56,469 bases of DNA from positions 1 through 56,469 of the forward strand of contig CAZSKP010000030.1 of assembly GCA_964607485.1 (NCBI GenBank), given 5' to 3'. Below are positions 1 through 56,469 of this stretch, piece by piece (position 1 is the stretch's first letter; each line of letters opens with the position of its first letter). Below the pieces are notes generated by a model. That model worked only from the letters and a program-made list of their open reading frames with translations. It was not told the origin of the DNA and did no database searches. Source of the stretch: an uncultured bacterium. GTDB lineage: Bacteria; Abyssobacteria; SURF-5. The translations under genes and the position numbers were made by a program.

Positions 1-59
1 GAGAAGAGGTGCCCGCAACTTCACCTTTGGGCGCCGGCGAAGTCGTTTCATGATGAAAG

Positions 60-1082
60 GTGACTGATTTGCAGACGACTCTCATCATCACAATAGACAC
101 AGAGCCGGACAATCAGTGGAGTGCGGAAGGCCGCCGAAAGTGTTCTCTCGACAATATCCAGGCCCTCCCCCAACTCCAACGCCTCTTCGACGGACATGGC
201 GTTCGGCCCACTTATCTCGTGTGTTACGCGGTAGTTGAAAACAACAAGTCCGCGTCGGTGCTGAGAGAATTCTTGGAAAGCGGCCGATGCGAGATAGGCG
301 CGCACATGCATCCCTGGAATACGCCGCCGGTCGAAGCCTACGAACTGGAGAGCGCAGCATATCCGCATAGGCTAAGACCCGAGTTGCAGCGCGAAAAGAT
401 TGCGGCATTGACTGATTGCATTCTCAAAGTTTTCGGGGTAAAGCCCACTTCCTATCGTGCCGGTCGGGGGGGACTCAATGGAGAAAGCCTGCGCATATTG
501 CAGGAACTCGGATACGTCGTCGATACATCTATCATGCCGACCCAGAGTCCCCGCTTTCATGGATGCAGCCTATGGGCCTCCATGCCTCTGGAGCCATATT
601 TCCCCGGCTATGAGAACGTGTGCGCGCCCGGAACGAGCCCGATTCTTGAGGTTCCAATGACGGCGTCAGTCATTGGCGGGTGGTGGCACACGCTGACTTT
701 TTCCCGCCGAAGAAATCTGGGCTTGACGCCCTTTGACCGACTGTTTCGCAAGGCGGGTTGGGCCAGGACGGTTCGGCTCAGACCCTCATGGTCTTCGGCT
801 TCGGAGATGATTAGGCTATGCGAGATAATGCTGGAAAAGCGAGCGCCGGTGCTCAACATGATGTTTCATTCCAGCGAACTCATCCCCGGAACCAGCCCCT
901 ATGTCGGGACATCCAAAGAAGCTAGCCAACTTCTCGAAGATATTGAAGCTGTTTTGCGTTTCCTGATAGAGCGGCGACGTGCTCAATCGGCTACTTTGAC
1001 CGAATTCGCCGAAGCCTGGAGCGAGCGCTCGCGTTCCGATGTGCTCGAAAGCAGACAAGAAAAAGCCGTGGTAAGGAGTTAG
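60..1082 (+). CDS. Polysaccharide deacetylase-like protein (WalW/CE4-like)
   Basis: ITIDTE, EIGAHMHPW and PTSYRAGR motifs and MMFHSSEL; GTG start after AAAGG; polysaccharide cluster context. Confidence 0.8.
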   Translation: MTDLQTTLIITIDTEPDNQWSAEGRRKCSLDNIQALPQLQRLFDGHGVRPTYLVCYAVVENNKSASVLREFLESGRCEIGAHMHPWNTPPVEAYELESAAYPHRLRPELQREKIAALTDCILKVFGVKPTSYRAGRGGLNGESLRILQELGYVVDTSIMPTQSPRFHGCSLWASMPLEPYFPGYENVCAPGTSPILEVPMTASVIGGWWHTLTFSRRRNLGLTPFDRLFRKAGWARTVRLRPSWSSASEMIRLCEIMLEKRAPVLNMMFHSSELIPGTSPYVGTSKEASQLLEDIEAVLRFLIERRRAQSATLTEFAEAWSERSRSDVLESRQEKAVVRS

Positions 1083-1089
1083 GCCCTTC

Positions 1090-2259
1090 ATGGACGGAAC
1101 CAGAAGAATCAAGATCTTGTACATTCTCAATACGTTCGGAATCGGTGGGGCCGAGCGCCATTACACCGAGCTGCTGAAGCGAATAAGTCGATCGAATTTC
1201 GACGTTCTTGCATGTTGCCTCTGGAAGAGGGGCGAGTTGCTGAAGGAACTTGACAACGTTGATGTGGACATCGTTGACCTTGATCTCATGAAGAGATACT
1301 GGCAGCGTTTGCCCCTCGAGCTTTGGAATCTGCGCCGATGGATACATCGCGAACGCGTGGATATTGTGCACTCGTACCTCTTCCACTCAAATATCGTCGG
1401 AGCTCTTGCAGGGAGGCTTTCGGGAGTACGGGTGATTGTGAGCAAACGAGCGCTCAACACGACATGGATAACTCGGAAGCATGTAATGATTAACCGATTC
1501 GTCAATCGGTGCGCTGACAAGATCACCGTCGTTTCTGACGCGGTGGCCCGCTCCGTTATGGAATCGGAGAAGGTGCCGGCGGAAAAAATAGTCCGAATAT
1601 ACAACGGGGTGGATTTCGAAAAGATGTCTCGCCGCCAGATGGATCAAAAGGCGGCTCGACTCTCACTCGGCATTGAGAATGGAGGTCCCATTATCGGCAC
1701 GGTGGCACACCTGAGCAAGAAGAAGGGACACAGGTATTTGCTCGAGGCCGCGCGCGAAATCGTGGCGGATTTTCCCGACGCCGTCTTCCTCTGGGCGGGC
1801 GAAGGAGAGCTCGAAGGAGAACTTCGACAGCTTGCCATACAGTGGGAACTGGCAGGAAACATAAGATTTCTCGGGTACCGGCTGGACGTACCCTCGCTGC
1901 TTGAGGCACTCGACATGTTTGTCCTGCCTTCGGTCGAAGAGGGCATGCCGAATGCTTTGCTGGAGGCCATGGCCAAGAAGGTTCCTGTCGTCGCGACAGA
2001 CGTGGGTGGCAACCCAGAGGTCGTCGAACACGAACGCTCGGGGATTCTCGTGCCGCCCCAAAACGCCTCCGCGCTGGCCGGCGGGATGATGAGAATTCTG
2101 CGGCAGCCTTCCGTCGCGGCGTCAATGGCCGAGGCCGGGGCTCGGCGCGTGCGCGACCGTTTCAGAATTGAAGTTATGATTCAGGAAATCGAACAGCTTT
2201 ACAGAGATCTCATGAGCCGGGATTACAATTCCTCTCTGCGTCAAGCCTCCCCGGGCTGA
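1090..2259 (+). CDS. Glycosyltransferase family 4
   Basis: GGAER N-terminal motif; FVLPSVEEGMPNALLEAMA and ATDVGG GT-B motifs. Confidence 0.93.
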   Translation: MDGTRRIKILYILNTFGIGGAERHYTELLKRISRSNFDVLACCLWKRGELLKELDNVDVDIVDLDLMKRYWQRLPLELWNLRRWIHRERVDIVHSYLFHSNIVGALAGRLSGVRVIVSKRALNTTWITRKHVMINRFVNRCADKITVVSDAVARSVMESEKVPAEKIVRIYNGVDFEKMSRRQMDQKAARLSLGIENGGPIIGTVAHLSKKKGHRYLLEAAREIVADFPDAVFLWAGEGELEGELRQLAIQWELAGNIRFLGYRLDVPSLLEALDMFVLPSVEEGMPNALLEAMAKKVPVVATDVGGNPEVVEHERSGILVPPQNASALAGGMMRILRQPSVAASMAEAGARRVRDRFRIEVMIQEIEQLYRDLMSRDYNSSLRQASPG

Positions 2260-2308
2260 TGGGAGTATATCTGCAGGAAAAAGGAATATAACATAGGGCC
2301 GTCATAAA

Positions 2309-3694
2309 GTGAAACCGATTTACGAGAGCATATATTTGAAGAGTCCGATACTCTGTCAAAATGTCTGTGTGTCTCTATATGGCATATATCTCCACCGGCT
2401 TCGCTATGGAGGCATATGTGAGTCTGTCTATGAAGGTCTCAGGAAGAACGAGACGCTCTCCTTTGAACAGGTCAAAGAGCTGCAGAATGAACTCGTTAGA
2501 AGACATGTTCGACTTGCTTATGAACAGACCGATTACTATAGAGAGTTGTTCGATAAACTTCACATTGGTCCGGATGAAATAAGGAACGTGCAAGACCTGG
2601 CAAAGATTCCCGTCACCGAGAAAGATGAAGTGCGAAAGAATCCGCATCTTTTTGTCTCCAAGAAGTTGTCGAAACGCCGTCTTATCAAGATTAACACCAG
2701 CGGAACGACCGGAAAGCCACTGACGGTTGTTTTCGATAAGGATTCGCTCAGGAGATCGTATGCCTTCTTCATGAGGATAGCGGGATGGCATGGAATCCGC
2801 ATTAGGGACAACCGGGCGACATTTGGTGGCAGAGTGATTGTCCCTCCCGAGCAAAAGAAGCCGCCTTTCTGGCGCTACGATGCAGGCGAGAATAGTTTGC
2901 TTTTCTCTTCATATCACCTGACGCCGGAAAACCTCCCATATTACTATGAGAAGCTGGCGGACTTTCAACCCGTTGAAATTCGAGCTTATCCCTCCAGTCT
3001 TTACACCGTTGCATCATACATGAAGAGAGAAGGGCTGAGGGGTGTCACCCCAAAGGCAATTATCACTTCTGCCGAGACTTTGCTTCCCTATCAGAAGTCG
3101 GTCATCGAAGAGCAGTTTGACTGCACAATACGAGATCAGTACGGGTGCAGCGAAATGGTGGTAGTCGTCTCGCAGTGTGAAATGGGCACATATCACTTAC
3201 ACCCGGAATCGGGAGTTCTCGAAATACTGAAGAGGGATGCCGGGCTGGCGCTGGACAATGAGCGGGGGGAAATCGTCTGTACCGGTTTCATCAATCACGC
3301 AATGCCTCTCCTCCGCTATAGACTCGGAGACATCGGCGAACTGGATGAAAACGCAGAGTGCCCCTGCGGAAGGAATTTCCCTGTTCTCAGGGGGATTGAG
3401 GGCAGGATTGACGACTATATCGAGACGATCGATGGGCGCATGGTGGGAAGGCTTGACCCCATTTTCAAAGGAGCCCAAGGCATAACAGCGACGCAAATCG
3501 TGCAGACCTCCTCAAGAGATATTGTTTTGAGAATTCTCCCAGACCATGATTACAGGGAAGAGCATGGACTGAAAGTCGTCGGCGAACTCCGAAATCGAGT
3601 AGGAAATCAAATGGACATAAAGATCGTGCTCGTTGACTCTATCCCAAAGGAGAGTAACGGCAAGTTTCGCGCGGTGATTTCACACGCAAAATAA
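2309..3694 (+). CDS. CapK/phenylacetate-CoA ligase-like adenylate-forming enzyme
   Basis: TSGTTGKP P-loop, YGCSE, MPLLRYRLGD, EGRIDD and NGKFR motifs. Confidence 0.88.
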   Translation: MKPIYESIYLKSPILCQNVCVSLYGIYLHRLRYGGICESVYEGLRKNETLSFEQVKELQNELVRRHVRLAYEQTDYYRELFDKLHIGPDEIRNVQDLAKIPVTEKDEVRKNPHLFVSKKLSKRRLIKINTSGTTGKPLTVVFDKDSLRRSYAFFMRIAGWHGIRIRDNRATFGGRVIVPPEQKKPPFWRYDAGENSLLFSSYHLTPENLPYYYEKLADFQPVEIRAYPSSLYTVASYMKREGLRGVTPKAIITSAETLLPYQKSVIEEQFDCTIRDQYGCSEMVVVVSQCEMGTYHLHPESGVLEILKRDAGLALDNERGEIVCTGFINHAMPLLRYRLGDIGELDENAECPCGRNFPVLRGIEGRIDDYIETIDGRMVGRLDPIFKGAQGITATQIVQTSSRDIVLRILPDHDYREEHGLKVVGELRNRVGNQMDIKIVLVDSIPKESNGKFRAVISHAK

Positions 3695-3862
3695 TTCGAC
3701 CCGTCATGTGCACGTTTTGGATGCGTCCGATCTGAGGCTGGCAGGCCGCAAGGTAAATTGGTCGCATGTCGGGACATGGAAAACCCGGCGAGTCAACATC
3801 GAGACTTTCAGATAGAGAATATGACCGGAATGGCAAAGATTAGTGGGAGAATCTTCTAGCTA

Positions 3863-5128
3863 ATGTCTCCTGCAGTTCAAAACCCATCAGATTCCAGAAA
3901 GGTTGCTTTTATCGACACGGTGTTTCCCACCGTGGGGGTATTCATTGCCGCCGAGATAGAGCGCATACGGCAGGCAGGAGTGGATGTGCTCATCTTGCCG
4001 CTTCGCAGAGGAGCGTCTCCGTTTTGTCAGGAGGAGTATCACAACCTTATGCCCTTTGTGCTTTCCGGAAAATCCGTCTGGTCATTGCGGACGTTCGGTT
4101 CAGCGATTTGGCTCGCGTTCTCAAGGCCCCGGCTTATCCTCGAATCAATAGTGGATTCCCTTCGGGATTTGGGAAAGGACCCGACCTATTTCTTGAAAAC
4201 GGCCGCGATGTTGCCTAAGTGTGTGCTTCTGGCCGCCCTGGTGAGGCGGGAAGGGATTAGCCACATCCACGGAAATTGGGCGCACTATCCTGCAACTGCG
4301 GCCAGGTTTATCAGTCGATTGCTGGGCATCAATTATAGCTTTTCGGCGCACGCGGGCGCCGACATATACCGTCACCCTGCGGGATTGAAAGGAAAGATCA
4401 CTGAGGCCCTGTTCGTCAATACTTGCACGACGGCAAACCATCGATATCTTGAATCTCTGTGCGGTCACTCGCTCCAGGATAAAGTAAGAGTCATTTATCA
4501 CGGCATCAATCTCAAGCGCTTCGAGCCGTGTTCGAGCGAGCGCACCTATCCCCCGCTGGTATTGTCGGTCGGCACATTGACTGAAGCAAAGGGATTTCAT
4601 TATGCAATCGAAGCGTGCAGAATCCTTAAAGATAGGGGTTTGAATTTTCAATACATGATCATAGGCAGGGGGGAAAAAAGCTCGACGTTGAAACAACAAA
4701 TCCACCGATTGGGACTCGATGACTTAGTCATACTCCAAGACGAGATGCCTCACGTTGCGCTACGGGAGACTTATGCGCGCGCCACAGCCTTCCTCGCTCC
4801 TTCCGTTATCACAAAAGAGGGCGGGCGCGATGGCATCCCAAACGTCTTGGCGGAAGCAATGGCCATGGGCTTGGCCGTCATAGCATCCGACGTGTCGGGG
4901 ATTCCGGAGTTGGTGAAACACGAGAAAAATGGACTGTTGGCGCCCCCCGGAGATCCGGAAGCGTTGGCTGAGAGCATCGAACGACTGATGACCGATTCGG
5001 CTTTTCGCGAGAGATTAGGTGCGACGGCCAGGCGAAAGGTTCTGGCCGACTTCGACCGTACAAGGAATGCAGCCATGTTGTGTGGGCTTTTTCTTGAAAA
5101 GGTATTCAATGGCACGACGGGCAACTAA
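3863..5128 (+). CDS. Glycosyltransferase family 4 (WcaL-like)
   Basis: HIHGNW, SFSAHAGADI and RDGIPNVLAEAMA motifs. Confidence 0.9.
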   Translation: MSPAVQNPSDSRKVAFIDTVFPTVGVFIAAEIERIRQAGVDVLILPLRRGASPFCQEEYHNLMPFVLSGKSVWSLRTFGSAIWLAFSRPRLILESIVDSLRDLGKDPTYFLKTAAMLPKCVLLAALVRREGISHIHGNWAHYPATAARFISRLLGINYSFSAHAGADIYRHPAGLKGKITEALFVNTCTTANHRYLESLCGHSLQDKVRVIYHGINLKRFEPCSSERTYPPLVLSVGTLTEAKGFHYAIEACRILKDRGLNFQYMIIGRGEKSSTLKQQIHRLGLDDLVILQDEMPHVALRETYARATAFLAPSVITKEGGRDGIPNVLAEAMAMGLAVIASDVSGIPELVKHEKNGLLAPPGDPEALAESIERLMTDSAFRERLGATARRKVLADFDRTRNAAMLCGLFLEKVFNGTTGN

Positions 5129-5141
5129 AACAGAGAAAGAA

Positions 5142-6302
5142 ATGGATTGTTCCCGCCAAATCCGGGTTATGCATGTGATTCATTCCCTCGATGTAGGCGG
5201 CGCTGAAGAGATGGTCGCTAATTATGCCCGACATCTGGATAGAACCAGATTCAGCCCGAGCGTTTGCGCGCTCAGGAGCGGCGGCCGCTTATTCGATCAG
5301 CTAAAGCGCGAAGGCGTGCCCGCATTCTTGATTGGCAAGCGAGCTGGCGCTGACGCCCGAACTCTCTGGCGGCTGGTGCGACTGCTTCGGCGCGAGAAGA
5401 TTGACATACTCCACACGCACAACGCTTCCGCCCACGGCTGGGGACTCTTGGCGGCTGTGATTGCGCGCATACCCATTTTAGTGGCGACTGAACACAGCAT
5501 TCACTTTCCCGGACGAGGCGGCAAAATCTATCCTCTACTTCGACGGCTTTTTCGACACCGATTCGCCATCGTCATCTCATGTTCAGAACAAGTTCGCAAC
5601 GCTCAGCTTGCTCCTTGGCAATTGCCGGCGAAGAAGCATGTCGTCGTTCACAATGGGATTGACATCTCCCGGTACGAACCGCTGTCAAAGCTCGCCTCGA
5701 CGACGGAAGAGTTTCAACTCGAATCGAGCCGGCCGGTGGTTGGCACCATCGGAAGCCTGACCCTTCACAAGGGGCACATTTTCCTGATCGACGCCATCGT
5801 AAAGCTCCGCGAACTGGGCTTTGTACCACAAGTTCTGATTGTCGGAGACGGCCCGCTCCGGGGAGAATTGATGGCAAAGGTTGCCCTCCATGGACTGGAA
5901 GAACAGGTCTTGCTACTTGGAAGGAAGGACAATGTATCACAGATACTTCCGCACTTTGACATCTTCGTTCTCCCCTCATTGAGAGAAGGATTCCCGATCA
6001 CGATACTTGAGGCGATGGCGGCCGGACTCCCGGTCATTGCAACCGATGTTGGAGGCAACAGGGAAGCGATAGCGCATGGTGAAACAGGCCTGATTTTGCC
6101 GCCGGCTGACGCGGATGCACTGGTATCCGCACTGAGAACGATGATTGAGAATCCGGAGCATGCCCGCGAGATGGGCAAACGCGGAAGACGTCGAGCGATG
6201 GCAACGTTTCGTGTGGAGCGCATGATGACGGCCACAGAACGTCTCTACGAGGAGGCGTTGCAGCTTCGTTGCCCTGGCGCAAACGACTGCGACGGCACTT
6301 GA
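5142..6302 (+). CDS. Glycosyltransferase family 4
   Basis: HSLDVGGAE and FVLPSLREGFPITILEAMA; start moved to ATG 5142 just after the upstream stop (5109 is an alternative). Confidence 0.9.
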   Translation: MDCSRQIRVMHVIHSLDVGGAEEMVANYARHLDRTRFSPSVCALRSGGRLFDQLKREGVPAFLIGKRAGADARTLWRLVRLLRREKIDILHTHNASAHGWGLLAAVIARIPILVATEHSIHFPGRGGKIYPLLRRLFRHRFAIVISCSEQVRNAQLAPWQLPAKKHVVVHNGIDISRYEPLSKLASTTEEFQLESSRPVVGTIGSLTLHKGHIFLIDAIVKLRELGFVPQVLIVGDGPLRGELMAKVALHGLEEQVLLLGRKDNVSQILPHFDIFVLPSLREGFPITILEAMAAGLPVIATDVGGNREAIAHGETGLILPPADADALVSALRTMIENPEHAREMGKRGRRRAMATFRVERMMTATERLYEEALQLRCPGANDCDGT

Positions 6303-6330
6303 AGACACCGTTGTTATACAGGAGCATCGA

Positions 6331-7284
6331 ATGCGCAGAAATAGAAACGGGTTGTCATACGACATAACATGGCCGCGGGGCAAGCAATTCGCCTTCACCG
6401 TTTTTGACGACACCGATCTCGCGACCTTGGAAAACACGCAACCAGTCTATTCCCTCTTGGAAGACTTGGGATTCCGGACCACGAAGTCAGTCTGGCCAAT
6501 GCGGGGAAACAGGAAAGCATCATTTGACGGGACGACATGTGCGGATGCAAATTACGTGGCGTGGCTGCACAGACTCCAGAGCTCAGGCTTTGAGATCGCC
6601 TATCACATGAACACTTACCATACTTCGCTCCGCGAGGAGACCCGAGACGGTATCGAAAAGTTTCGCCAATTGTTCGGGGAGTATCCCACTACAATGGCTA
6701 ACCATACGGGATGCCGCGAAGCCATTTACTGGGGCGACTATCGATTGACAGGTATACATCAGCTGGTTTACAACTTGCTTACCCTTGGTCGGAAACGCAA
6801 GGAATATCGGGGACACTTGGAAGGAGACCCACATTTTTGGGGTGATTTCTGTCTCGATAAGATCAAGTACGTTCGTAACTTTGTTTTTTCCGACATAAAC
6901 ACGCTGAAGATGTGTCCCTTTATGCCATATCGTGATCCTGACAGGCCATACGTGAACTATTGGTTTGCCTCTTCGGAGGGGAAGGATGTCGATTCCTTCA
7001 ATGCATGCATCGCTGAACACCGCCAGGACCGGTTAGAAGAGGAGGGGGGCGTCTGCATCATGTATACCCATTTTGCCTCCGGATTCCTTGATGACGGTCG
7101 GCTCGAATCGCGTTTCGTGGCGCTTATGAAACGATTGAGTCAGAAGAACGGCTGGTTCGTGCCTGCGGCCACTTTGCTCGACTATCTCATGGAAAAGAAC
7201 GGCTGTCATACCATCACCGACGCCGAGCGGAGACAATTGGAACGACACTGGCTGCTGCACAAAATTTGGAGTGGGGCCACCTGA
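6331..7284 (+). CDS. Polysaccharide deacetylase-like protein
   Basis: WP-x-GKQFAFTVFDDTD, GFEIAYH and MYTHF, resembling a NodB/CE4-like barrel. Confidence 0.65.
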   Translation: MRRNRNGLSYDITWPRGKQFAFTVFDDTDLATLENTQPVYSLLEDLGFRTTKSVWPMRGNRKASFDGTTCADANYVAWLHRLQSSGFEIAYHMNTYHTSLREETRDGIEKFRQLFGEYPTTMANHTGCREAIYWGDYRLTGIHQLVYNLLTLGRKRKEYRGHLEGDPHFWGDFCLDKIKYVRNFVFSDINTLKMCPFMPYRDPDRPYVNYWFASSEGKDVDSFNACIAEHRQDRLEEEGGVCIMYTHFASGFLDDGRLESRFVALMKRLSQKNGWFVPAATLLDYLMEKNGCHTITDAERRQLERHWLLHKIWSGAT

Positions 7285-7461
7285 TATCCGGCTGCCGATG
7301 GGACCCATCACGCCGGGGGAAGGCCGGCACTGATGAAGGCGGATAGTGACAACGGAGCGAATGCAGGACATATGCGGTTCAGGACTGGTTCATGGCTAAG
7401 ACGCGGAGGAGCGATTCCGTTTACGGTCCAACGCATTCATAACTTACCCGAGGGATGAAGA

Positions 7462-8475
7462 ATGGCACTCGCGTGGAAGATGGTCGACCTGGAAACATGC
7501 GACTGGGACGAGTTGAATCGGTTCCCTGACCGAACGATTTTTCAAACTCCGGCATGGCTTGAGTTTATATCACGATCGCAACACGCCACGCCGGTCGTTG
7601 CCCGGCTTCACGACGACGGCCGAACCGTTGGATATTTCACGGGCTTGATCGTGAGGAAGTTCGGGCTGAGAATACTGGGCAGCCCGATGCCCGGCTGGAC
7701 CACCTCGTACTTGGGTTTCAATCTCTTGCCGGAATTTCCTCGAAGGGAAGCCCTTCGCGGATTGGCCCGTTTTGCGTTCAAGGAGTTGGGCTGCGTCCAT
7801 GTCGAGATTCTGGACCGACACATGACTCTCGAAGACGCTAAAGGTTTTGGATACGATTATCACACTTTTCCCACATATGAAATCGACCTGACGCAATCCG
7901 AAGACACTCTGTTTGCGAACATGACAAGCGCTTGCCGCCGGTGTATTCGCAAAGCACAAAAGTGCGGCGTTCAGATCGAAGAGGCCCACGACCTTGAGTT
8001 TGCAGATGAATACTATGCGCAGCTCGAGGAGGTGTTTGCCAAACAATCGCTGGTTCCCACCTACGAGCGTGAGCGGGTACGCGAATTGATTCGGCAGGTG
8101 CATCCTACGGGCTTGCTCTTGCTCCTGAGGGCCAGGAATCCCGAAGGACGGTGTATCGCCACGGGCATCTTCCCCGCAATGAACAGGACCATGTATTTTT
8201 GGGGAGGCGCCAGCTGGCGCAAAGATCAAATCCTCCGCCCGAATGAAGCCATACAGTGGTACGCCATGAATTACTGGAAGAAGCGTGACGTAAGAGAATA
8301 CGACATGGGCGGGGGAGGCGAGTATAAGAAAAAGTACGGAGCGCTTCGAATCGGCAGACCGTGGTTTCGAAAATCACGCTTTTCGCTTTTGATAAAGACG
8401 CGTGACTTGACCAAGAAATCGTTCCGTATCCGTCAGCGCCTCTTGGGTAAATTAAAGGCCCGCTCCGCAAATTGA
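7462..8475 (+). CDS. FemAB/GNAT-family acyl/aminoacyl transferase
   Basis: TIFQTPAW, RRCIRKAQK, RPNEAIQW and YDMGG..YKKKYG; family common in exosortase/EPS loci. Confidence 0.8.
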   Translation: MALAWKMVDLETCDWDELNRFPDRTIFQTPAWLEFISRSQHATPVVARLHDDGRTVGYFTGLIVRKFGLRILGSPMPGWTTSYLGFNLLPEFPRREALRGLARFAFKELGCVHVEILDRHMTLEDAKGFGYDYHTFPTYEIDLTQSEDTLFANMTSACRRCIRKAQKCGVQIEEAHDLEFADEYYAQLEEVFAKQSLVPTYERERVRELIRQVHPTGLLLLLRARNPEGRCIATGIFPAMNRTMYFWGGASWRKDQILRPNEAIQWYAMNYWKKRDVREYDMGGGGEYKKKYGALRIGRPWFRKSRFSLLIKTRDLTKKSFRIRQRLLGKLKARSAN

Positions 8476-8500
8476 CGGTCGAGGATAAGGAGGAAACCGA

Positions 8501-9355
8501 ATGTCGCCCCAGGCGAATGTCAGATTGAGGAGGAGACCATCACACGGGTCATGTTCTGATTCTCCTAAGACCGGAAACCCGGGCTTGGAGACGCGCGACA
8601 AGGGAACACTCAGTTTGCTGGAGCGAGAGGAGCTGTCCCTCGATGAGCTTCGCCGAAACTACATCAATAGCGTCGATGCCGGCAGCAAGACCTACGAGCA
8701 ACGCGGCAACCAGTATCGTCTAGAGGTTGAAAGGAAAGTCTACCTGGAGGAGGTGCTCCCTGAGGCTGAAGAGCTGGTTCTCGACGCCGGCTGCGGAACC
8801 GGCCATTATTTGCCGGACTTGCTCAAGAATAACATCAGGGTGATCGGATGCGATATGTCAATTGGCTGCCTCGAGATATGCCGAGAACGATGCGACGGCG
8901 TTGGAATTGGCCGACTTTCCGCGCTAAGAGCATCCGTGTGCAATCTGCCATTTGCCTCGAATAGCTTCGATAGAGTAATCACCCGGCATGTGCTCCAGCA
9001 TATTCCTCTTGCCTCAGAAAGGCTTCGCGCCCTTGAAGAATTTTGTCGCACACTGAGACCCGGGGGTTGGCTTCACATTGTCACTTACAATAGAAGCGTT
9101 CGACACGCCCTGAGAGGTAAAAAGGAGAATATTGTCGCAAAACGCTATTACTATTATCTATACTCGGCGCGAGAATTGACACGCGACATTAAATCCGTCT
9201 TTGGAAGACGTCCTAAAGTGCGCGGGGTTTGCAATACCATCCCGCTGTTACCACGTCTGGGGGCGTTGGGAGTATGGATTGACCAGCGCATGAGTCTATT
9301 ACCCTTAGCCTCTTGCTTGAATTCATATGTGCTCCTGGCGTCTGTGAGAAAATAG
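8501..9355 (+). CDS. Class I SAM-dependent methyltransferase
   Basis: VLDAGCGTG, LPFASNSFD and LRPGG; AAGGAGG RBS upstream. Confidence 0.88.
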   Translation: MSPQANVRLRRRPSHGSCSDSPKTGNPGLETRDKGTLSLLEREELSLDELRRNYINSVDAGSKTYEQRGNQYRLEVERKVYLEEVLPEAEELVLDAGCGTGHYLPDLLKNNIRVIGCDMSIGCLEICRERCDGVGIGRLSALRASVCNLPFASNSFDRVITRHVLQHIPLASERLRALEEFCRTLRPGGWLHIVTYNRSVRHALRGKKENIVAKRYYYYLYSARELTRDIKSVFGRRPKVRGVCNTIPLLPRLGALGVWIDQRMSLLPLASCLNSYVLLASVRK

Positions 9356-9431
9356 GCAGTAAGGGAGAAGGAGCGAGTGAGTCTCATAGCATTCCTCCAA
9401 AATCTATTCTACGTCCTGTTGGGGCACTCCA

Positions 9432-10109
9432 ATGAGCGTATTGTCTCGTAGCGTTCACGGTCTCAGAATGCACGGTTTAAGACGCATCGTGCAAAGCATC
9501 CTGAGTGTACTTCAAGATTACTGGTTCGACCTTGAGTATGGAGTAGAGACCGGAGCTCGCGTCAAGCTGGACGACCTAGAGATTCCAAGTGAAAACAAAA
9601 CGCGGGGAGTGGGATATGAGGGTACACGGGTAAGACATTTTGGAAAACTGATGAATATGCTGGAATTTCCCGACGACAGCGTCTTTGTCGATTTCGGCTC
9701 TGGCAAGGGGAGGATATTATTAGAAGCGACGAAATATGGCTTCAAGAGAGTCGTGGGAGTGGAATTCTCGCATGAGCTATGTGAAAAGGCAAGGGAGAAT
9801 CTATTCACTTATAAGAACAGGTCAAATGTGAACGTTGATGTTGAGATTGTCGAGTCCGACGCGGTCGACTATGAGATTATGGATGATGAGAATGTATTTT
9901 TCATGTTTAATCCTTTTGACGCAACAATATTGCGCGTCCTACTTGACAATATCGGCGCATCCCTCAAGAAAAAGCATAGAAAAATCTGGCTTATTTATAA
10001 CAAGCCTCTCTACAGAAGTGTCATCGATAACCATCAAACATTTGCGAGATTTGTGACCTACACCTATGGCGGGGGTGAATTCGATGTATATGTTAACAGA
10101 GATCCATAG
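9432..10109 (+). CDS. Class I SAM-dependent methyltransferase
   Basis: FVDFGSGKGR, GVEFS and FMFNPF motifs; visibly more AT-rich than its neighbours. Confidence 0.85.
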   Translation: MSVLSRSVHGLRMHGLRRIVQSILSVLQDYWFDLEYGVETGARVKLDDLEIPSENKTRGVGYEGTRVRHFGKLMNMLEFPDDSVFVDFGSGKGRILLEATKYGFKRVVGVEFSHELCEKARENLFTYKNRSNVNVDVEIVESDAVDYEIMDDENVFFMFNPFDATILRVLLDNIGASLKKKHRKIWLIYNKPLYRSVIDNHQTFARFVTYTYGGGEFDVYVNRDP

Positions 10110-10235
10110 CCAAACCTTTCCCATGAAGCTTACCGCCGGAGTCAAGAAGGCTTGTCGAGGGAAATGTCCGGGTGTCATGTCAGAAAAGACCAACAATCTC
10201 ACTGATAGATTAGTTTCTACTGCCTGGGAGAGACT

Positions 10236-11093
10236 GTGGAAATCGTTAATCGCGTGAAGAATAGAATCCTCGCTTGGACAGTCCCTATCGTGCTGCTCCT
10301 TACCATCTATTCGCGAGTCCTCCGCTGGCTGGTAGATAAGTGGGCCACCAGTCCTGCGGACTCGCACGGTTTTCTAGTTCCTCCTATATCGGCGTGGCTA
10401 ATCTGGCGGTCGCGGGCAATCCTGGCAGAAGCTGAAAAGTCGGCGGGGAGTGGCGGGCTGCTTCTCGTGGTCGGTGCCTTGATTGTCCAGGTGGTTTGCT
10501 CGCTCGTTGACGTTAAAACGGTTGGAGCGTACAGCCTCATCCTCTTCATCTGGGGATCTCTCTATTTCTTGTGGGGACGTGCCGTGAGCCGGACAGTGCT
10601 TTTCCCCATCGGATTCCTCATCTTCATGGTTCCGGTCTATGATGGGGTCATCGACCCGATAAGCTTACATCTGAAACTCCTGGTGGCGAAACTTGCGACG
10701 TGGGTGCTGGACGCCAGCGGAATCCTCGTCGTCGTGAGAGAGGGCGTGATGATTCACATGCCGTCGGGCTCCCTCGAGGTGGCCGATCCGTGCAGCGGTA
10801 TTCGCTCGCTCGTAGCCTTATTCGCCATGGGTGCGCTGTTGGCCTATCTCCACCGGGGCAGGTTGTGGGAGCGCCTTGCGATTGTCCTCACGGTCGCTCC
10901 AATCGCTGTCGTAGCCAATCTCTCTCGGGTCATCATGCTGTGTCTCATCACGGAGAGGTGGGGCACGGACGCTGTGGAGAGCCAACTCGTTCACACGCTC
11001 GCCGGTATCCTCGTTTACATCGTCGCGCTCGCATGCCTGGTATCGTTCGAACGATTGCTGTCGGGAAACCGGTCCCGGCGGGAGCCCGGCTAG
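10236..11093 (+). CDS. Exosortase (EpsH/Xrt family)
   Basis: About 8 hydrophobic helices; SHGFLVP; catalytic triad context VADPCSG (Cys), NLSRV (Arg), VHTLAG (His). Confidence 0.92.
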   Translation: MEIVNRVKNRILAWTVPIVLLLTIYSRVLRWLVDKWATSPADSHGFLVPPISAWLIWRSRAILAEAEKSAGSGGLLLVVGALIVQVVCSLVDVKTVGAYSLILFIWGSLYFLWGRAVSRTVLFPIGFLIFMVPVYDGVIDPISLHLKLLVAKLATWVLDASGILVVVREGVMIHMPSGSLEVADPCSGIRSLVALFAMGALLAYLHRGRLWERLAIVLTVAPIAVVANLSRVIMLCLITERWGTDAVESQLVHTLAGILVYIVALACLVSFERLLSGNRSRREPG

Positions 11094-11115
11094 ACTTGTC
11101 GCGGGAAGAGAAGAA

Positions 11116-11790
11116 ATGAGAGCAATGAAACAACATAAGAGAATATCAGCCTTTCAGAGGCGCTATCTCCTCCTTGTCAGCTTGCTTGTGATATCGATGC
11201 TGGGCAATATCGCCTATCGCAACATTCCTCACGAGTGGTCGGAGCTTCCCCGGCTACAAGAATTTCCCGAGCAGGTCGGAGAATGGAAACACGTCGGTGA
11301 TATCACGATGGACCGGCGCGTCGTCGATGTTCTGGGGGCGGACGGGCTGATATTCAGAGAATATCAAAATCCTCTCGGCGAGAGCGTTTTCCTCTGCATA
11401 ATGTATCATGCGAACGACCGTTACGGCGCACACTCGCCAGAGATATGCTACACGTCACAGGGTTGGGATATCCAGCTAGAGGGGACAGGGCGAACGAAGC
11501 GTGTCGCATTGCCGGACTCCCATTTGAAGGCTAATGAGTTCACCGTTGAGAAGGGAGATCAGAGACAAATAGTGCTTTATTGGTTCTTTGGCTCGGGCAA
11601 GCGACAAACTCCCAGCCGGTCTCTCCAAATGCTTGCAAATGCCGGGTATCGCCTCACGCATTCACTCAGCGTGAGCGGCTTCGTGAGAGTGAGCTCTCCC
11701 ATAGCCTCTACCACAGGAACCGACTCAATGAAACGCACAACCGAATTCGCCGACGAGGTAGCTCTCACAATCCCCTCACTCCTGCCCTGA
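11116..11790 (+). CDS. epsI: EpsI family exosortase-associated protein
   Basis: N-terminal TM, FPEQVGEW, HSPEICY..QGW, VLYWF and FVRVS; directly after the exosortase. Confidence 0.88.
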   Translation: MRAMKQHKRISAFQRRYLLLVSLLVISMLGNIAYRNIPHEWSELPRLQEFPEQVGEWKHVGDITMDRRVVDVLGADGLIFREYQNPLGESVFLCIMYHANDRYGAHSPEICYTSQGWDIQLEGTGRTKRVALPDSHLKANEFTVEKGDQRQIVLYWFFGSGKRQTPSRSLQMLANAGYRLTHSLSVSGFVRVSSPIASTTGTDSMKRTTEFADEVALTIPSLLP

Positions 11791-11953
11791 GAAAGCCAAC
11801 TGTGATTACAATATCGTAACCCCAACAAGCCCGTTTTTTCCTTTAGCGAAATAACGATCGAGCATATATGATCCCCTCCTAGACAGAAGTTAACCCCTTG
11901 GTTGACAGCCTATTCCGTGGAAACCCGCTCGGTTCCAATGATGGCCGATTTTG

Positions 11954-11970
11954 TTGGCACACCTCTTGCT
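11954..11970 (+). promoter_or_regulatory. Sigma-54 (-24/-12) promoter
   Basis: TTGGCACACCTCTTGCT matches TGGCAC-N5-TTGC(A/T) exactly, intergenic upstream of the large secreted protein; IHF-like AACCAAGGGGTTA on the minus strand at 11891-11903. Confidence 0.8.
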
Positions 11971-12315
11971 CAACTGTTGCCCGATTCCAAGAGTCGGATT
12001 GTCCCTTAATTGAATAGCTGCTATAATGACTCGTTATTATGAACGTAATATTCCCAGACCAACGCTTGCTTGTATCCGGATCTTCCACCGCGCAGCCTGC
12101 GTGTGGCGATGCGATACTCGTGGTTCATGGACAATCCCCAAATGAGGCGCGTGGCGGACAATTTGGACCGGGGCGTGATTAGGAAAAGACGTACGCATAT
12201 GCGTCAGATGTTCACATCGACGGTCTGCGCTGTCGGGGTATGGAGCCGGGATAAGCAGAACGGATCTTCGCCGATTCAAGGATCCGACAGGTCTGCAAAC
12301 AAATGGAGGTCAGCG

Positions 12316-15300
12316 ATGAGGGCTTCTAAAGCGATACTAGCCGCGACGTTGACATTGGCCTTTACAGTGATGCTCTCCCCTGTCGTTCATGCTTACACGG
12401 TAGTCCCGGGGCATCCGAGAGTCGATATAAGACCAGCAGATATCCCAACATTTGCGACTCGTGCTACGGGCAGCCACTCCAGTGAATATGGTACCCTCAA
12501 GTCTTGGTGTGACAGTCACATATCCGATTCGACGTCGATGGGTAGTACGACGATGGGTTATCACATCGAGGCCTATGCCTTTGTTTACCTTGTCGAGAAG
12601 CAACTGGGACATTCTTATTCCGCATATAGCAACCGCGCGAAAACACTTCTTGCGGCGATGTCTGGAAACCTCTCGTACAATGCAAACGAGGCCAACCGTG
12701 CGTTTGCACGAGGATTCGATTGGGTCTATGGTGAGCTGACGGCCTCCGAGAGAAGCAGTTATGCCTCCAAGCTCGCCACAATGGGCGACAATATGATGAA
12801 TTATTCCGACACGTCGGGAACCCACCGAATGGCAAGATATGTAGGTTCCTTGGTCCATGTCGGGTTAGCGCTCTATGATGATAATCCCTCGAAAGCTCAG
12901 CAATTCTTGGACCGGAGTCACTGGCATCTCTTGGACCCGGCTAATGTCTATCGAACCGTCGATAGTTGGGAGGAAATCGGCGGCGATGGCAACATGTATG
13001 CGGGCGATTATACGCATACAAATGGGCTCCGTTGGCCTGCCGAGTGGGTACACGCGTGGGATGTCGGAACCGATGGCGAGGACATCATGCCCACTTTCGG
13101 CCATCTGAAATACGCCAGTCTGTTCTATTGTTACTCGGCAAGGCCGAATCTCGTGAAACAACAAGTAGGGGATGGTTATCTGTATCCTAAAGACCCGCAA
13201 GCCCAAATAGCATTATACATGCTCGCAAATGTCTATCGCGACGGGCACGCTGAGTGGATGGCGAGCCAGACTGGACTTTATTGGAACACGCCTCAACATT
13301 GGCGCTATATCGCGTGGAACGACAAGAGCGTGAGCGTGCAACCCCCCAACGACCTTCCGAAGGTTCACTTTTTCAACATCTACGGCGCAACGTATATGCG
13401 AAGTGGATGGGATTTGACGAGCGGCAGCAGCGACATTATTTCTAATTTTCGGTGTCATGTGCGCCCCGATTTCCACAGTCATTGCGACCAGGGAGCGTTT
13501 GAGATTCATCGCGGCCCCGATTATCTGGCAATAGACAGCGGATACGGCGATTGCGACAAAGGCGAAAGCCCGCCGGGTTATCATTTCCCACATTATTATG
13601 TGCAGACGGTCGCACATAATTCGATGCTGATTTATGACCCGGACGAGGTTTTTGACTGGGCCGGCGGAAGCGCTGCGAAAATACGAGCGAACTCCGGCGG
13701 ACAACAATTCAAATATCGTTTGGGACCGTTCCCTTATGGTTCAAGAGCCCCTGGGGGACGGAACGCAATAGGTTTCCTTAAGAAATATCATGACGACACG
13801 AATTATACATATAATTATGCCGACCCAACCGTCGCCTATAGCAGCACTGGATGTGAACTTGACGGTGTGAACACGAAGATTGACAACTTCACGCGCCAAT
13901 ATATTTATTTGAAAGACCGGTTCTTCGTCGTATTCGACAGGGTACACTCGCTGGACAATCCACCCAGCAACGTCTTCAAGAAAAGCTGGCTTCTTCATTC
14001 CATCAATGCACCCGTTATAGAAGATAGTGGCGGTTGGAACGGTGGTGCAACGCCGAACGCCTACGGCGGAACTCCGGGAACGACCTCTTCCAATGCAAAC
14101 GTGTTTTCAGTAAGCCGTGGCAACAGCAAACTCTATATCGATACCGTTTACCCCGTGAATCATGTTGCCACGAAAATCGGCGGTCCCGATGCAAACGGCA
14201 ACTACAATAACGCCGGCTCGTATGAATGGTGGGCAGCGGGAGAAAACCACTACGACACATTTGACCACGGTCCCATAGAAGAAGACGGGCGCTGGCGTCT
14301 TGAGATCAGTCCGAGCGGCGTTGATGTTCGACGCGACAACATATTCCTCCATGTGCTTGAGCCGGTAGCAGCTACGGCTGCGCGAACGCCGGTTGCGCGT
14401 ATCGAAGATCCGGCGAATGGCTTTTACGGCGTCCACATCCGTCATGCGAGCGAGCCATGGGTCGTGATGTGCAGCGAACAGGAACAGCTTAAACAGGCCG
14501 TCTCGTACTCGATCACCGCGACCGGCACCGTGCGCCACCTTATCTGCGACCTGGCATCAGGTTCCGGCCAATACAATGTGTACAGGAACGGCCAGTTAAT
14601 CCCGGGTTCACCGTTTCCCGTGACCGAGAGCAACACGCTTTACTTCGAAGCCAGCGGCGGAGGCACCTTCACAGTATCGGAAGGACCACCCCCGATGGTC
14701 ACGATTAATCCCGTTACGACGCCGACGGCAAACGCCACGCAGACCATAACCGGAACCAAGACGACGACCGTCCAGACGATCCAGGTCAACGGGAGCACCT
14801 CGGGCGTATCGATCACAAGCTCCACCACATGGTCATACGCCGCGCAGCTTGCAGAAGGCGGCAATGCGTTCCACGTGACCGCCCACAACAGCTCCGGCGC
14901 CGAAGTTGGGTTCGCGGACACCAGCATTACTCTCGACTCCGTCCCACCCAATTCGCCAACGAGCTTGAATGCAACGACCATTACCGACCATTCCATCTCG
15001 CTTGCCTGGAATCCGCCCGCGGCGGCCTCCGACGGAGACACGGCCTCGTCCTATCTCATAAGGCGCGATGGAGTCCAGATCGACACGGCTACGTCGGCTT
15101 CCTACACCGACCTCGGTCTCACAGCCTTGACGAGTTACTCATATGAAGTGTTCGCCGTGGATGATATAGGCAATGTGAGCGCAACCGGTGCCTCCGGAGG
15201 GTTCACGACTCTTGAGGCGCCCTCTTTCGAGACCACCTCAGTCAATTTTGAGCAGCCCGTTTCCGTTACGCCAAGCGGTTTCCTGAAAGACAGCGGACTG

Positions 15301-16029
15301 CCTTATGATTCGGGACGCGGGTATGGATGGGACACCGACCTAAGCTCAGACACCCGCGACCGCGAACTCAACACCGATCAGAAGATAGACACGTTCATAT
15401 TCGCCACTTCCACCGCCCACACGTGGCAATACGACATCCCGAACGGAGAATACTTGATTTCGCTCGCAGCAGGAGACTATTGGGCAGCCGGACCCCATCG
15501 GATCAACGTGGAAGGGGCGGCGTTCATCAGCGACCAGTCGACGGTCGGGGAAGAATACATCTACGTCGATCGGCAGCCCGTAACAATTGCGGATGGCAAC
15601 CTCACGGTCGTCATTGGGGGATCCTCGGGACGCACCTGTCTGAATTATGTCATTATTGAAGGCCAGGGAGGACCGCCGCCAACCGATGAGACGCCTCCCA
15701 CCGGAACCGCCTCTATTAACGCCGGCGCGGAAAGAACGAACTCAAGCGTCGTCGTTCTATCTCTTCTTGCAACGGACAGCGGCAGCGGAATGGGAACGGG
15801 CGCGCAGATGCAGTTCAGCAACGATAGCTCGTCGTGGTCCTCTCCCGAGCCTTACGCGACGTCGAAGTCCTGGAGCCTCATCGATGTCGCTTCCGGAAAT
15901 GAAGGGACACGCACCGTCTATGTCAAGTTCAAAGATGTCGCCGGCAATTGGAGCCAGCCAATCAACGATTCCATTATTCTCGACAAGAGGCCGCCGCAAA
16001 CTCCGTTTGGCCTACAGATCGGAGGCTGA
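12316..16029 (+). CDS. Secreted multidomain heparinase II/III-like polysaccharide lyase with Ig-like, FN3 and carbohydrate-binding-like domains
   Basis: GGAGG RBS at 12305 and signal peptide MRASKAILAA...VHA; HSHCDQGAF, LAIDSG and TVAHNSMLI heparinase II/III-type motifs; FN3 (SISLAW..SYEVFAVD..GNVS); GRGYGW/PNGEYLI jelly-roll; final Ig-like domain. The frame is open from 12070. Confidence 0.75.
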   Translation: MRASKAILAATLTLAFTVMLSPVVHAYTVVPGHPRVDIRPADIPTFATRATGSHSSEYGTLKSWCDSHISDSTSMGSTTMGYHIEAYAFVYLVEKQLGHSYSAYSNRAKTLLAAMSGNLSYNANEANRAFARGFDWVYGELTASERSSYASKLATMGDNMMNYSDTSGTHRMARYVGSLVHVGLALYDDNPSKAQQFLDRSHWHLLDPANVYRTVDSWEEIGGDGNMYAGDYTHTNGLRWPAEWVHAWDVGTDGEDIMPTFGHLKYASLFYCYSARPNLVKQQVGDGYLYPKDPQAQIALYMLANVYRDGHAEWMASQTGLYWNTPQHWRYIAWNDKSVSVQPPNDLPKVHFFNIYGATYMRSGWDLTSGSSDIISNFRCHVRPDFHSHCDQGAFEIHRGPDYLAIDSGYGDCDKGESPPGYHFPHYYVQTVAHNSMLIYDPDEVFDWAGGSAAKIRANSGGQQFKYRLGPFPYGSRAPGGRNAIGFLKKYHDDTNYTYNYADPTVAYSSTGCELDGVNTKIDNFTRQYIYLKDRFFVVFDRVHSLDNPPSNVFKKSWLLHSINAPVIEDSGGWNGGATPNAYGGTPGTTSSNANVFSVSRGNSKLYIDTVYPVNHVATKIGGPDANGNYNNAGSYEWWAAGENHYDTFDHGPIEEDGRWRLEISPSGVDVRRDNIFLHVLEPVAATAARTPVARIEDPANGFYGVHIRHASEPWVVMCSEQEQLKQAVSYSITATGTVRHLICDLASGSGQYNVYRNGQLIPGSPFPVTESNTLYFEASGGGTFTVSEGPPPMVTINPVTTPTANATQTITGTKTTTVQTIQVNGSTSGVSITSSTTWSYAAQLAEGGNAFHVTAHNSSGAEVGFADTSITLDSVPPNSPTSLNATTITDHSISLAWNPPAAASDGDTASSYLIRRDGVQIDTATSASYTDLGLTALTSYSYEVFAVDDIGNVSATGASGGFTTLEAPSFETTSVNFEQPVSVTPSGFLKDSGLPYDSGRGYGWDTDLSSDTRDRELNTDQKIDTFIFATSTAHTWQYDIPNGEYLISLAAGDYWAAGPHRINVEGAAFISDQSTVGEEYIYVDRQPVTIADGNLTVVIGGSSGRTCLNYVIIEGQGGPPPTDETPPTGTASINAGAERTNSSVVVLSLLATDSGSGMGTGAQMQFSNDSSSWSSPEPYATSKSWSLIDVASGNEGTRTVYVKFKDVAGNWSQPINDSIILDKRPPQTPFGLQIGG

Positions 16030-16303
16030 CGGACTGAGCCGAAAAAAAACCGATGCAGGGTCTTCGGGCGAAAAGTAGGCCATGCAAGACTTGTCCTAAA
16101 GTTTACCATCCTTCTTGAACCTTCGATTTCAAGAGAACGAAAGACGCTCTTGTAAATTCCCTCCTAATTTGCTAACATTTCGGTGGGTGGCTCTGTCTTC
16201 GGATCACGAGTCAAGAAAGTCTGGAATCGCAAAGAGCGTCCGAGCGTTGTGAAATGCAAGTCGAACCAAGGCCGACAGTCCTTGAAAGTGGCGCACTGCT
16301 GAT

Positions 16304-17806
16304 ATGAAACGAGCTACTCGCGACTTCTCCGGTTCCTCTAAACAGAGTCCTTTCAAAAGCTACCTGTTGCTCATCCTGATTCCGATCACAATATTCTATT
16401 TGCTCACATTAAGGCCGGGACACGACTGGGGAGGCGATTTTGCCCAGTACATCGGTCATGCGAAGAACATCGCGAGTGGAAAGCCTTACGCAGAGATTGG
16501 ATATATTTATTGTCCATACTACCCCACAAAGGGTCCTCGGGAATATCCCCCCGGATTTCCGATGCTTCTTGCCCCGATCTACCGGATTTTCGGTTTGTCT
16601 TTTCTCGCTTTCAAACTGGAGATTCTCGCCTTTTTGCTGGGTTCCACGATTGTCCTCGTGCTCTTTTCGAGAGAATACCTATCAGACGTCTCAAAAGGAG
16701 TTTTCATTCTTCTTTTTGCAATGAACCCGTATGTCGTTTCTCTTAAGGACCACGTGATATCGGATATTCCGTTCTTGTTTTTTGTCTTTGTGTTTCTTGT
16801 TTGGACCAATAAAGTATACGAATCCAAGGGCTTTACCCTTAAAGCTGCCGCTATTTGCGGGGTCCTGATTTTTGTTTCGTATCTAATCCGGGGACCAGGA
16901 CTGCTGCTGATTCCAACTCTTCTCGTGTACGACGTTTATTCACACAGGAAGATTTCTGGTTTTGCTCTCATCGCAGTTTCCGTTTCAGTCGTTTTGACCT
17001 TGCTGAGCAAGGTCTTTTTTCACTCGGAGACCTCATATGTTGAACAGTTCTTGAGATGGAGACCCGGCGTCGTTCCTTACAACATTCGATATTATCTCTC
17101 GGCATTCAGCGAACTCTGGCCGCAGATTGCCGGGATACAAGCATCCAAGTACGTCTTGTTTGTGTCGGCATCACTCCTGGCAGCTGTCGGCCTTGGAGTG
17201 CGTCGGAGAATTTCTATAGGCGAGATCTTCCTGGCGGGTTACGTCGCGTTGATCTTGCTTTTCCCCTTCCGGCAGGGTTTGAGGTATTTTTTGCCGGTGA
17301 TTCCGTTCTATTTCCTATACTTACTGGTCGGAGTTGAATTCGCAACAAAGATGGTCAAACAAGTAGCAATACGCCGTATCATCGTTGGACTTCTTGCGTC
17401 TCTTGCCTGTGCATCGTATCTATCAGGCCTTACGGTTATCGTGAGAGACTCATCATCGCTTCCGGACGGTCCGTTTGTTCCAGAGGCAACCGAGATGTTT
17501 GGATATCTTCGTGAGAAGACCAGCCCGGATGCCACAGTCGTTTTCACGAAACCTCGGGTTCTCGCCCTCTTTTCGGGCCGCTCCGCGACTGCTTATCCCC
17601 TTTCCCAGGATGATGAATTTGTTCTCAAGTATTTCAAGGACGTTGGTGTCGATTACGTTATCGCGGACCTCAACAGTGAAGACGATACACAATATCTCAT
17701 TCCCATAATTCGTAAGAGGCCTTCGGATTTTCAAGAGGTGTTCCGCAATGAACGATTTGCCGTCTACATGTTTGAGGACAACGTGAGCCAAACAGTCAAT
17801 GGATAG
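16304..17806 (+). CDS. GT-C membrane glycosyltransferase (ArnT/PMT-like)
   Basis: Multi-TM; WGGDFAQY first-loop Asp, YPPGFP, ISDIPF and RYFLP; C-terminal soluble domain. Confidence 0.75.
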   Translation: MKRATRDFSGSSKQSPFKSYLLLILIPITIFYLLTLRPGHDWGGDFAQYIGHAKNIASGKPYAEIGYIYCPYYPTKGPREYPPGFPMLLAPIYRIFGLSFLAFKLEILAFLLGSTIVLVLFSREYLSDVSKGVFILLFAMNPYVVSLKDHVISDIPFLFFVFVFLVWTNKVYESKGFTLKAAAICGVLIFVSYLIRGPGLLLIPTLLVYDVYSHRKISGFALIAVSVSVVLTLLSKVFFHSETSYVEQFLRWRPGVVPYNIRYYLSAFSELWPQIAGIQASKYVLFVSASLLAAVGLGVRRRISIGEIFLAGYVALILLFPFRQGLRYFLPVIPFYFLYLLVGVEFATKMVKQVAIRRIIVGLLASLACASYLSGLTVIVRDSSSLPDGPFVPEATEMFGYLREKTSPDATVVFTKPRVLALFSGRSATAYPLSQDDEFVLKYFKDVGVDYVIADLNSEDDTQYLIPIIRKRPSDFQEVFRNERFAVYMFEDNVSQTVNG

Positions 17807-18119
17807 GACCAACGAGGGTCAAAGCGGGAAATCGGGCGGTCGGAAGCAAACCCATTCCAGCCGTTCCCCCCGTTCAGAACCGCACGATCGATTCCCACCG
17901 ATCTGGGAACCGTCTTTTCCGAATCTATTAATTTCGATATCACTCTGCGTTGAAGGCCCCGTTGCCTGAGAACTCTTCCAAGACTGCCGCTGCAAGCGAC
18001 ACACCGCTCCTTCACCTCCCCCAAAGAGCCCGGGAGGTCCGTCTTGACATCGACTCAGCTTAGCAGTATGCTTACTACTTGGAGAAAACAATGTCCAATG
18101 CCCATGTCTTTGGGGCAGA

Positions 18120-20249
18120 TTGTTCGCGGGAAGGGAGTTTCGCACGGAATTGAAGATACCTCCGGTTGCTAACGGCAATGGAAAGAATGTTGGCAGAGGG
18201 CTAACCCGGGACCTTTCTCTCTTGTTATTCGTTGCCGCGGCAAGTGGTGCGGCAGGGCTTTTCTCAGTATTGCGCGAACCTCAGGGGTGGATTCTGGTAC
18301 CCCGGGCCTGGATGGGAACCCTCAGCGTTCAACGCTTGCTCCATGTCATCTTGGGCATGGGCCTACCCGTTTGGGCGGCCATCTGGGCGGTCATAGGTCT
18401 TGAGCTTGACGGGCTCATCCTATTCGTGGCCAAGAAAAGGAGTCTTCGCCTCCATCGGGTTTCCTTTGTCGCGCTCTGGCTGCTCGCTTATTTTGGGGGA
18501 TCAGCGACGCTGCTTGCGTTTGCTCCCGAATCCTGGGCGGCTGCATTATTGAAAAGGTTTCCATATTCGGTTGCACCCGTGGCGGCGGCATTGGCCCTGC
18601 CGACCCACGTGTTGTCTGTCGCTTTGTTCGACAATCAGCGAGTCCCGAGAATTCGATCTTTCGCAGTGGTCATGGGGGGGGCCGCTGCCTGTCTGGCAGC
18701 GATATTCGCCAATATCTACTGGCTTCCCGATCTTCTCTCAGTGAGTAGCCTGGTTTGGACAGTTGCCATATTTCTCTCGGGGTTGGTCCTCGCCTCAGTG
18801 CTCTGGGTCATCGACCTTCAGACATTGGAGCGAGTTCTTCAGAGGCTGTCTAACGCTTGTCTGCTCAGACCCGTTCTCCCCACGTTCTTGCTCGCATCTG
18901 TGTTGGTGGTAGCGATATTGTCGGGAATCGAGCGGCCTCGGGCCGCTGCTGAAAAAAGACCGACGCGTCCAAATATTATTCTGGTTACGGTAGATACCCT
19001 CCGTGCGGACCATCTGAGCAGCTACGGATATCACTTAGTCACCTCTCCGAATCTCGACCATTTCGCTGAAGAAGCCACGAGATTTACCCACTGCATATCC
19101 TGCGCCCCGATTACCAATCCCTCCGTGGCGTCTATCATGACCTCGCAGTATCCTTCTTTCCATTCGTTAGGGGCAGCCGGGGGCAATAGGCAACCGATGC
19201 TGTTGAGCGAAGTGACGCTGGCAAAGGTTCTATCCAAAAACGGATACCGGACTGCGGCTTTCGTGAGCAATTTTGTGCTTAGGCGAAAGATGCGCTTCTA
19301 CGTGGGATTCGATCTGTACGACGATACGTTCACTTCGTACGAGCCCACGCGTGGTCTGTTAGAGAGAACTGCCGACAAAACCACGGAATATGCTCTGAAC
19401 TGGTTGAAGAACGGTGCAAAAGAGAGTTTCTTCCTGTGGGTACATTACCAGGACCCTCACGGCCCTTATACACCTCCGGAACGCTATCTGGAGCACTTCC
19501 CCGAACGCACTTATTCAAGCGGTCCAAAAACGCTGCCAGTTACGGACAACACCGGTAAGGGCGGCATACCCGAGTACCAGTATTTCAGCGGCCAAACATC
19601 TCCGGCGTATTACCGGTCTCGATATGACGGGGAGATCGCCTACGCCGACGAATGTATCGGTCGGCTTTTCGCGGGGATAAAAACCCTGGGGTTGTGGGAA
19701 AGATCAATTGTGGTCTTCACCGCCGACCATGGTGAGTCCATGGGCGAACATGGATACTACTTCTGTCATCAGCAGGACGTCACAGACGAGCTGCTTCATG
19801 TGCCCCTCATCATTCGCATACCCGGGGCGGAGCAAGCTCGGAAAGTCGACGAGTTGGTGTCGACCATCGACATCGGCCCGACACTCCTGGAGTCTGCGGG
19901 AGTGGTAGAGAAACTGGGAACCAGCGGCTTAAGCCTGATGCCTCTTATACGAGGGAGAACTCAAAGCCTCGGCCGCGAGCATGTTGTTTCGGAGGACACT
20001 CACGGCCGAATATGTTTTCATTCGCGCGAGACGAAATATATCTCGGGTCCTGATGGCGAGCGGCTCTATGATTTGACCCGGGACCCGCTTGAATCGAAGA
20101 ATGTCCTCAAAGAGAAACCGGACCTCGCCCTTACGTGGCATCCTGTCCGAGACAGTTACTTAAGCGAGGCCAAACCGCGTAGCGGGACCGTTCAGCCTCC
20201 AGATCGCCGTGATGTCGAAACGCTCAAGAGCCTCGGCTACATTAACTGA
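18120..20249 (+). CDS. Membrane-anchored sulfatase/alkaline-phosphatase-superfamily protein
   Basis: N-terminal TM bundle; PNIILVTVDTLRAD, WVHYQDPH, YDGEI and TADHGE; start codon uncertain. Confidence 0.85.
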   Translation: MFAGREFRTELKIPPVANGNGKNVGRGLTRDLSLLLFVAAASGAAGLFSVLREPQGWILVPRAWMGTLSVQRLLHVILGMGLPVWAAIWAVIGLELDGLILFVAKKRSLRLHRVSFVALWLLAYFGGSATLLAFAPESWAAALLKRFPYSVAPVAAALALPTHVLSVALFDNQRVPRIRSFAVVMGGAAACLAAIFANIYWLPDLLSVSSLVWTVAIFLSGLVLASVLWVIDLQTLERVLQRLSNACLLRPVLPTFLLASVLVVAILSGIERPRAAAEKRPTRPNIILVTVDTLRADHLSSYGYHLVTSPNLDHFAEEATRFTHCISCAPITNPSVASIMTSQYPSFHSLGAAGGNRQPMLLSEVTLAKVLSKNGYRTAAFVSNFVLRRKMRFYVGFDLYDDTFTSYEPTRGLLERTADKTTEYALNWLKNGAKESFFLWVHYQDPHGPYTPPERYLEHFPERTYSSGPKTLPVTDNTGKGGIPEYQYFSGQTSPAYYRSRYDGEIAYADECIGRLFAGIKTLGLWERSIVVFTADHGESMGEHGYYFCHQQDVTDELLHVPLIIRIPGAEQARKVDELVSTIDIGPTLLESAGVVEKLGTSGLSLMPLIRGRTQSLGREHVVSEDTHGRICFHSRETKYISGPDGERLYDLTRDPLESKNVLKEKPDLALTWHPVRDSYLSEAKPRSGTVQPPDRRDVETLKSLGYIN

Positions 20250-20337
20250 AAGAGACATCGGCCAGTTATCTATCTCTCCCCATGCGGCATGTCAGCTCAA
20301 CTTGGCGGACGCAGGCCTCTTGGCATCACTCCGCTCA

Positions 20338-21729
20338 CTACACTTCCTTGAAATTTACGTCCAGCAGGCCGTATCTCTTCATCTTTTGATACAGCGTGGT
20401 CCGGTTGATCTCAAGGAAGTCGGCCGTCTTGTTTCGGTTGCCCTTGAAGTGCTGGAGCGTCTTGGAAATGGCGTTCTTTTCCGCGGCCTCGACCGCCACG
20501 TGGAGCGGCGCCAGGCTGTCCGATGGTTGGACGGTCCCGGGGTCGCGCAGGTAGTCGGGCAGAAGGTCGAAGGTGATGTATTCGCCCGTGCAGAGGATAA
20601 CGGCTCTCTCGATGGCGTTCTCGAGCTCCCTGACGTTGCCCGGCCACGAGTGTGACAGCAACCTCTTCATCACCTCATCGCTGACCCCCGCGACGTGCTT
20701 CGAGTTGATTTTGTTATACCTCTCGATGAAATGCTCGACCAACAGGGGCACGTCGCCGAGCCGGTCTTTGATGGGCGAGAGGTTTATCGACACCACGTTC
20801 AGGCGGTAGAAAAGGTCCTCACGGAACTCGCCGTTGGCGACGCATCGCTCGAGGTCGCGGTTCGCCGCCGCGATCACCCGCGCGTTACTCTGGATCGTCT
20901 CCGTGCTGCCCACCCTCTCGAATTTCTTATCCTGGAGGAACCTGAGCAGCTTCACCTGCAGCCGCAGGCTGAGCGTGTCGATCTCATCCAGGAAGACTGT
21001 GCCTTCCTTCGCCCGCTCGATTCTGCCGACCTTATCGCTCGAAGCGCTCGTGAAGGCCCCCTTCACATGGCCGAAGAGCTCGCTCTCAAGAAGGTTTTCC
21101 GACAGCGCGCCGCAGCTTATCTCCATGAGCGGCTGGTCCTTGCGGCGGGAATGGTAGTGAATGGCCCGGGCAATGGTCGATTTTCCGGTGCCGCTCGCGC
21201 CGTTTATCAGGATGGTCGCCTCGGTGTCGGCGATGACTGAAATCAAATCGAACGTCTCTTGCATCTGTTTGTCGTTGCTCACGAGGTTTTCGAACTGGAA
21301 CTTCTCGGCAAGCTTCTTTTTCAGCTCCAGATTCTCACGCCGGAGGTTCTTCTGCTCGAGCGCCCGCTCGATGGATAGCAAGACTTCATCGTCGTTGAGA
21401 GGTTTCGTTATGTATTCGTAGGCTCCCTGCTTGATCCCGGTGACCGCATCCTCGATCGTGCCGTACGCGGTTATCAAGATGACTATGCTCTCGGGATGTT
21501 TTTCCTTGACGGCTTTCAAGAGGTCGAACCCGTTCAGGCCGGGCATGCTTATGTCGGTGATAATCACGTCGCATGCGGTGTGACCCAGCATGCTCAGAGC
21601 CTTCTCGCCGTCCTCGGCTGCGTTGACGGGGTAGCCTTCGAGAGAGAGGAGTTCTTTGAGAGAGTATCTGGTGAGCGGATCGTCGTCAACTATGAGGATC
21701 CGGGCGTCCTTTGATTTCTTGCCGCGCAT
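20338..21729 (-). CDS. Sigma-54-dependent response regulator (REC-AAA+-Fis HTH, NtrC family)
   Basis: ILIVDDD/TDISMP receiver; GASGTGKS, ESELFGHVKGAFTSA, FLDEI and WPGNVREL; C-terminal HTH. Confidence 0.95.
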   Translation of the reverse strand: MRGKKSKDARILIVDDDPLTRYSLKELLSLEGYPVNAAEDGEKALSMLGHTACDVIITDISMPGLNGFDLLKAVKEKHPESIVILITAYGTIEDAVTGIKQGAYEYITKPLNDDEVLLSIERALEQKNLRRENLELKKKLAEKFQFENLVSNDKQMQETFDLISVIADTEATILINGASGTGKSTIARAIHYHSRRKDQPLMEISCGALSENLLESELFGHVKGAFTSASSDKVGRIERAKEGTVFLDEIDTLSLRLQVKLLRFLQDKKFERVGSTETIQSNARVIAAANRDLERCVANGEFREDLFYRLNVVSINLSPIKDRLGDVPLLVEHFIERYNKINSKHVAGVSDEVMKRLLSHSWPGNVRELENAIERAVILCTGEYITFDLLPDYLRDPGTVQPSDSLAPLHVAVEAAEKNAISKTLQHFKGNRNKTADFLEINRTTLYQKMKRYGLLDVNFKEV

Positions 21730-21750
21730 ATTTCGGGAGGTCTGCGTGTC

Positions 21751-23403
21751 CTAGGGGGTCAACTTGCTCAGTGGAAAAGTCAGATGCGTTCTTGTTCCGA
21801 CATCTTCTTCGGATTCGACCTCGATTTTTCCACCGTATTTATCGACCATCTTCTTCATGATCGCCAGGCCGAGACCTGTCCCCCGACCGTATTCCTTCGT
21901 TGTCCAAAAGGTGTCGAAAATGCGAGATTGAACATGCTTCGGGATTCCACAGCCGTCGTCGTGGACAGTGATGTGGAGACTGTCACTGTCCATCTTTGTT
22001 TCGATGCCCACATTGCCTCGCTCGGGCTTGACGGCGTCGAAGGAGTTCGACAACAGGTTGCCGACGATCTGATAGAAATCGTTCGTCCTCACGGTGGGAC
22101 TCTCGGAGGCTAATTTCAGACGAAGCGAAATGTCTTTGCCTTCGTGCCTGCCCCGGACAACCTTCACGGCGCTGTCGATTACCGTATTCAGCGAAGTAAA
22201 TTCGCCGTCGAACGAGGCGCTCTTACGCGAAAAACTGAGGAGCGACCTCACCAGCGACGCTATCCGGTTCAAACCCTTCTGGGCTTCGCCGAGATATTCC
22301 CTGACGGGGTCGTCCTCGCCAGCCTGCGCCAGAGAGAGGTTTATCAGGCGCATGACGCCGTCGAGGGGGTTGTTGACCTCGTGCGTTATCATTGAGGTCA
22401 GGCTGCCGATGAGAGAGAATTTTTCCGCCTCGAGGAGTCGCTGCCGCATATCATAGTTCTTCGTATTATCTTCGACGAGAAGCAGCCCGCCGAGCAGTTC
22501 GCCCTCGGTCGAGGCAAAGGGAGAGAAAAACATGTTTACGATGCGAAACTCGGGGGAATTCGTGACCTTTACGTCGTTGAGGGAGAAGGGCTTTCCCCCC
22601 AGCAGCAGGGCTTCGAGCCGCTCCTTCAGCTTGTTGCGCTCCACGTCGAAAGGCAGGTCCAGAATGCTCAGCGCGGGGATTTGCGCCTCGGCACCCCGGC
22701 CGAGGAGCCGGCCGAGGTCTGTCTCCCGACTGCAATAGGTGATGTTGAACTGGCGGTCGAATATCAGCACATACTGCGAAAGGCACCGCAAGATGTTGGC
22801 GTTGTAATTCTTTATTTCACGCAGCTGCCTCTCTATATCGTCGAGACTTTCCTGGGTCTTCTCGGTTTCTCTGACGAGTCGCTCGTTCGCCTTGAAGGGC
22901 CGTTGATACGCGATCATCTGACCCAGCACGTCCGCGCATCCCTCGGATATGGCTTGAAGCTTCTTCAGCTCTCTTTTCGAGAAGGGCCGACCGGACTTTC
23001 GACCGGCCACGTTGATTACTCCCAGCACTGCCGCCCCCTTCAGCACGGGACACGACATGAATGTGTCCACGGGGTACCTGTCCTTCCGCGACGTCAACCC
23101 TTTTGCCTTTGAAAGGTCGGTCACCAGGAGAGGTTCCCTGTTGGCGGCCACGTAACCCGAGATGCCCTCGCCGAGCCTGACGATCCGGCCGCAGTGGCGG
23201 TTGCGGCGAGTGCCGACCGCCTTTACCAGCTGCAGGCTTTCGTTGTCCTCCTCCATGAGAAGGAGCGAGCCCGACTCCGCGCGCAGTTCACCCAGACAGT
23301 GACGGAGTATTTCCTCGGACGTCTTATTCCAGTCGAAGATATCGCTGATGGGCGGGACAAGCGATAACTGCTTCTTGCGGGTCTTCGTGTGGGTGGACTT
23401 CAT
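21751..23403 (-). CDS. GAF-domain sensor histidine kinase (cytoplasmic)
   Basis: GAF (GEGISGYVA), THEVNNPL H-box, NLLSNSFDA, DDGCGI and GTGLGL; GGAGGGAG RBS before ATG 23403; no TM evident. Confidence 0.92.
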   Translation of the reverse strand: MKSTHTKTRKKQLSLVPPISDIFDWNKTSEEILRHCLGELRAESGSLLLMEEDNESLQLVKAVGTRRNRHCGRIVRLGEGISGYVAANREPLLVTDLSKAKGLTSRKDRYPVDTFMSCPVLKGAAVLGVINVAGRKSGRPFSKRELKKLQAISEGCADVLGQMIAYQRPFKANERLVRETEKTQESLDDIERQLREIKNYNANILRCLSQYVLIFDRQFNITYCSRETDLGRLLGRGAEAQIPALSILDLPFDVERNKLKERLEALLLGGKPFSLNDVKVTNSPEFRIVNMFFSPFASTEGELLGGLLLVEDNTKNYDMRQRLLEAEKFSLIGSLTSMITHEVNNPLDGVMRLINLSLAQAGEDDPVREYLGEAQKGLNRIASLVRSLLSFSRKSASFDGEFTSLNTVIDSAVKVVRGRHEGKDISLRLKLASESPTVRTNDFYQIVGNLLSNSFDAVKPERGNVGIETKMDSDSLHITVHDDGCGIPKHVQSRIFDTFWTTKEYGRGTGLGLAIMKKMVDKYGGKIEVESEEDVGTRTHLTFPLSKLTP

Positions 23404-24184
23404 CCAAGCGCTCCCTCCGCCCCATGGTTCTTCTGAAGGAGGGGACAATCCTTCAGAATCGATTCGCTCTCAAACGCGCCTGTCGCTCGCGTGAAATCTT
23501 CCCTGTATATCGAGCGCCCTGAACCTTACTCTTTGAATGACAAACATCCGAAAGCCGGGGCGATGAATCCTCTGGTTCCCTCGTACATCCTATTTATCGT
23601 CTTCTGGCGAAAGAAAATTTAGTTATTCACCGTAAGACTATCTTAGTCGCACAAAGGGTACTTTCGCTTGAAAAGAAATTTTTTGAAGATGTAATGTACG
23701 GAACAACGGTTATTGCCCGCGCGCCCGACGGCATTATCCGATCGTTCATTTCTGCTCGATATAACTATGAGATTATTATATACCAATTTTCTGATTTGTC
23801 AAGGGTAAAAGGTAACTTTTTGCTTCCGTTTCTAAACTGGTGTTCAGGCGGCGTGCATGCACTCTCTTGCACAATAACTTTTACTGACAGTGTGCGGGTT
23901 GCTTGCCGGAGCCTGATGTTTCTCATTTCAGTTGCGCTCTGCAGTTTCGGAGTTCTTAGATATTTTAAGTGCAGAATTTGCTTAATCATGCTCCCAAATG
24001 CGCGTGAACGCAAGAGTTTTCCTCAAGAAAATTTCTGTTGTGAATAGTCCACACTATTGCCTCTTCGTTCAGATTTCAAGACATTTTTCCGGGCTGGCAC
24101 CGCCGTTTGTTTCACCCCATACTTATGCCTTAAGTACTGTGTTGACAATAGATTGCCAAGAAATGAGAAGAGCTCTTCGAGATA

Positions 24185-24200
24185 CGGCCCGCATTTTGCA
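24185..24200 (+). promoter_or_regulatory. Putative sigma-54 promoter for the PilZ-sugar transferase-FN3 unit
   Basis: CGGCCCGCATTTTGCA has GG-N10-GC spacing with a TTGCA -12 element; divergent from the kinase/bEBP pair. Confidence 0.6.
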
Positions 24201-24275
24201 TTTTTCGGAGACGGAGATACATGCGAGTAGGAAGAATTCTGCTGGCATTCATAAGAAAAGGGACGTCGCTTCGTC

Positions 24276-24623
24276 GTGACTTCGTCCGAGAGGCGTAAGG
24301 ATGCCCGCATGGAAGCTCATCTTTTCACAGTGTTCCGGCGGCTTCCCAAGAAAAAAAAGGAGGCAGACCTTCCGCAAGTGGGATATACCCGCGATATTTC
24401 CGTGGGAGGTGTGTACTTCTATACCCAAAGCGACGTGAGAAGAGGAGAGCGTTTGTCTTTGACGATTCACGTAACATCCGACTGGGCGGAAGGAGGCTCT
24501 CCGCCGAGGCTGGAGGGAGAGGGGAAGATCCTGAGAGTGGAACGTGCCCGCAACGCTCTTCCACCAAATGATTTTCGAGGCGTGGCCGTCCAGTTCGCAC
24601 AGGAAGTGGCTGTTTCTTTTTAG
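24276..24623 (+). CDS. Stand-alone PilZ-domain protein
   Basis: RRKDAR (RxxxR) and DISVGG (DxSxxG) c-di-GMP motifs; C-terminal GVAVQF. Confidence 0.88.
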   Translation: MTSSERRKDARMEAHLFTVFRRLPKKKKEADLPQVGYTRDISVGGVYFYTQSDVRRGERLSLTIHVTSDWAEGGSPPRLEGEGKILRVERARNALPPNDFRGVAVQFAQEVAVSF

Positions 24624-24661
24624 TTTTGTGCAAGGCAACAAGAAGAACACGAGCAACAACA

Positions 24662-25618
24662 ATGAAATCGATTAAGAACATCAGACTCGGAGTTGGGTTT
24701 CTCATCGTCGTGGGAGCTCCTCCCTACCTCCTCTACGATTTTCTGCATATCGCGCAGGGGCGGAGAAGTTTGCTCCACTCGCTCATGTTTATTGCGATAG
24801 CCTGTCTTGTGGCGGTCACTGCGTACTGGCTGCTCAGGTTGAAGGGAAAGGACTACGCGCGGCTGAAGCCTCTGTGGGAACGACCTGTTTCGTTCATACT
24901 TCTCGCGCTTTCTTCTCCGCTGCTCCTCATTACCGCGCTCATGATCAAGCTCGAATCACCGGGCTCTGCGTTCTACAGCCAGGAGAGGGTGGGCAAGAAC
25001 AGGAGAGCGAAGGAAAGGCGCCGGGCGCTTCGCGATGACGAACATTATCCGTTTCGGGATCGCAGAAACGGCGACCGCCGCCAGCGCGACCACGGGGGTA
25101 GGCCCTTCACCATGTACAAGCTCCGCTCGATGAGAGCGGACGCCGAGGAAGAGACGGGAGCCGCGTGGTCCTCCGGTGATCATGACCACCGCGTGACCAA
25201 GATCGGCTACTACATTCGGAAGACACATATCGATGAGCTTCCGCAACTCTTCAACGTGCTCATGGGTCAGATGAGCATCATCGGCCCCCGACCGGAGAGG
25301 CCGGCCTTCATCGCCCAACTGACGGAAGTCATCCAGGGCTATCGAGAGCGCCTGATTGTTTCACCCGGCATTACCGGGCTGGCGCAAGTGCAGCAAAAGC
25401 ACGACGAGTCGGTTGAGGACGTGAAGAGAAAGCTTCAATACGACAAGGAATACATTGGAAATGTCTGTCTCCTGATGGACATTCAAATAATTCTTCAGAC
25501 CATCGCTCTCATTTTCAATCTGTTCTGGAAGGCGCTCAAAAAGAGGACGATCGAAAAGATCGAACCCAAGACCCCGGAAACCCTGCTGACCGAAAGCGCT
25601 CCCCGGCGGAGCAGGTAA
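24662..25618 (+). CDS. Priming sugar transferase (undecaprenyl-phosphate phosphoglycosyl transferase, WcaJ/EpsL family)
   Basis: IKLESPG, QERVG, YKLRSM, IDELPQLFNV..GQMSIIGPRPER and PGITGLAQV. Confidence 0.92.
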   Translation: MKSIKNIRLGVGFLIVVGAPPYLLYDFLHIAQGRRSLLHSLMFIAIACLVAVTAYWLLRLKGKDYARLKPLWERPVSFILLALSSPLLLITALMIKLESPGSAFYSQERVGKNRRAKERRRALRDDEHYPFRDRRNGDRRQRDHGGRPFTMYKLRSMRADAEEETGAAWSSGDHDHRVTKIGYYIRKTHIDELPQLFNVLMGQMSIIGPRPERPAFIAQLTEVIQGYRERLIVSPGITGLAQVQQKHDESVEDVKRKLQYDKEYIGNVCLLMDIQIILQTIALIFNLFWKALKKRTIEKIEPKTPETLLTESAPRRSR

Positions 25619-25823
25619 ACGGGTGAAACGAGACTGAGCGCGGTCGTTTGCAGGGGGACATGCAGGCGCCACCGCTCAGTCCCAATGGGAATATCCGGAC
25701 CGTTCGTATTTTCCCCGGCGCCAGATAAGACGTTTCCTCGGCCCGAGCGAGACCAAAATCCCTTATCCTTTGGAGGGTACGTGCACAATCTGTCCGGGTA
25801 GAGGACGACGTGGAGGGAAGACA

Positions 25824-26225
25824 ATGCGAAGGGCTGACAGAATCCTGCGCAGCGGCTTGGTTGTTGCGCTTTTCATTATGCTCTTGTTGCCATCCGGTGT
25901 GCGGGCCGCCGATGTCTACATCAACCGGCCATATGTAACTCTCACCTGGACGGCCAACCCCGACCCCGATCTGGGCGGCTATGAGGTTTTCAGGGCCAAT
26001 TCTTACGACGGTCCCTATGACAAGCTACACGAAGGGCTCATTACCGCCACCTCCTGGACCGACACCAACGTGAGCGACGGCCTCACGTACTATTACAAAC
26101 TGCGGGCGGTTGACCTATGCGGCAACGTGAGCGATTTCTCCCTCCCTTCAGATGCCGCCGTCATACACCTCACGGATCAGGATGCGCATCTCGCGCCCAG
26201 TTCCGAGACTGATGACGCCTCCTAG
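25824..26225 (+). CDS. Small secreted fibronectin type III domain protein
   Basis: GGAGGG RBS; signal peptide ending VRA; VTLTW..DLGGYEVFR..WTD..TYYYKLRAVD..GNVS. Confidence 0.82.
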   Translation: MRRADRILRSGLVVALFIMLLLPSGVRAADVYINRPYVTLTWTANPDPDLGGYEVFRANSYDGPYDKLHEGLITATSWTDTNVSDGLTYYYKLRAVDLCGNVSDFSLPSDAAVIHLTDQDAHLAPSSETDDAS

Positions 26226-26361
26226 CCGGCTGTGGCCTCGAGGACTCATCCGATTAGTCCCTCTATCGACACCCTCATAAACCGAATAGGGTCCCACTGC
26301 CATTTCTGGAGAAACAGCTCCGGGTCGGATTCAAACGAGCCGCGGCATCCCCGGCGGCTCT

Positions 26362-27273
26362 TCAGGCGGGGGAAACGGGGAAAGGCTGCGGAAAATAGCG
26401 TGAAGGCTCCCCGGATTTCACTTTGGCGGCGAAGTGAAAGACCCCCCACATGCCGCAGAGGTCGCAGTCCACATCGTTGCCCGCGCAACAAAACGGGACC
26501 TCGAATTCCTTGCCGTTGAGGTAGAGCGGGAGCAGGAACTTCTTGGGAAGACAGTTGTCGGTCACTTCTCTTGAGTTGGCCGGAAGCATCAGCTCGAGGC
26601 TTTCCTCCGAATTCCATACAAATTTCGGATAACGTGCCCTGAGCTCCATCACGCGGCGCACGGCGGGCTCGCGCTCTTCGAGCGAGCGCCACCCGAGAGA
26701 GGTGGTGTCGTGGCGCCGGGGAATGTAGAAGGTATACACCAGCCCATCGACCCTGGTGTCGATTATCGCCCGCAAGAGTTCCTCCAGATGGCTCTCGTTC
26801 TCCCTGGAGACGACGCATTGCACCTGGATGGTAGGGTCGAACCGGTCGGGCACACGCCCCAGCGTGCGCATCACGCGCGCGAAACAGCCCTTGCCGCGGA
26901 CGCGGTCGTTGATCTCCTCCGGCCCGTCAAGCGACACGACGTAGACGCAACGCCCCAAGTCGATGAGGTCGATGGTTCCGTTCGTGACGATTGTGTTCTC
27001 GGCAAACAGCTTCACGCCCTCGGTCAACACGTCTTTCCTCAACAGCGGCTCGCCTCCCATCCATACCATCGTGTGGATGCGATGCTTGTCCCTGAGTTTT
27101 TCTAGGGTTTCGAGCATCGTGGCGGTATCCATTTCGTCGGGCAAACGTTTGGGACGCGTGTTCGGGTTGCCTTCGCGATAGACGAAACAGTGGCGGCACC
27201 TGAGCGTGCAGCGGTTGGTCACATTCACCATGGCCACGGGAAAGAATCGGTCGCCCAATTCATCAATCTTCAT
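26362..27273 (-). CDS. Radical SAM protein
   Basis: CTLRCRHC (CxxxCxxC), GGEPLLR, TNGT and VSLDG; Cys-rich C-terminus. Confidence 0.92.
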   Translation of the reverse strand: MKIDELGDRFFPVAMVNVTNRCTLRCRHCFVYREGNPNTRPKRLPDEMDTATMLETLEKLRDKHRIHTMVWMGGEPLLRKDVLTEGVKLFAENTIVTNGTIDLIDLGRCVYVVSLDGPEEINDRVRGKGCFARVMRTLGRVPDRFDPTIQVQCVVSRENESHLEELLRAIIDTRVDGLVYTFYIPRRHDTTSLGWRSLEEREPAVRRVMELRARYPKFVWNSEESLELMLPANSREVTDNCLPKKFLLPLYLNGKEFEVPFCCAGNDVDCDLCGMWGVFHFAAKVKSGEPSRYFPQPFPVSPA

Positions 27274-27301
27274 GATTTCCTCCCACCCCGCTCGACGAAG
27301 C

Positions 27302-27478
27302 TCACGCTCCCGTTATCGCGCCCTCCGGACAGACGTCGGCGCATGAGCCGCAATCGGTGCACACGTCGGGGTCGATGACGTACCTGTCGGCAGCATCCAC
27401 GCTGATGGCGTCCATCGGGCATTCTTCCAGACACTCGCCGCATCGGGCGCACTTCTCGTCAATGATTCTGTATGCCAT
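27302..27478 (-). CDS. 2[4Fe-4S] ferredoxin (58 aa, absent from the supplied ORF track)
   Basis: Manual translation MAYRIIDEKCARCGECLEECPMDAI...VCTDCGSCADVCPEGAITGA gives two CxxCxxCxxxCP motifs; AAGGA RBS. Confidence 0.93.
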   Translation of the reverse strand: MAYRIIDEKCARCGECLEECPMDAISVDAADRYVIDPDVCTDCGSCADVCPEGAITGA

Positions 27479-27567
27479 CCGATTCCTTATAATGTCAGCA
27501 GGCGCACGTGCGGCGAGACTTGTCCGAACTCAGGCTCCCCGGCAGACCGCGCCGGCATGTTCCCTCG

Positions 27568-28842
27568 TCACTTTGCCGGAACTTGCTCGTGCACCTTCCA
27601 CATGTCTTCATCGGAGAAGCATTTCTCCGACTCATCGCCGCCGATTGCGTCCGCCTCGAAATCTCTGTACTGCTCCATCTGCTCCAGCACCTCCCTGTAG
27701 TATTCGTGCTGAATGAGGAGACTCATGATCTCGCTCGTTCCGGTCCAGATCATGCACAGACGCTGGTCGCGAAGCGCCTTCTCAATCGGGTAAACGTCGG
27801 TGTAGCCGATTCCGCCCATGATCTGCATGGCCTTGTTGATGACGTCCCAGGCCATCTCGGTCCCGAACTTCTTCGCCTCGCTCACAATGCGTCTCACGTT
27901 CGGCTGTCCCGTATCGACCGCCTTCGCGGCCATGTATACAAGTGCCCTGGCAGCGTCGAGCTTGGTGATCGACTCGGCGATCATGAACTGGATCGCCTGG
28001 AACTTCCGTATCGGCCGTCCGAAGGCGACCCGCTTGGTGCTGTAGTCGAGCGCAAGATTCAATGGCGCAAAGCAGCCCAGGCTTGCCGCAGCGGAGGTGA
28101 GACGCTCGGGTATCATCGTCTGGTTGAATACCATCCCGCCCATATTCAGCTCGCCGACGAGGTTTTCCTTCGGGACCTTGACATCGCGGAACACAAGCCG
28201 GCCCGTGCCGCCGCCCCGGCAGCCGAGCAAGCCGTAAAGATACTCCGCCTCCACGCCGGGCCCCTTGTCGATAAGCAACGCGCTGATGGCGTTGTGCGGC
28301 GGAGCGCCCTTATCGAAATTCGTCCGGCAGAAGACCAGGAAGAAATCGGCCTCCGACGCCGCGACGACAAATCGCTTCTGGCCGTTCACGACGAAGTGGT
28401 CTCCGTCGAGGACCGCCTTCGTCGTCGCGCCGAAGAAGTCGGAGCCGCCCCGCGGTTCGGTAAGCGCCTCCGCGCTTACGACCTCACCCTTGAGAAGGGG
28501 CACGAGGTACTTCTCCTTCTGCTCGTCGGTTCCGAACGTGTTGATAGCCTCGCCGACGATCGAGGGCATCACATAGGCGCATCCGAGCGCGGCGCCGAGA
28601 ATCCCGATCTCCTCTTCCACGGCAACCTCCGCCGTCCACCCCAGCTCCCTGCCTCCCCATTTTTTCGGAAAGCGCAGGCCGAGCAGGTTCCGCTCACCCA
28701 GCTTCTTCACGTACTCGCGGGGATACTTTATCTCGTCCTTGTCCATCTGTTTCGTGAGTTCCGGCGGCACCTCGTTTTTCACGAACTCCCGTGCTTCCAT
28801 TTTTACCGCTCGCTCGACATCGGTAAGCATGAAGTCGTACAT
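27568..28842 (-). CDS. Acyl-CoA dehydrogenase
   Basis: ALTEPRGGSD, NGQKRFV, RVAFGRPI..FQAIQ and AMQIMGGIGY. Confidence 0.95.
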   Translation of the reverse strand: MYDFMLTDVERAVKMEAREFVKNEVPPELTKQMDKDEIKYPREYVKKLGERNLLGLRFPKKWGGRELGWTAEVAVEEEIGILGAALGCAYVMPSIVGEAINTFGTDEQKEKYLVPLLKGEVVSAEALTEPRGGSDFFGATTKAVLDGDHFVVNGQKRFVVAASEADFFLVFCRTNFDKGAPPHNAISALLIDKGPGVEAEYLYGLLGCRGGGTGRLVFRDVKVPKENLVGELNMGGMVFNQTMIPERLTSAAASLGCFAPLNLALDYSTKRVAFGRPIRKFQAIQFMIAESITKLDAARALVYMAAKAVDTGQPNVRRIVSEAKKFGTEMAWDVINKAMQIMGGIGYTDVYPIEKALRDQRLCMIWTGTSEIMSLLIQHEYYREVLEQMEQYRDFEADAIGGDESEKCFSDEDMWKVHEQVPAK

Positions 28843-28853
28843 GGCTCCCTCCC

Positions 28854-29486
28854 TTATCGGTCTCCGACCGTATGTTCGAACTGGTCCGCAATCGTCTCCG
28901 CGAGGAGACGCGTGCGGCTCCTGATTTCCTGCCGGGTACGTCCCGGATAATTCACGAAGCTGATCATCACGCCGTTCAGCGCGGCAAAAAAAGCGTGAGC
29001 AAGAATTCGCGAATTCCTCTCACCTCCTTCACGGCTGAAAATCGTCTCCACCCTGTCCACAATCCGACGCAGGTCGCTGTTCACCCTGTCGACCGCCTTG
29101 TCGGAGAGCGTGCCCTCGAGCATGAAATGGCTCATCATCTGAAAGAACAACATGTGTTCATGCAGGAAATCGACGTACGTTCTCGCCAGGCTGCAGAGCG
29201 GGCGGGGATCTTCGGGGTCCACTTCGGCGTCGATTCTCTCGAGGATTTCGCCGACGCCCGCCTCGAACAGTTCGACGAAGATGTCGGTCCGTCCCGAGAA
29301 ATAGCGATAGATGAATCCGACGGAGACGCCTGCCTTGCGGGCGACATCGCGCATGTTGACGCCCGAGATGCCCCTCTTGGAGAACAGCTCCTGCGCAGCG
29401 TCGAGGACGATTTCCCTGCGCCGCTCTCTCTCGTGCTTTTTCAGTTCCGTTACGGTCGAGTTAGCCAAGGTGATAACCCCATTCAT
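28854..29486 (-). CDS. TetR-family transcriptional regulator
   Basis: IVLDAAQELFSKRG..MRDVARKAGVSVGFIYRYF HTH; start is ATG 29486 or TTG 29468. Confidence 0.93.
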   Translation of the reverse strand: MNGVITLANSTVTELKKHERERRREIVLDAAQELFSKRGISGVNMRDVARKAGVSVGFIYRYFSGRTDIFVELFEAGVGEILERIDAEVDPEDPRPLCSLARTYVDFLHEHMLFFQMMSHFMLEGTLSDKAVDRVNSDLRRIVDRVETIFSREGGERNSRILAHAFFAALNGVMISFVNYPGRTRQEIRSRTRLLAETIADQFEHTVGDR

Positions 29487-29492
29487 CTTTGC

Positions 29493-29532
29493 GAACAATG
29501 TTCATTATATCGCACAATCATCCATCTGTCAA
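29493..29532 (-). promoter_or_regulatory. Consensus sigma-70 promoter with adjacent palindromic operator
   Basis: Minus strand TTGACA (29527-29532), N17, TATAAT (29504-29509), followed by palindrome GAACA-A-TGTTC (29493-29503). Confidence 0.8.
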
Positions 29533-29595
29533 GTCTTTTTTGCAGGGGGACACAGATAAGTCGTGATGCCAGTAGTGTCCAGGGTCATGTGGGAA

Positions 29596-29621
29596 GTAGG
29601 GGCAGGCCCCCGCGCCTGCCC
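29596..29621. repeat. GTAG-type REP-like palindrome
   Basis: GTAG followed by a GGGCAGGC / GCCTGCCC stem, intergenic. Confidence 0.6.
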
Positions 29622-29735
29622 TGCGTCCTAGATGTGAATGCTCATTTCACAGCACACGCGGGTCATTTCCAAGCCTGGCTGGGATATCCAAAGCCGTGCT
29701 GCGAACATGCCAACGCATCTTCCTCGACAAAGAAT

Positions 29736-29762
29736 GTAGGGGCGCACGGCCGTGCGCCCCTA
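29736..29762. repeat. GTAG-type REP-like perfect palindrome
   Basis: TAGGGGCGCACGGCCGTGCGCCCCTA is a perfect 26-bp palindrome starting within GTAG. Confidence 0.7.
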
Positions 29763-29798
29763 TGTGAGAATGACAGGGTTCAGGTGGAAACAGGTTCT

Positions 29799-30389
29799 CT
29801 ATTCCATCGGCGGAAAATCGTCCGGCTCGGGCAGCTCGGAGGGGTCGTCAGCAGGACCTCTTCGCATGGGCCTGTCGCGTCTGTCCCAGCGCCGGCCACG
29901 AGCCTCGCAAATCATATCTCTCACGTGCCGTTTGAATTTTGGAACGAATAGTATCAACTTCGCCATCTGGGTGTCGTCCAGCAGCTTCGAGAGCTCGTCG
30001 AGTCTCTTGTTACGCATTTCGACAGCGTCGCGCTCGTTCTGCTTGAACTTTTCTATCATTTGACGCAGTGCCTTGGAGTCGGGATTATCCTTGGCGACCT
30101 CGTCGTTCATCTGCCTGAACAGTTCGTGCCTCTTCTCTCTCAACTCCCTCGCCTTCTCTTCCTGCTCACGCAGCAGGGGAAACAGCTTGGCCGCCGTCTC
30201 TTCGTCGAGGTCGAGCGCCTCGGTGAGCTTCCACATCTTCATCAATTCGATTCGCTCCCTCATCCGTTCCCGTTTCTGAACCCCCGGCCATTCGCCCGGC
30301 TTATCGAAAGCCTCCGCCCGAGCGAACACGACCGCCCCCAGAACGAGCGCCACGGCCACCGTTGTCGCTGCCATCCATTTCCTGCCCAT
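29799..30389 (-). CDS. Exported Spy/CpxP/ZraP-like helical protein
   Basis: Signal peptide MGRKWMAA..ARA; LTEALDL..E and LDDTQMAK (LTxxQ-like) motifs; GGAGG RBS; third gene of the ECF operon. Confidence 0.7.
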   Translation of the reverse strand: MGRKWMAATTVAVALVLGAVVFARAEAFDKPGEWPGVQKRERMRERIELMKMWKLTEALDLDEETAAKLFPLLREQEEKARELREKRHELFRQMNDEVAKDNPDSKALRQMIEKFKQNERDAVEMRNKRLDELSKLLDDTQMAKLILFVPKFKRHVRDMICEARGRRWDRRDRPMRRGPADDPSELPEPDDFPPME

Positions 30390-30405
30390 TTCCTTGCCTC
30401 CTTGT

Positions 30406-31062
30406 TCAGATTGACTCGAGCATATCATACATTTCTTCATACTCTTCGGAAGTCAGGTCATCCATGAAGTCATACACGCTCTGTTCATACATGTCATCGA
30501 TGACCTCCTCGTCCGAAGCAAGCTGCCAATCTTCTCCCAATAGGAGAGACGCATCATCGGCGACCTGCTCAATCTCTTCACTGGAGAGGTCGGCCAACGC
30601 GAGCATATCTTCGGCACTGGCATACGTGTCGAGGAGCTCAGGCTCGACATCGCCCGATTCGACGGTCTCCAGCCGGGTCGTCTGCGGGATAAGTTCGGGA
30701 GTCGTCCGCCGCCACTCAAGCAGTTCGGGCAGAACGAGAAGACCCAGCACAAACAACACGGCCACCGCCAGCGCTGTGGCAAGAGCGAGTTTCGGCTGCC
30801 ACGAAGATCTCCGGAGGGCCGGGGCCGCCTGCTCACCAGCGAGCCTCTGAGAGAGCCGCTTGTCGAAGCCTCGCCAGAATTCGGCATCGCGCTCGGGCAC
30901 TTCCAGCGAGAGGATGGTTTCCTTCACCTGTTCAATCTTCGAGAGCTCACTCCGGCACGCTTCGCATTCAGAGAGATGCCGCTCTACGCGCAGCCTCTTG
31001 CGGACGGCGAGCGCGTCTTCGGAGTAATCCACCAGCGCTTTTCGGACTCTGACACAGTTCAT
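30406..31062 (-). CDS. Zinc-finger (zf-HC2) anti-sigma factor
   Basis: MNC...HLSECEAC (HxxxCxxC), single TM, acidic C-terminus. Confidence 0.88.
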   Translation of the reverse strand: MNCVRVRKALVDYSEDALAVRKRLRVERHLSECEACRSELSKIEQVKETILSLEVPERDAEFWRGFDKRLSQRLAGEQAAPALRRSSWQPKLALATALAVAVLFVLGLLVLPELLEWRRTTPELIPQTTRLETVESGDVEPELLDTYASAEDMLALADLSSEEIEQVADDASLLLGEDWQLASDEEVIDDMYEQSVYDFMDDLTSEEYEEMYDMLESI

Positions 31063-31601
31063 AGGTCCTCCCCCGAGCGGGCCAATGCGTCTCTGAGCTT
31101 CAGAATGGCGTGGCGGTAGTTCACCTTGGCCGAGTTGGCGCTGCTGCCGACGGCGCGGCCGATCTCCTTAAACGACAGTCCCTGATAGGCCCTGAGGACA
31201 AGAACGGACTTCTGTTTGAATGGGAGCAACCTTATCTGTCGTTCAAGCCACATCTTTCGTTCCTCGTCCGCCATTTTCTCATGGGGAGAAGCGCCGACTT
31301 CTTCGCCGACGGTTTCGGGGTCAAGCTCGACATTCTTGCGGCGTCCTTTCAATTCGTTGTAGCAGAGGTTCATGGTGATCCTGTACAGCCATGTGCCGAA
31401 GCCGGCCTTGCGGCGGAACGAGCCCAGACCCTTGAATGCCCTGACGAAGGTTTCCTGCGCAATCTCCTCGGCGATCTCCGCATTCGCGACCATCCGATAC
31501 GCCGTTGCATAAACTCGTTTCTGGTGGCGAATGACCAGTTCGTCGAAGGCTGCGCGGTCTCCCGAAAGGAATCTCGCTATAAGGTCGTTATCCGATGCCA
31601 C
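31059..31601 (-). CDS. ECF sigma-70 factor
   Basis: AFDELVIRH, AEEIAQETFVRA, TWLYRITMN and region 4 GLSFKEI. Confidence 0.93.
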   Translation of the reverse strand: MASDNDLIARFLSGDRAAFDELVIRHQKRVYATAYRMVANAEIAEEIAQETFVRAFKGLGSFRRKAGFGTWLYRITMNLCYNELKGRRKNVELDPETVGEEVGASPHEKMADEERKMWLERQIRLLPFKQKSVLVLRAYQGLSFKEIGRAVGSSANSAKVNYRHAILKLRDALARSGEDL

Positions 31602-31621
31602 CGCTCGCCTTTCTCATCTTG

Positions 31622-31648
31622 TTAGACTCGCAAGGAGGCAAAAGGTTA
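31622..31648 (-). promoter_or_regulatory. Putative autoregulatory ECF promoter
   Basis: Minus strand TAACCT-N16-TCTAA resembles RpoE/AlgU GAACTT-N16-TCTAA, about 20 bp upstream of the sigma start. Confidence 0.6.
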
Positions 31649-31901
31649 AACCCGCGCAATGGAACCGCGTGGGTTCTGGCACTACGATATTATACCCCGA
31701 TTTTGACAAGTGGAGGGAGCGAGCGCCACGGATGTGTCGGCCGGTGGTGGCTCTGGTCCATGTTGAGCAGTTGTTCCGAGGTTCGGAATATGGTCGGAAT
31801 ATGGGGCGAGTCAAGAGGGGGGTCGGGCGGGGATCCGACTCATAAAGGCAGGGCTATTTGACAGCCGATAAACGTCCCCGCCAGCCGTTTTTTGTCAGTT
31901 T

Positions 31902-32192
31902 CTAGTAACGGACTTCGTCGGCCCTGCAAGCGGGCATCGGGGACGCTTCGGGCGCCGCTTTTTCCTTCCTTTCGGGAGGAAGCACGATCAGAATGATAAG
32001 CGCCAACAGGCAGCCAATGTCCAAAAGCATGAAGAAAGGCATCACGGGGCCGGCGCTGCCTCCGAGCATCCCGATCACAAAACCCACGGAGAACGCGATA
32101 GAAACCGCCGCTCCCAACGGGATAAGCGCCCACCACTTCCAGCCTCTTCTCCATGCGATGACCGTCAGCACTATCTCTATGATCATTACCAT
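31902..32192 (-). CDS. Small membrane protein of unknown function
   Basis: Three hydrophobic segments, WRRGWKWW; strong AAGGAGG RBS. Confidence 0.7.
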   Translation of the reverse strand: MVMIIEIVLTVIAWRRGWKWWALIPLGAAVSIAFSVGFVIGMLGGSAGPVMPFFMLLDIGCLLALIILIVLPPERKEKAAPEASPMPACRADEVRY

Positions 32193-32564
32193 GGTCCTGT
32201 TCCTTTCCCTCCTTACCCCTCCTGGTTGTGATGCTTCTCAATCAGCGAAGTACGGTGGTTTCGCGCAACCGGACCGGACGAAAAGCGGCATCCGCTCGAC
32301 GCTCCGGAGGCGTGACGCACCTGTATTGAGCAAGAATCAAGCCAATTACACGGGGCACGGCCCCCTATTTCACCGTGTCAATTCCGGCCCCGATTGCGGC
32401 GAGCGGTCGGCTACCTGGGCTCTCGCCTCATCACGCAAGATCACCTCAGCCGTATCCCCGTTGACTTGATGGAACATCCGATGATATTTTATATGTGCGA
32501 GAGAAGGTGCGGACTGGCGCTTGATCGTAATCATCGTAATCGAGGAAGAAGGGGTGCCCACGAG

Positions 32565-33725
32565 ATGAGCAAGGCGAAAAGCAAGGATTTCCGCTTCACT
32601 CATATCGAGATGCGGAACTGGCGCAACTTTGCCCAGGTCTCGGTGGGCCTGGAACGCCGGGTATTCCTCGTAGGCGCAAACGCCTCAGGGAAATCAAACT
32701 TCCTCGACGCCTTTCGCTTCCTTCACGACACTGTGTCGGTTGGCGGCGGCTTTCAAGAGGCTGTTCGCAAACGAGGAGGAGTTTCCAGCTTGCGCTGCCT
32801 CGCGGCTCGCCGCTATCCGGACGTTGAGATTCGGATGCAGATCGGCACCGGGGAAACACCCACGGCCTGGCGATACGAGCTGACTTTCAACCAAGACAAG
32901 CTTCGACGCCCCATCATCAAACGGGAGTGCGTGAGGAAGGAAGGCGTTACCATCCTGACACGACCGGACAAAAAGGACGCTGGAGACCGGGAGCGCCTGA
33001 CGCAGACGTACCTGGAGCAGGTTCACGCAAATCAACCATTCCGCGATGTGGCCGACTTTCTTTCATCGGTCCGTTATCTTCATATCGTCCCCCAGTTGGT
33101 TCGGGAACCCGAGCGGTCGGTTGGTCGAAGGAAAGACCCGCTCGGAGGCGATTTCCTTGAGCAAATCGCCCGGACACCGGAGAGGACGAGAAACGCCCGT
33201 TTGCGACGCATTGTGGAAGCCCTGCGCATCGCCGTGCCGCAGCTTCAAGAACTGGATCTGGTGCGGGACCAAAGGGGAAACCCTCACCTTCAGGGGAAAT
33301 ATGAGCATTGGCGGTCTCGAGGGGCATGGCAAACCGAAGAACAGTTCTCCGACGGAACCCTCCGGCTCCTCGGCCTGCTGTGGGTCTCGCTCGATGGAAC
33401 GGGTCCTCTACTTCTGGAAGAACCCGAGCTCTCGCTTCATCCTGACGTGGTGCGAGCCATCCCTCAGATGTTGGCTCGCGTGCAACGCAGATATGGTCGC
33501 CAGGTGATGATCAGCACGCACTCAAGCGACCTGTTGCGCGACGAAGGTATCGGTTTGGACGAAGTACTGCTCTTCCTTCCTGAAGCCGAAGGCACATCCG
33601 TCAGACCCGCCGACAGCTTCGAGGAGATACGGGTTCTGCTCGAAGGAGGCTCGGTTCTCGCCGATGCCGTGATACCTTACACCCGCCCGGAGAAGGTCGA
33701 GCAGCTGATGCTCTTTGGGGACTAG
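32565..33725 (+). CDS. ABC-type ATPase (AAA_21/RecF/OLD-like)
   Basis: MRNWRNF, Walker A GANASGKS, signature FSDGT, Walker B LLLEEPE..LHP, H-loop STHS. Confidence 0.88.
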   Translation: MSKAKSKDFRFTHIEMRNWRNFAQVSVGLERRVFLVGANASGKSNFLDAFRFLHDTVSVGGGFQEAVRKRGGVSSLRCLAARRYPDVEIRMQIGTGETPTAWRYELTFNQDKLRRPIIKRECVRKEGVTILTRPDKKDAGDRERLTQTYLEQVHANQPFRDVADFLSSVRYLHIVPQLVREPERSVGRRKDPLGGDFLEQIARTPERTRNARLRRIVEALRIAVPQLQELDLVRDQRGNPHLQGKYEHWRSRGAWQTEEQFSDGTLRLLGLLWVSLDGTGPLLLEEPELSLHPDVVRAIPQMLARVQRRYGRQVMISTHSSDLLRDEGIGLDEVLLFLPEAEGTSVRPADSFEEIRVLLEGGSVLADAVIPYTRPEKVEQLMLFGD

Positions 33726-33728
33726 CCA

Positions 33729-34349
33729 ATGGCCAAATCGAAGCGTATCAAAATCTCCGGGGCGGTGGAAGGCTTCATCGACGAAGCGGTTCTGCGCCGC
33801 ATCCTGCGGGAAGTGGGAGCTCGCCCGGGAACAATTTACGGCAAACACGGAAAACATTTTCTTCGCAAGAGGCTTGGCGGATACAACCGCGCCGCTCAGC
33901 TTTCTCCGTGGGTTGTCCTCGTGGACCTCGACCACGATGCCGATTGTGCGCCGCCTTTCCGCGAGACGTGGCTTCCGAATCCGTCGCCCCTTATGTGTTT
34001 CAGAGTGGCAGTGAGAGAAATCGAATCGTGGCTGTTCGCTGACCGTGAGCGTTTGGCGCGATTCTTGGGCGTTGGAGTTTCCCTCATTCCTGAGGAACCC
34101 GAAACGGTCGAGTACCCGAAACGCGCGATGATCGAAATCGCCAATGCTTCTCGTCGCAGACAGATTCGGGAAGACATGGTCCCGAGGCCCAATAGCAGGC
34201 GCAAGGTCGGGCCGGCCTACAATTCGCGCTTGGTCCAGTTTGTAAGCGATGAAAGTCACGGATGGCGGCCGCACGTCGCAGCGAGTGCGTCGGAAAGTGT
34301 GAAGCGGTGCCTCCAGAGATTGCGACGGTTGATAAGAACCTATACCTGA
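33729..34349 (+). CDS. TOPRIM-like protein (DUF4276-like) coupled to the ABC ATPase
   Basis: AVEGFID (TOPRIM Glu), VLVDLD (DxD) and REIESWLFAD; 3-bp gap from the ATPase. Confidence 0.7.
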   Translation: MAKSKRIKISGAVEGFIDEAVLRRILREVGARPGTIYGKHGKHFLRKRLGGYNRAAQLSPWVVLVDLDHDADCAPPFRETWLPNPSPLMCFRVAVREIESWLFADRERLARFLGVGVSLIPEEPETVEYPKRAMIEIANASRRRQIREDMVPRPNSRRKVGPAYNSRLVQFVSDESHGWRPHVAASASESVKRCLQRLRRLIRTYT

Positions 34350-34408
34350 GTCATATCTCGACGAGTTTTCAACTCGGTTCATTTTGGCGTAAGTCTTGGA
34401 GCAAATAG

Positions 34409-35296
34409 ATGAGCAAAAAGGAAAGAGAGAGGCTCGGCGGTGTGGAGCGGTTTTTCGAGGAGCACCATTACACGGAAGAGCCGTACTACCTGCCGATTCG
34501 GGACGAGGTCGAGGTATTCCGGGCGGCATTCTCGGCCCGGTTGCCGGTGCTGTTAAAGGGGCCGACCGGCTGCGGCAAAACGCGGTTCATCGAATACATG
34601 GCCTACACGCTCCAGCAGGAACGCATCGCCCAGGGCCTCGAATCGCCCGACGAGATGACTTCCCCGCTCATCACGGTCGCTTGTCACGAGGACCTGAGCG
34701 CAAGCGACCTGGTGGGCCGATACCTGCTCAAGGGGGAGGAGACCGTGTGGATCGACGGGCCTCTCACGCGCGCGGTCAAGATCGGTGCCATCTGTTACCT
34801 CGATGAGATAGTCGAGGCTCGCAAGGACACCACGGTGCTCATCCATCCGCTGGCCGATTACAGGAGAATCCTTCCCGTCGAGAAGAAGGGCCAGATGATA
34901 CAGGCGCACGAGAGCTTTCTGCTCGTCATATCGTACAACCCCGGCTACCAGAGCGTCCTCAAGAACCTCAAGCACAGCACGCGCCAGCGGTTCGTCGCGG
35001 TCGACTTCGACTATCCGCCTAGGGAAATAGAGGCGCGGATAGTCGCTCACGAAAGCGGCGCCGACGCGGACACCTCAGAAAGGCTCGCCCTGCTCGGCGA
35101 GAAGACGCGCCACCTGCGCGACCACGGGCTTGAGGAAGGAGTGAGCACACGCCTGCTCATCTACGCGGGCAAGCTGATGGTCTCCGGCATCGCCCCCCGC
35201 CGCGCGTGCGAGTTGGCCGTGGCCAAGTCCGTGACCGATGACCGCGAGACCGAGCGCGCCGTGACCGAAATAACGAGAAGTATCTTCGAGACATGA
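34409..35296 (+). CDS. CbbQ/NirQ/NorQ-family MoxR AAA+ ATPase
   Basis: [39 protein letters not shown] and [13 protein letters not shown]. Confidence 0.93.
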
Positions 35297-37914
35297 AGAA
35301 GAGAGACAGAGACGCCGCCGCAGCCACGGCCGAGGCGATCTCGAAGGCGGCGGAGAATCTCCGGGAACCATCCCGGACCGTGCTGGGGGAGCTCCTGCGC
35401 TCGATCGCCCGGTCCAGCCCCAAGGCCGCTCTCCGCTGCGCCGACAACACAGCGGGCATACTCCACCAGCTTAACCAATCGCAGCAGTCCTTTTTCCTGT
35501 CGCAGGCCGCGGCTTTGGCCGACTTGCCCGAGGCTGCAACCGAATTCTTCTGCGGCTGCGCGGAGCTTCTGCATTACCTCGACGAAGACGACCTGCGCTC
35601 GTGGGTCGAACAGGGCAGAATGATGGGCCTGGAGAATCCCGATGCGGCAGTGGCCTTTTTCAGGCGGGAATCGCTGGCGAGCATTTCCTCTTTGCGACGG
35701 CTGCGCCGGTCGGTTCACTTGGGCGAGGTCGGCCGCCTCCTCCAGCTCTACTGCACGGCGCTTGCCGAAAGAGCGGTGGGCGTGAAGAAAACCGCCGATG
35801 CGCCCCGGGAACTGGTTCGAGAAGGCCACCACCTCCCGCTGACCGACGGCAAGACGATATACCTGCCCGAGCAGCTCAACAAACATTTGTCGCGCGACGA
35901 GAACTTCGAAGAGTACAAGGTGCTCACGGCGCACCAGGCGGGGTATATCGAGTTCGGCACGTTCGACCTTGACATCGACGTTCTGCTCGACCATCCCTCT
36001 TTCGCCGCACTCGCCCGACGAAACGGGAGCGGCAAATCAAGCGCTGTGGCTTCGCACTATGAACTGTTCTTCCGGATATTTCAAGACGAGCAGTTGGCCC
36101 GCGACATCTTCTTCGCGATTGAGGACGGCCGCGTCGATTTCCGGCTCCGCGACAAGTACCGGGGCCTGGCGGGGGAGATGGCAAAGGTCGCGCTCGCCTC
36201 GCTCGATGGGAGGCCCGCGCCGTCATCGCTCCCCCTGAGGGAAGCGCTTGTGGAGAGCCTCGTGCGGCTTTCCATCAGCGGACAGATCGAAGAGTCGCTT
36301 CCCGAGGAAGCCCTGCCCCTGTACCGGCACTTATGTGCGATGTTCTCCCGCGTCCTGAACCGCAAGGCGACCGTGACCGATTCCGCCATGGCGACGGCCC
36401 GCCTCTATTTCGTCCTGGGCGCTCTCCCGAACGTCTCGATGGATTCTCCGTCCTGCGTCCCGGCGCTCCGGCCGGCAGGCTCTCCGTTTCTTGGAGCGCC
36501 GGGTCCCGAAGCCGGAACGCCCGGGGCCGCCGCTCCGGAGGATGAAGCTCACGCGTATTCTCCGGCCCGGCCCGTGCCTTACCGGGGCCAGACAAGGCCA
36601 GAGCTGGTTCAGTTCGAAATGGCGATTGAGTTGTTGAGGGAAGTGGTCGCCGATTCCGAGGAAGAGGGCGCTCCGCTGACGCGCGAGATGCTCGAAGAGC
36701 TTCTGAGGCGGGGAGCCAAGCTAAAGATCAGCCGGATGACGCCGAAGGAACTGGCCGAGACATCGGGCCTGTTCATCACCGACCTCAAGGGAGTGCTGCA
36801 GGAGAAGCTGGAGGAGCTCTCTCCCAACGAGAGAAAGAAGCTCGCCAAGTTGCTCCAGCAGGCCTCCGTGCTGAAATCGGAAGAGGCGGATTCCGCACGG
36901 GTTTTTCTCTATGACGAGTGGGATTACCTCATCGGAGACTACCGCCCGCGCTGGTGCCGGTTGCGCGAGGTTCCGCTAGAGGGCGGCTCCGGCGAGACGG
37001 TTGCCCGAATCCAGAAAGAGCGCTCGGCGCTCATATCGGCCGTGCGGCGTCATTTCCAGCGGATACGCCCCGAGATGCTGCACAGGGTGAAGCGTCTGCG
37101 GAGCGGCGAGGAAATCGAGCTGAACGACGCTATCGAGGCTGTTATCGACCGCAAGGCAGGCCTGACGCCTTCGGAGAGAATCTATCAGAAACGCGAGCGG
37201 CGGATGCGCGACGTCGCCACTGCGTTCCTCCTGGACCTGAGCGCATCGACCGACGAGTGGGTGGTCGAGGGGCCCGCTCCGCCGCGCGGCGTCCCTGCGA
37301 CGACTTCGCGCAGAACTCTATACGACACCTTGGCCCGCGGTAAGGCGGAGGGGTCGGCCGGGGGATTTTTCCCGCCCGAGGGCGCGAAGCGCGTGATCGA
37401 CATCGAGCGGGAGGCGCTCGTCATAATGGCCGAGGCGCTGGAAAGCCTGGGCGACGAGTACGCCATTTACGGTTTCTCCGGGTATGGACGGGACAACGTG
37501 GAATTTTTCCCCATCAAGGATTTCTCCGAGAAATATTCCGAGCGGGCGCGCTGCCGCATTGGAGCGATCAAGCCGCGCAAGAGCACGCGAATGGGCCCCG
37601 CCATACGACACGCGCTGGAAAAGCTTGCAGGCACGGGCTGCCGGCTGAAGGTCCTCATCCTGCTGAGCGATGGGTATCCACAGGACTTCGATTACGGCCC
37701 CGACCGGTCGAGCCGCGATTATGGCCTGCACGACACCACCGCGGCGCTTCAGGAGGCGCGCAGAAAGAACGTGCACACCTTCTGCGTGACGGTTGACCAG
37801 GCGGGCAACGACTACCTGCGCGAGATGTGCGGCGGAGAAAACTATCTCGTCGTGAAGAGGCCGAGCGCGCTGCCGAGGATTCTGCCGCGCGTGTATCGAG
37901 GGCTGACGGTGTGA
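35293..37914 (+). CDS. NorD/CbbO-like von Willebrand A domain protein
   Basis: ATGA overlap with the AAA+ gene; [25 protein letters not shown] and LSDGYP. Confidence 0.9.
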
Positions 37915-37924
37915 GGTCTCGTCC

Positions 37925-38386
37925 ATGAACGCCGAGGGAATCATGCTGGCCGTGGGCGCGGTGATCAGAGACCGCGACGACCGCGTGCTCCTCGTTCGGC
38001 ACAGGCCCGAACGCGGCGGATTCTGGCAGGGAAAGTGGATTTGTCCGGGCGGCAGCCTAGAGCCGGGCGAGACACTCGCCGACGGAGCGCTCCGGGAAGT
38101 CCGCGAAGAGACGCATCTCGATATAAAACTCGGTCGGGTGCTGCCTCCCTTCGAGACGGTCTTCCGCGAGGGCGGCGCCGTACGGTTGCATGTCGTGTAC
38201 GTGGACTTCCTCGCGGAGCCGACCGGCGGCGAGCTCAGGCCCGACGACGACGTGGGCGAGGCCGAATGGTGGGACCGCGCGACCCTGAGCGAACGCTGGG
38301 ATGAACTGCACCCCGACACCAAGCGCCTACTGTCGCTTGCGGGTTACGCCGGGGATTCTCCCGCTCCTCCGGAAGAGGTTGAATGA
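37925..38386 (+). CDS. Nudix hydrolase
   Basis: Nudix box GGSLEPGETLADGALREVREET. Confidence 0.92.
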   Translation: MNAEGIMLAVGAVIRDRDDRVLLVRHRPERGGFWQGKWICPGGSLEPGETLADGALREVREETHLDIKLGRVLPPFETVFREGGAVRLHVVYVDFLAEPTGGELRPDDDVGEAEWWDRATLSERWDELHPDTKRLLSLAGYAGDSPAPPEEVE

Positions 38387-40335
38387 CTGAACACAACATG
38401 ACCGCATCCCCTTCGCGGGGTTTCTCTCTGCACAGAGCCGTCGCCTTTGCCTGTCCCGCGATCGTTTTCCTTGCGAGCCTGACCCTGTACGTGCGCACGA
38501 TGCCGCCGGGCATCGCCGTCGTGGGCTACGCGGCCGACACGCTGAAGTTTCAATACATCGGGAAAATCCTCGGCACTCCCCATTTCGGTTATCCCACCTA
38601 CATGTTCCTGAACATCCTGTTCAGCCGCCTTCCCTTTTTCAACCTGGCGTACAGGCTGAACCTGCTTTCCGCACTGCTGGCCTCGGCCACGCTGGTCGTG
38701 CTGTACTTCATCATCCTGTTTCTCATCCGTAATCGTATTATCGCATTCGTCTGCGCGCTCCTGTTCGGGGTCACGTACACCTTTTGGGAAAACTCGATAA
38801 TAGCCGAGGTCTATTCCCTGAACACGCTGTTCATGTGCGGCGTATTGCTGCTTATGCTCGAGTGGAGCGAGACGAAGAGGCCTCTGTTCTTCTACCTCGG
38901 CTGTCTCGTCTATGCCGTCAGCTTCGGGAATCATCTCATACAGATAACTCTGCTTCCGGCGCTCGTGTACTGGACGTTCGCCGTTGACCGCAGCGTGCTC
39001 CTCAAAAGGAAGACATACCTCCTCATCGCACTGTTCATCCTGTTGGGGATGTCGCAGTACGAGTATGTACTCTGGCGTTCGTATCAGCTTCCGCCGCAGG
39101 AGAAGGTGTTCCAGTATTGGCCGTACGTCGAGGATTTCGGCAGGACGCACATGGAAGTATATGCAACGTCGATTCCCCAACTCTTCGACGAAGTCTCAGG
39201 GGGCGGATGGAGATCGCGGCTCGCGCAGTATTCCGCAGGGGAGGTCGTGCGGCAGAGGTTTCCTTTCCTCCGCGACCTCTTTCTCCTTCAGTTCAGTCCG
39301 GCGGGCATGATTCTCGGCCTGAGCGGAATCGGTCTTGCGTTTGTCCGGGACCGCAGGCGCGCCGTTTTTCTGCTGTTGATTCTCGCCGCGCATCTCGGAT
39401 TCGTAGCCACGTGGGGAATACCGGGAGTGGACGTGCACGTCATTCCCAGTTACCTTGTTCTCACCATTTTCATCGCGCACAACGACAACCTGTTCACGCT
39501 CCCGTGGTTTTCCCGGCATCTTCGCGTGCGTCGATTGGGAAGAGCATGCCTGGCGGTCGCGCTCGTGGGGCTGCTTGCGTTCCTGACGACGTCGCGCTAC
39601 CATAAGGTTGACCAGAGCGAGAACGTGTGGCTGGACAAGCTGACGGACAACGTGCTGTCGGAGATTCCCGACGACAGCTTCGTATTCACCAACCACGTGT
39701 ACGCGACGGCATTCTGGTACAAGCTCTACGGCGAGGACGCACGGCCGGGCGCGCGCATAAAGTTTTACCCCATCTGGAGGGTCTACCCCGAAGACCTCGA
39801 GTATGCCCTGAAGCACTATCGCAACGTCTTCTATTTCATGGACGAATTCTACTGGCCGATGATCGAACGCAATGGAATCGATTTCGAGATCGTAACGTTC
39901 CGCCAATGCGGCCTCCGCGAATACTTGAGCAGCCGCGAGCCCGGGGAGATCCTCGCGACATACGCCGACATGGACGGCGGTTTCTCGGCACAGGGTGGCG
40001 AGTTGCTGGGGATGCCTAACGCGGCGCCGGACGTCTTCGCCCTCGCCGGCGTGGTGGAGGCCAGCGGGAAGGTCCGCGTGCTGGCCTCGGCGCAGGGTCC
40101 GCTCGTGCTGAGAAAGGGAGAAGAACGTGAGGGCGTGAAAATGCCATCGGACATCGTCGTCGCGCCCGGCGAGGATGTTTACGTCGATGGCCGAGCATGC
40201 TCCCGATTCATGAAGCGGGACAACCTCGTTCTGCTGGACGCGGCCACCGGCAACGTGAAGGCGGCGGTTTACGTGGACTGGAAGCGCTCGGCGTCCGTCG
40301 AGCCGGCTCACTTTCTACGGGTGAAGAGACGCTGA
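38383..40335 (+). CDS. DUF2723/TMEM260-like GT-C membrane glycosyltransferase
   Basis: LYVRTMPP...D...HFGYPTY, RLNLLSA, FWENSIIAEVYSL and FGNH; many TMs. Confidence 0.82.
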   Translation: MTEHNMTASPSRGFSLHRAVAFACPAIVFLASLTLYVRTMPPGIAVVGYAADTLKFQYIGKILGTPHFGYPTYMFLNILFSRLPFFNLAYRLNLLSALLASATLVVLYFIILFLIRNRIIAFVCALLFGVTYTFWENSIIAEVYSLNTLFMCGVLLLMLEWSETKRPLFFYLGCLVYAVSFGNHLIQITLLPALVYWTFAVDRSVLLKRKTYLLIALFILLGMSQYEYVLWRSYQLPPQEKVFQYWPYVEDFGRTHMEVYATSIPQLFDEVSGGGWRSRLAQYSAGEVVRQRFPFLRDLFLLQFSPAGMILGLSGIGLAFVRDRRRAVFLLLILAAHLGFVATWGIPGVDVHVIPSYLVLTIFIAHNDNLFTLPWFSRHLRVRRLGRACLAVALVGLLAFLTTSRYHKVDQSENVWLDKLTDNVLSEIPDDSFVFTNHVYATAFWYKLYGEDARPGARIKFYPIWRVYPEDLEYALKHYRNVFYFMDEFYWPMIERNGIDFEIVTFRQCGLREYLSSREPGEILATYADMDGGFSAQGGELLGMPNAAPDVFALAGVVEASGKVRVLASAQGPLVLRKGEEREGVKMPSDIVVAPGEDVYVDGRACSRFMKRDNLVLLDAATGNVKAAVYVDWKRSASVEPAHFLRVKRR

Positions 40336-40383
40336 CGCGTTCGTTCAGCATCCATCTGGGCTCTTCTCGATTTCTCGAAACGC

Positions 40384-41898
40384 CTACCGTTGTCGCGGGT
40401 GTGGGGTTTGGCCGCTCCGCTCGAGCAGTGTTTCCAGCTCGTGGCGCACCTCGGCAGTATTCTGCAGGTGAGCGAGGGCGGCCTTGTAGTGAAGTATCGC
40501 CTCGTTGGTTTGGCCGAGTTGCGCGTAACATCTGGCGAGGTTGACGTGTGCCTCGGCCAGGTCGTCTTTTAGCTCGACCGCCCTGTTCAAAGCGTCGATC
40601 GCCTCCGGAATCCGTCCGCGCTTCATGTATTCGAACCCCAAATTGTTGAAGGCGACATAGCTTGAAGGCGAGCTTTTCGCGGTCTTCGACCACAGCCGCG
40701 TCGCGTCGCTCCAGTCGTTGTTCCTGCCGATTGCGAGCAACATGAAGCAAAAAACCATCGCCACGATGCCGGCCACGGCGATCCGTCTTCGCGATTGCCG
40801 CATATTCGGCACGCCTGCCGCACACACTGCAAGCAGAATGCAAAAGCCGATGGAGGGTCCGTACAGGAAGCGGTCGGCCACTATGGCGTTTACCGGGATT
40901 ATGTTCGAAACCGGCAGCATCGTCACGGCGAACCAATACAAGCAGAACGAAAAATAAGAAGCGCGGCGGAACGCGGCGACAGCGGCGGCGACCATTAGTA
41001 TTACGAGGCAGAGGCTTGGGAAGACGGACGCATCGAATAGCGAATGATGAGGCTGAAAATGACGGGACAATGAGAGGCCGACGGGCACGAACAGCAGCTT
41101 CGTGTATATGCTCACCGCCCTCAGCATCGCCAGAAATGTCACATATACGCTTCCCCCGTGATACGGCACCTGCCCCAGTCTGCCTAAGACGTGAGACCTC
41201 AGCAGAACGTATCCGACCGCAACCACAGCAAACGGCACGTACATCCACGCCTGTCGCAGCCGCCGCCGGGGAGACCATTCGGGATGAAAATAGAGGTCGT
41301 GCCCGAAGAGGAGGGCCGGAAGGGGGATGGCCATCTCCTTCGCCAGCAGCGAGACACCATATGCCGCGACCGCCCCCAAAAAAAGGAGCAGCCTCCGGAA
41401 TCCGGAACGGGAGCCGGCGCTTATGTAAAGCGAATACGCGAGAAGAAAAAAGAACAAGAACAGCACATTGCCCCGGCCGGATATCCACGTGACCGCCTCG
41501 GTGTGGACGGGGTGCACGGCGAATATCAAGGCTCCCGCAAACGAGGGGCCGCGTTGAAACCCAAGCTGCTGAAGCAGCAGAAACAGCAAGAACACGTTCA
41601 GCGTGTGGAACGACAGGTTCACGAGGTGGTACCCCACGGGCTCGAGCCCGCCGAGCGCATAATTGAGAGCGAAGGTGAACGACGCGAGTGGCCTGTACAC
41701 GTGGTAGCTGACGGGCTGCGAGAAGGCCTCGGGTGAAAGCAGGAACTTCGACGGCGGAGTGAAGGTTCTTATCGCCTCGTTGTTAAACACGAAGGCGTAA
41801 TCATCGTAAACGAAATCCGCTTTGAGCGAATTGGCATAGGCCAGCGCGACCGCAAGCGCGAGCAGCAAGAGTGCGAGAACAGGCTTACGTTTGTCCAT
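40384..41898 (-). CDS. TMTC-like GT-C membrane protein with C-terminal TPRs
   Basis: YANSL..FVYDD, YRPL, FAVHPVHTEAVTWISGR, LLAKE and ADRFLY; TPR repeats AFNNLG / AHVNLA. Confidence 0.85.
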   Translation of the reverse strand: MDKRKPVLALLLLALAVALAYANSLKADFVYDDYAFVFNNEAIRTFTPPSKFLLSPEAFSQPVSYHVYRPLASFTFALNYALGGLEPVGYHLVNLSFHTLNVFLLFLLLQQLGFQRGPSFAGALIFAVHPVHTEAVTWISGRGNVLFLFFFLLAYSLYISAGSRSGFRRLLLFLGAVAAYGVSLLAKEMAIPLPALLFGHDLYFHPEWSPRRRLRQAWMYVPFAVVAVGYVLLRSHVLGRLGQVPYHGGSVYVTFLAMLRAVSIYTKLLFVPVGLSLSRHFQPHHSLFDASVFPSLCLVILMVAAAVAAFRRASYFSFCLYWFAVTMLPVSNIIPVNAIVADRFLYGPSIGFCILLAVCAAGVPNMRQSRRRIAVAGIVAMVFCFMLLAIGRNNDWSDATRLWSKTAKSSPSSYVAFNNLGFEYMKRGRIPEAIDALNRAVELKDDLAEAHVNLARCYAQLGQTNEAILHYKAALAHLQNTAEVRHELETLLERSGQTPHPRQR

Positions 41899-42047
41899 AG
41901 GAGCGGAAACGGAAGGGATAATTCGACAGTGGTCTCATGGATGGGTAGATTCTAACAGAGCGGTAAATCGACCGTCAAGAAAAAGGGATGAGGATAAGCG
42001 AGACCGTTCAGCTTGGCCGGCTCTCCCAACAAGGCTGTCTCTCGGCC

Positions 42048-42737
42048 TCAGTCCTGGTGCTCGCCGGACTCTTCGTCCATGTGTTCCGGCTGCATGGAAC
42101 CATGTTCGGCGGTTTCTTCCTCCATGGGAGCGTGTTCGGTAGTTTCTTCATGCATGTGAGATGATTCCCCCGCCTCTTCCTCGGCGTGATGATGGTCCTC
42201 TTCGCCGCCCGCCTCGACCTTCCACTTTCCTGCTTCTTTCAGCGCGGCCTCAAGCTTCTGCGCCTCTTCGGGGTTGGCGAGCGCGCGCATGTAGTAGACG
42301 ATCTTCCACTGGGTGGTGCTGTCGATGATTTTCTCCCAGCCGGGCATGCCGGTAAAGCGGATGCCGTTATCCACTATCCACTTGAGCTGCCCGTCGGAGT
42401 ACTCTTGCACGTCTCCGGAGGTCAGGTCGGCCACGGGCGGGTAGAACGCTTTTGCGAAATCGGAATCCGCATCGCCCTCGAGGTCGTGGCAGACGGCGCA
42501 GTGATGGTTGAAATGCTCTCCGCCCGTGAGCAGGTTCTCCTCGGACCTTTCGATGGGAACGGCGGGAGGAGTCTGTTCGGGAATTCTGAGATTCTTGAGC
42601 TCATCGATGATGAATGCCTCCAAATTGGACGGCTTGACGACGGCCTTCTTTCCGACCATCGAGACACCAATAATGATTCCGACTACTCCGCTCAGGACGA
42701 TTCCTATTATCAATCCCACCCAGAATTGCTTTTTCAT
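42048..42737 (-). CDS. Membrane-anchored monoheme c-type cytochrome with His/Glu/Met-rich tail
   Basis: N-terminal TM, CAVCH, GIRFTGMPGW distal Met; GGAGG RBS. Confidence 0.88.
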   Translation of the reverse strand: MKKQFWVGLIIGIVLSGVVGIIIGVSMVGKKAVVKPSNLEAFIIDELKNLRIPEQTPPAVPIERSEENLLTGGEHFNHHCAVCHDLEGDADSDFAKAFYPPVADLTSGDVQEYSDGQLKWIVDNGIRFTGMPGWEKIIDSTTQWKIVYYMRALANPEEAQKLEAALKEAGKWKVEAGGEEDHHHAEEEAGESSHMHEETTEHAPMEEETAEHGSMQPEHMDEESGEHQD

Positions 42738-42952
42738 GTCTTTGGTCCTCCGCAAGCTGTTAGTGTTTAAGAGGTTGGTTTGACCAACACGACTGCGCTT
42801 CGCCGTTTTGCCGGACTACAGAGACTATACACTGAATTTCTTGAATCGGCTAGGGGCAATGGAGGAGAGGGGCCTGCGCCGAATTGATTGTTCGCCGGCC
42901 AGGTGATATATTGAAGTGAAATCGGGGATGAGGCCGAGATGGAGAGAATGTC

Positions 42953-43267
42953 ATGAAGAGAATATTCGCGAATGCGCGTGAGCTCGAATGGGTTGAGGGT
43001 CCGTATCCGAATGTGAAGATGAAGGTATTCCCGTCGGAAATGGAGAGCGGGACGTACAGCATCCTGCTCGATGTTCCGCCGGGGGCGACATTGGAGCGGC
43101 ACGACGAACCGCTCAACGAGGTGTTCTACATCTTGAGCGGCACGATGAGCATCGAGGGAAAGCAATACGGCGAGGGCACCTACTATTTCACCCCCGCAGG
43201 CATGGCGCACGGTCCGTTTGAGAGCCGCGACGGCTGCCTCGTTCTCGTCACGAAGTTTTCGAGGTAA
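42953..43267 (+). CDS. Cupin domain protein (ChrR-like)
   Basis: PGATLERH..EVFYILSG and PAGMAHGPF. Confidence 0.85.
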   Translation: MKRIFANARELEWVEGPYPNVKMKVFPSEMESGTYSILLDVPPGATLERHDEPLNEVFYILSGTMSIEGKQYGEGTYYFTPAGMAHGPFESRDGCLVLVTKFSR

Positions 43268-43315
43268 GCCCGGAGAAACCCCCCTTGCAGCCGATATCCG
43301 CGCGGAGAGAAACGG

Positions 43316-44305
43316 TCAGGGGGCCTCGGCCTGGGGAGTTGCAGCCGGCGGTTGTTCGGGGATGGGGGGAATCGCCGAGGTCTCGGGCATGAGCCTCTCC
43401 GGCTCGACGGCAAGCGGCCACGCGGCCTCGTCCGCGGATGCGGCCTCAACTGTGGGAATTAGCTTGATGAGCACCGACACGACTGCGCGCCGGTTTTTTT
43501 GTCTGCCCTCGGCGGTTGTGTTGGATGCCTCCGGCCGCGATTCTCCATAGGCTTCTATCTCGAACAGCTTTCTGTCGAGTCCGTGTTTGCTCACCAGATA
43601 ATCGACCACAGCCTGCGCGCGTCTTCGGGAAAGCCCGACATTATACGCCTCCGGCCCCGTCCAGTCGGCGTGGCCCTCCACGATCACGCGCGCGGGTCTT
43701 TGCGCAGCTATGAATTTCGCCATCTGTTCGAGCTCGGGAGCCCATTTCTGCTCGATGCCGGAGGAATCGAACTTGAAGAGCACCTTCGAGGGTATGATGC
43801 GTCGCCGGGCGGGTGTCTCGGCCGCGGGTGGAATCTCCATCGATGACACATCCACGGTTTCCGCTCCCAACTCTTCGGGCGTGATGCCCGCGGGTCCCGC
43901 CGGGGCTTCGAGCACAAGACAATCGCCCAGCATGACCGTCTCATAGCGCACTCGCGGATGCTCCTGCCTCGACGCAAACTCGATCATGCGGCCGATCAGA
44001 ACCTCGTTTTGCACGTCGATTACCTGCAGACGCCCGGCGTAGAGATTCAGCCGATGCTCACCGCCGGGCTCCTGAGCAACCTTTTTGGGGCGGAACACTT
44101 TGAAAATGCTGCCAGGGCGGATGTCCATCTTCTTGTCGACAACGATATAGACGTCGGATGGTATGGTCTCCTCCGGCTTTGTCTCTATCGTGGCCACATC
44201 TATCACGAGGCCGTCGCAGTCAATAGTGCTCCCCCATGCGCCCGGGGCGGCAACGCTCAGCAGCAATAAAGCGACGAGAATTGTGGCAGGCTTCCGGTAT
44301 GACAT
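43316..44305 (-). CDS. Exported OmpA-family peptidoglycan-binding protein
   Basis: Signal peptide; VLFKFDSS, VEGHAD..YN..LSRRRA, YGESRP and GRQKNRR. Confidence 0.9.
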   Translation of the reverse strand: MSYRKPATILVALLLLSVAAPGAWGSTIDCDGLVIDVATIETKPEETIPSDVYIVVDKKMDIRPGSIFKVFRPKKVAQEPGGEHRLNLYAGRLQVIDVQNEVLIGRMIEFASRQEHPRVRYETVMLGDCLVLEAPAGPAGITPEELGAETVDVSSMEIPPAAETPARRRIIPSKVLFKFDSSGIEQKWAPELEQMAKFIAAQRPARVIVEGHADWTGPEAYNVGLSRRRAQAVVDYLVSKHGLDRKLFEIEAYGESRPEASNTTAEGRQKNRRAVVSVLIKLIPTVEAASADEAAWPLAVEPERLMPETSAIPPIPEQPPAATPQAEAP

Positions 44306-44311
44306 CGGCTC

Positions 44312-44641
44312 TCAGGCCTTCAGGCTGCGCCCGATTCGAAAGAGCCCGATTATGACCAATATTAACCCGAGGCGCAATCCCCAACTGAGGAAGTACGCAA
44401 AATTTCCGCTGTTCAGCCGTCCAACCAGCGACCAGTCTCTGAAATAGCTTCCGTTGAAGCCGGAACACGTGAACGCGAGCAGGCCATAGATTCCAAAGCA
44501 CAAAAGGCCCACGAATACCAAGTTGGCGCCCGGCACGGTCTTGGAGTGCTTGTAATTCACGTAAGCGCCGTACACGCACACCAGAAAGAGCACAACGAGC
44601 AGACCGTTCTCAATCGTCCTGGAGAGGGCAAAACTCATCAT
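44312..44641 (-). CDS. Small membrane protein of unknown function
   Basis: Three hydrophobic helices; overlaps the upstream stop; GGAGG RBS. Confidence 0.65.
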   Translation of the reverse strand: MMSFALSRTIENGLLVVLFLVCVYGAYVNYKHSKTVPGANLVFVGLLCFGIYGLLAFTCSGFNGSYFRDWSLVGRLNSGNFAYFLSWGLRLGLILVIIGLFRIGRSLKA

Positions 44642-45018
44642 TGTGACGCTCCTCCTTCCGCTCCTTCTCGGGTCTTCAGCGAAATCAGCCTCTTGCTGAC
44701 GGCTATAAAGAGTCCTGCGGCCACGAGATCGAAGACATTGGCCAACAGCGCCACGTCCTTGAACACTCCCACCTTGTCGGAAGTGCCTTGCTCCACCTTC
44801 CCAACGAGTTCACCGATATAGGCCATCGCGTAAAGCGCATAGATTCTCACGCAATACGAAAAAATGGCACCGGCAAGAATTACCAGCACGAGCGCGAAGG
44901 CCAACATGAGTCTGGACCGCTTATCCGGGATGAACTTGAACAGAAGAATGAGCGCAATCAGACACGTCACCGCAAGGATTATACTGACTCCGCTGAACGC
45001 AAACCTCCCTGTTATCAT
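44638..45018 (-). CDS. Small membrane protein of unknown function
   Basis: Three hydrophobic helices; AAGGAGG RBS before ATG 45018. Confidence 0.65.
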   Translation of the reverse strand: MITGRFAFSGVSIILAVTCLIALILLFKFIPDKRSRLMLAFALVLVILAGAIFSYCVRIYALYAMAYIGELVGKVEQGTSDKVGVFKDVALLANVFDLVAAGLFIAVSKRLISLKTREGAEGGASQ

Positions 45019-45127
45019 CCGAGCCTCCTTTCCGAGTGTTTCAGCCGCCTCGCGCCAAGGCCGACCAGCGAATGCGTAGAATCGCGGGCAACATTCCGGT
45101 CGCATCAAACTCAGACGGCGTCGGCTG

Positions 45128-45382
45128 TTACCAGAAAATGCGGGTTACCACTTCCCTGAGCAGTTGCACGAAAAAGATAGCGATTATTGGGGAGATGTCT
45201 ATCGTGCCGCCGATGGGCGGTATGACGCTCTGGATCGGCTCGAGGATGGGGTCGGTTACCGCATAGAGGACCCGGACAAATTGGTTCTCTCGCCCCATTC
45301 CCACCCAGGAAACCACAGCGCGGATAATGATAAGTAGGGTATAGAGGTTGAGAAGAGTAACGATGAAATTGCCGATTATCAC
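45128..45382 (-). CDS. yggT: YggT family membrane protein
   Basis: IIRAVVSW, VTDPILEPI..IPP and IDISPIIA. Confidence 0.9.
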   Translation of the reverse strand: MIIGNFIVTLLNLYTLLIIIRAVVSWVGMGRENQFVRVLYAVTDPILEPIQSVIPPIGGTIDISPIIAIFFVQLLREVVTRIFW

Positions 45383-45436
45383 AGTCGTGGGAGCTCGATT
45401 CCAGCCCGGATATTCGACACGCCAACCAAGGCGAGG

Positions 45437-45628
45437 TCAGGACATCTTTTTCACTTTTTCGGCTTTAAGACAGCTCGTGCACACGCGCATCGTGCGCACG
45501 CTGCCTTTGTGCGTCACCTTCGTAAGCTGCAGGTTCGGTTTCCAACGTCTCTTGGTCTTGTTATGCGCATGGCTGATGTTGTAGCCGACGGTGGGCTTTT
45601 TCCCACATATATCGCAAACCCTGGCCAA
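45437..45628 (-). CDS. rpmB: 50S ribosomal protein L28
   Basis: [37 protein letters not shown] start after GGAGGTG. Confidence 0.97.
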
Positions 45629-45650
45629 CTGGGTCACCTCCGCGGAAATC

Positions 45651-45725
45651 TTTACTTTTCCAAGTAGTTTATGCTATACTCACCCAACGGCCAATTAGGT
45701 TACCACAATTCGCCCGATTATGCAA
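45651..45725. promoter_or_regulatory. Face-to-face sigma-70-like promoters (hisS-aspS unit on +, rpmB on -)
   Basis: Plus strand TTTACT-N18-TATACT with TG extension (45651-45680); minus strand TTGCAT-N17-TAACCT with TG extension (45697-45725). Confidence 0.45.
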
Positions 45726-45874
45726 GAAGAATCGTTTGACGTCGGCTTTATGCCGTAGAAGCCGACGGCACGCCCTGTGGAGACTCTGGGGCAGGCCGTT
45801 CAGGGTCTGCTCGCATTTCGGGAAGGGATGGCGTAGCCATCCTGCACGCTCCTCCGGGCGTGATTGTTATTATT

Positions 45875-46090
45875 ATGAAGATTACGAAAGACACCAAAAT
45901 AGCCGATGTGCTGAAGATGCGTCCGTCGCGCAAGGCGGTGCTTGCGAAATACATCCCGGAGTGCATAAAATGTGGCGGCTCATCGGCAGAAAGCATCGAA
46001 CGCGGCGCCAAAATGCACGGAGTTGACCCAGACCTGGTCATCAAGGAGCTCAACCGCGTCGCAAAACCGCGCAAAAAAAGTGAAAAGTAA
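45875..46090 (+). CDS. DUF1858/ScdA_N-like small CxxC protein
   Basis: ITKDTKIADV, CIKC and ESIERGAKMHGVD..LN. Confidence 0.78.
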   Translation: MKITKDTKIADVLKMRPSRKAVLAKYIPECIKCGGSSAESIERGAKMHGVDPDLVIKELNRVAKPRKKSEK

Positions 46091-47345
46091 GGCGAACATC
46101 TCGGCCCCGCGCGGAATGTACGACCTCCTGCCCGAGAGCATCCTGCAGTGGCATCTCCTCGAGGAAACCGCCCGAAGACTGTTCCACCGCTACGGATATT
46201 CCGAAATCAGGACGCCGCTCGTGGAGGACACACAGCTCTTCGCACGGGGAATCGGCGAATCGACCGACATCGTGACGAAGGAGATGTACACGTTCACCGA
46301 CCGCAAGGGCCGCAGTCTGACACTCCGTCCCGAGGGAACGGCCTCGATAGTGAGGGCGTACGTGGAAAACAAGATGCACGCGCGCCGGCCCTTCTCAAAG
46401 CTCTACTACCTCGGCCCGATGTTCCGTTACGAGCGTCCCCAGACGGGCCGAAACAGGCAGTTTTATCAGATAGGAGCCGAAGTCATCGGGTCTGCGAGCC
46501 CGGTTGTCGATTTTGAAATCATCGAGATGTCGCACTCGTATTTCAGGGAGCTCGGATTCAAGAAGCTTGTGCTCTTTTTGAACAGCCTCGGCTGCTCCAA
46601 CGACCGACCGAGGTTCGCCGAGGCGCTGAAAAAGTACTTCAGCGACAAACTGCCGATGCTGTGCCCCGACTGCCGCAAGAGGCTGGACAAAAACCCGCTG
46701 CGCGTGCTCGACTGCGGCGTGGAAAACTGCAAGAAGCTGGCGGCGGGCGCGCCCACGACACTGGAGCACCTCTGCGGCGATTGCGAGAGCCACATGGGAG
46801 CGCTGCGCGAGCTGCTCGGGCGGGCAGGCGTGGAATACGTTCTCGAACCTCATCTGGTGCGGGGACTGGATTACTATACGCGCACCGTGTTCGAGATTCA
46901 GCATCCCGCGCTCGGCGCAAGGAGCGCGGTGTGCGGTGGGGGCAGGTATGATAATCTGGTGGAAGAAGTTGGCGGACCGCCGACGCCGGCTGCCGGCTTT
47001 TCGTTGGGAATAGAGGCCACGCTGGTGGCCATGGAAAAGGAACGGCTGCAAGCGCCCTCTGCGCCCGCGCCCGTCGCCTTCATCTGTTCGGTCGGCAAGA
47101 GAGCGTCCTTCGAGGCCGCGCTGCTTGCGGTCAGGCTGAGGGACGCCGGGCTCTGGGTGGAATTCGATTATGAGGGACGCAGCCTCAAGGCCCAGATGAA
47201 GCTGGCGAACAAGGCGGGAGCGAAGTTTGCCATCATACTCGGAGAGGAAGAGCTGGCGAAACAGGCGGCCCGCGTGCGCGAGATGGCTACCGGCGAGGAA
47301 TCGGACGTTCCTCTCGACACGCTTCTGTCCAAACTCGCGGTCTGA
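46080..47345 (+). CDS. hisS: Histidine--tRNA ligase
   Basis: PRGMYD, LRPEGTA, FRYERPQ, LVRGLDYY and GGGRYD; GTG start inferred. Confidence 0.97.
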   Translation: MKSKANISAPRGMYDLLPESILQWHLLEETARRLFHRYGYSEIRTPLVEDTQLFARGIGESTDIVTKEMYTFTDRKGRSLTLRPEGTASIVRAYVENKMHARRPFSKLYYLGPMFRYERPQTGRNRQFYQIGAEVIGSASPVVDFEIIEMSHSYFRELGFKKLVLFLNSLGCSNDRPRFAEALKKYFSDKLPMLCPDCRKRLDKNPLRVLDCGVENCKKLAAGAPTTLEHLCGDCESHMGALRELLGRAGVEYVLEPHLVRGLDYYTRTVFEIQHPALGARSAVCGGGRYDNLVEEVGGPPTPAAGFSLGIEATLVAMEKERLQAPSAPAPVAFICSVGKRASFEAALLAVRLRDAGLWVEFDYEGRSLKAQMKLANKAGAKFAIILGEEELAKQAARVREMATGEESDVPLDTLLSKLAV

Positions 47346-47404
47346 CAGGAGTGGAGACGGCGGTGCCCGGTGGCTTTTTCTGATTTCATGAACGGAGCCT
47401 CGAC

Positions 47405-49177
47405 GTGACAGTTTCATACAAACGCACCCACTATTGCGGCGAGCTCAGGGCCGAACACGCCCAGGCGACGGTGACGCTCGCGGGATGGGTTCACCGCAGG
47501 CGCGACCATGGAAACCTCATATTCATCGACCTCCGCGACCGAACGGGCCTCGTGCAGGTGGTCTTCAATCCGCAGGTGGATTCATCCTCGCACGAACTCG
47601 CGCAGAAGCTGAGGAGCGAATTCGTCGTGGCGGTTTCCGGCACGGTGAGCCTCCGTCCGAAGGAGGCCGTCAACCCGAAGCTGGCGACGGGCGAGGTGGA
47701 GGTGTTCGCCAACAGGCTCGGTATTCTCAGCCAGGCCGAAACCCCGCCGTTCCTCGTCGAGGACGAGACAGACGCCAGCGAGGACATCCGGCTCAAGTAC
47801 CGTTACCTCGACATGCGCCGGCCCAAGCTGCAGAAGAATTTCCTGCTCAGGCATAAGGCGACGATCGCCGTACGGAACTATTTCGACCGGCTCGGCTTCC
47901 TGGAGATCGAAACCCCGTTCTTGACCAAGAGCACGCCCGAGGGCGCGCGCGACTTCCTCGTGCCCAGCCGCTTGAGCCGCGGACAGTTCTATGCGCTCCC
48001 CCAGTCGCCCCAGCTCTTCAAGCAGATACTCATGATCGGCGGGATGGACAAATATTTTCAGATTGTGAAATGCTTCCGCGACGAAGACATGCGCGCCGAC
48101 CGCCAGCTCGAGTTCACGCAGATCGACGTCGAGATGTCGTTCATCACGCGCGAGGACATCATCGCGCTCATCGAAGGGATGATGGCGGAGATATACCGCG
48201 CCACGCTGGGAATCGATATTCCAACGCCGATGCCGCGACTGACGTATGCCGAGGCCATGTCGCGCTTCGGGAAGGACGCGCCCGACCTCAGGTTCGGGAT
48301 GGAGTTGAAAGACGTCACCGACCTCGCCGGCAGAAGCGAGTTCAAGGTGTTCAAGAGCGCCGTCGAGGCGGGCGGATGCGTGAAGGCGGTCAGCGTGCCC
48401 GGGATGGGCGAATTCCCCCGCAGCCGTCAGGATGAGCTGGTGGAATACGTGAAGATTTTCGGCGCGAAGGGCTTAGCGTGGTTCCGACACGCGCCGGAGG
48501 GACTCTCGTCACCCATCGCGAAATTTTTCGAGGAATCGCTCCTGAACGAAATTTCCCAGCGGGTCGGCTCGCAGGTTGGAGACATTATCGTGTTCGTCGC
48601 CGACAGACCGGACGTCGTACGCGACGCACTCGGCAACCTCCGCGTGAAGCTCGCCCGCGAGCTCGGCCTGATACCCGAGGATAAGCTGGCCTTTACATGG
48701 ATTGTGGACTTTCCCCTGTTTCATTACAACGATGAGGAAGAGCGGCTGGAATCGGAACATCATCCGTTCACGGCGCCCATGCCCGAGGACATCCCGCTGC
48801 TCGACAAGGACCCGCTCAAGGTGCGCGCGCAGGCGTATGACCTCGTGTTGAACGGGAATGAAATCGGGGGCGGGAGCATACGTATCCACGACACGCAGCT
48901 TCAGACGAGGATATTCACCCTGCTCAACCTGGGCGAAGAGGAAGCCCGCCAGAAGTTTGGATTTTTGCTCGACGCGCTCTCCTACGGGGCGCCGCCCCAC
49001 GGCGGAATAGCGATGGGGTTCGACCGTATCGTGATGCTTTTGTGCGGGGCCTCGTCCATCAGGGAGGTCATCGGCTTCCCCAAGACTCAGAAGGGCGTGT
49101 GCGCGATGACCGAAGCGCCCGCCCCGGTCGATACGAAACAGCTTCGCGAGCTGGGCATTAAGATTGATCTGGATTGA
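47405..49177 (+). CDS. aspS: Aspartate--tRNA ligase
   Basis: RTHYCG, FIDLRD, STPEGARDFLVPSR, LPQSPQLFKQ and GAPPHGG. Confidence 0.97.
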   Translation: MTVSYKRTHYCGELRAEHAQATVTLAGWVHRRRDHGNLIFIDLRDRTGLVQVVFNPQVDSSSHELAQKLRSEFVVAVSGTVSLRPKEAVNPKLATGEVEVFANRLGILSQAETPPFLVEDETDASEDIRLKYRYLDMRRPKLQKNFLLRHKATIAVRNYFDRLGFLEIETPFLTKSTPEGARDFLVPSRLSRGQFYALPQSPQLFKQILMIGGMDKYFQIVKCFRDEDMRADRQLEFTQIDVEMSFITREDIIALIEGMMAEIYRATLGIDIPTPMPRLTYAEAMSRFGKDAPDLRFGMELKDVTDLAGRSEFKVFKSAVEAGGCVKAVSVPGMGEFPRSRQDELVEYVKIFGAKGLAWFRHAPEGLSSPIAKFFEESLLNEISQRVGSQVGDIIVFVADRPDVVRDALGNLRVKLARELGLIPEDKLAFTWIVDFPLFHYNDEEERLESEHHPFTAPMPEDIPLLDKDPLKVRAQAYDLVLNGNEIGGGSIRIHDTQLQTRIFTLLNLGEEEARQKFGFLLDALSYGAPPHGGIAMGFDRIVMLLCGASSIREVIGFPKTQKGVCAMTEAPAPVDTKQLRELGIKIDLD

Positions 49178-49225
49178 GGCTCAGCTCTCCGCACCTTTCA
49201 ACTGCACTTCCCTCTTTGTCTACGC

Positions 49226-49603
49226 TTACTCGCCCGAGCCGACGAGCGGCAGAACCTTGTCGACCCGGAAATAGACGAGGTACTCGGCCTTGTCCTTGAG
49301 GTCGGGGTACGTCTTCCTGCGAACCGAATCTATCACGTTGCGGTCGGTTTCTTCCTTGGTCTTGGTCAGGAAAAGTCTCTTTCCCGTGTATTTGGGGCCG
49401 TCCTCCATGAAGAGGTAGGCGGCATGGGGGTTGGATTGGAGATTGTGATGTGTCAACCGGTCGAGCATTATGAAGGCGACCGTGTCATCACTATCCAACA
49501 TGTGCGGTCTTCCGTAAACGGCGGCGTCCACGCGCCCTTCGGCGTCCGCCGTCGCCAACACTCCGCGTCCTTTCACCTTTTCGAAATATTCCTTGATCTT
49601 CAT
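49226..49603 (-). CDS. Pyridoxamine 5'-phosphate oxidase-like (split-barrel flavin-binding) protein
   Basis: GVLATADAEG..AVY and THHNLQSNP; GGAGG RBS. Confidence 0.8.
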   Translation of the reverse strand: MKIKEYFEKVKGRGVLATADAEGRVDAAVYGRPHMLDSDDTVAFIMLDRLTHHNLQSNPHAAYLFMEDGPKYTGKRLFLTKTKEETDRNVIDSVRRKTYPDLKDKAEYLVYFRVDKVLPLVGSGE

Positions 49604-49746
49604 TTCAAATACCTCCAGTGGTTTATTCGCTCATTTTCATGGTCAGACTCATCAGCCCTCGGGCCTTTCTTTCTTTATATAAGTATGCCGACGGCCCTCT
49701 GTTTCCGCCACACAATTTCGGCAGAACCCCAAGGCCGGTTGCCCGC

Positions 49747-50361
49747 TCAAACGACTCGTTTGAAGCTCTTCTTGTCCGCCCCGCAGACCGGACACAGGTC
49801 GGGCGGCTCTCCATCGAAAACGTATCCGCATACTCCGCAAACACTGTAATCGGGTTCCCGGTCGGTCACCATCGCGGCCAGGGCGTCTTTGTACAGTGCG
49901 GCGTGCCTTTCCTCGACGTCTCTGGCGCGGCTGAAGCTCCAGGCCACGTCCTCCCTCTTAAGGCCGAAAGCCTCCTTGATGAGTTGAGGATAAATCTGCG
50001 TGTTGGCCTTGATCTCGTTTTCAAAGGCGGCCTTCAAGTTGTCCTCGGTGTCGCCGATGACGCCTTCGAGGTATTTCAGATACTCGGCGGCGTGGACTCT
50101 CTCCGCCTCGGCGACAGCTTTGAAGAGCTTCGCGATCTGCGGAAATTCATCCTGCTCCGCCTTCTTGGCGAACGCCATGTTCCGCACGTGGGCCTTCGAT
50201 TCGCCCGCGAATGCTTCCCTCAGGCTTTTCTCGAGGTCGTCTGGCAATTTTTCGTACAAAATGAACTGGTATTTGATGGCCGAGCAGTTCGGACACGTAT
50301 CCGGTGGCACCTCGCCTTCGTGCACATACCCGCACACCGTACATTTCCACTTCTTTTTCAT
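49747..50361 (-). CDS. Rubrerythrin-family protein with N- and C-terminal rubredoxin-like domains
   Basis: WKCTVCGY..CPNC, AFAGES, ERVH, ERH and VCGVCGY..CPVCG. Confidence 0.88.
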   Translation of the reverse strand: MKKKWKCTVCGYVHEGEVPPDTCPNCSAIKYQFILYEKLPDDLEKSLREAFAGESKAHVRNMAFAKKAEQDEFPQIAKLFKAVAEAERVHAAEYLKYLEGVIGDTEDNLKAAFENEIKANTQIYPQLIKEAFGLKREDVAWSFSRARDVEERHAALYKDALAAMVTDREPDYSVCGVCGYVFDGEPPDLCPVCGADKKSFKRVV

Positions 50362-50438
50362 CAGCCTCTCCTCACGCTCCTCTCCTTTAATCGGCGGAGT
50401 AGGTCCCACCTCTCTTGTGTCGGCCAGCGTCTGCCACC

Positions 50439-50621
50439 CTATTGCGCAAGTCGGGGGTCGATGCCGCTGAAGCCGCCCTCCGGGGTGTATGAAGTGACAT
50501 CGACGAACGCACATTCTTCTCGACATGACGGGCACTTGTCCGGCGGATCTTCGGCTTGAAACGTGTATCCGCAGCCCGTGCATTTCCAGTGGGGCTTCGG
50601 GGTCGCGTCGTTGTTTTCCAT
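50439..50621 (-). CDS. Small rubredoxin-like protein
   Basis: [34 protein letters not shown]. Confidence 0.82.
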
Positions 50622-50651
50622 GAGTCGCTGCCTCCTTGTGCGGGCGCCTGT

Positions 50652-50861
50652 TCAGATTCCTTCTTGCGCGGCGGAACCCGCGCCGGCGAGCGGGCGAAAC
50701 ATATGCTTGCCCGCGCCGCAGAGCGGGCATTTCCAGTCATCCGGCAGGTCCTCGAAGCGAGTACCCTTCGGAATCTTGCCTTTCTTGTCTCCCTTGTCGG
50801 GATTGTAGATATATCCGCAATTCACCTGCTGGCACTGCCACATATCTTCGGGTTTTGACAT
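50652..50861 (-). CDS. Rubredoxin (CX4C type)
   Basis: [31 protein letters not shown]. Confidence 0.93.
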
Positions 50862-50899
50862 GCCTCATTCCTTCCGAATCAGTTTCGGCCTGAGCCGAA

Positions 50900-51418
50900 T
50901 CACGCCTGGGTCGGTTCGGCCGGGGGCGTGAAGACGCGCTGGCCCAGCTCGCGATCGATCATGAACAGTCCGCCGCCGTCGTCACCCACGAGCTTGAGCT
51001 GCTGGACAACGTCGTTGGCCGACGACTCCTCTTCCACCTGCTCGGTGACAAACCACTGCAGGAAGGTATTCGTCGCGTGGTCGCGTTCCTTCGCGGCCAG
51101 GTCCACCAGCTTATTGATCAAGCCCGTGACCTTTTGCTCGTGCTTGAGCACATGCTCAAACGCCACAAGCGGCGACTTCCATTCCGACGGCGGTCCCTCG
51201 ACGGGCTGCAGGAGGACCCGCCCGCCGCGCCCATTTTTTTAATCGGAGAATTTTATCGCATGCACCAGTTCCTCCTTCGCCGGTACGCGCATCCAGTTGG
51301 CGAAGCCAGCCATGTTGATCGACTGGAAGTAGGCGGACATCGACAGGTAGAGGTACGACGAGTACAGCTCTGCGTTAAGCTGTCCGTTCAGTGCTTTCCC
51401 CATTTTTTCGGTTAACAT
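50900..51418 (-). pseudogene. ftnA: Non-heme ferritin interrupted by an in-frame TAA (pseudogene or sequence error)
   Basis: [25 protein letters not shown] then TAA at 51239-51241; the same frame continues [24 protein letters not shown]. Confidence 0.88.
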
Positions 51419-51467
51419 AGCAATCACCTCTTATGCAGGCCGGGCCGCGCGAAGCGCTCGCCGCGCC

Positions 51468-51983
51468 TCAGGCCAGCTTGCTCGCCGCGCTCAACACCGC
51501 TTCGTAGTCGGGCTCGGTCGTAATTTCCTTGACAAGCTCAATGTAGCGAACGACGCCCTCGCTGTCCACGAGGAACACCGCCCTCGCCAGCAGGCGCAGT
51601 TCCTTGATGAGCACGCCGTATGCCATGCCGAAGGAGGCGTCGCGGTGGTCGGAGAGGGTCTGGACTCTCTCTATGCCCGCAGCCGCACACCAACGTTTCT
51701 GGGCAAACGGCAGGTCCATGCTGATGGTGAGCAGCGCCACGTCGGACCCCAGCTTGACAGCCTCCTCGTTGAACCTCCGCGTCTCGGTATCGCACACCGG
51801 CGTGTCGAGCGACGGCACGGAGGAAACGATACGCACCTTGCCGCGATACGAGGAGAACTTCACGGGCTTGAGGTCGTTGTCGAGCACGGTGAACTCCGGA
51901 GCCGGCTTGCCCACCTTGACTTCGGCGCCCAGCAGTGTCAGCGGATTTCCCTTCATTGTCACGATGCCAGTTCGCTCTTGCAT
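51468..51983 (-). CDS. tpx: Thiol peroxidase Tpx
   Basis: VPSLDTPVC, ISMDLPFAQKRWC, LARAVF and EPDY. Confidence 0.95.
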   Translation of the reverse strand: MQERTGIVTMKGNPLTLLGAEVKVGKPAPEFTVLDNDLKPVKFSSYRGKVRIVSSVPSLDTPVCDTETRRFNEEAVKLGSDVALLTISMDLPFAQKRWCAAAGIERVQTLSDHRDASFGMAYGVLIKELRLLARAVFLVDSEGVVRYIELVKEITTEPDYEAVLSAASKLA

Positions 51984-52008
51984 TGCACGTTCCTTTCCGT
52001 CGTGGAAC

Positions 52009-52581
52009 TCAATAGTTCTCGCCGAGTAGCTCGAAGTGGGCCTGTGCGTGCGCGCAGGCGGGACATTCCTTGGGCGCCTCGGGACTTTCGTGCAGATATC
52101 CGCAATTGCGACAGCGCCACACCACCGGCTTTCCTTTCTTGAACACCGTGCCGGCATCGACGTTCGTCAGGAGGGCGAGGTAGCGTTTCTCGTGCTGCTT
52201 CTCGGCAACGGCGATGGACTCGAATATCTTTGCTACATCCTTGCGGCCTTCCTCCTGCGCGACTTTGGCGAACGACGGATACATCTCCTGCCACTCGTAG
52301 CGCTCGCCGCCCGCCGCGGCCTTGAGGTTTTCGGAGGTCTTGCCGATCACGCCCGCCGGGAACGCTGCTTGAATCTGGACTTCGCTGCCTTCGAGCAGCT
52401 TGAACAGGCGCTTGGCATGTTCCTTCTCCTGGTTCGCCGTTTCATCGAAAATATAGGCGATCTGCTCAAACCCTTCCTTCTTCGCCTGACTGGCAAAGTA
52501 GGTGTAGCGGTTGCGGGCCTGCGATTCTCCCGCAAATGCCGTCAGGATGTTTCTTTCAGTCTTCGATCCCCTGAGCCCCAT
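52009..52581 (-). CDS. rbr: Rubrerythrin
   Basis: AFAGESQARNRY, EKEH, GERYE..MYP, EKQH and WRCRNCGY..CPAC. Confidence 0.96.
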   Translation of the reverse strand: MGLRGSKTERNILTAFAGESQARNRYTYFASQAKKEGFEQIAYIFDETANQEKEHAKRLFKLLEGSEVQIQAAFPAGVIGKTSENLKAAAGGERYEWQEMYPSFAKVAQEEGRKDVAKIFESIAVAEKQHEKRYLALLTNVDAGTVFKKGKPVVWRCRNCGYLHESPEAPKECPACAHAQAHFELLGENY

Positions 52582-53026
52582 TATCTTTCTCCTTTCCAAC
52601 ACTCGTTTGGATTCTCTTTCGAAAATCCGCCTCTCCCTTCTTGCATTCCGGGCACAGCCCGATGAACTCCAGCCGATGCCCGATTACTTCAAAGTCGCTC
52701 AGCCCACGCAGCACGTTTTCAAGCTCGGCGACGGGCTCGACCGGCACGTCTTCCACATGCCCGCAGCAGACGCAACGGACGTGATAGTGATTCCTTATGT
52801 CGCCGTCGAACCGTCGCTGCGAGCCTCCGAGCTCCAGCTTGCGAATGAGACCCCGGCTGGACAGTGTCTCCAGGTTTCGGTACACCGTGCCGAGGCTGAT
52901 CCGTGGCAGCCGCCGCCGGACCAATTTGTAAACTTCATCGGCGGGCGGATGCGAGTTGACTTTCCTGAGCTCCTCCAGGATGGTCCTTCGCTGGCGGGTC
53001 ATCCTGAATGGTTTCGCGGATGGCAA
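52556..53026 (-). CDS. perR: Fur-family regulator, probably PerR
   Basis: RMTRQR, HPPADEVY, ISLGTVYRNL, HYHVRCVCCG and GLCPEC; heads the rbr-tpx-ftn-rubredoxin operon. Confidence 0.85.
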   Translation of the reverse strand: MPSAKPFRMTRQRRTILEELRKVNSHPPADEVYKLVRRRLPRISLGTVYRNLETLSSRGLIRKLELGGSQRRFDGDIRNHYHVRCVCCGHVEDVPVEPVAELENVLRGLSDFEVIGHRLEFIGLCPECKKGEADFRKRIQTSVGKEKDNGAQGIED

Positions 53027-53046
53027 TGGAGCCGGCCTCCCATCTT

Positions 53047-53065
53047 AATGATAACGATTACTAAT
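53047..53065 (-). promoter_or_regulatory. PerR/Fur-box-like operator
   Basis: 19-bp AT-rich imperfect palindrome ATTAGTAATCGTTATCATT about 20 bp upstream of the Fur-family start. Confidence 0.75.
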
Positions 53066-53227
53066 AACGCTCAAATACATACTGTCCCGAAAAATATGAT
53101 TTGGCAAGAGGGAAACGAAGAAATTTCCAGATCTTTAATAAAGGCCGAAGGGGAGGCATCTATCTGATAATCAGCCCGCGATGGGATGTGGGAGTGACAT
53201 TCAGGCCGGCTGTTGCCGTCAGCGCGC

Positions 53228-54970
53228 CTATTCTGCCGCGCGTGTCTTGACCATCTTCTTGGCTCTTGCGAGGAAATCGTCGAGATTGTTTCTGAACGCT
53301 CTCTTGTCGAATTTCCCCACGCTGGTCTTGGGAATGTCGTCGGTGATGACGATGTAGTCGGGGAGCATCCATTTGGTCATGTGCCCTTTTTCAACGCCCT
53401 CAACCTCGAGGAATTTGATGATGTCTTCCTCCGTCTGAGTGGCACCGGGCACGAGCCTCACGATGGCCATCGGTCTTCCGCCCCATTTAGGGTCGGGCAC
53501 GCCGACGTAGGCGGCCTCGAGCACAAAGTCGGCTGTTGCGGTGAGGTTTTCGAGCAGCACGGTGGGCACCATCTCGGCGCCGCTCCTGATCATGTCGGTC
53601 ACCCTGTCCACGATGGTGATGTAGCCCTGCTGGTCGACCTTCGCGATGTCGCCGGTATGGAACCAGCCCCCCTTCCAGACGTCGGCCGTTTTGTCGGGGT
53701 CGTTGAAGTATTCCTCCATCACCCACGGACCGCGCATGACGATTTCGCCGAGCGTGGTGTTGTCCCGGGGCACGGGATTGCCGTTTTCATCTACGACCTC
53801 GACGTCGAGACCGGGCAGCGGCAGCCCTGTCTTCACCCTGAATTCGTCCAGCTTCTCCTTCGGCCAGTCCTTCATGAACTGCTTCGCGAAGCTGATGATA
53901 GTGGTGGGCGCGGTCTCGGTCATTCCGTAACCGGACGCGGCGGTGAAGCCGGGAATCATCTTCTCGGCCTTGCTCTTGAGTCCCAACGGCAGCGCGGCGC
54001 CGCCGACGCTGACGTTTTTGAGACTGGTGAGGTCGTATCCGGCCAGTTTCTCGTATTCGACCAGCATCGCGAGCATTGTCGGCACGACGCCCGTGGTGGT
54101 CACCTTCTCGTTCTGAACGAGTTCGCAGAAGCCCTCGACGGTGAACCTTCCCGGCAGCACCATCTTGTTCGCCGCAAACGCGCACATGAACGGAATGCCC
54201 CAGCCGTGGATGTGGAACAGCGGAGTGTTGAGCATGGCGACGGCCGATTCGCCCAACCGCGCATTGGCGGGGTCGGAATTCCATGTGCGGCCGAGCATGG
54301 TGTGGACGGAGAACAGGTAGAGCTGCCTGTGGGTGAACATGACGCCTTTGGGCAGGCCGGTCGTGGCGGTGGTGTAACACAGGGTGGCGCAGGTGCCTTC
54401 GTCGAGATGCGGCCACTCGAAATCGGAGGGCTGTTCGCCCACCATTTCCTCGTATTCGTACAACGGGTGAATGTTGGTCTCGGGCTTGCCGGGGTTGTCG
54501 GACATGTACACGAACTTTTCGACCGTGTCCTTTATGCGGTCGTATATCCTCTCCATCATCGGCAGAAGCGAATCGTCGAAGAAGATGATTTTGTCGCCGG
54601 AGTGTTTTATCGTGTGGACGATATGGTCGAGCGAGAGGCGTATGTTTATCGGATGCAGCACGGCGCCGATACAGGGCACGGCGAAGTAGAGCTCAAGGTG
54701 TCTGTGATGGTTGAACGCCATCGTGGCGACCCGGCCGCCCGGCTCGGCCGGAGTGCCAGGCTTTGCGGCAAGCGGCCCCGTGAGCGCGTTGGCCAGGCGG
54801 CACGTGCGTTCGTACCACTCGTGCCATGTGAACCAGTAGTAGTTGCCCGAGTCGGGGTTTCTGTACACGACGCCGGTCTCGTTCGGATACATCCGCACGG
54901 GCCGCTTCATGAACGTGGTGAGCAGGAGCGGATAGTGCGTGCTGAATTCGGGATAGGTCCTCGCTTCCAA
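53228..54970 (-). CDS. Fatty-acid--CoA ligase (AMP-binding, AlkK-like)
   Basis: YTTATTGLPKGV, PLFHIHGWG, GYGMTET, GWFHTGD and PKTSVGK; TTG start after AAGGGGG. Confidence 0.92.
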   Translation of the reverse strand: MEARTYPEFSTHYPLLLTTFMKRPVRMYPNETGVVYRNPDSGNYYWFTWHEWYERTCRLANALTGPLAAKPGTPAEPGGRVATMAFNHHRHLELYFAVPCIGAVLHPINIRLSLDHIVHTIKHSGDKIIFFDDSLLPMMERIYDRIKDTVEKFVYMSDNPGKPETNIHPLYEYEEMVGEQPSDFEWPHLDEGTCATLCYTTATTGLPKGVMFTHRQLYLFSVHTMLGRTWNSDPANARLGESAVAMLNTPLFHIHGWGIPFMCAFAANKMVLPGRFTVEGFCELVQNEKVTTTGVVPTMLAMLVEYEKLAGYDLTSLKNVSVGGAALPLGLKSKAEKMIPGFTAASGYGMTETAPTTIISFAKQFMKDWPKEKLDEFRVKTGLPLPGLDVEVVDENGNPVPRDNTTLGEIVMRGPWVMEEYFNDPDKTADVWKGGWFHTGDIAKVDQQGYITIVDRVTDMIRSGAEMVPTVLLENLTATADFVLEAAYVGVPDPKWGGRPMAIVRLVPGATQTEEDIIKFLEVEGVEKGHMTKWMLPDYIVITDDIPKTSVGKFDKRAFRNNLDDFLARAKKMVKTRAAE

Positions 54971-55061
54971 CGTCGTCCCCCTTGATATGCCGTTTTTGCT
55001 GCGGTTACGCCGTACTGCGAAGTATATATCATGAGGTGGGTCGTGGACAAGTGTTGAAATA

Positions 55062-55110
55062 GGGGTCAGGTCTTGCATTGCAACAATATGTCATTGCAAA
55101 ACCTGACCCC
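55062..55110. repeat. REP-like inverted repeat
   Basis: GGGGTCAGGTCTTGCATTG, 11-nt loop, CATTGCAAAACCTGACCCC (19-bp arms, 2 mismatches). Confidence 0.75.
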
Positions 55111-55146
55111 GACTCTTCCGGGTGCCCCGTCATCTTCAACCGATGG

Positions 55147-56142
55147 TCATTCGGGGAAACTCAGCCTTGCCAGAAAGTGGCCGCGATCATGGTATTCTTT
55201 TATTGTATCGGCGACTATGTCAATAAACTCAGCCAACATCAGATACTTCTTCAGCACCTTTTCCCATGAATCATCTGCCAGCGTAACCAGGGCTGGCTCG
55301 ATTAGTTTTGCTCCGCCAAATCCGACATCGGGCCAAACCCTGCAATCAGGCAAATTGATGCCTTCCCGGTTCAACGTCTTGACAACATCATCTTTGAATT
55401 GTTTGTGAACCTCCCTTTTCAAGGGTTTCTCAACGCCGACAGGGAATCGCACATATTCTTTATTTGTCTTCCGGTCGCGGTAATAATGGAAGGTAAAATG
55501 AACGCCATAGCCGGGTGCTTTGAAATTTCCCCATTTGCTCGGAATGAAGGCGGTGAACCAATTCTTCCGCCTTTTTATATGTTTGTCATAATCCAAGTCT
55601 TGCCAATTGAGTTTAACCGTCATATTCTTGTCAAGTCGCAGTATTTCTTCCACAAACCGATTCTTCTGCTCTTTGAATAGTTCGTAAGATTTCATAACAG
55701 AGTGGTCGATCACGACTTTGTCATGCCTGCGTGTATCGACGTGAGTGGTAGAGGATATTTGGGCGGGGGATGGCTCAGCAACACTGGTGGCGGGAATAAA
55801 GTCCGATTCCGGGATTTCATGGAATTCGACTCCCCATCTGCGGAGCCTTCTCTTGCGTTCTTCCGGAATCTTGTTCGCAAGCACCATGAGTTCAATGAAC
55901 TCTTCAGGATGCTTTTCTCGGAAACCTTCATAATAGTCAAGGATCTTGTATGTATGTTGTCGGTCGAGGGTGCCCTTTTGTATCTCGACTATCAGCTTGG
56001 CCCCGTGTCTATCCTTAAATAGCAAATCGAAAATATACCCTCCAATTCGATATTGCCGCGCAATCAGCTCCAATCCATCCTCGCCGAGGTACCTCTCTGG
56101 GTCCCGCGCAATAGCGTCTTCCATGTCTTTTTCAGTAAACAT
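55147..56142 (-). CDS. NucS/PD-(D/E)XK-like endonuclease domain protein with unknown C-terminal domain
   Basis: TEKDMEDAI..P...GLELIARQY..GYIFDLLFKD..LIVEIQ; GGAGAG RBS; AT-richer than its flanks. Confidence 0.7.
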   Translation of the reverse strand: MFTEKDMEDAIARDPERYLGEDGLELIARQYRIGGYIFDLLFKDRHGAKLIVEIQKGTLDRQHTYKILDYYEGFREKHPEEFIELMVLANKIPEERKRRLRRWGVEFHEIPESDFIPATSVAEPSPAQISSTTHVDTRRHDKVVIDHSVMKSYELFKEQKNRFVEEILRLDKNMTVKLNWQDLDYDKHIKRRKNWFTAFIPSKWGNFKAPGYGVHFTFHYYRDRKTNKEYVRFPVGVEKPLKREVHKQFKDDVVKTLNREGINLPDCRVWPDVGFGGAKLIEPALVTLADDSWEKVLKKYLMLAEFIDIVADTIKEYHDRGHFLARLSFPE

Positions 56143-56336
56143 CCTACACTCTCCACCGAGCCAATATTACCGTTTCGAGAGAATGTTTCCCATCTGCTGA
56201 ATGGCCTGCAGAAAGAGTTCGCCCGCCCGTTTACAGCTCTAAGCTACCATCTTCTTTCATCAGAGTCAACAGGGACGGACCGAAGTGAAGAATGGTGAGT
56301 TCGCATTTCGAAGGACAAAGGGTAAACAAAGTCTGC

Positions 56337-56395
56337 GGTTTAAGGTTTACGGTTTACGGTTCAAACTGAAAACCGAAGACCGGAAACCGTGAACC
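56337..56395. repeat. Inverted pair of degenerate 7-mer tandem arrays
   Basis: GGTTTAA GGTTTAC GGTTTAC GGTTC followed by complementary-type AAACTGA AAACCGA AGACCGG AAACCGT GAACC. Confidence 0.7.
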
Positions 56396-56469
56396 AAGAT
56401 GCTCTGCCGTGTAAATTAACAAAAACTTCCTTGACCGCTCCCTCGGCGTGTGGTTCAATGCGCTTGAGT

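Follow-up and report, generated by a model that had tools for sequence, protein, structure and literature searches.

A candidate C-terminal strand tag on a secreted heparinase-like protein and a possible FN3 partner in an exosortase locus

In the window, by which is meant the whole 56,469-nucleotide stretch of DNA that was analysed, a large secreted protein carries a portable C-terminal unit made of one Ig/PKD-like domain and a free, Pro-rich tail of 10 residues, and a small exported FN3 protein encoded in the same locus is predicted to be short of most of its first strand. Docking of the tail in trans, as a strand, into FN3 modules of this kind is plausible on the predicted structures, and is put forward here tentatively. 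The pair hints at a new mode of tethering an enzyme, for which we infer the binding, its strength, the tethering role and the identity of the real acceptor.

The tail of the large protein

The proposed donor is encoded by a single open reading frame with the following features.

12316..16029, plus strand: gene for a heparinase II/III-like multi-domain secreted protein of 1237 aa (translation)
12316..12393, plus strand: signal-peptide-like N-terminus, aa 1-26 (read by eye from the translation)
14953..15174, plus strand: complete internal FN3 domain, aa 880-953, entered through SITLDSVPPNSPTSL at 14923-14967 (Pfam fn3)
15685..15996, plus strand: C-terminal Ig/PKD-like repeat domain, aa 1124-1227, ending in SIILDKRPP (homologue search, AF2, Foldseek)
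15997..16026, plus strand: tail QTPFGLQIGG, aa 1228-1237, the proposed donor strand (beyond the usual domain end; conserved; in the co-fold interface)

The product is matched by Pfam Hepar_II_III_C, HepII_C and fn3 (the last with 28.1 bits over profile positions 2-74 of 84) and, under the cut-off, by NCBIfam HepB-like (E 1.4e-33). A full-length orthologue was not found among 258 hits. The C-terminal domain is a very common repeat domain, matched by 10324 representative proteins at E<=0.001, and was modelled by AF2 as a beta-sandwich (pLDDT 80.3) with PKD-like structures among its Foldseek matches. In 2069 instances of this domain from 242 proteins, the alignments most commonly end at query position 117, which corresponds to P1227 (579 instances), or at 118 (381).

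The protein ends in SIILDKRPPQTPFGLQIGG-stop at 15970-16029, and only the 10 tail residues lie beyond the domain. Together with the preceding PP, they follow the pattern PP-x-x-P-x-x-L-x-I seen in the opening half of an FN3 A strand, and the earlier note had read them as mirroring the entry to the internal FN3 domain. An ungapped alignment to SITLDSVPPNSPTSLNAT (14923-14976), which lies immediately ahead of the Pfam fn3 match, does give eight identities at 19 positions; six of the eight (S, I, L, D, P and P) come from the Ig-like domains ahead of the two junctions, where the last strand and the boundary are conserved, so that P1230 and L1233 are the only residues of this short stub to match the FN3 entry proper. 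When the domain was folded alone in AF2 as a 114-aa construct, the tail came out as coil (pLDDT 64 for residues 101-110 and 45 for 111-114), and it is therefore predicted to be free and not packed on its own domain.

Much of this would also fit a vestigial linker stub, left by the old loss of a downstream domain and tolerated because it is short and disordered, in which case the small protein would have an ordinary N-terminal FN3 domain and the two genes would share only a locus. SIILDKRPP is a standard boundary of the repeat domain that many different domains follow elsewhere (a P..L motif lies within three residues after it in 11 of 1563 boundary instances), and the disorder and sequence drift of the tail point the same way. 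We regard this explanation as somewhat less likely than docking, since variable lengths would be expected of a neutral stub, and proteins in which the domain comes last often have no such stub. Of 39 such proteins among the 242, 21 have their C-terminus at most 8 residues from where the last strand is projected to end, although the alignments of two of the 21 are cut short; tails of 11-26 residues are found on the other 18, and 11 retain a linker boundary of the LD-x-x-x-P type.

The relatives bear on the same question. Homologous C-terminal modules, with 54-60% identity over the aligned stretch, occur in three genomes of the same family (Candidatus Abyssobacteria relatives G003, G004 and G006), which are kin of the present genome (G000) and not independent samples. 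The modules end in KQPPNPPASIAIE in G004, ISPPSTPAPPLIGH in G003 and ATPPSAPEPPLIMP in G006, as compared with KRPPQTPFGLQIGG here. All four tails stop 9-10 residues after PP (lengths 10, 10, 10 and 9), and have in common a Pro at the third position past PP and an Ile five positions beyond that, despite the divergence of the domain and of the N-terminal parts, which are a lyase here, an unassigned region of about 300 aa in G004, and a HepII_C-like domain with two repeats in G003 and G006. Sequence change is faster in the tail than in the domain, and where L1233 stands here, G003 and G006 have Pro. The conservation foreseen for the tail was thus found in its length and in PP, P and I, and none of these homologues continues into a full FN3 domain. 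No FN3 remnant was found in any frame after the stop of the large gene, and this, with the same stop point in the relatives, makes a recent truncation of the tail very improbable.

Such conservation would equally suit a tail that is functional without being an FN3 donor strand, for example a segment recognised in secretion, in processing or by another partner, or one that contacts polysaccharide, with the role of the FN3 protein unrelated. The same domain elsewhere precedes a PEP-CTERM signal (P0070), LPL-containing, hydrophobic-rich tails in six proteins and a 16-aa tail of the ITITSP type in seven, and these recurrent short tails indicate that it often precedes C-terminal signals. The tail itself is not a PEP-CTERM signal, as it has no hydrophobic span or basic cluster; it matched no known signal family in Pfam or NCBIfam, and its pattern fits the first strand of FN3, where the co-fold described below places it. 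We therefore consider a different function improbable. No other open reading frame with such a tail was found among the 13185 of this genome.

The small exported protein and its family

The proposed acceptor is encoded further downstream.

25824..26225, plus strand: gene for an exported FN3 protein of 133 aa (translation; AF2; structural alignment; small orthologues P0122 and P0123)
25824..25907, plus strand: signal-peptide-like N-terminus, aa 1-28 (by eye; homologues align at the same place)
25908..26177, plus strand: FN3 domain lacking the opening half of strand A, mature residues 1-90 (AF2, structural alignments)

As had been noticed from the letters, VTLTW begins nine residues past the likely cleavage site and the canonical first half of strand A is missing. 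AF2 folds the domain confidently on its own (pLDDT 89.6, and 83 for the first ten residues), with strands, in mature numbering, at E3-5, 10-13, 22-30, 49-52, 60-69 and 84-86. VIA-align assigns the model to the FN3 fold with a Z of about 11, in alignments that open at residue 3-5 of the model and residue 13-17 of solved FN3 domains: model 3..90 matches 15..104 of 8orl_A (Z 10.7, rmsd 2.4, 87 aligned) and model 3..89 matches 13..92 of 7jgt (Z 9.3). As the alignments start ten or more residues into the solved domains, leaving some 10-13 canonical N-terminal residues with no counterpart, most of strand A is absent from the model. What is left of it is the three-residue VYI at E3-5, so the suspicion that the protein does not complete its FN3 domain through its own N-terminus holds in the models, according to which the missing strand is real at the level of the fold. 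Engineered FN3 scaffolds survive the loss of their first few N-terminal residues.

It could be supposed that both proteins are artefacts: the stop at 16027-16029 would come from faulty sequencing or assembly, or from a frameshift or nonsense mutation of recent date, and the small gene would be the broken remainder of a long gene with the FN3 module. In G003, G004 and G006 the open frames at the corresponding position are indeed 447-804 aa long, that of G006 running off its contig. Small orthologues of 116 and 117 aa do exist, at 86% and 68% identity, the former sharing an acidic C-terminal stretch with the 133-aa protein, and the relatives' stop and the lack of an FN3-like reading past it have been given above; together, these make an artefact very improbable.

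The FN3 module directly follows the signal peptide in all 11 copies in the family, of which the 133-aa protein is a stand-alone one. All 11 matches begin at or before query position 25, and so have their start inside the signal-peptide region or where it ends; the N-termini of these proteins align with one another. In the present genome the FN3 signature is found in three of the 13185 open reading frames, all of this N-terminal type: the 133-aa protein, a 784-aa protein on contig C77 with a hydrophobic C-terminal segment, possibly a membrane anchor, and a 675-aa protein on contig C4. With one tail-bearing protein for three acceptors, any 'system' is thin. In G001 and G005, two of the six family genomes with the FN3 module, the donor domain was not found by profile at E<=0.001. 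Acceptors without a donor favour the vestigial stub, as do the confident fold of the FN3 domain alone and an unrelated genome, G060, in which an N-terminal FN3-like domain has an even shorter lead-in; with nothing ahead of them, the modules would on that reading have lost the Pro-rich half-strand at their start.

The predicted complex and its locus

The co-fold of the donor C-terminus with the FN3 domain scored 0.84, 0.84 and 0.85, as against 0.02 for the best of three controls; the mark used is reached by 116 of 157 solved complexes and by 2 of 215 mismatched pairs, counts that hold only roughly here because the alignment was self-supplied. At least 97% of the contacts agree between runs, and the partner pLDDT is at least 85. 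The tail lies between strand B and the F/G hairpin of FN3, residues 1223-1237 resting on residues 12-15 of strand B and 63-84 of the F/G region, so the complex anticipated in the earlier note, with the tail in the A-strand groove, was in fact predicted. Residues 1140-1142 complete the donor side of the interface, and the FN3 side comprises residues 3, 5-7, 9-15, 17-19, 21-23, 25, 63-79, 81-82 and 84; the tightest pairs join L1233 and Q1234 to L12, T13 and W14. In position, the tail matches what the acceptor is missing, in the co-fold as in the structural alignments, and this argues against a stub. The score may nevertheless come from the model's memory of the FN3 fold, since any split FN3 domain would be expected to pass in this way, and the co-fold is best taken to suggest that the tail fits the strand-A slot, short of proof of binding.

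Both genes are set among the following.

10236..11093, plus strand: exosortase gene (context; Pfam Exosortase_EpsH 217.1 bits, over cut-off)
11116..11790, plus strand: EpsI-family gene (context; Pfam DUF3485 115.1 bits; NCBIfam EpsI_fam 94.9 bits, over cut-off)
11955..11969, plus strand: sigma-54 -24/-12-like element upstream of the large gene (exact match TGGCACACCTCTTGC)
20338..21729, minus strand: sigma-54-dependent response regulator (context; Pfam Sigma54_activat 222.1 bits)
21751..23448, minus strand: sensor histidine kinase (context; Pfam HATPase_c, HisKA, GAF_2)
24626..25618, plus strand: priming sugar transferase, directly upstream of the 25824..26225 gene (Pfam Bac_transf 188.5 bits)

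The exosortase is also matched by NCBIfam 8TM_EpsH (176.6 bits, over cut-off) and, under its cut-off of 208, by the XrtA model (189.7 bits); the regulator reaches 405.2 bits with NCBIfam PEP_resp_reg, under the cut-off of 502.6. The genes for the tail protein and the FN3 module hold conserved places in the same exosortase/EPS locus in G000, G003, G004 and G006, and a priming sugar transferase gene likewise precedes the FN3-module gene in the three relatives. The co-location of the two genes could be plain synteny of an EPS locus. Sigma-54 promoters had been proposed for both genes. The one ahead of the large gene stands, as the sole exact TGGCAC-N5-TTGC in the window, and such elements also precede the tail-protein gene in G003 and G006 and one FN3-module gene in G003. 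For the small gene, no site with up to two mismatches was found in 25619-25823, nor any TGG-N9-[TC]GC in a second scan of that interval. The upstream motif thought to be common to both genes was not recovered: the longest word common to the two regions is 9 bases, and there is one such 9-mer, as compared with 0.6 on average in shuffled sequences.

In the docking model, the tail would run antiparallel on the open end of FN3 strand B and against the F/G hairpin, and would thus complete the edge of the FN3 sandwich in trans. The completed edge would tether the enzyme to proteins tipped with FN3, either on the cell surface or within the matrix produced by the exosortase/EPS locus, and the stand-alone 133-aa form might serve as a soluble cap or competitor. 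The idea of a docking tag, as originally advanced, is favoured by the co-fold, the conserved tail and the conserved placement of the two genes, and is weakened by an FN3 domain that is predicted to fold alone, by G001 and G005, by the single donor per genome and by the absence of a sigma-54 site ahead of the small gene.

Comparison with known systems

As in chaperone-usher and type V pili, an Ig-like unit short of a strand would receive one in trans from a neighbour. In the pili, the missing strand is a core strand, a chaperone or proteolytic step is needed and the subunits polymerise. In the present pair, the acceptor lacks only half of strand A, which is peripheral, and is predicted to fold unaided, and the donor is a separate protein. 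Nothing suggests a polymer, and neither an usher nor a PapD-like chaperone was found in the genome. The proposed function is that of cohesin-dockerin pairs in cellulosomes, where a small C-terminal tag on a secreted polysaccharide-active enzyme binds a module of a scaffold or anchor. Cohesin-dockerin is a Ca-dependent helical module; in contrast, the contact proposed here is a beta-strand addition, and Pfam finds no dockerin or cohesin domain in either protein.

TasA of the Bacillus subtilis biofilm matrix is described as undergoing donor-strand exchange (PMC9674648), and so offers a case of strand donation between secreted matrix proteins in a biofilm/EPS setting; it forms a homopolymeric fibre of one protein, whereas an enzyme and an FN3-tipped protein would make a hetero-pair with no sign of a fibre. 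Among the structures matched to the FN3 model, VIA-align ranks 5fm5 first (Z 11.4, rmsd 10.6, 100 aligned), which is the myomesin:obscurin-like-1 complex. There, an incomplete Ig-like domain is reported to be completed in trans by a linker strand of the partner, antiparallel to strand B (PMC5222588), and, as proposed here, the strand that fills the sandwich comes from a segment after the partner's folded domain. That complex, which was solved and measured where the present pair is a prediction, is a eukaryotic, intracellular one of muscle with an I-set Ig acceptor and an internal linker as the donor. An engineered consensus FN3 with a swapped N-terminal strand (PDB 4m6a) illustrates that the first strand of an FN3 domain can come from another chain, in that case in an engineered homodimer and here, as proposed, in a natural two-gene arrangement.

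The C-terminal tail of the secreted protein

The large secreted protein opens with a signal-peptide-like segment, its gene has a GGAGG just 5' of the reading frame, and the features that matter here are listed below.

Features of the large secreted protein
12316-16029 (+), open reading frame, translated into 1237 aa
aa 385-455, Hepar_II_III_C (Pfam)
aa 719-783, HepII_C (Pfam)
aa 798-865, Glucodextran_B-like Ig domain (Pfam, under the cut-off)
aa 880-953, fn3 (Pfam)
14923-14976 (+), entry into the internal FN3 domain, SITLDSVPPNSPTSLNAT
15970-16026 (+), C-terminal end, SIILDKRPPQTPFGLQIGG
16027-16029 (+), stop codon

The Hepar_II_III_C match scores 26.9 bits against a cut-off of 24 and covers only a 71-residue stretch, and a HepB-like NCBIfam match (115.9 bits, E 1.4e-33) lies far below its cut-off of 600. 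The earlier note had placed the end of the protein and its internal FN3 entry at exactly these coordinates, and had aligned the two to argue that the protein stops after the first strand of a further FN3 domain. The eight identities in 19 positions are real, but six of them belong to a domain boundary, SIILDKRPP. The roughly 104 residues that precede the tail are a single copy of a very widespread repeat domain: 10324 representative proteins match it at E<=0.001, many of them with tens of copies, and AF2 models it as a beta-sandwich (pLDDT 80.3) with PKD-like structural neighbours. Since alignments to this domain, counted over 2069 instances in 242 fetched proteins, end most often at query position 117 or 118, 117 being P1227, SIILDKRPP is the last strand and boundary motif of the repeat domain itself.

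All that the protein has past the repeat domain is QTPFGLQIGG, a tail of 10 residues. Read from the PP just before it, the tail has the pattern PP-x-x-P-x-x-L-x-I, also found at the protein's own Ig-to-FN3 junction. When it was folded with its own domain by AF2, the tail came out as coil, with pLDDT 64 falling to 45, and a cap folded back on that domain was rejected on these grounds; the low-confidence coil suggests a tail that would be free to dock. A recent truncation was likewise rejected, as a three-frame translation of 15940-16310 gave no FN3-like continuation in any frame past the stop.

No full-length orthologue was found among 258 proteins at E<=0.001 (6080 candidates), where the matches were to the repeat domain only and, except for the query itself, no protein covered more than 62% of residues 960-1237. 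A search in the genomes of the family, the ten relatives that include the source genome, returned C-terminal modules only. Secreted proteins in three of these genomes carry a C-terminal domain 54-60% identical over the aligned stretch, and end in KQPPNPPASIAIE (G004), ISPPSTPAPPLIGH (G003) and ATPPSAPEPPLIMP (G006). All four tails end 9-10 residues past the PP, with an identical Pro three residues after it and an Ile five further. Homologues that run on into a full FN3, which the earlier note had named as the mark of simple truncation, were thus not seen, and the tail keeps its length (9-10 residues) and its PP, P and I in all four. Because the N-terminal parts of the tail-bearing proteins differ, the domain and its tail behave together as a portable unit. 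The tail observation is real and more than chance, and an artefact can be considered very improbable. From the four sequences we infer that the tail is probably under some constraint. That constraint could also serve a function other than docking, a reading that we regard as rather improbable.

Among the 242 fetched proteins the repeat domain comes last in 39. Of these, 21 end no more than eight residues from the projected end of the last strand (two of these alignments being incomplete), and the other 18 have tails of 11-26 residues, with a boundary of the LD-x-x-x-P type in 11. The tail could also be pictured as a linker stub that is merely tolerated, and the N-terminal FN3 as an ordinary one; the boundary origin of most of the identities sits well with this, the kept length and residues of the four tails less so, and we hold it to be possible, if on the unlikely side. 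Within the source genome, the donor domain (the domain that carries the tail) has no paralogues at E<=0.01, and seven regular expressions run over 13185 open reading frames of >=100 aa gave no convincing further tag-bearing protein, the other matches being judged unrelated, either as frames overlapping other genes or as proteins that lack an Ig-like end.

Two other kinds of tail came to light among the database proteins. Seven complete-looking secreted proteins (P0018, P0029, P0199, P0208, P0215, P0067 and P0098) end exactly 16 residues past the boundary Pro of the same Ig-like domain, in related tails of the type x-I-T-I-T-S-P-x-D-G-x-V-x-x-x-x. This type resembles the opening strand of another Ig-like domain, one that is intact in other matches, and the seven may represent a parallel case of a one-strand stub. 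In P0052, P0217, P0015, P0137, P0140 and P0097 the same terminal domain is followed by short hydrophobic tails with an LPL core, such as ...VFLPLIVK, ...VYLPLTIRLTP and ...HLPLVLRNRPSIP; we know of no name for this C-terminal motif.

The small FN3 protein and its predicted complex with the tail

The proposed acceptor is encoded further downstream.

Feature of the small protein
25824-26225 (+), open reading frame, 133 aa: 28 signal-peptide-like residues, then ADVYINRPYVTLTW...

The small protein has no match to Pfam fn3, either over its full length at E<=0.01 or with the mature part at E<=1; in alignment A1, 9 of the 22 members match fn3. AF2 predicts an FN3 with confidence (pLDDT 89.6), its first strand, VYI, being short. 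In a Foldseek search of the PDB the model drew 23 matches at E<=0.001, the top ones all FN3, and VIA-align superposed it on solved FN3 domains with Z 10-11.4 and rmsd 2-2.6 over 80-88 residues, so the modelled fold is the seven-strand beta-sandwich of FN3. These alignments start at residue 3-5 of the model and at residue 13-17 of the solved chains; nothing in the model corresponds to the first half of a canonical strand A or to the Pro-rich lead-in. The earlier claim of an FN3 domain devoid of its A strand is therefore right at the level of the fold, yet the domain is predicted to fold unaided: AF2 is highly confident of it in the absence of a donated strand, stability as such being beyond a predictor's reach.

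The same short start recurs among relatives. The source genome has two paralogues, on contigs C77 (784 aa) and C4 (675 aa), both of them long exported proteins that begin with the FN3 module. The N-termini of the family matches align, and all 11 of 11 begin at query position <=25, hence inside the signal-peptide region or at its end; in a 562-aa relative from G003 the fn3 match is limited to profile positions 16-82 of 84. Two small orthologues are known from metagenomes (116 aa, 86% identity; 117 aa, 68% identity). The positional counterparts of the small gene in G003, G004 and G006 are frames of 447-804 aa, each downstream of a priming sugar transferase, that of G006 running off its contig. 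Searches of genome contigs yielded 38 loci, of which the three close ones all belong to family members, and metagenome contigs yielded 24, all at <=47% identity.

The C77 paralogue (4099-6543 (-), P0127) and P0128-P0130 share a conserved Cys-containing end with a GG-rich linker and C-F-I-A-T-A-A-Y-G-S..., a stretch that no Pfam family covers and after which come a hydrophobic segment and basic residues. The C-terminal stretch of the long FN3-module proteins may be an anchoring or sorting region; given its hydrophobic end, the C77 paralogue, if anchored, would set its FN3 at the far tip.

Using alignment A1, residues 1124-1237 of the large protein were co-folded with the small protein in its mature form. 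The earlier proposal was that the tail fills the A-strand groove of the small protein, and the prediction agrees, with scores of 0.84, 0.84 and 0.85 against 0.02 for the best of three controls. Of 157 solved complexes, 116 attain the mark set for such a score, as do 2 of 215 mismatched pairs, a calibration that holds only roughly here because our own alignment was supplied. The runs agreed in >=97% of contacts, and partner pLDDT was >=85. On the donor side the interface comprises the tail region 1223-1237 plus 1140-1142, and on the acceptor side strand B (9-15), the B-C turn and the F/G region (63-84); L1233 and Q1234 lie on L12, T13 and W14, and P1227-P1230 on 67 and 75-78. In the model, the position of the tail is the strand-A slot. 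As a caveat, a predictor that has learned the FN3 fold may put the parts of any split FN3 back together.

The exosortase locus and its distribution

Pfam and NCBIfam identify an exosortase/EPS locus with glycosyltransferases, an exosortase, EpsI, a sigma-54 response regulator, a histidine kinase and a priming transferase, which bears out the exosortase setting proposed earlier. In G003, G004 and G006 the order recurs: the tail-protein gene, then the regulator pair, then a small PilZ-like gene, the transferase and the FN3-module gene. Sigma-54 promoters with a common upstream motif had been suggested for both genes. An exact element does stand before the large gene (11955-11969), and similar elements precede the tail genes in G003 and G006 and, in G003, one of the FN3-module genes as well, but the region before the small gene holds no sigma-54 site and the two upstream regions have no motif in common.

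Among the ten family genomes, the exosortase exceeds its cut-off in four (G000, the source, with G003, G006 and G007), the donor domain is found in G000, G003, G004 and G006, and the FN3 module in these same four and in G001 and G005. All donor-bearing genomes thus have acceptors, and G001 and G005 have acceptors with no donor domain; the tally is descriptive only, because the genomes are kin. No donor domain was detected in G001, G005, G007, G008 or G009 with a single sequence at 1e-12 or with profile A2 at 0.001. EpsI had no match in G001, G002, G005, G007 or G009, an empty result of little weight.

Neither the large nor the small protein bears a PEP-CTERM signal (PEP motif, hydrophobic span, basic cluster), and a regular-expression scan gave no PEP-CTERM-type frame in the window and three matches, one doubtful, in the whole source genome. 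In G003 (L037:860-1558 (-)) and G006 (L042:3719-4453 (+)) a gene beside an FN3-module gene encodes a protein of about 230-245 aa whose end is PEP-CTERM-like, and in G005 a similar protein of 226 aa is encoded about 6 kb from such a gene in the same locus (L040:10044-10724 (+)).

Several further genes of the window deserve mention. A sulfatase (18120-20249 (+), Pfam Sulfatase 193.6 bits) lies two genes past the heparinase-like lyase, and a radical SAM gene (26362-27273 (-)) adjoining the small FN3 gene has a weak resemblance to several families, anaerobic sulfatase maturases included (TIGR03942, 36.9 bits, far below the cut-off); the two hint at a sulfated polysaccharide in this locus. A small conserved gene (23694-24047 (+)), flanked by those of the histidine kinase and the priming transferase, is present in all four loci; its G003 copy (L037:7823-8230 (-)) has a weak PilZ match under the cut-off (E 0.002), and the copy in the window has no Pfam match. 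Lastly, a 443-aa protein (32394-33725 (+)) weakly matches the model of the MADS3 anti-phage AAA ATPase, at 87 bits against a cut-off of 420.

A proposed docking pair and its known counterparts

Strand addition in trans is the best-supported mechanism, if somewhat short of an even chance: the free tail would complete the open edge of N-terminal FN3 modules and so tether the enzyme. The docking reading passed every test that was run, all of them computational and one prone to false comfort, and is not established. In its full form, which we advance tentatively and with rather less confidence, the two genes of a split FN3 would encode a docking pair. Secreted, polysaccharide-active enzymes of an exosortase/EPS locus would carry at the C-terminus a half-strand tag of 10 residues, and this tag would plug into N-terminal FN3 modules, devoid of that half-strand, on anchored or matrix proteins, giving cohesin-dockerin-like tethering by beta-strand complementation in uncultured Abyssobacteria-like bacteria. 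A wider form, offered as an idea, is that one-strand stubs past terminal Ig-like domains are general tags for trans-complementation, the 16-aa ITITSP-type tails of seven unrelated proteins being an example.

If docking is true, it would provide a minimal and genetically portable extracellular connector, with about 10 residues on one partner and about 90 on the other, by which bacteria fix matrix-modifying enzymes to surface proteins in the absence of cohesins, sortases or pili. Strand complementation would be extended from fibre assembly to enzyme tethering, and the short conserved tails past terminal Ig-like domains of many metagenomic proteins would gain a testable reading. If there is no docking, the finding reduces to a linker stub and an N-terminal FN3, both of the ordinary kind, side by side in an EPS locus that is conserved.

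In pili of the chaperone-usher and type V type, a subunit that is unable to fold in the absence of a donated strand polymerises. The principle is held in common and the parts differ, as the missing piece here is peripheral and the source genome (97.5% complete) has no match to the usher PF00577 or the PapD-like chaperone PF00345, for which control genomes matched as expected. Cohesin-dockerin pairs are alike in the tethering function proposed, and their domains are absent, neither protein matching a dockerin or cohesin Pfam family at E<=0.01. No description of the arrangement was found in the openly accessible literature on strand complementation with fibronectin type III or exosortase, in keeping with the earlier note, which knew of none. 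In the complex of myomesin and obscurin-like-1, the missing part of an incomplete Ig domain is supplied by a linker strand that pairs with strand B (PMC5222588). An absent edge strand and a disordered partner segment placed on strand B, the traits of that type, are seen here in prediction only, and myomesin:obscurin-like-1 is the nearest solved analogue of the tail and its FN3.
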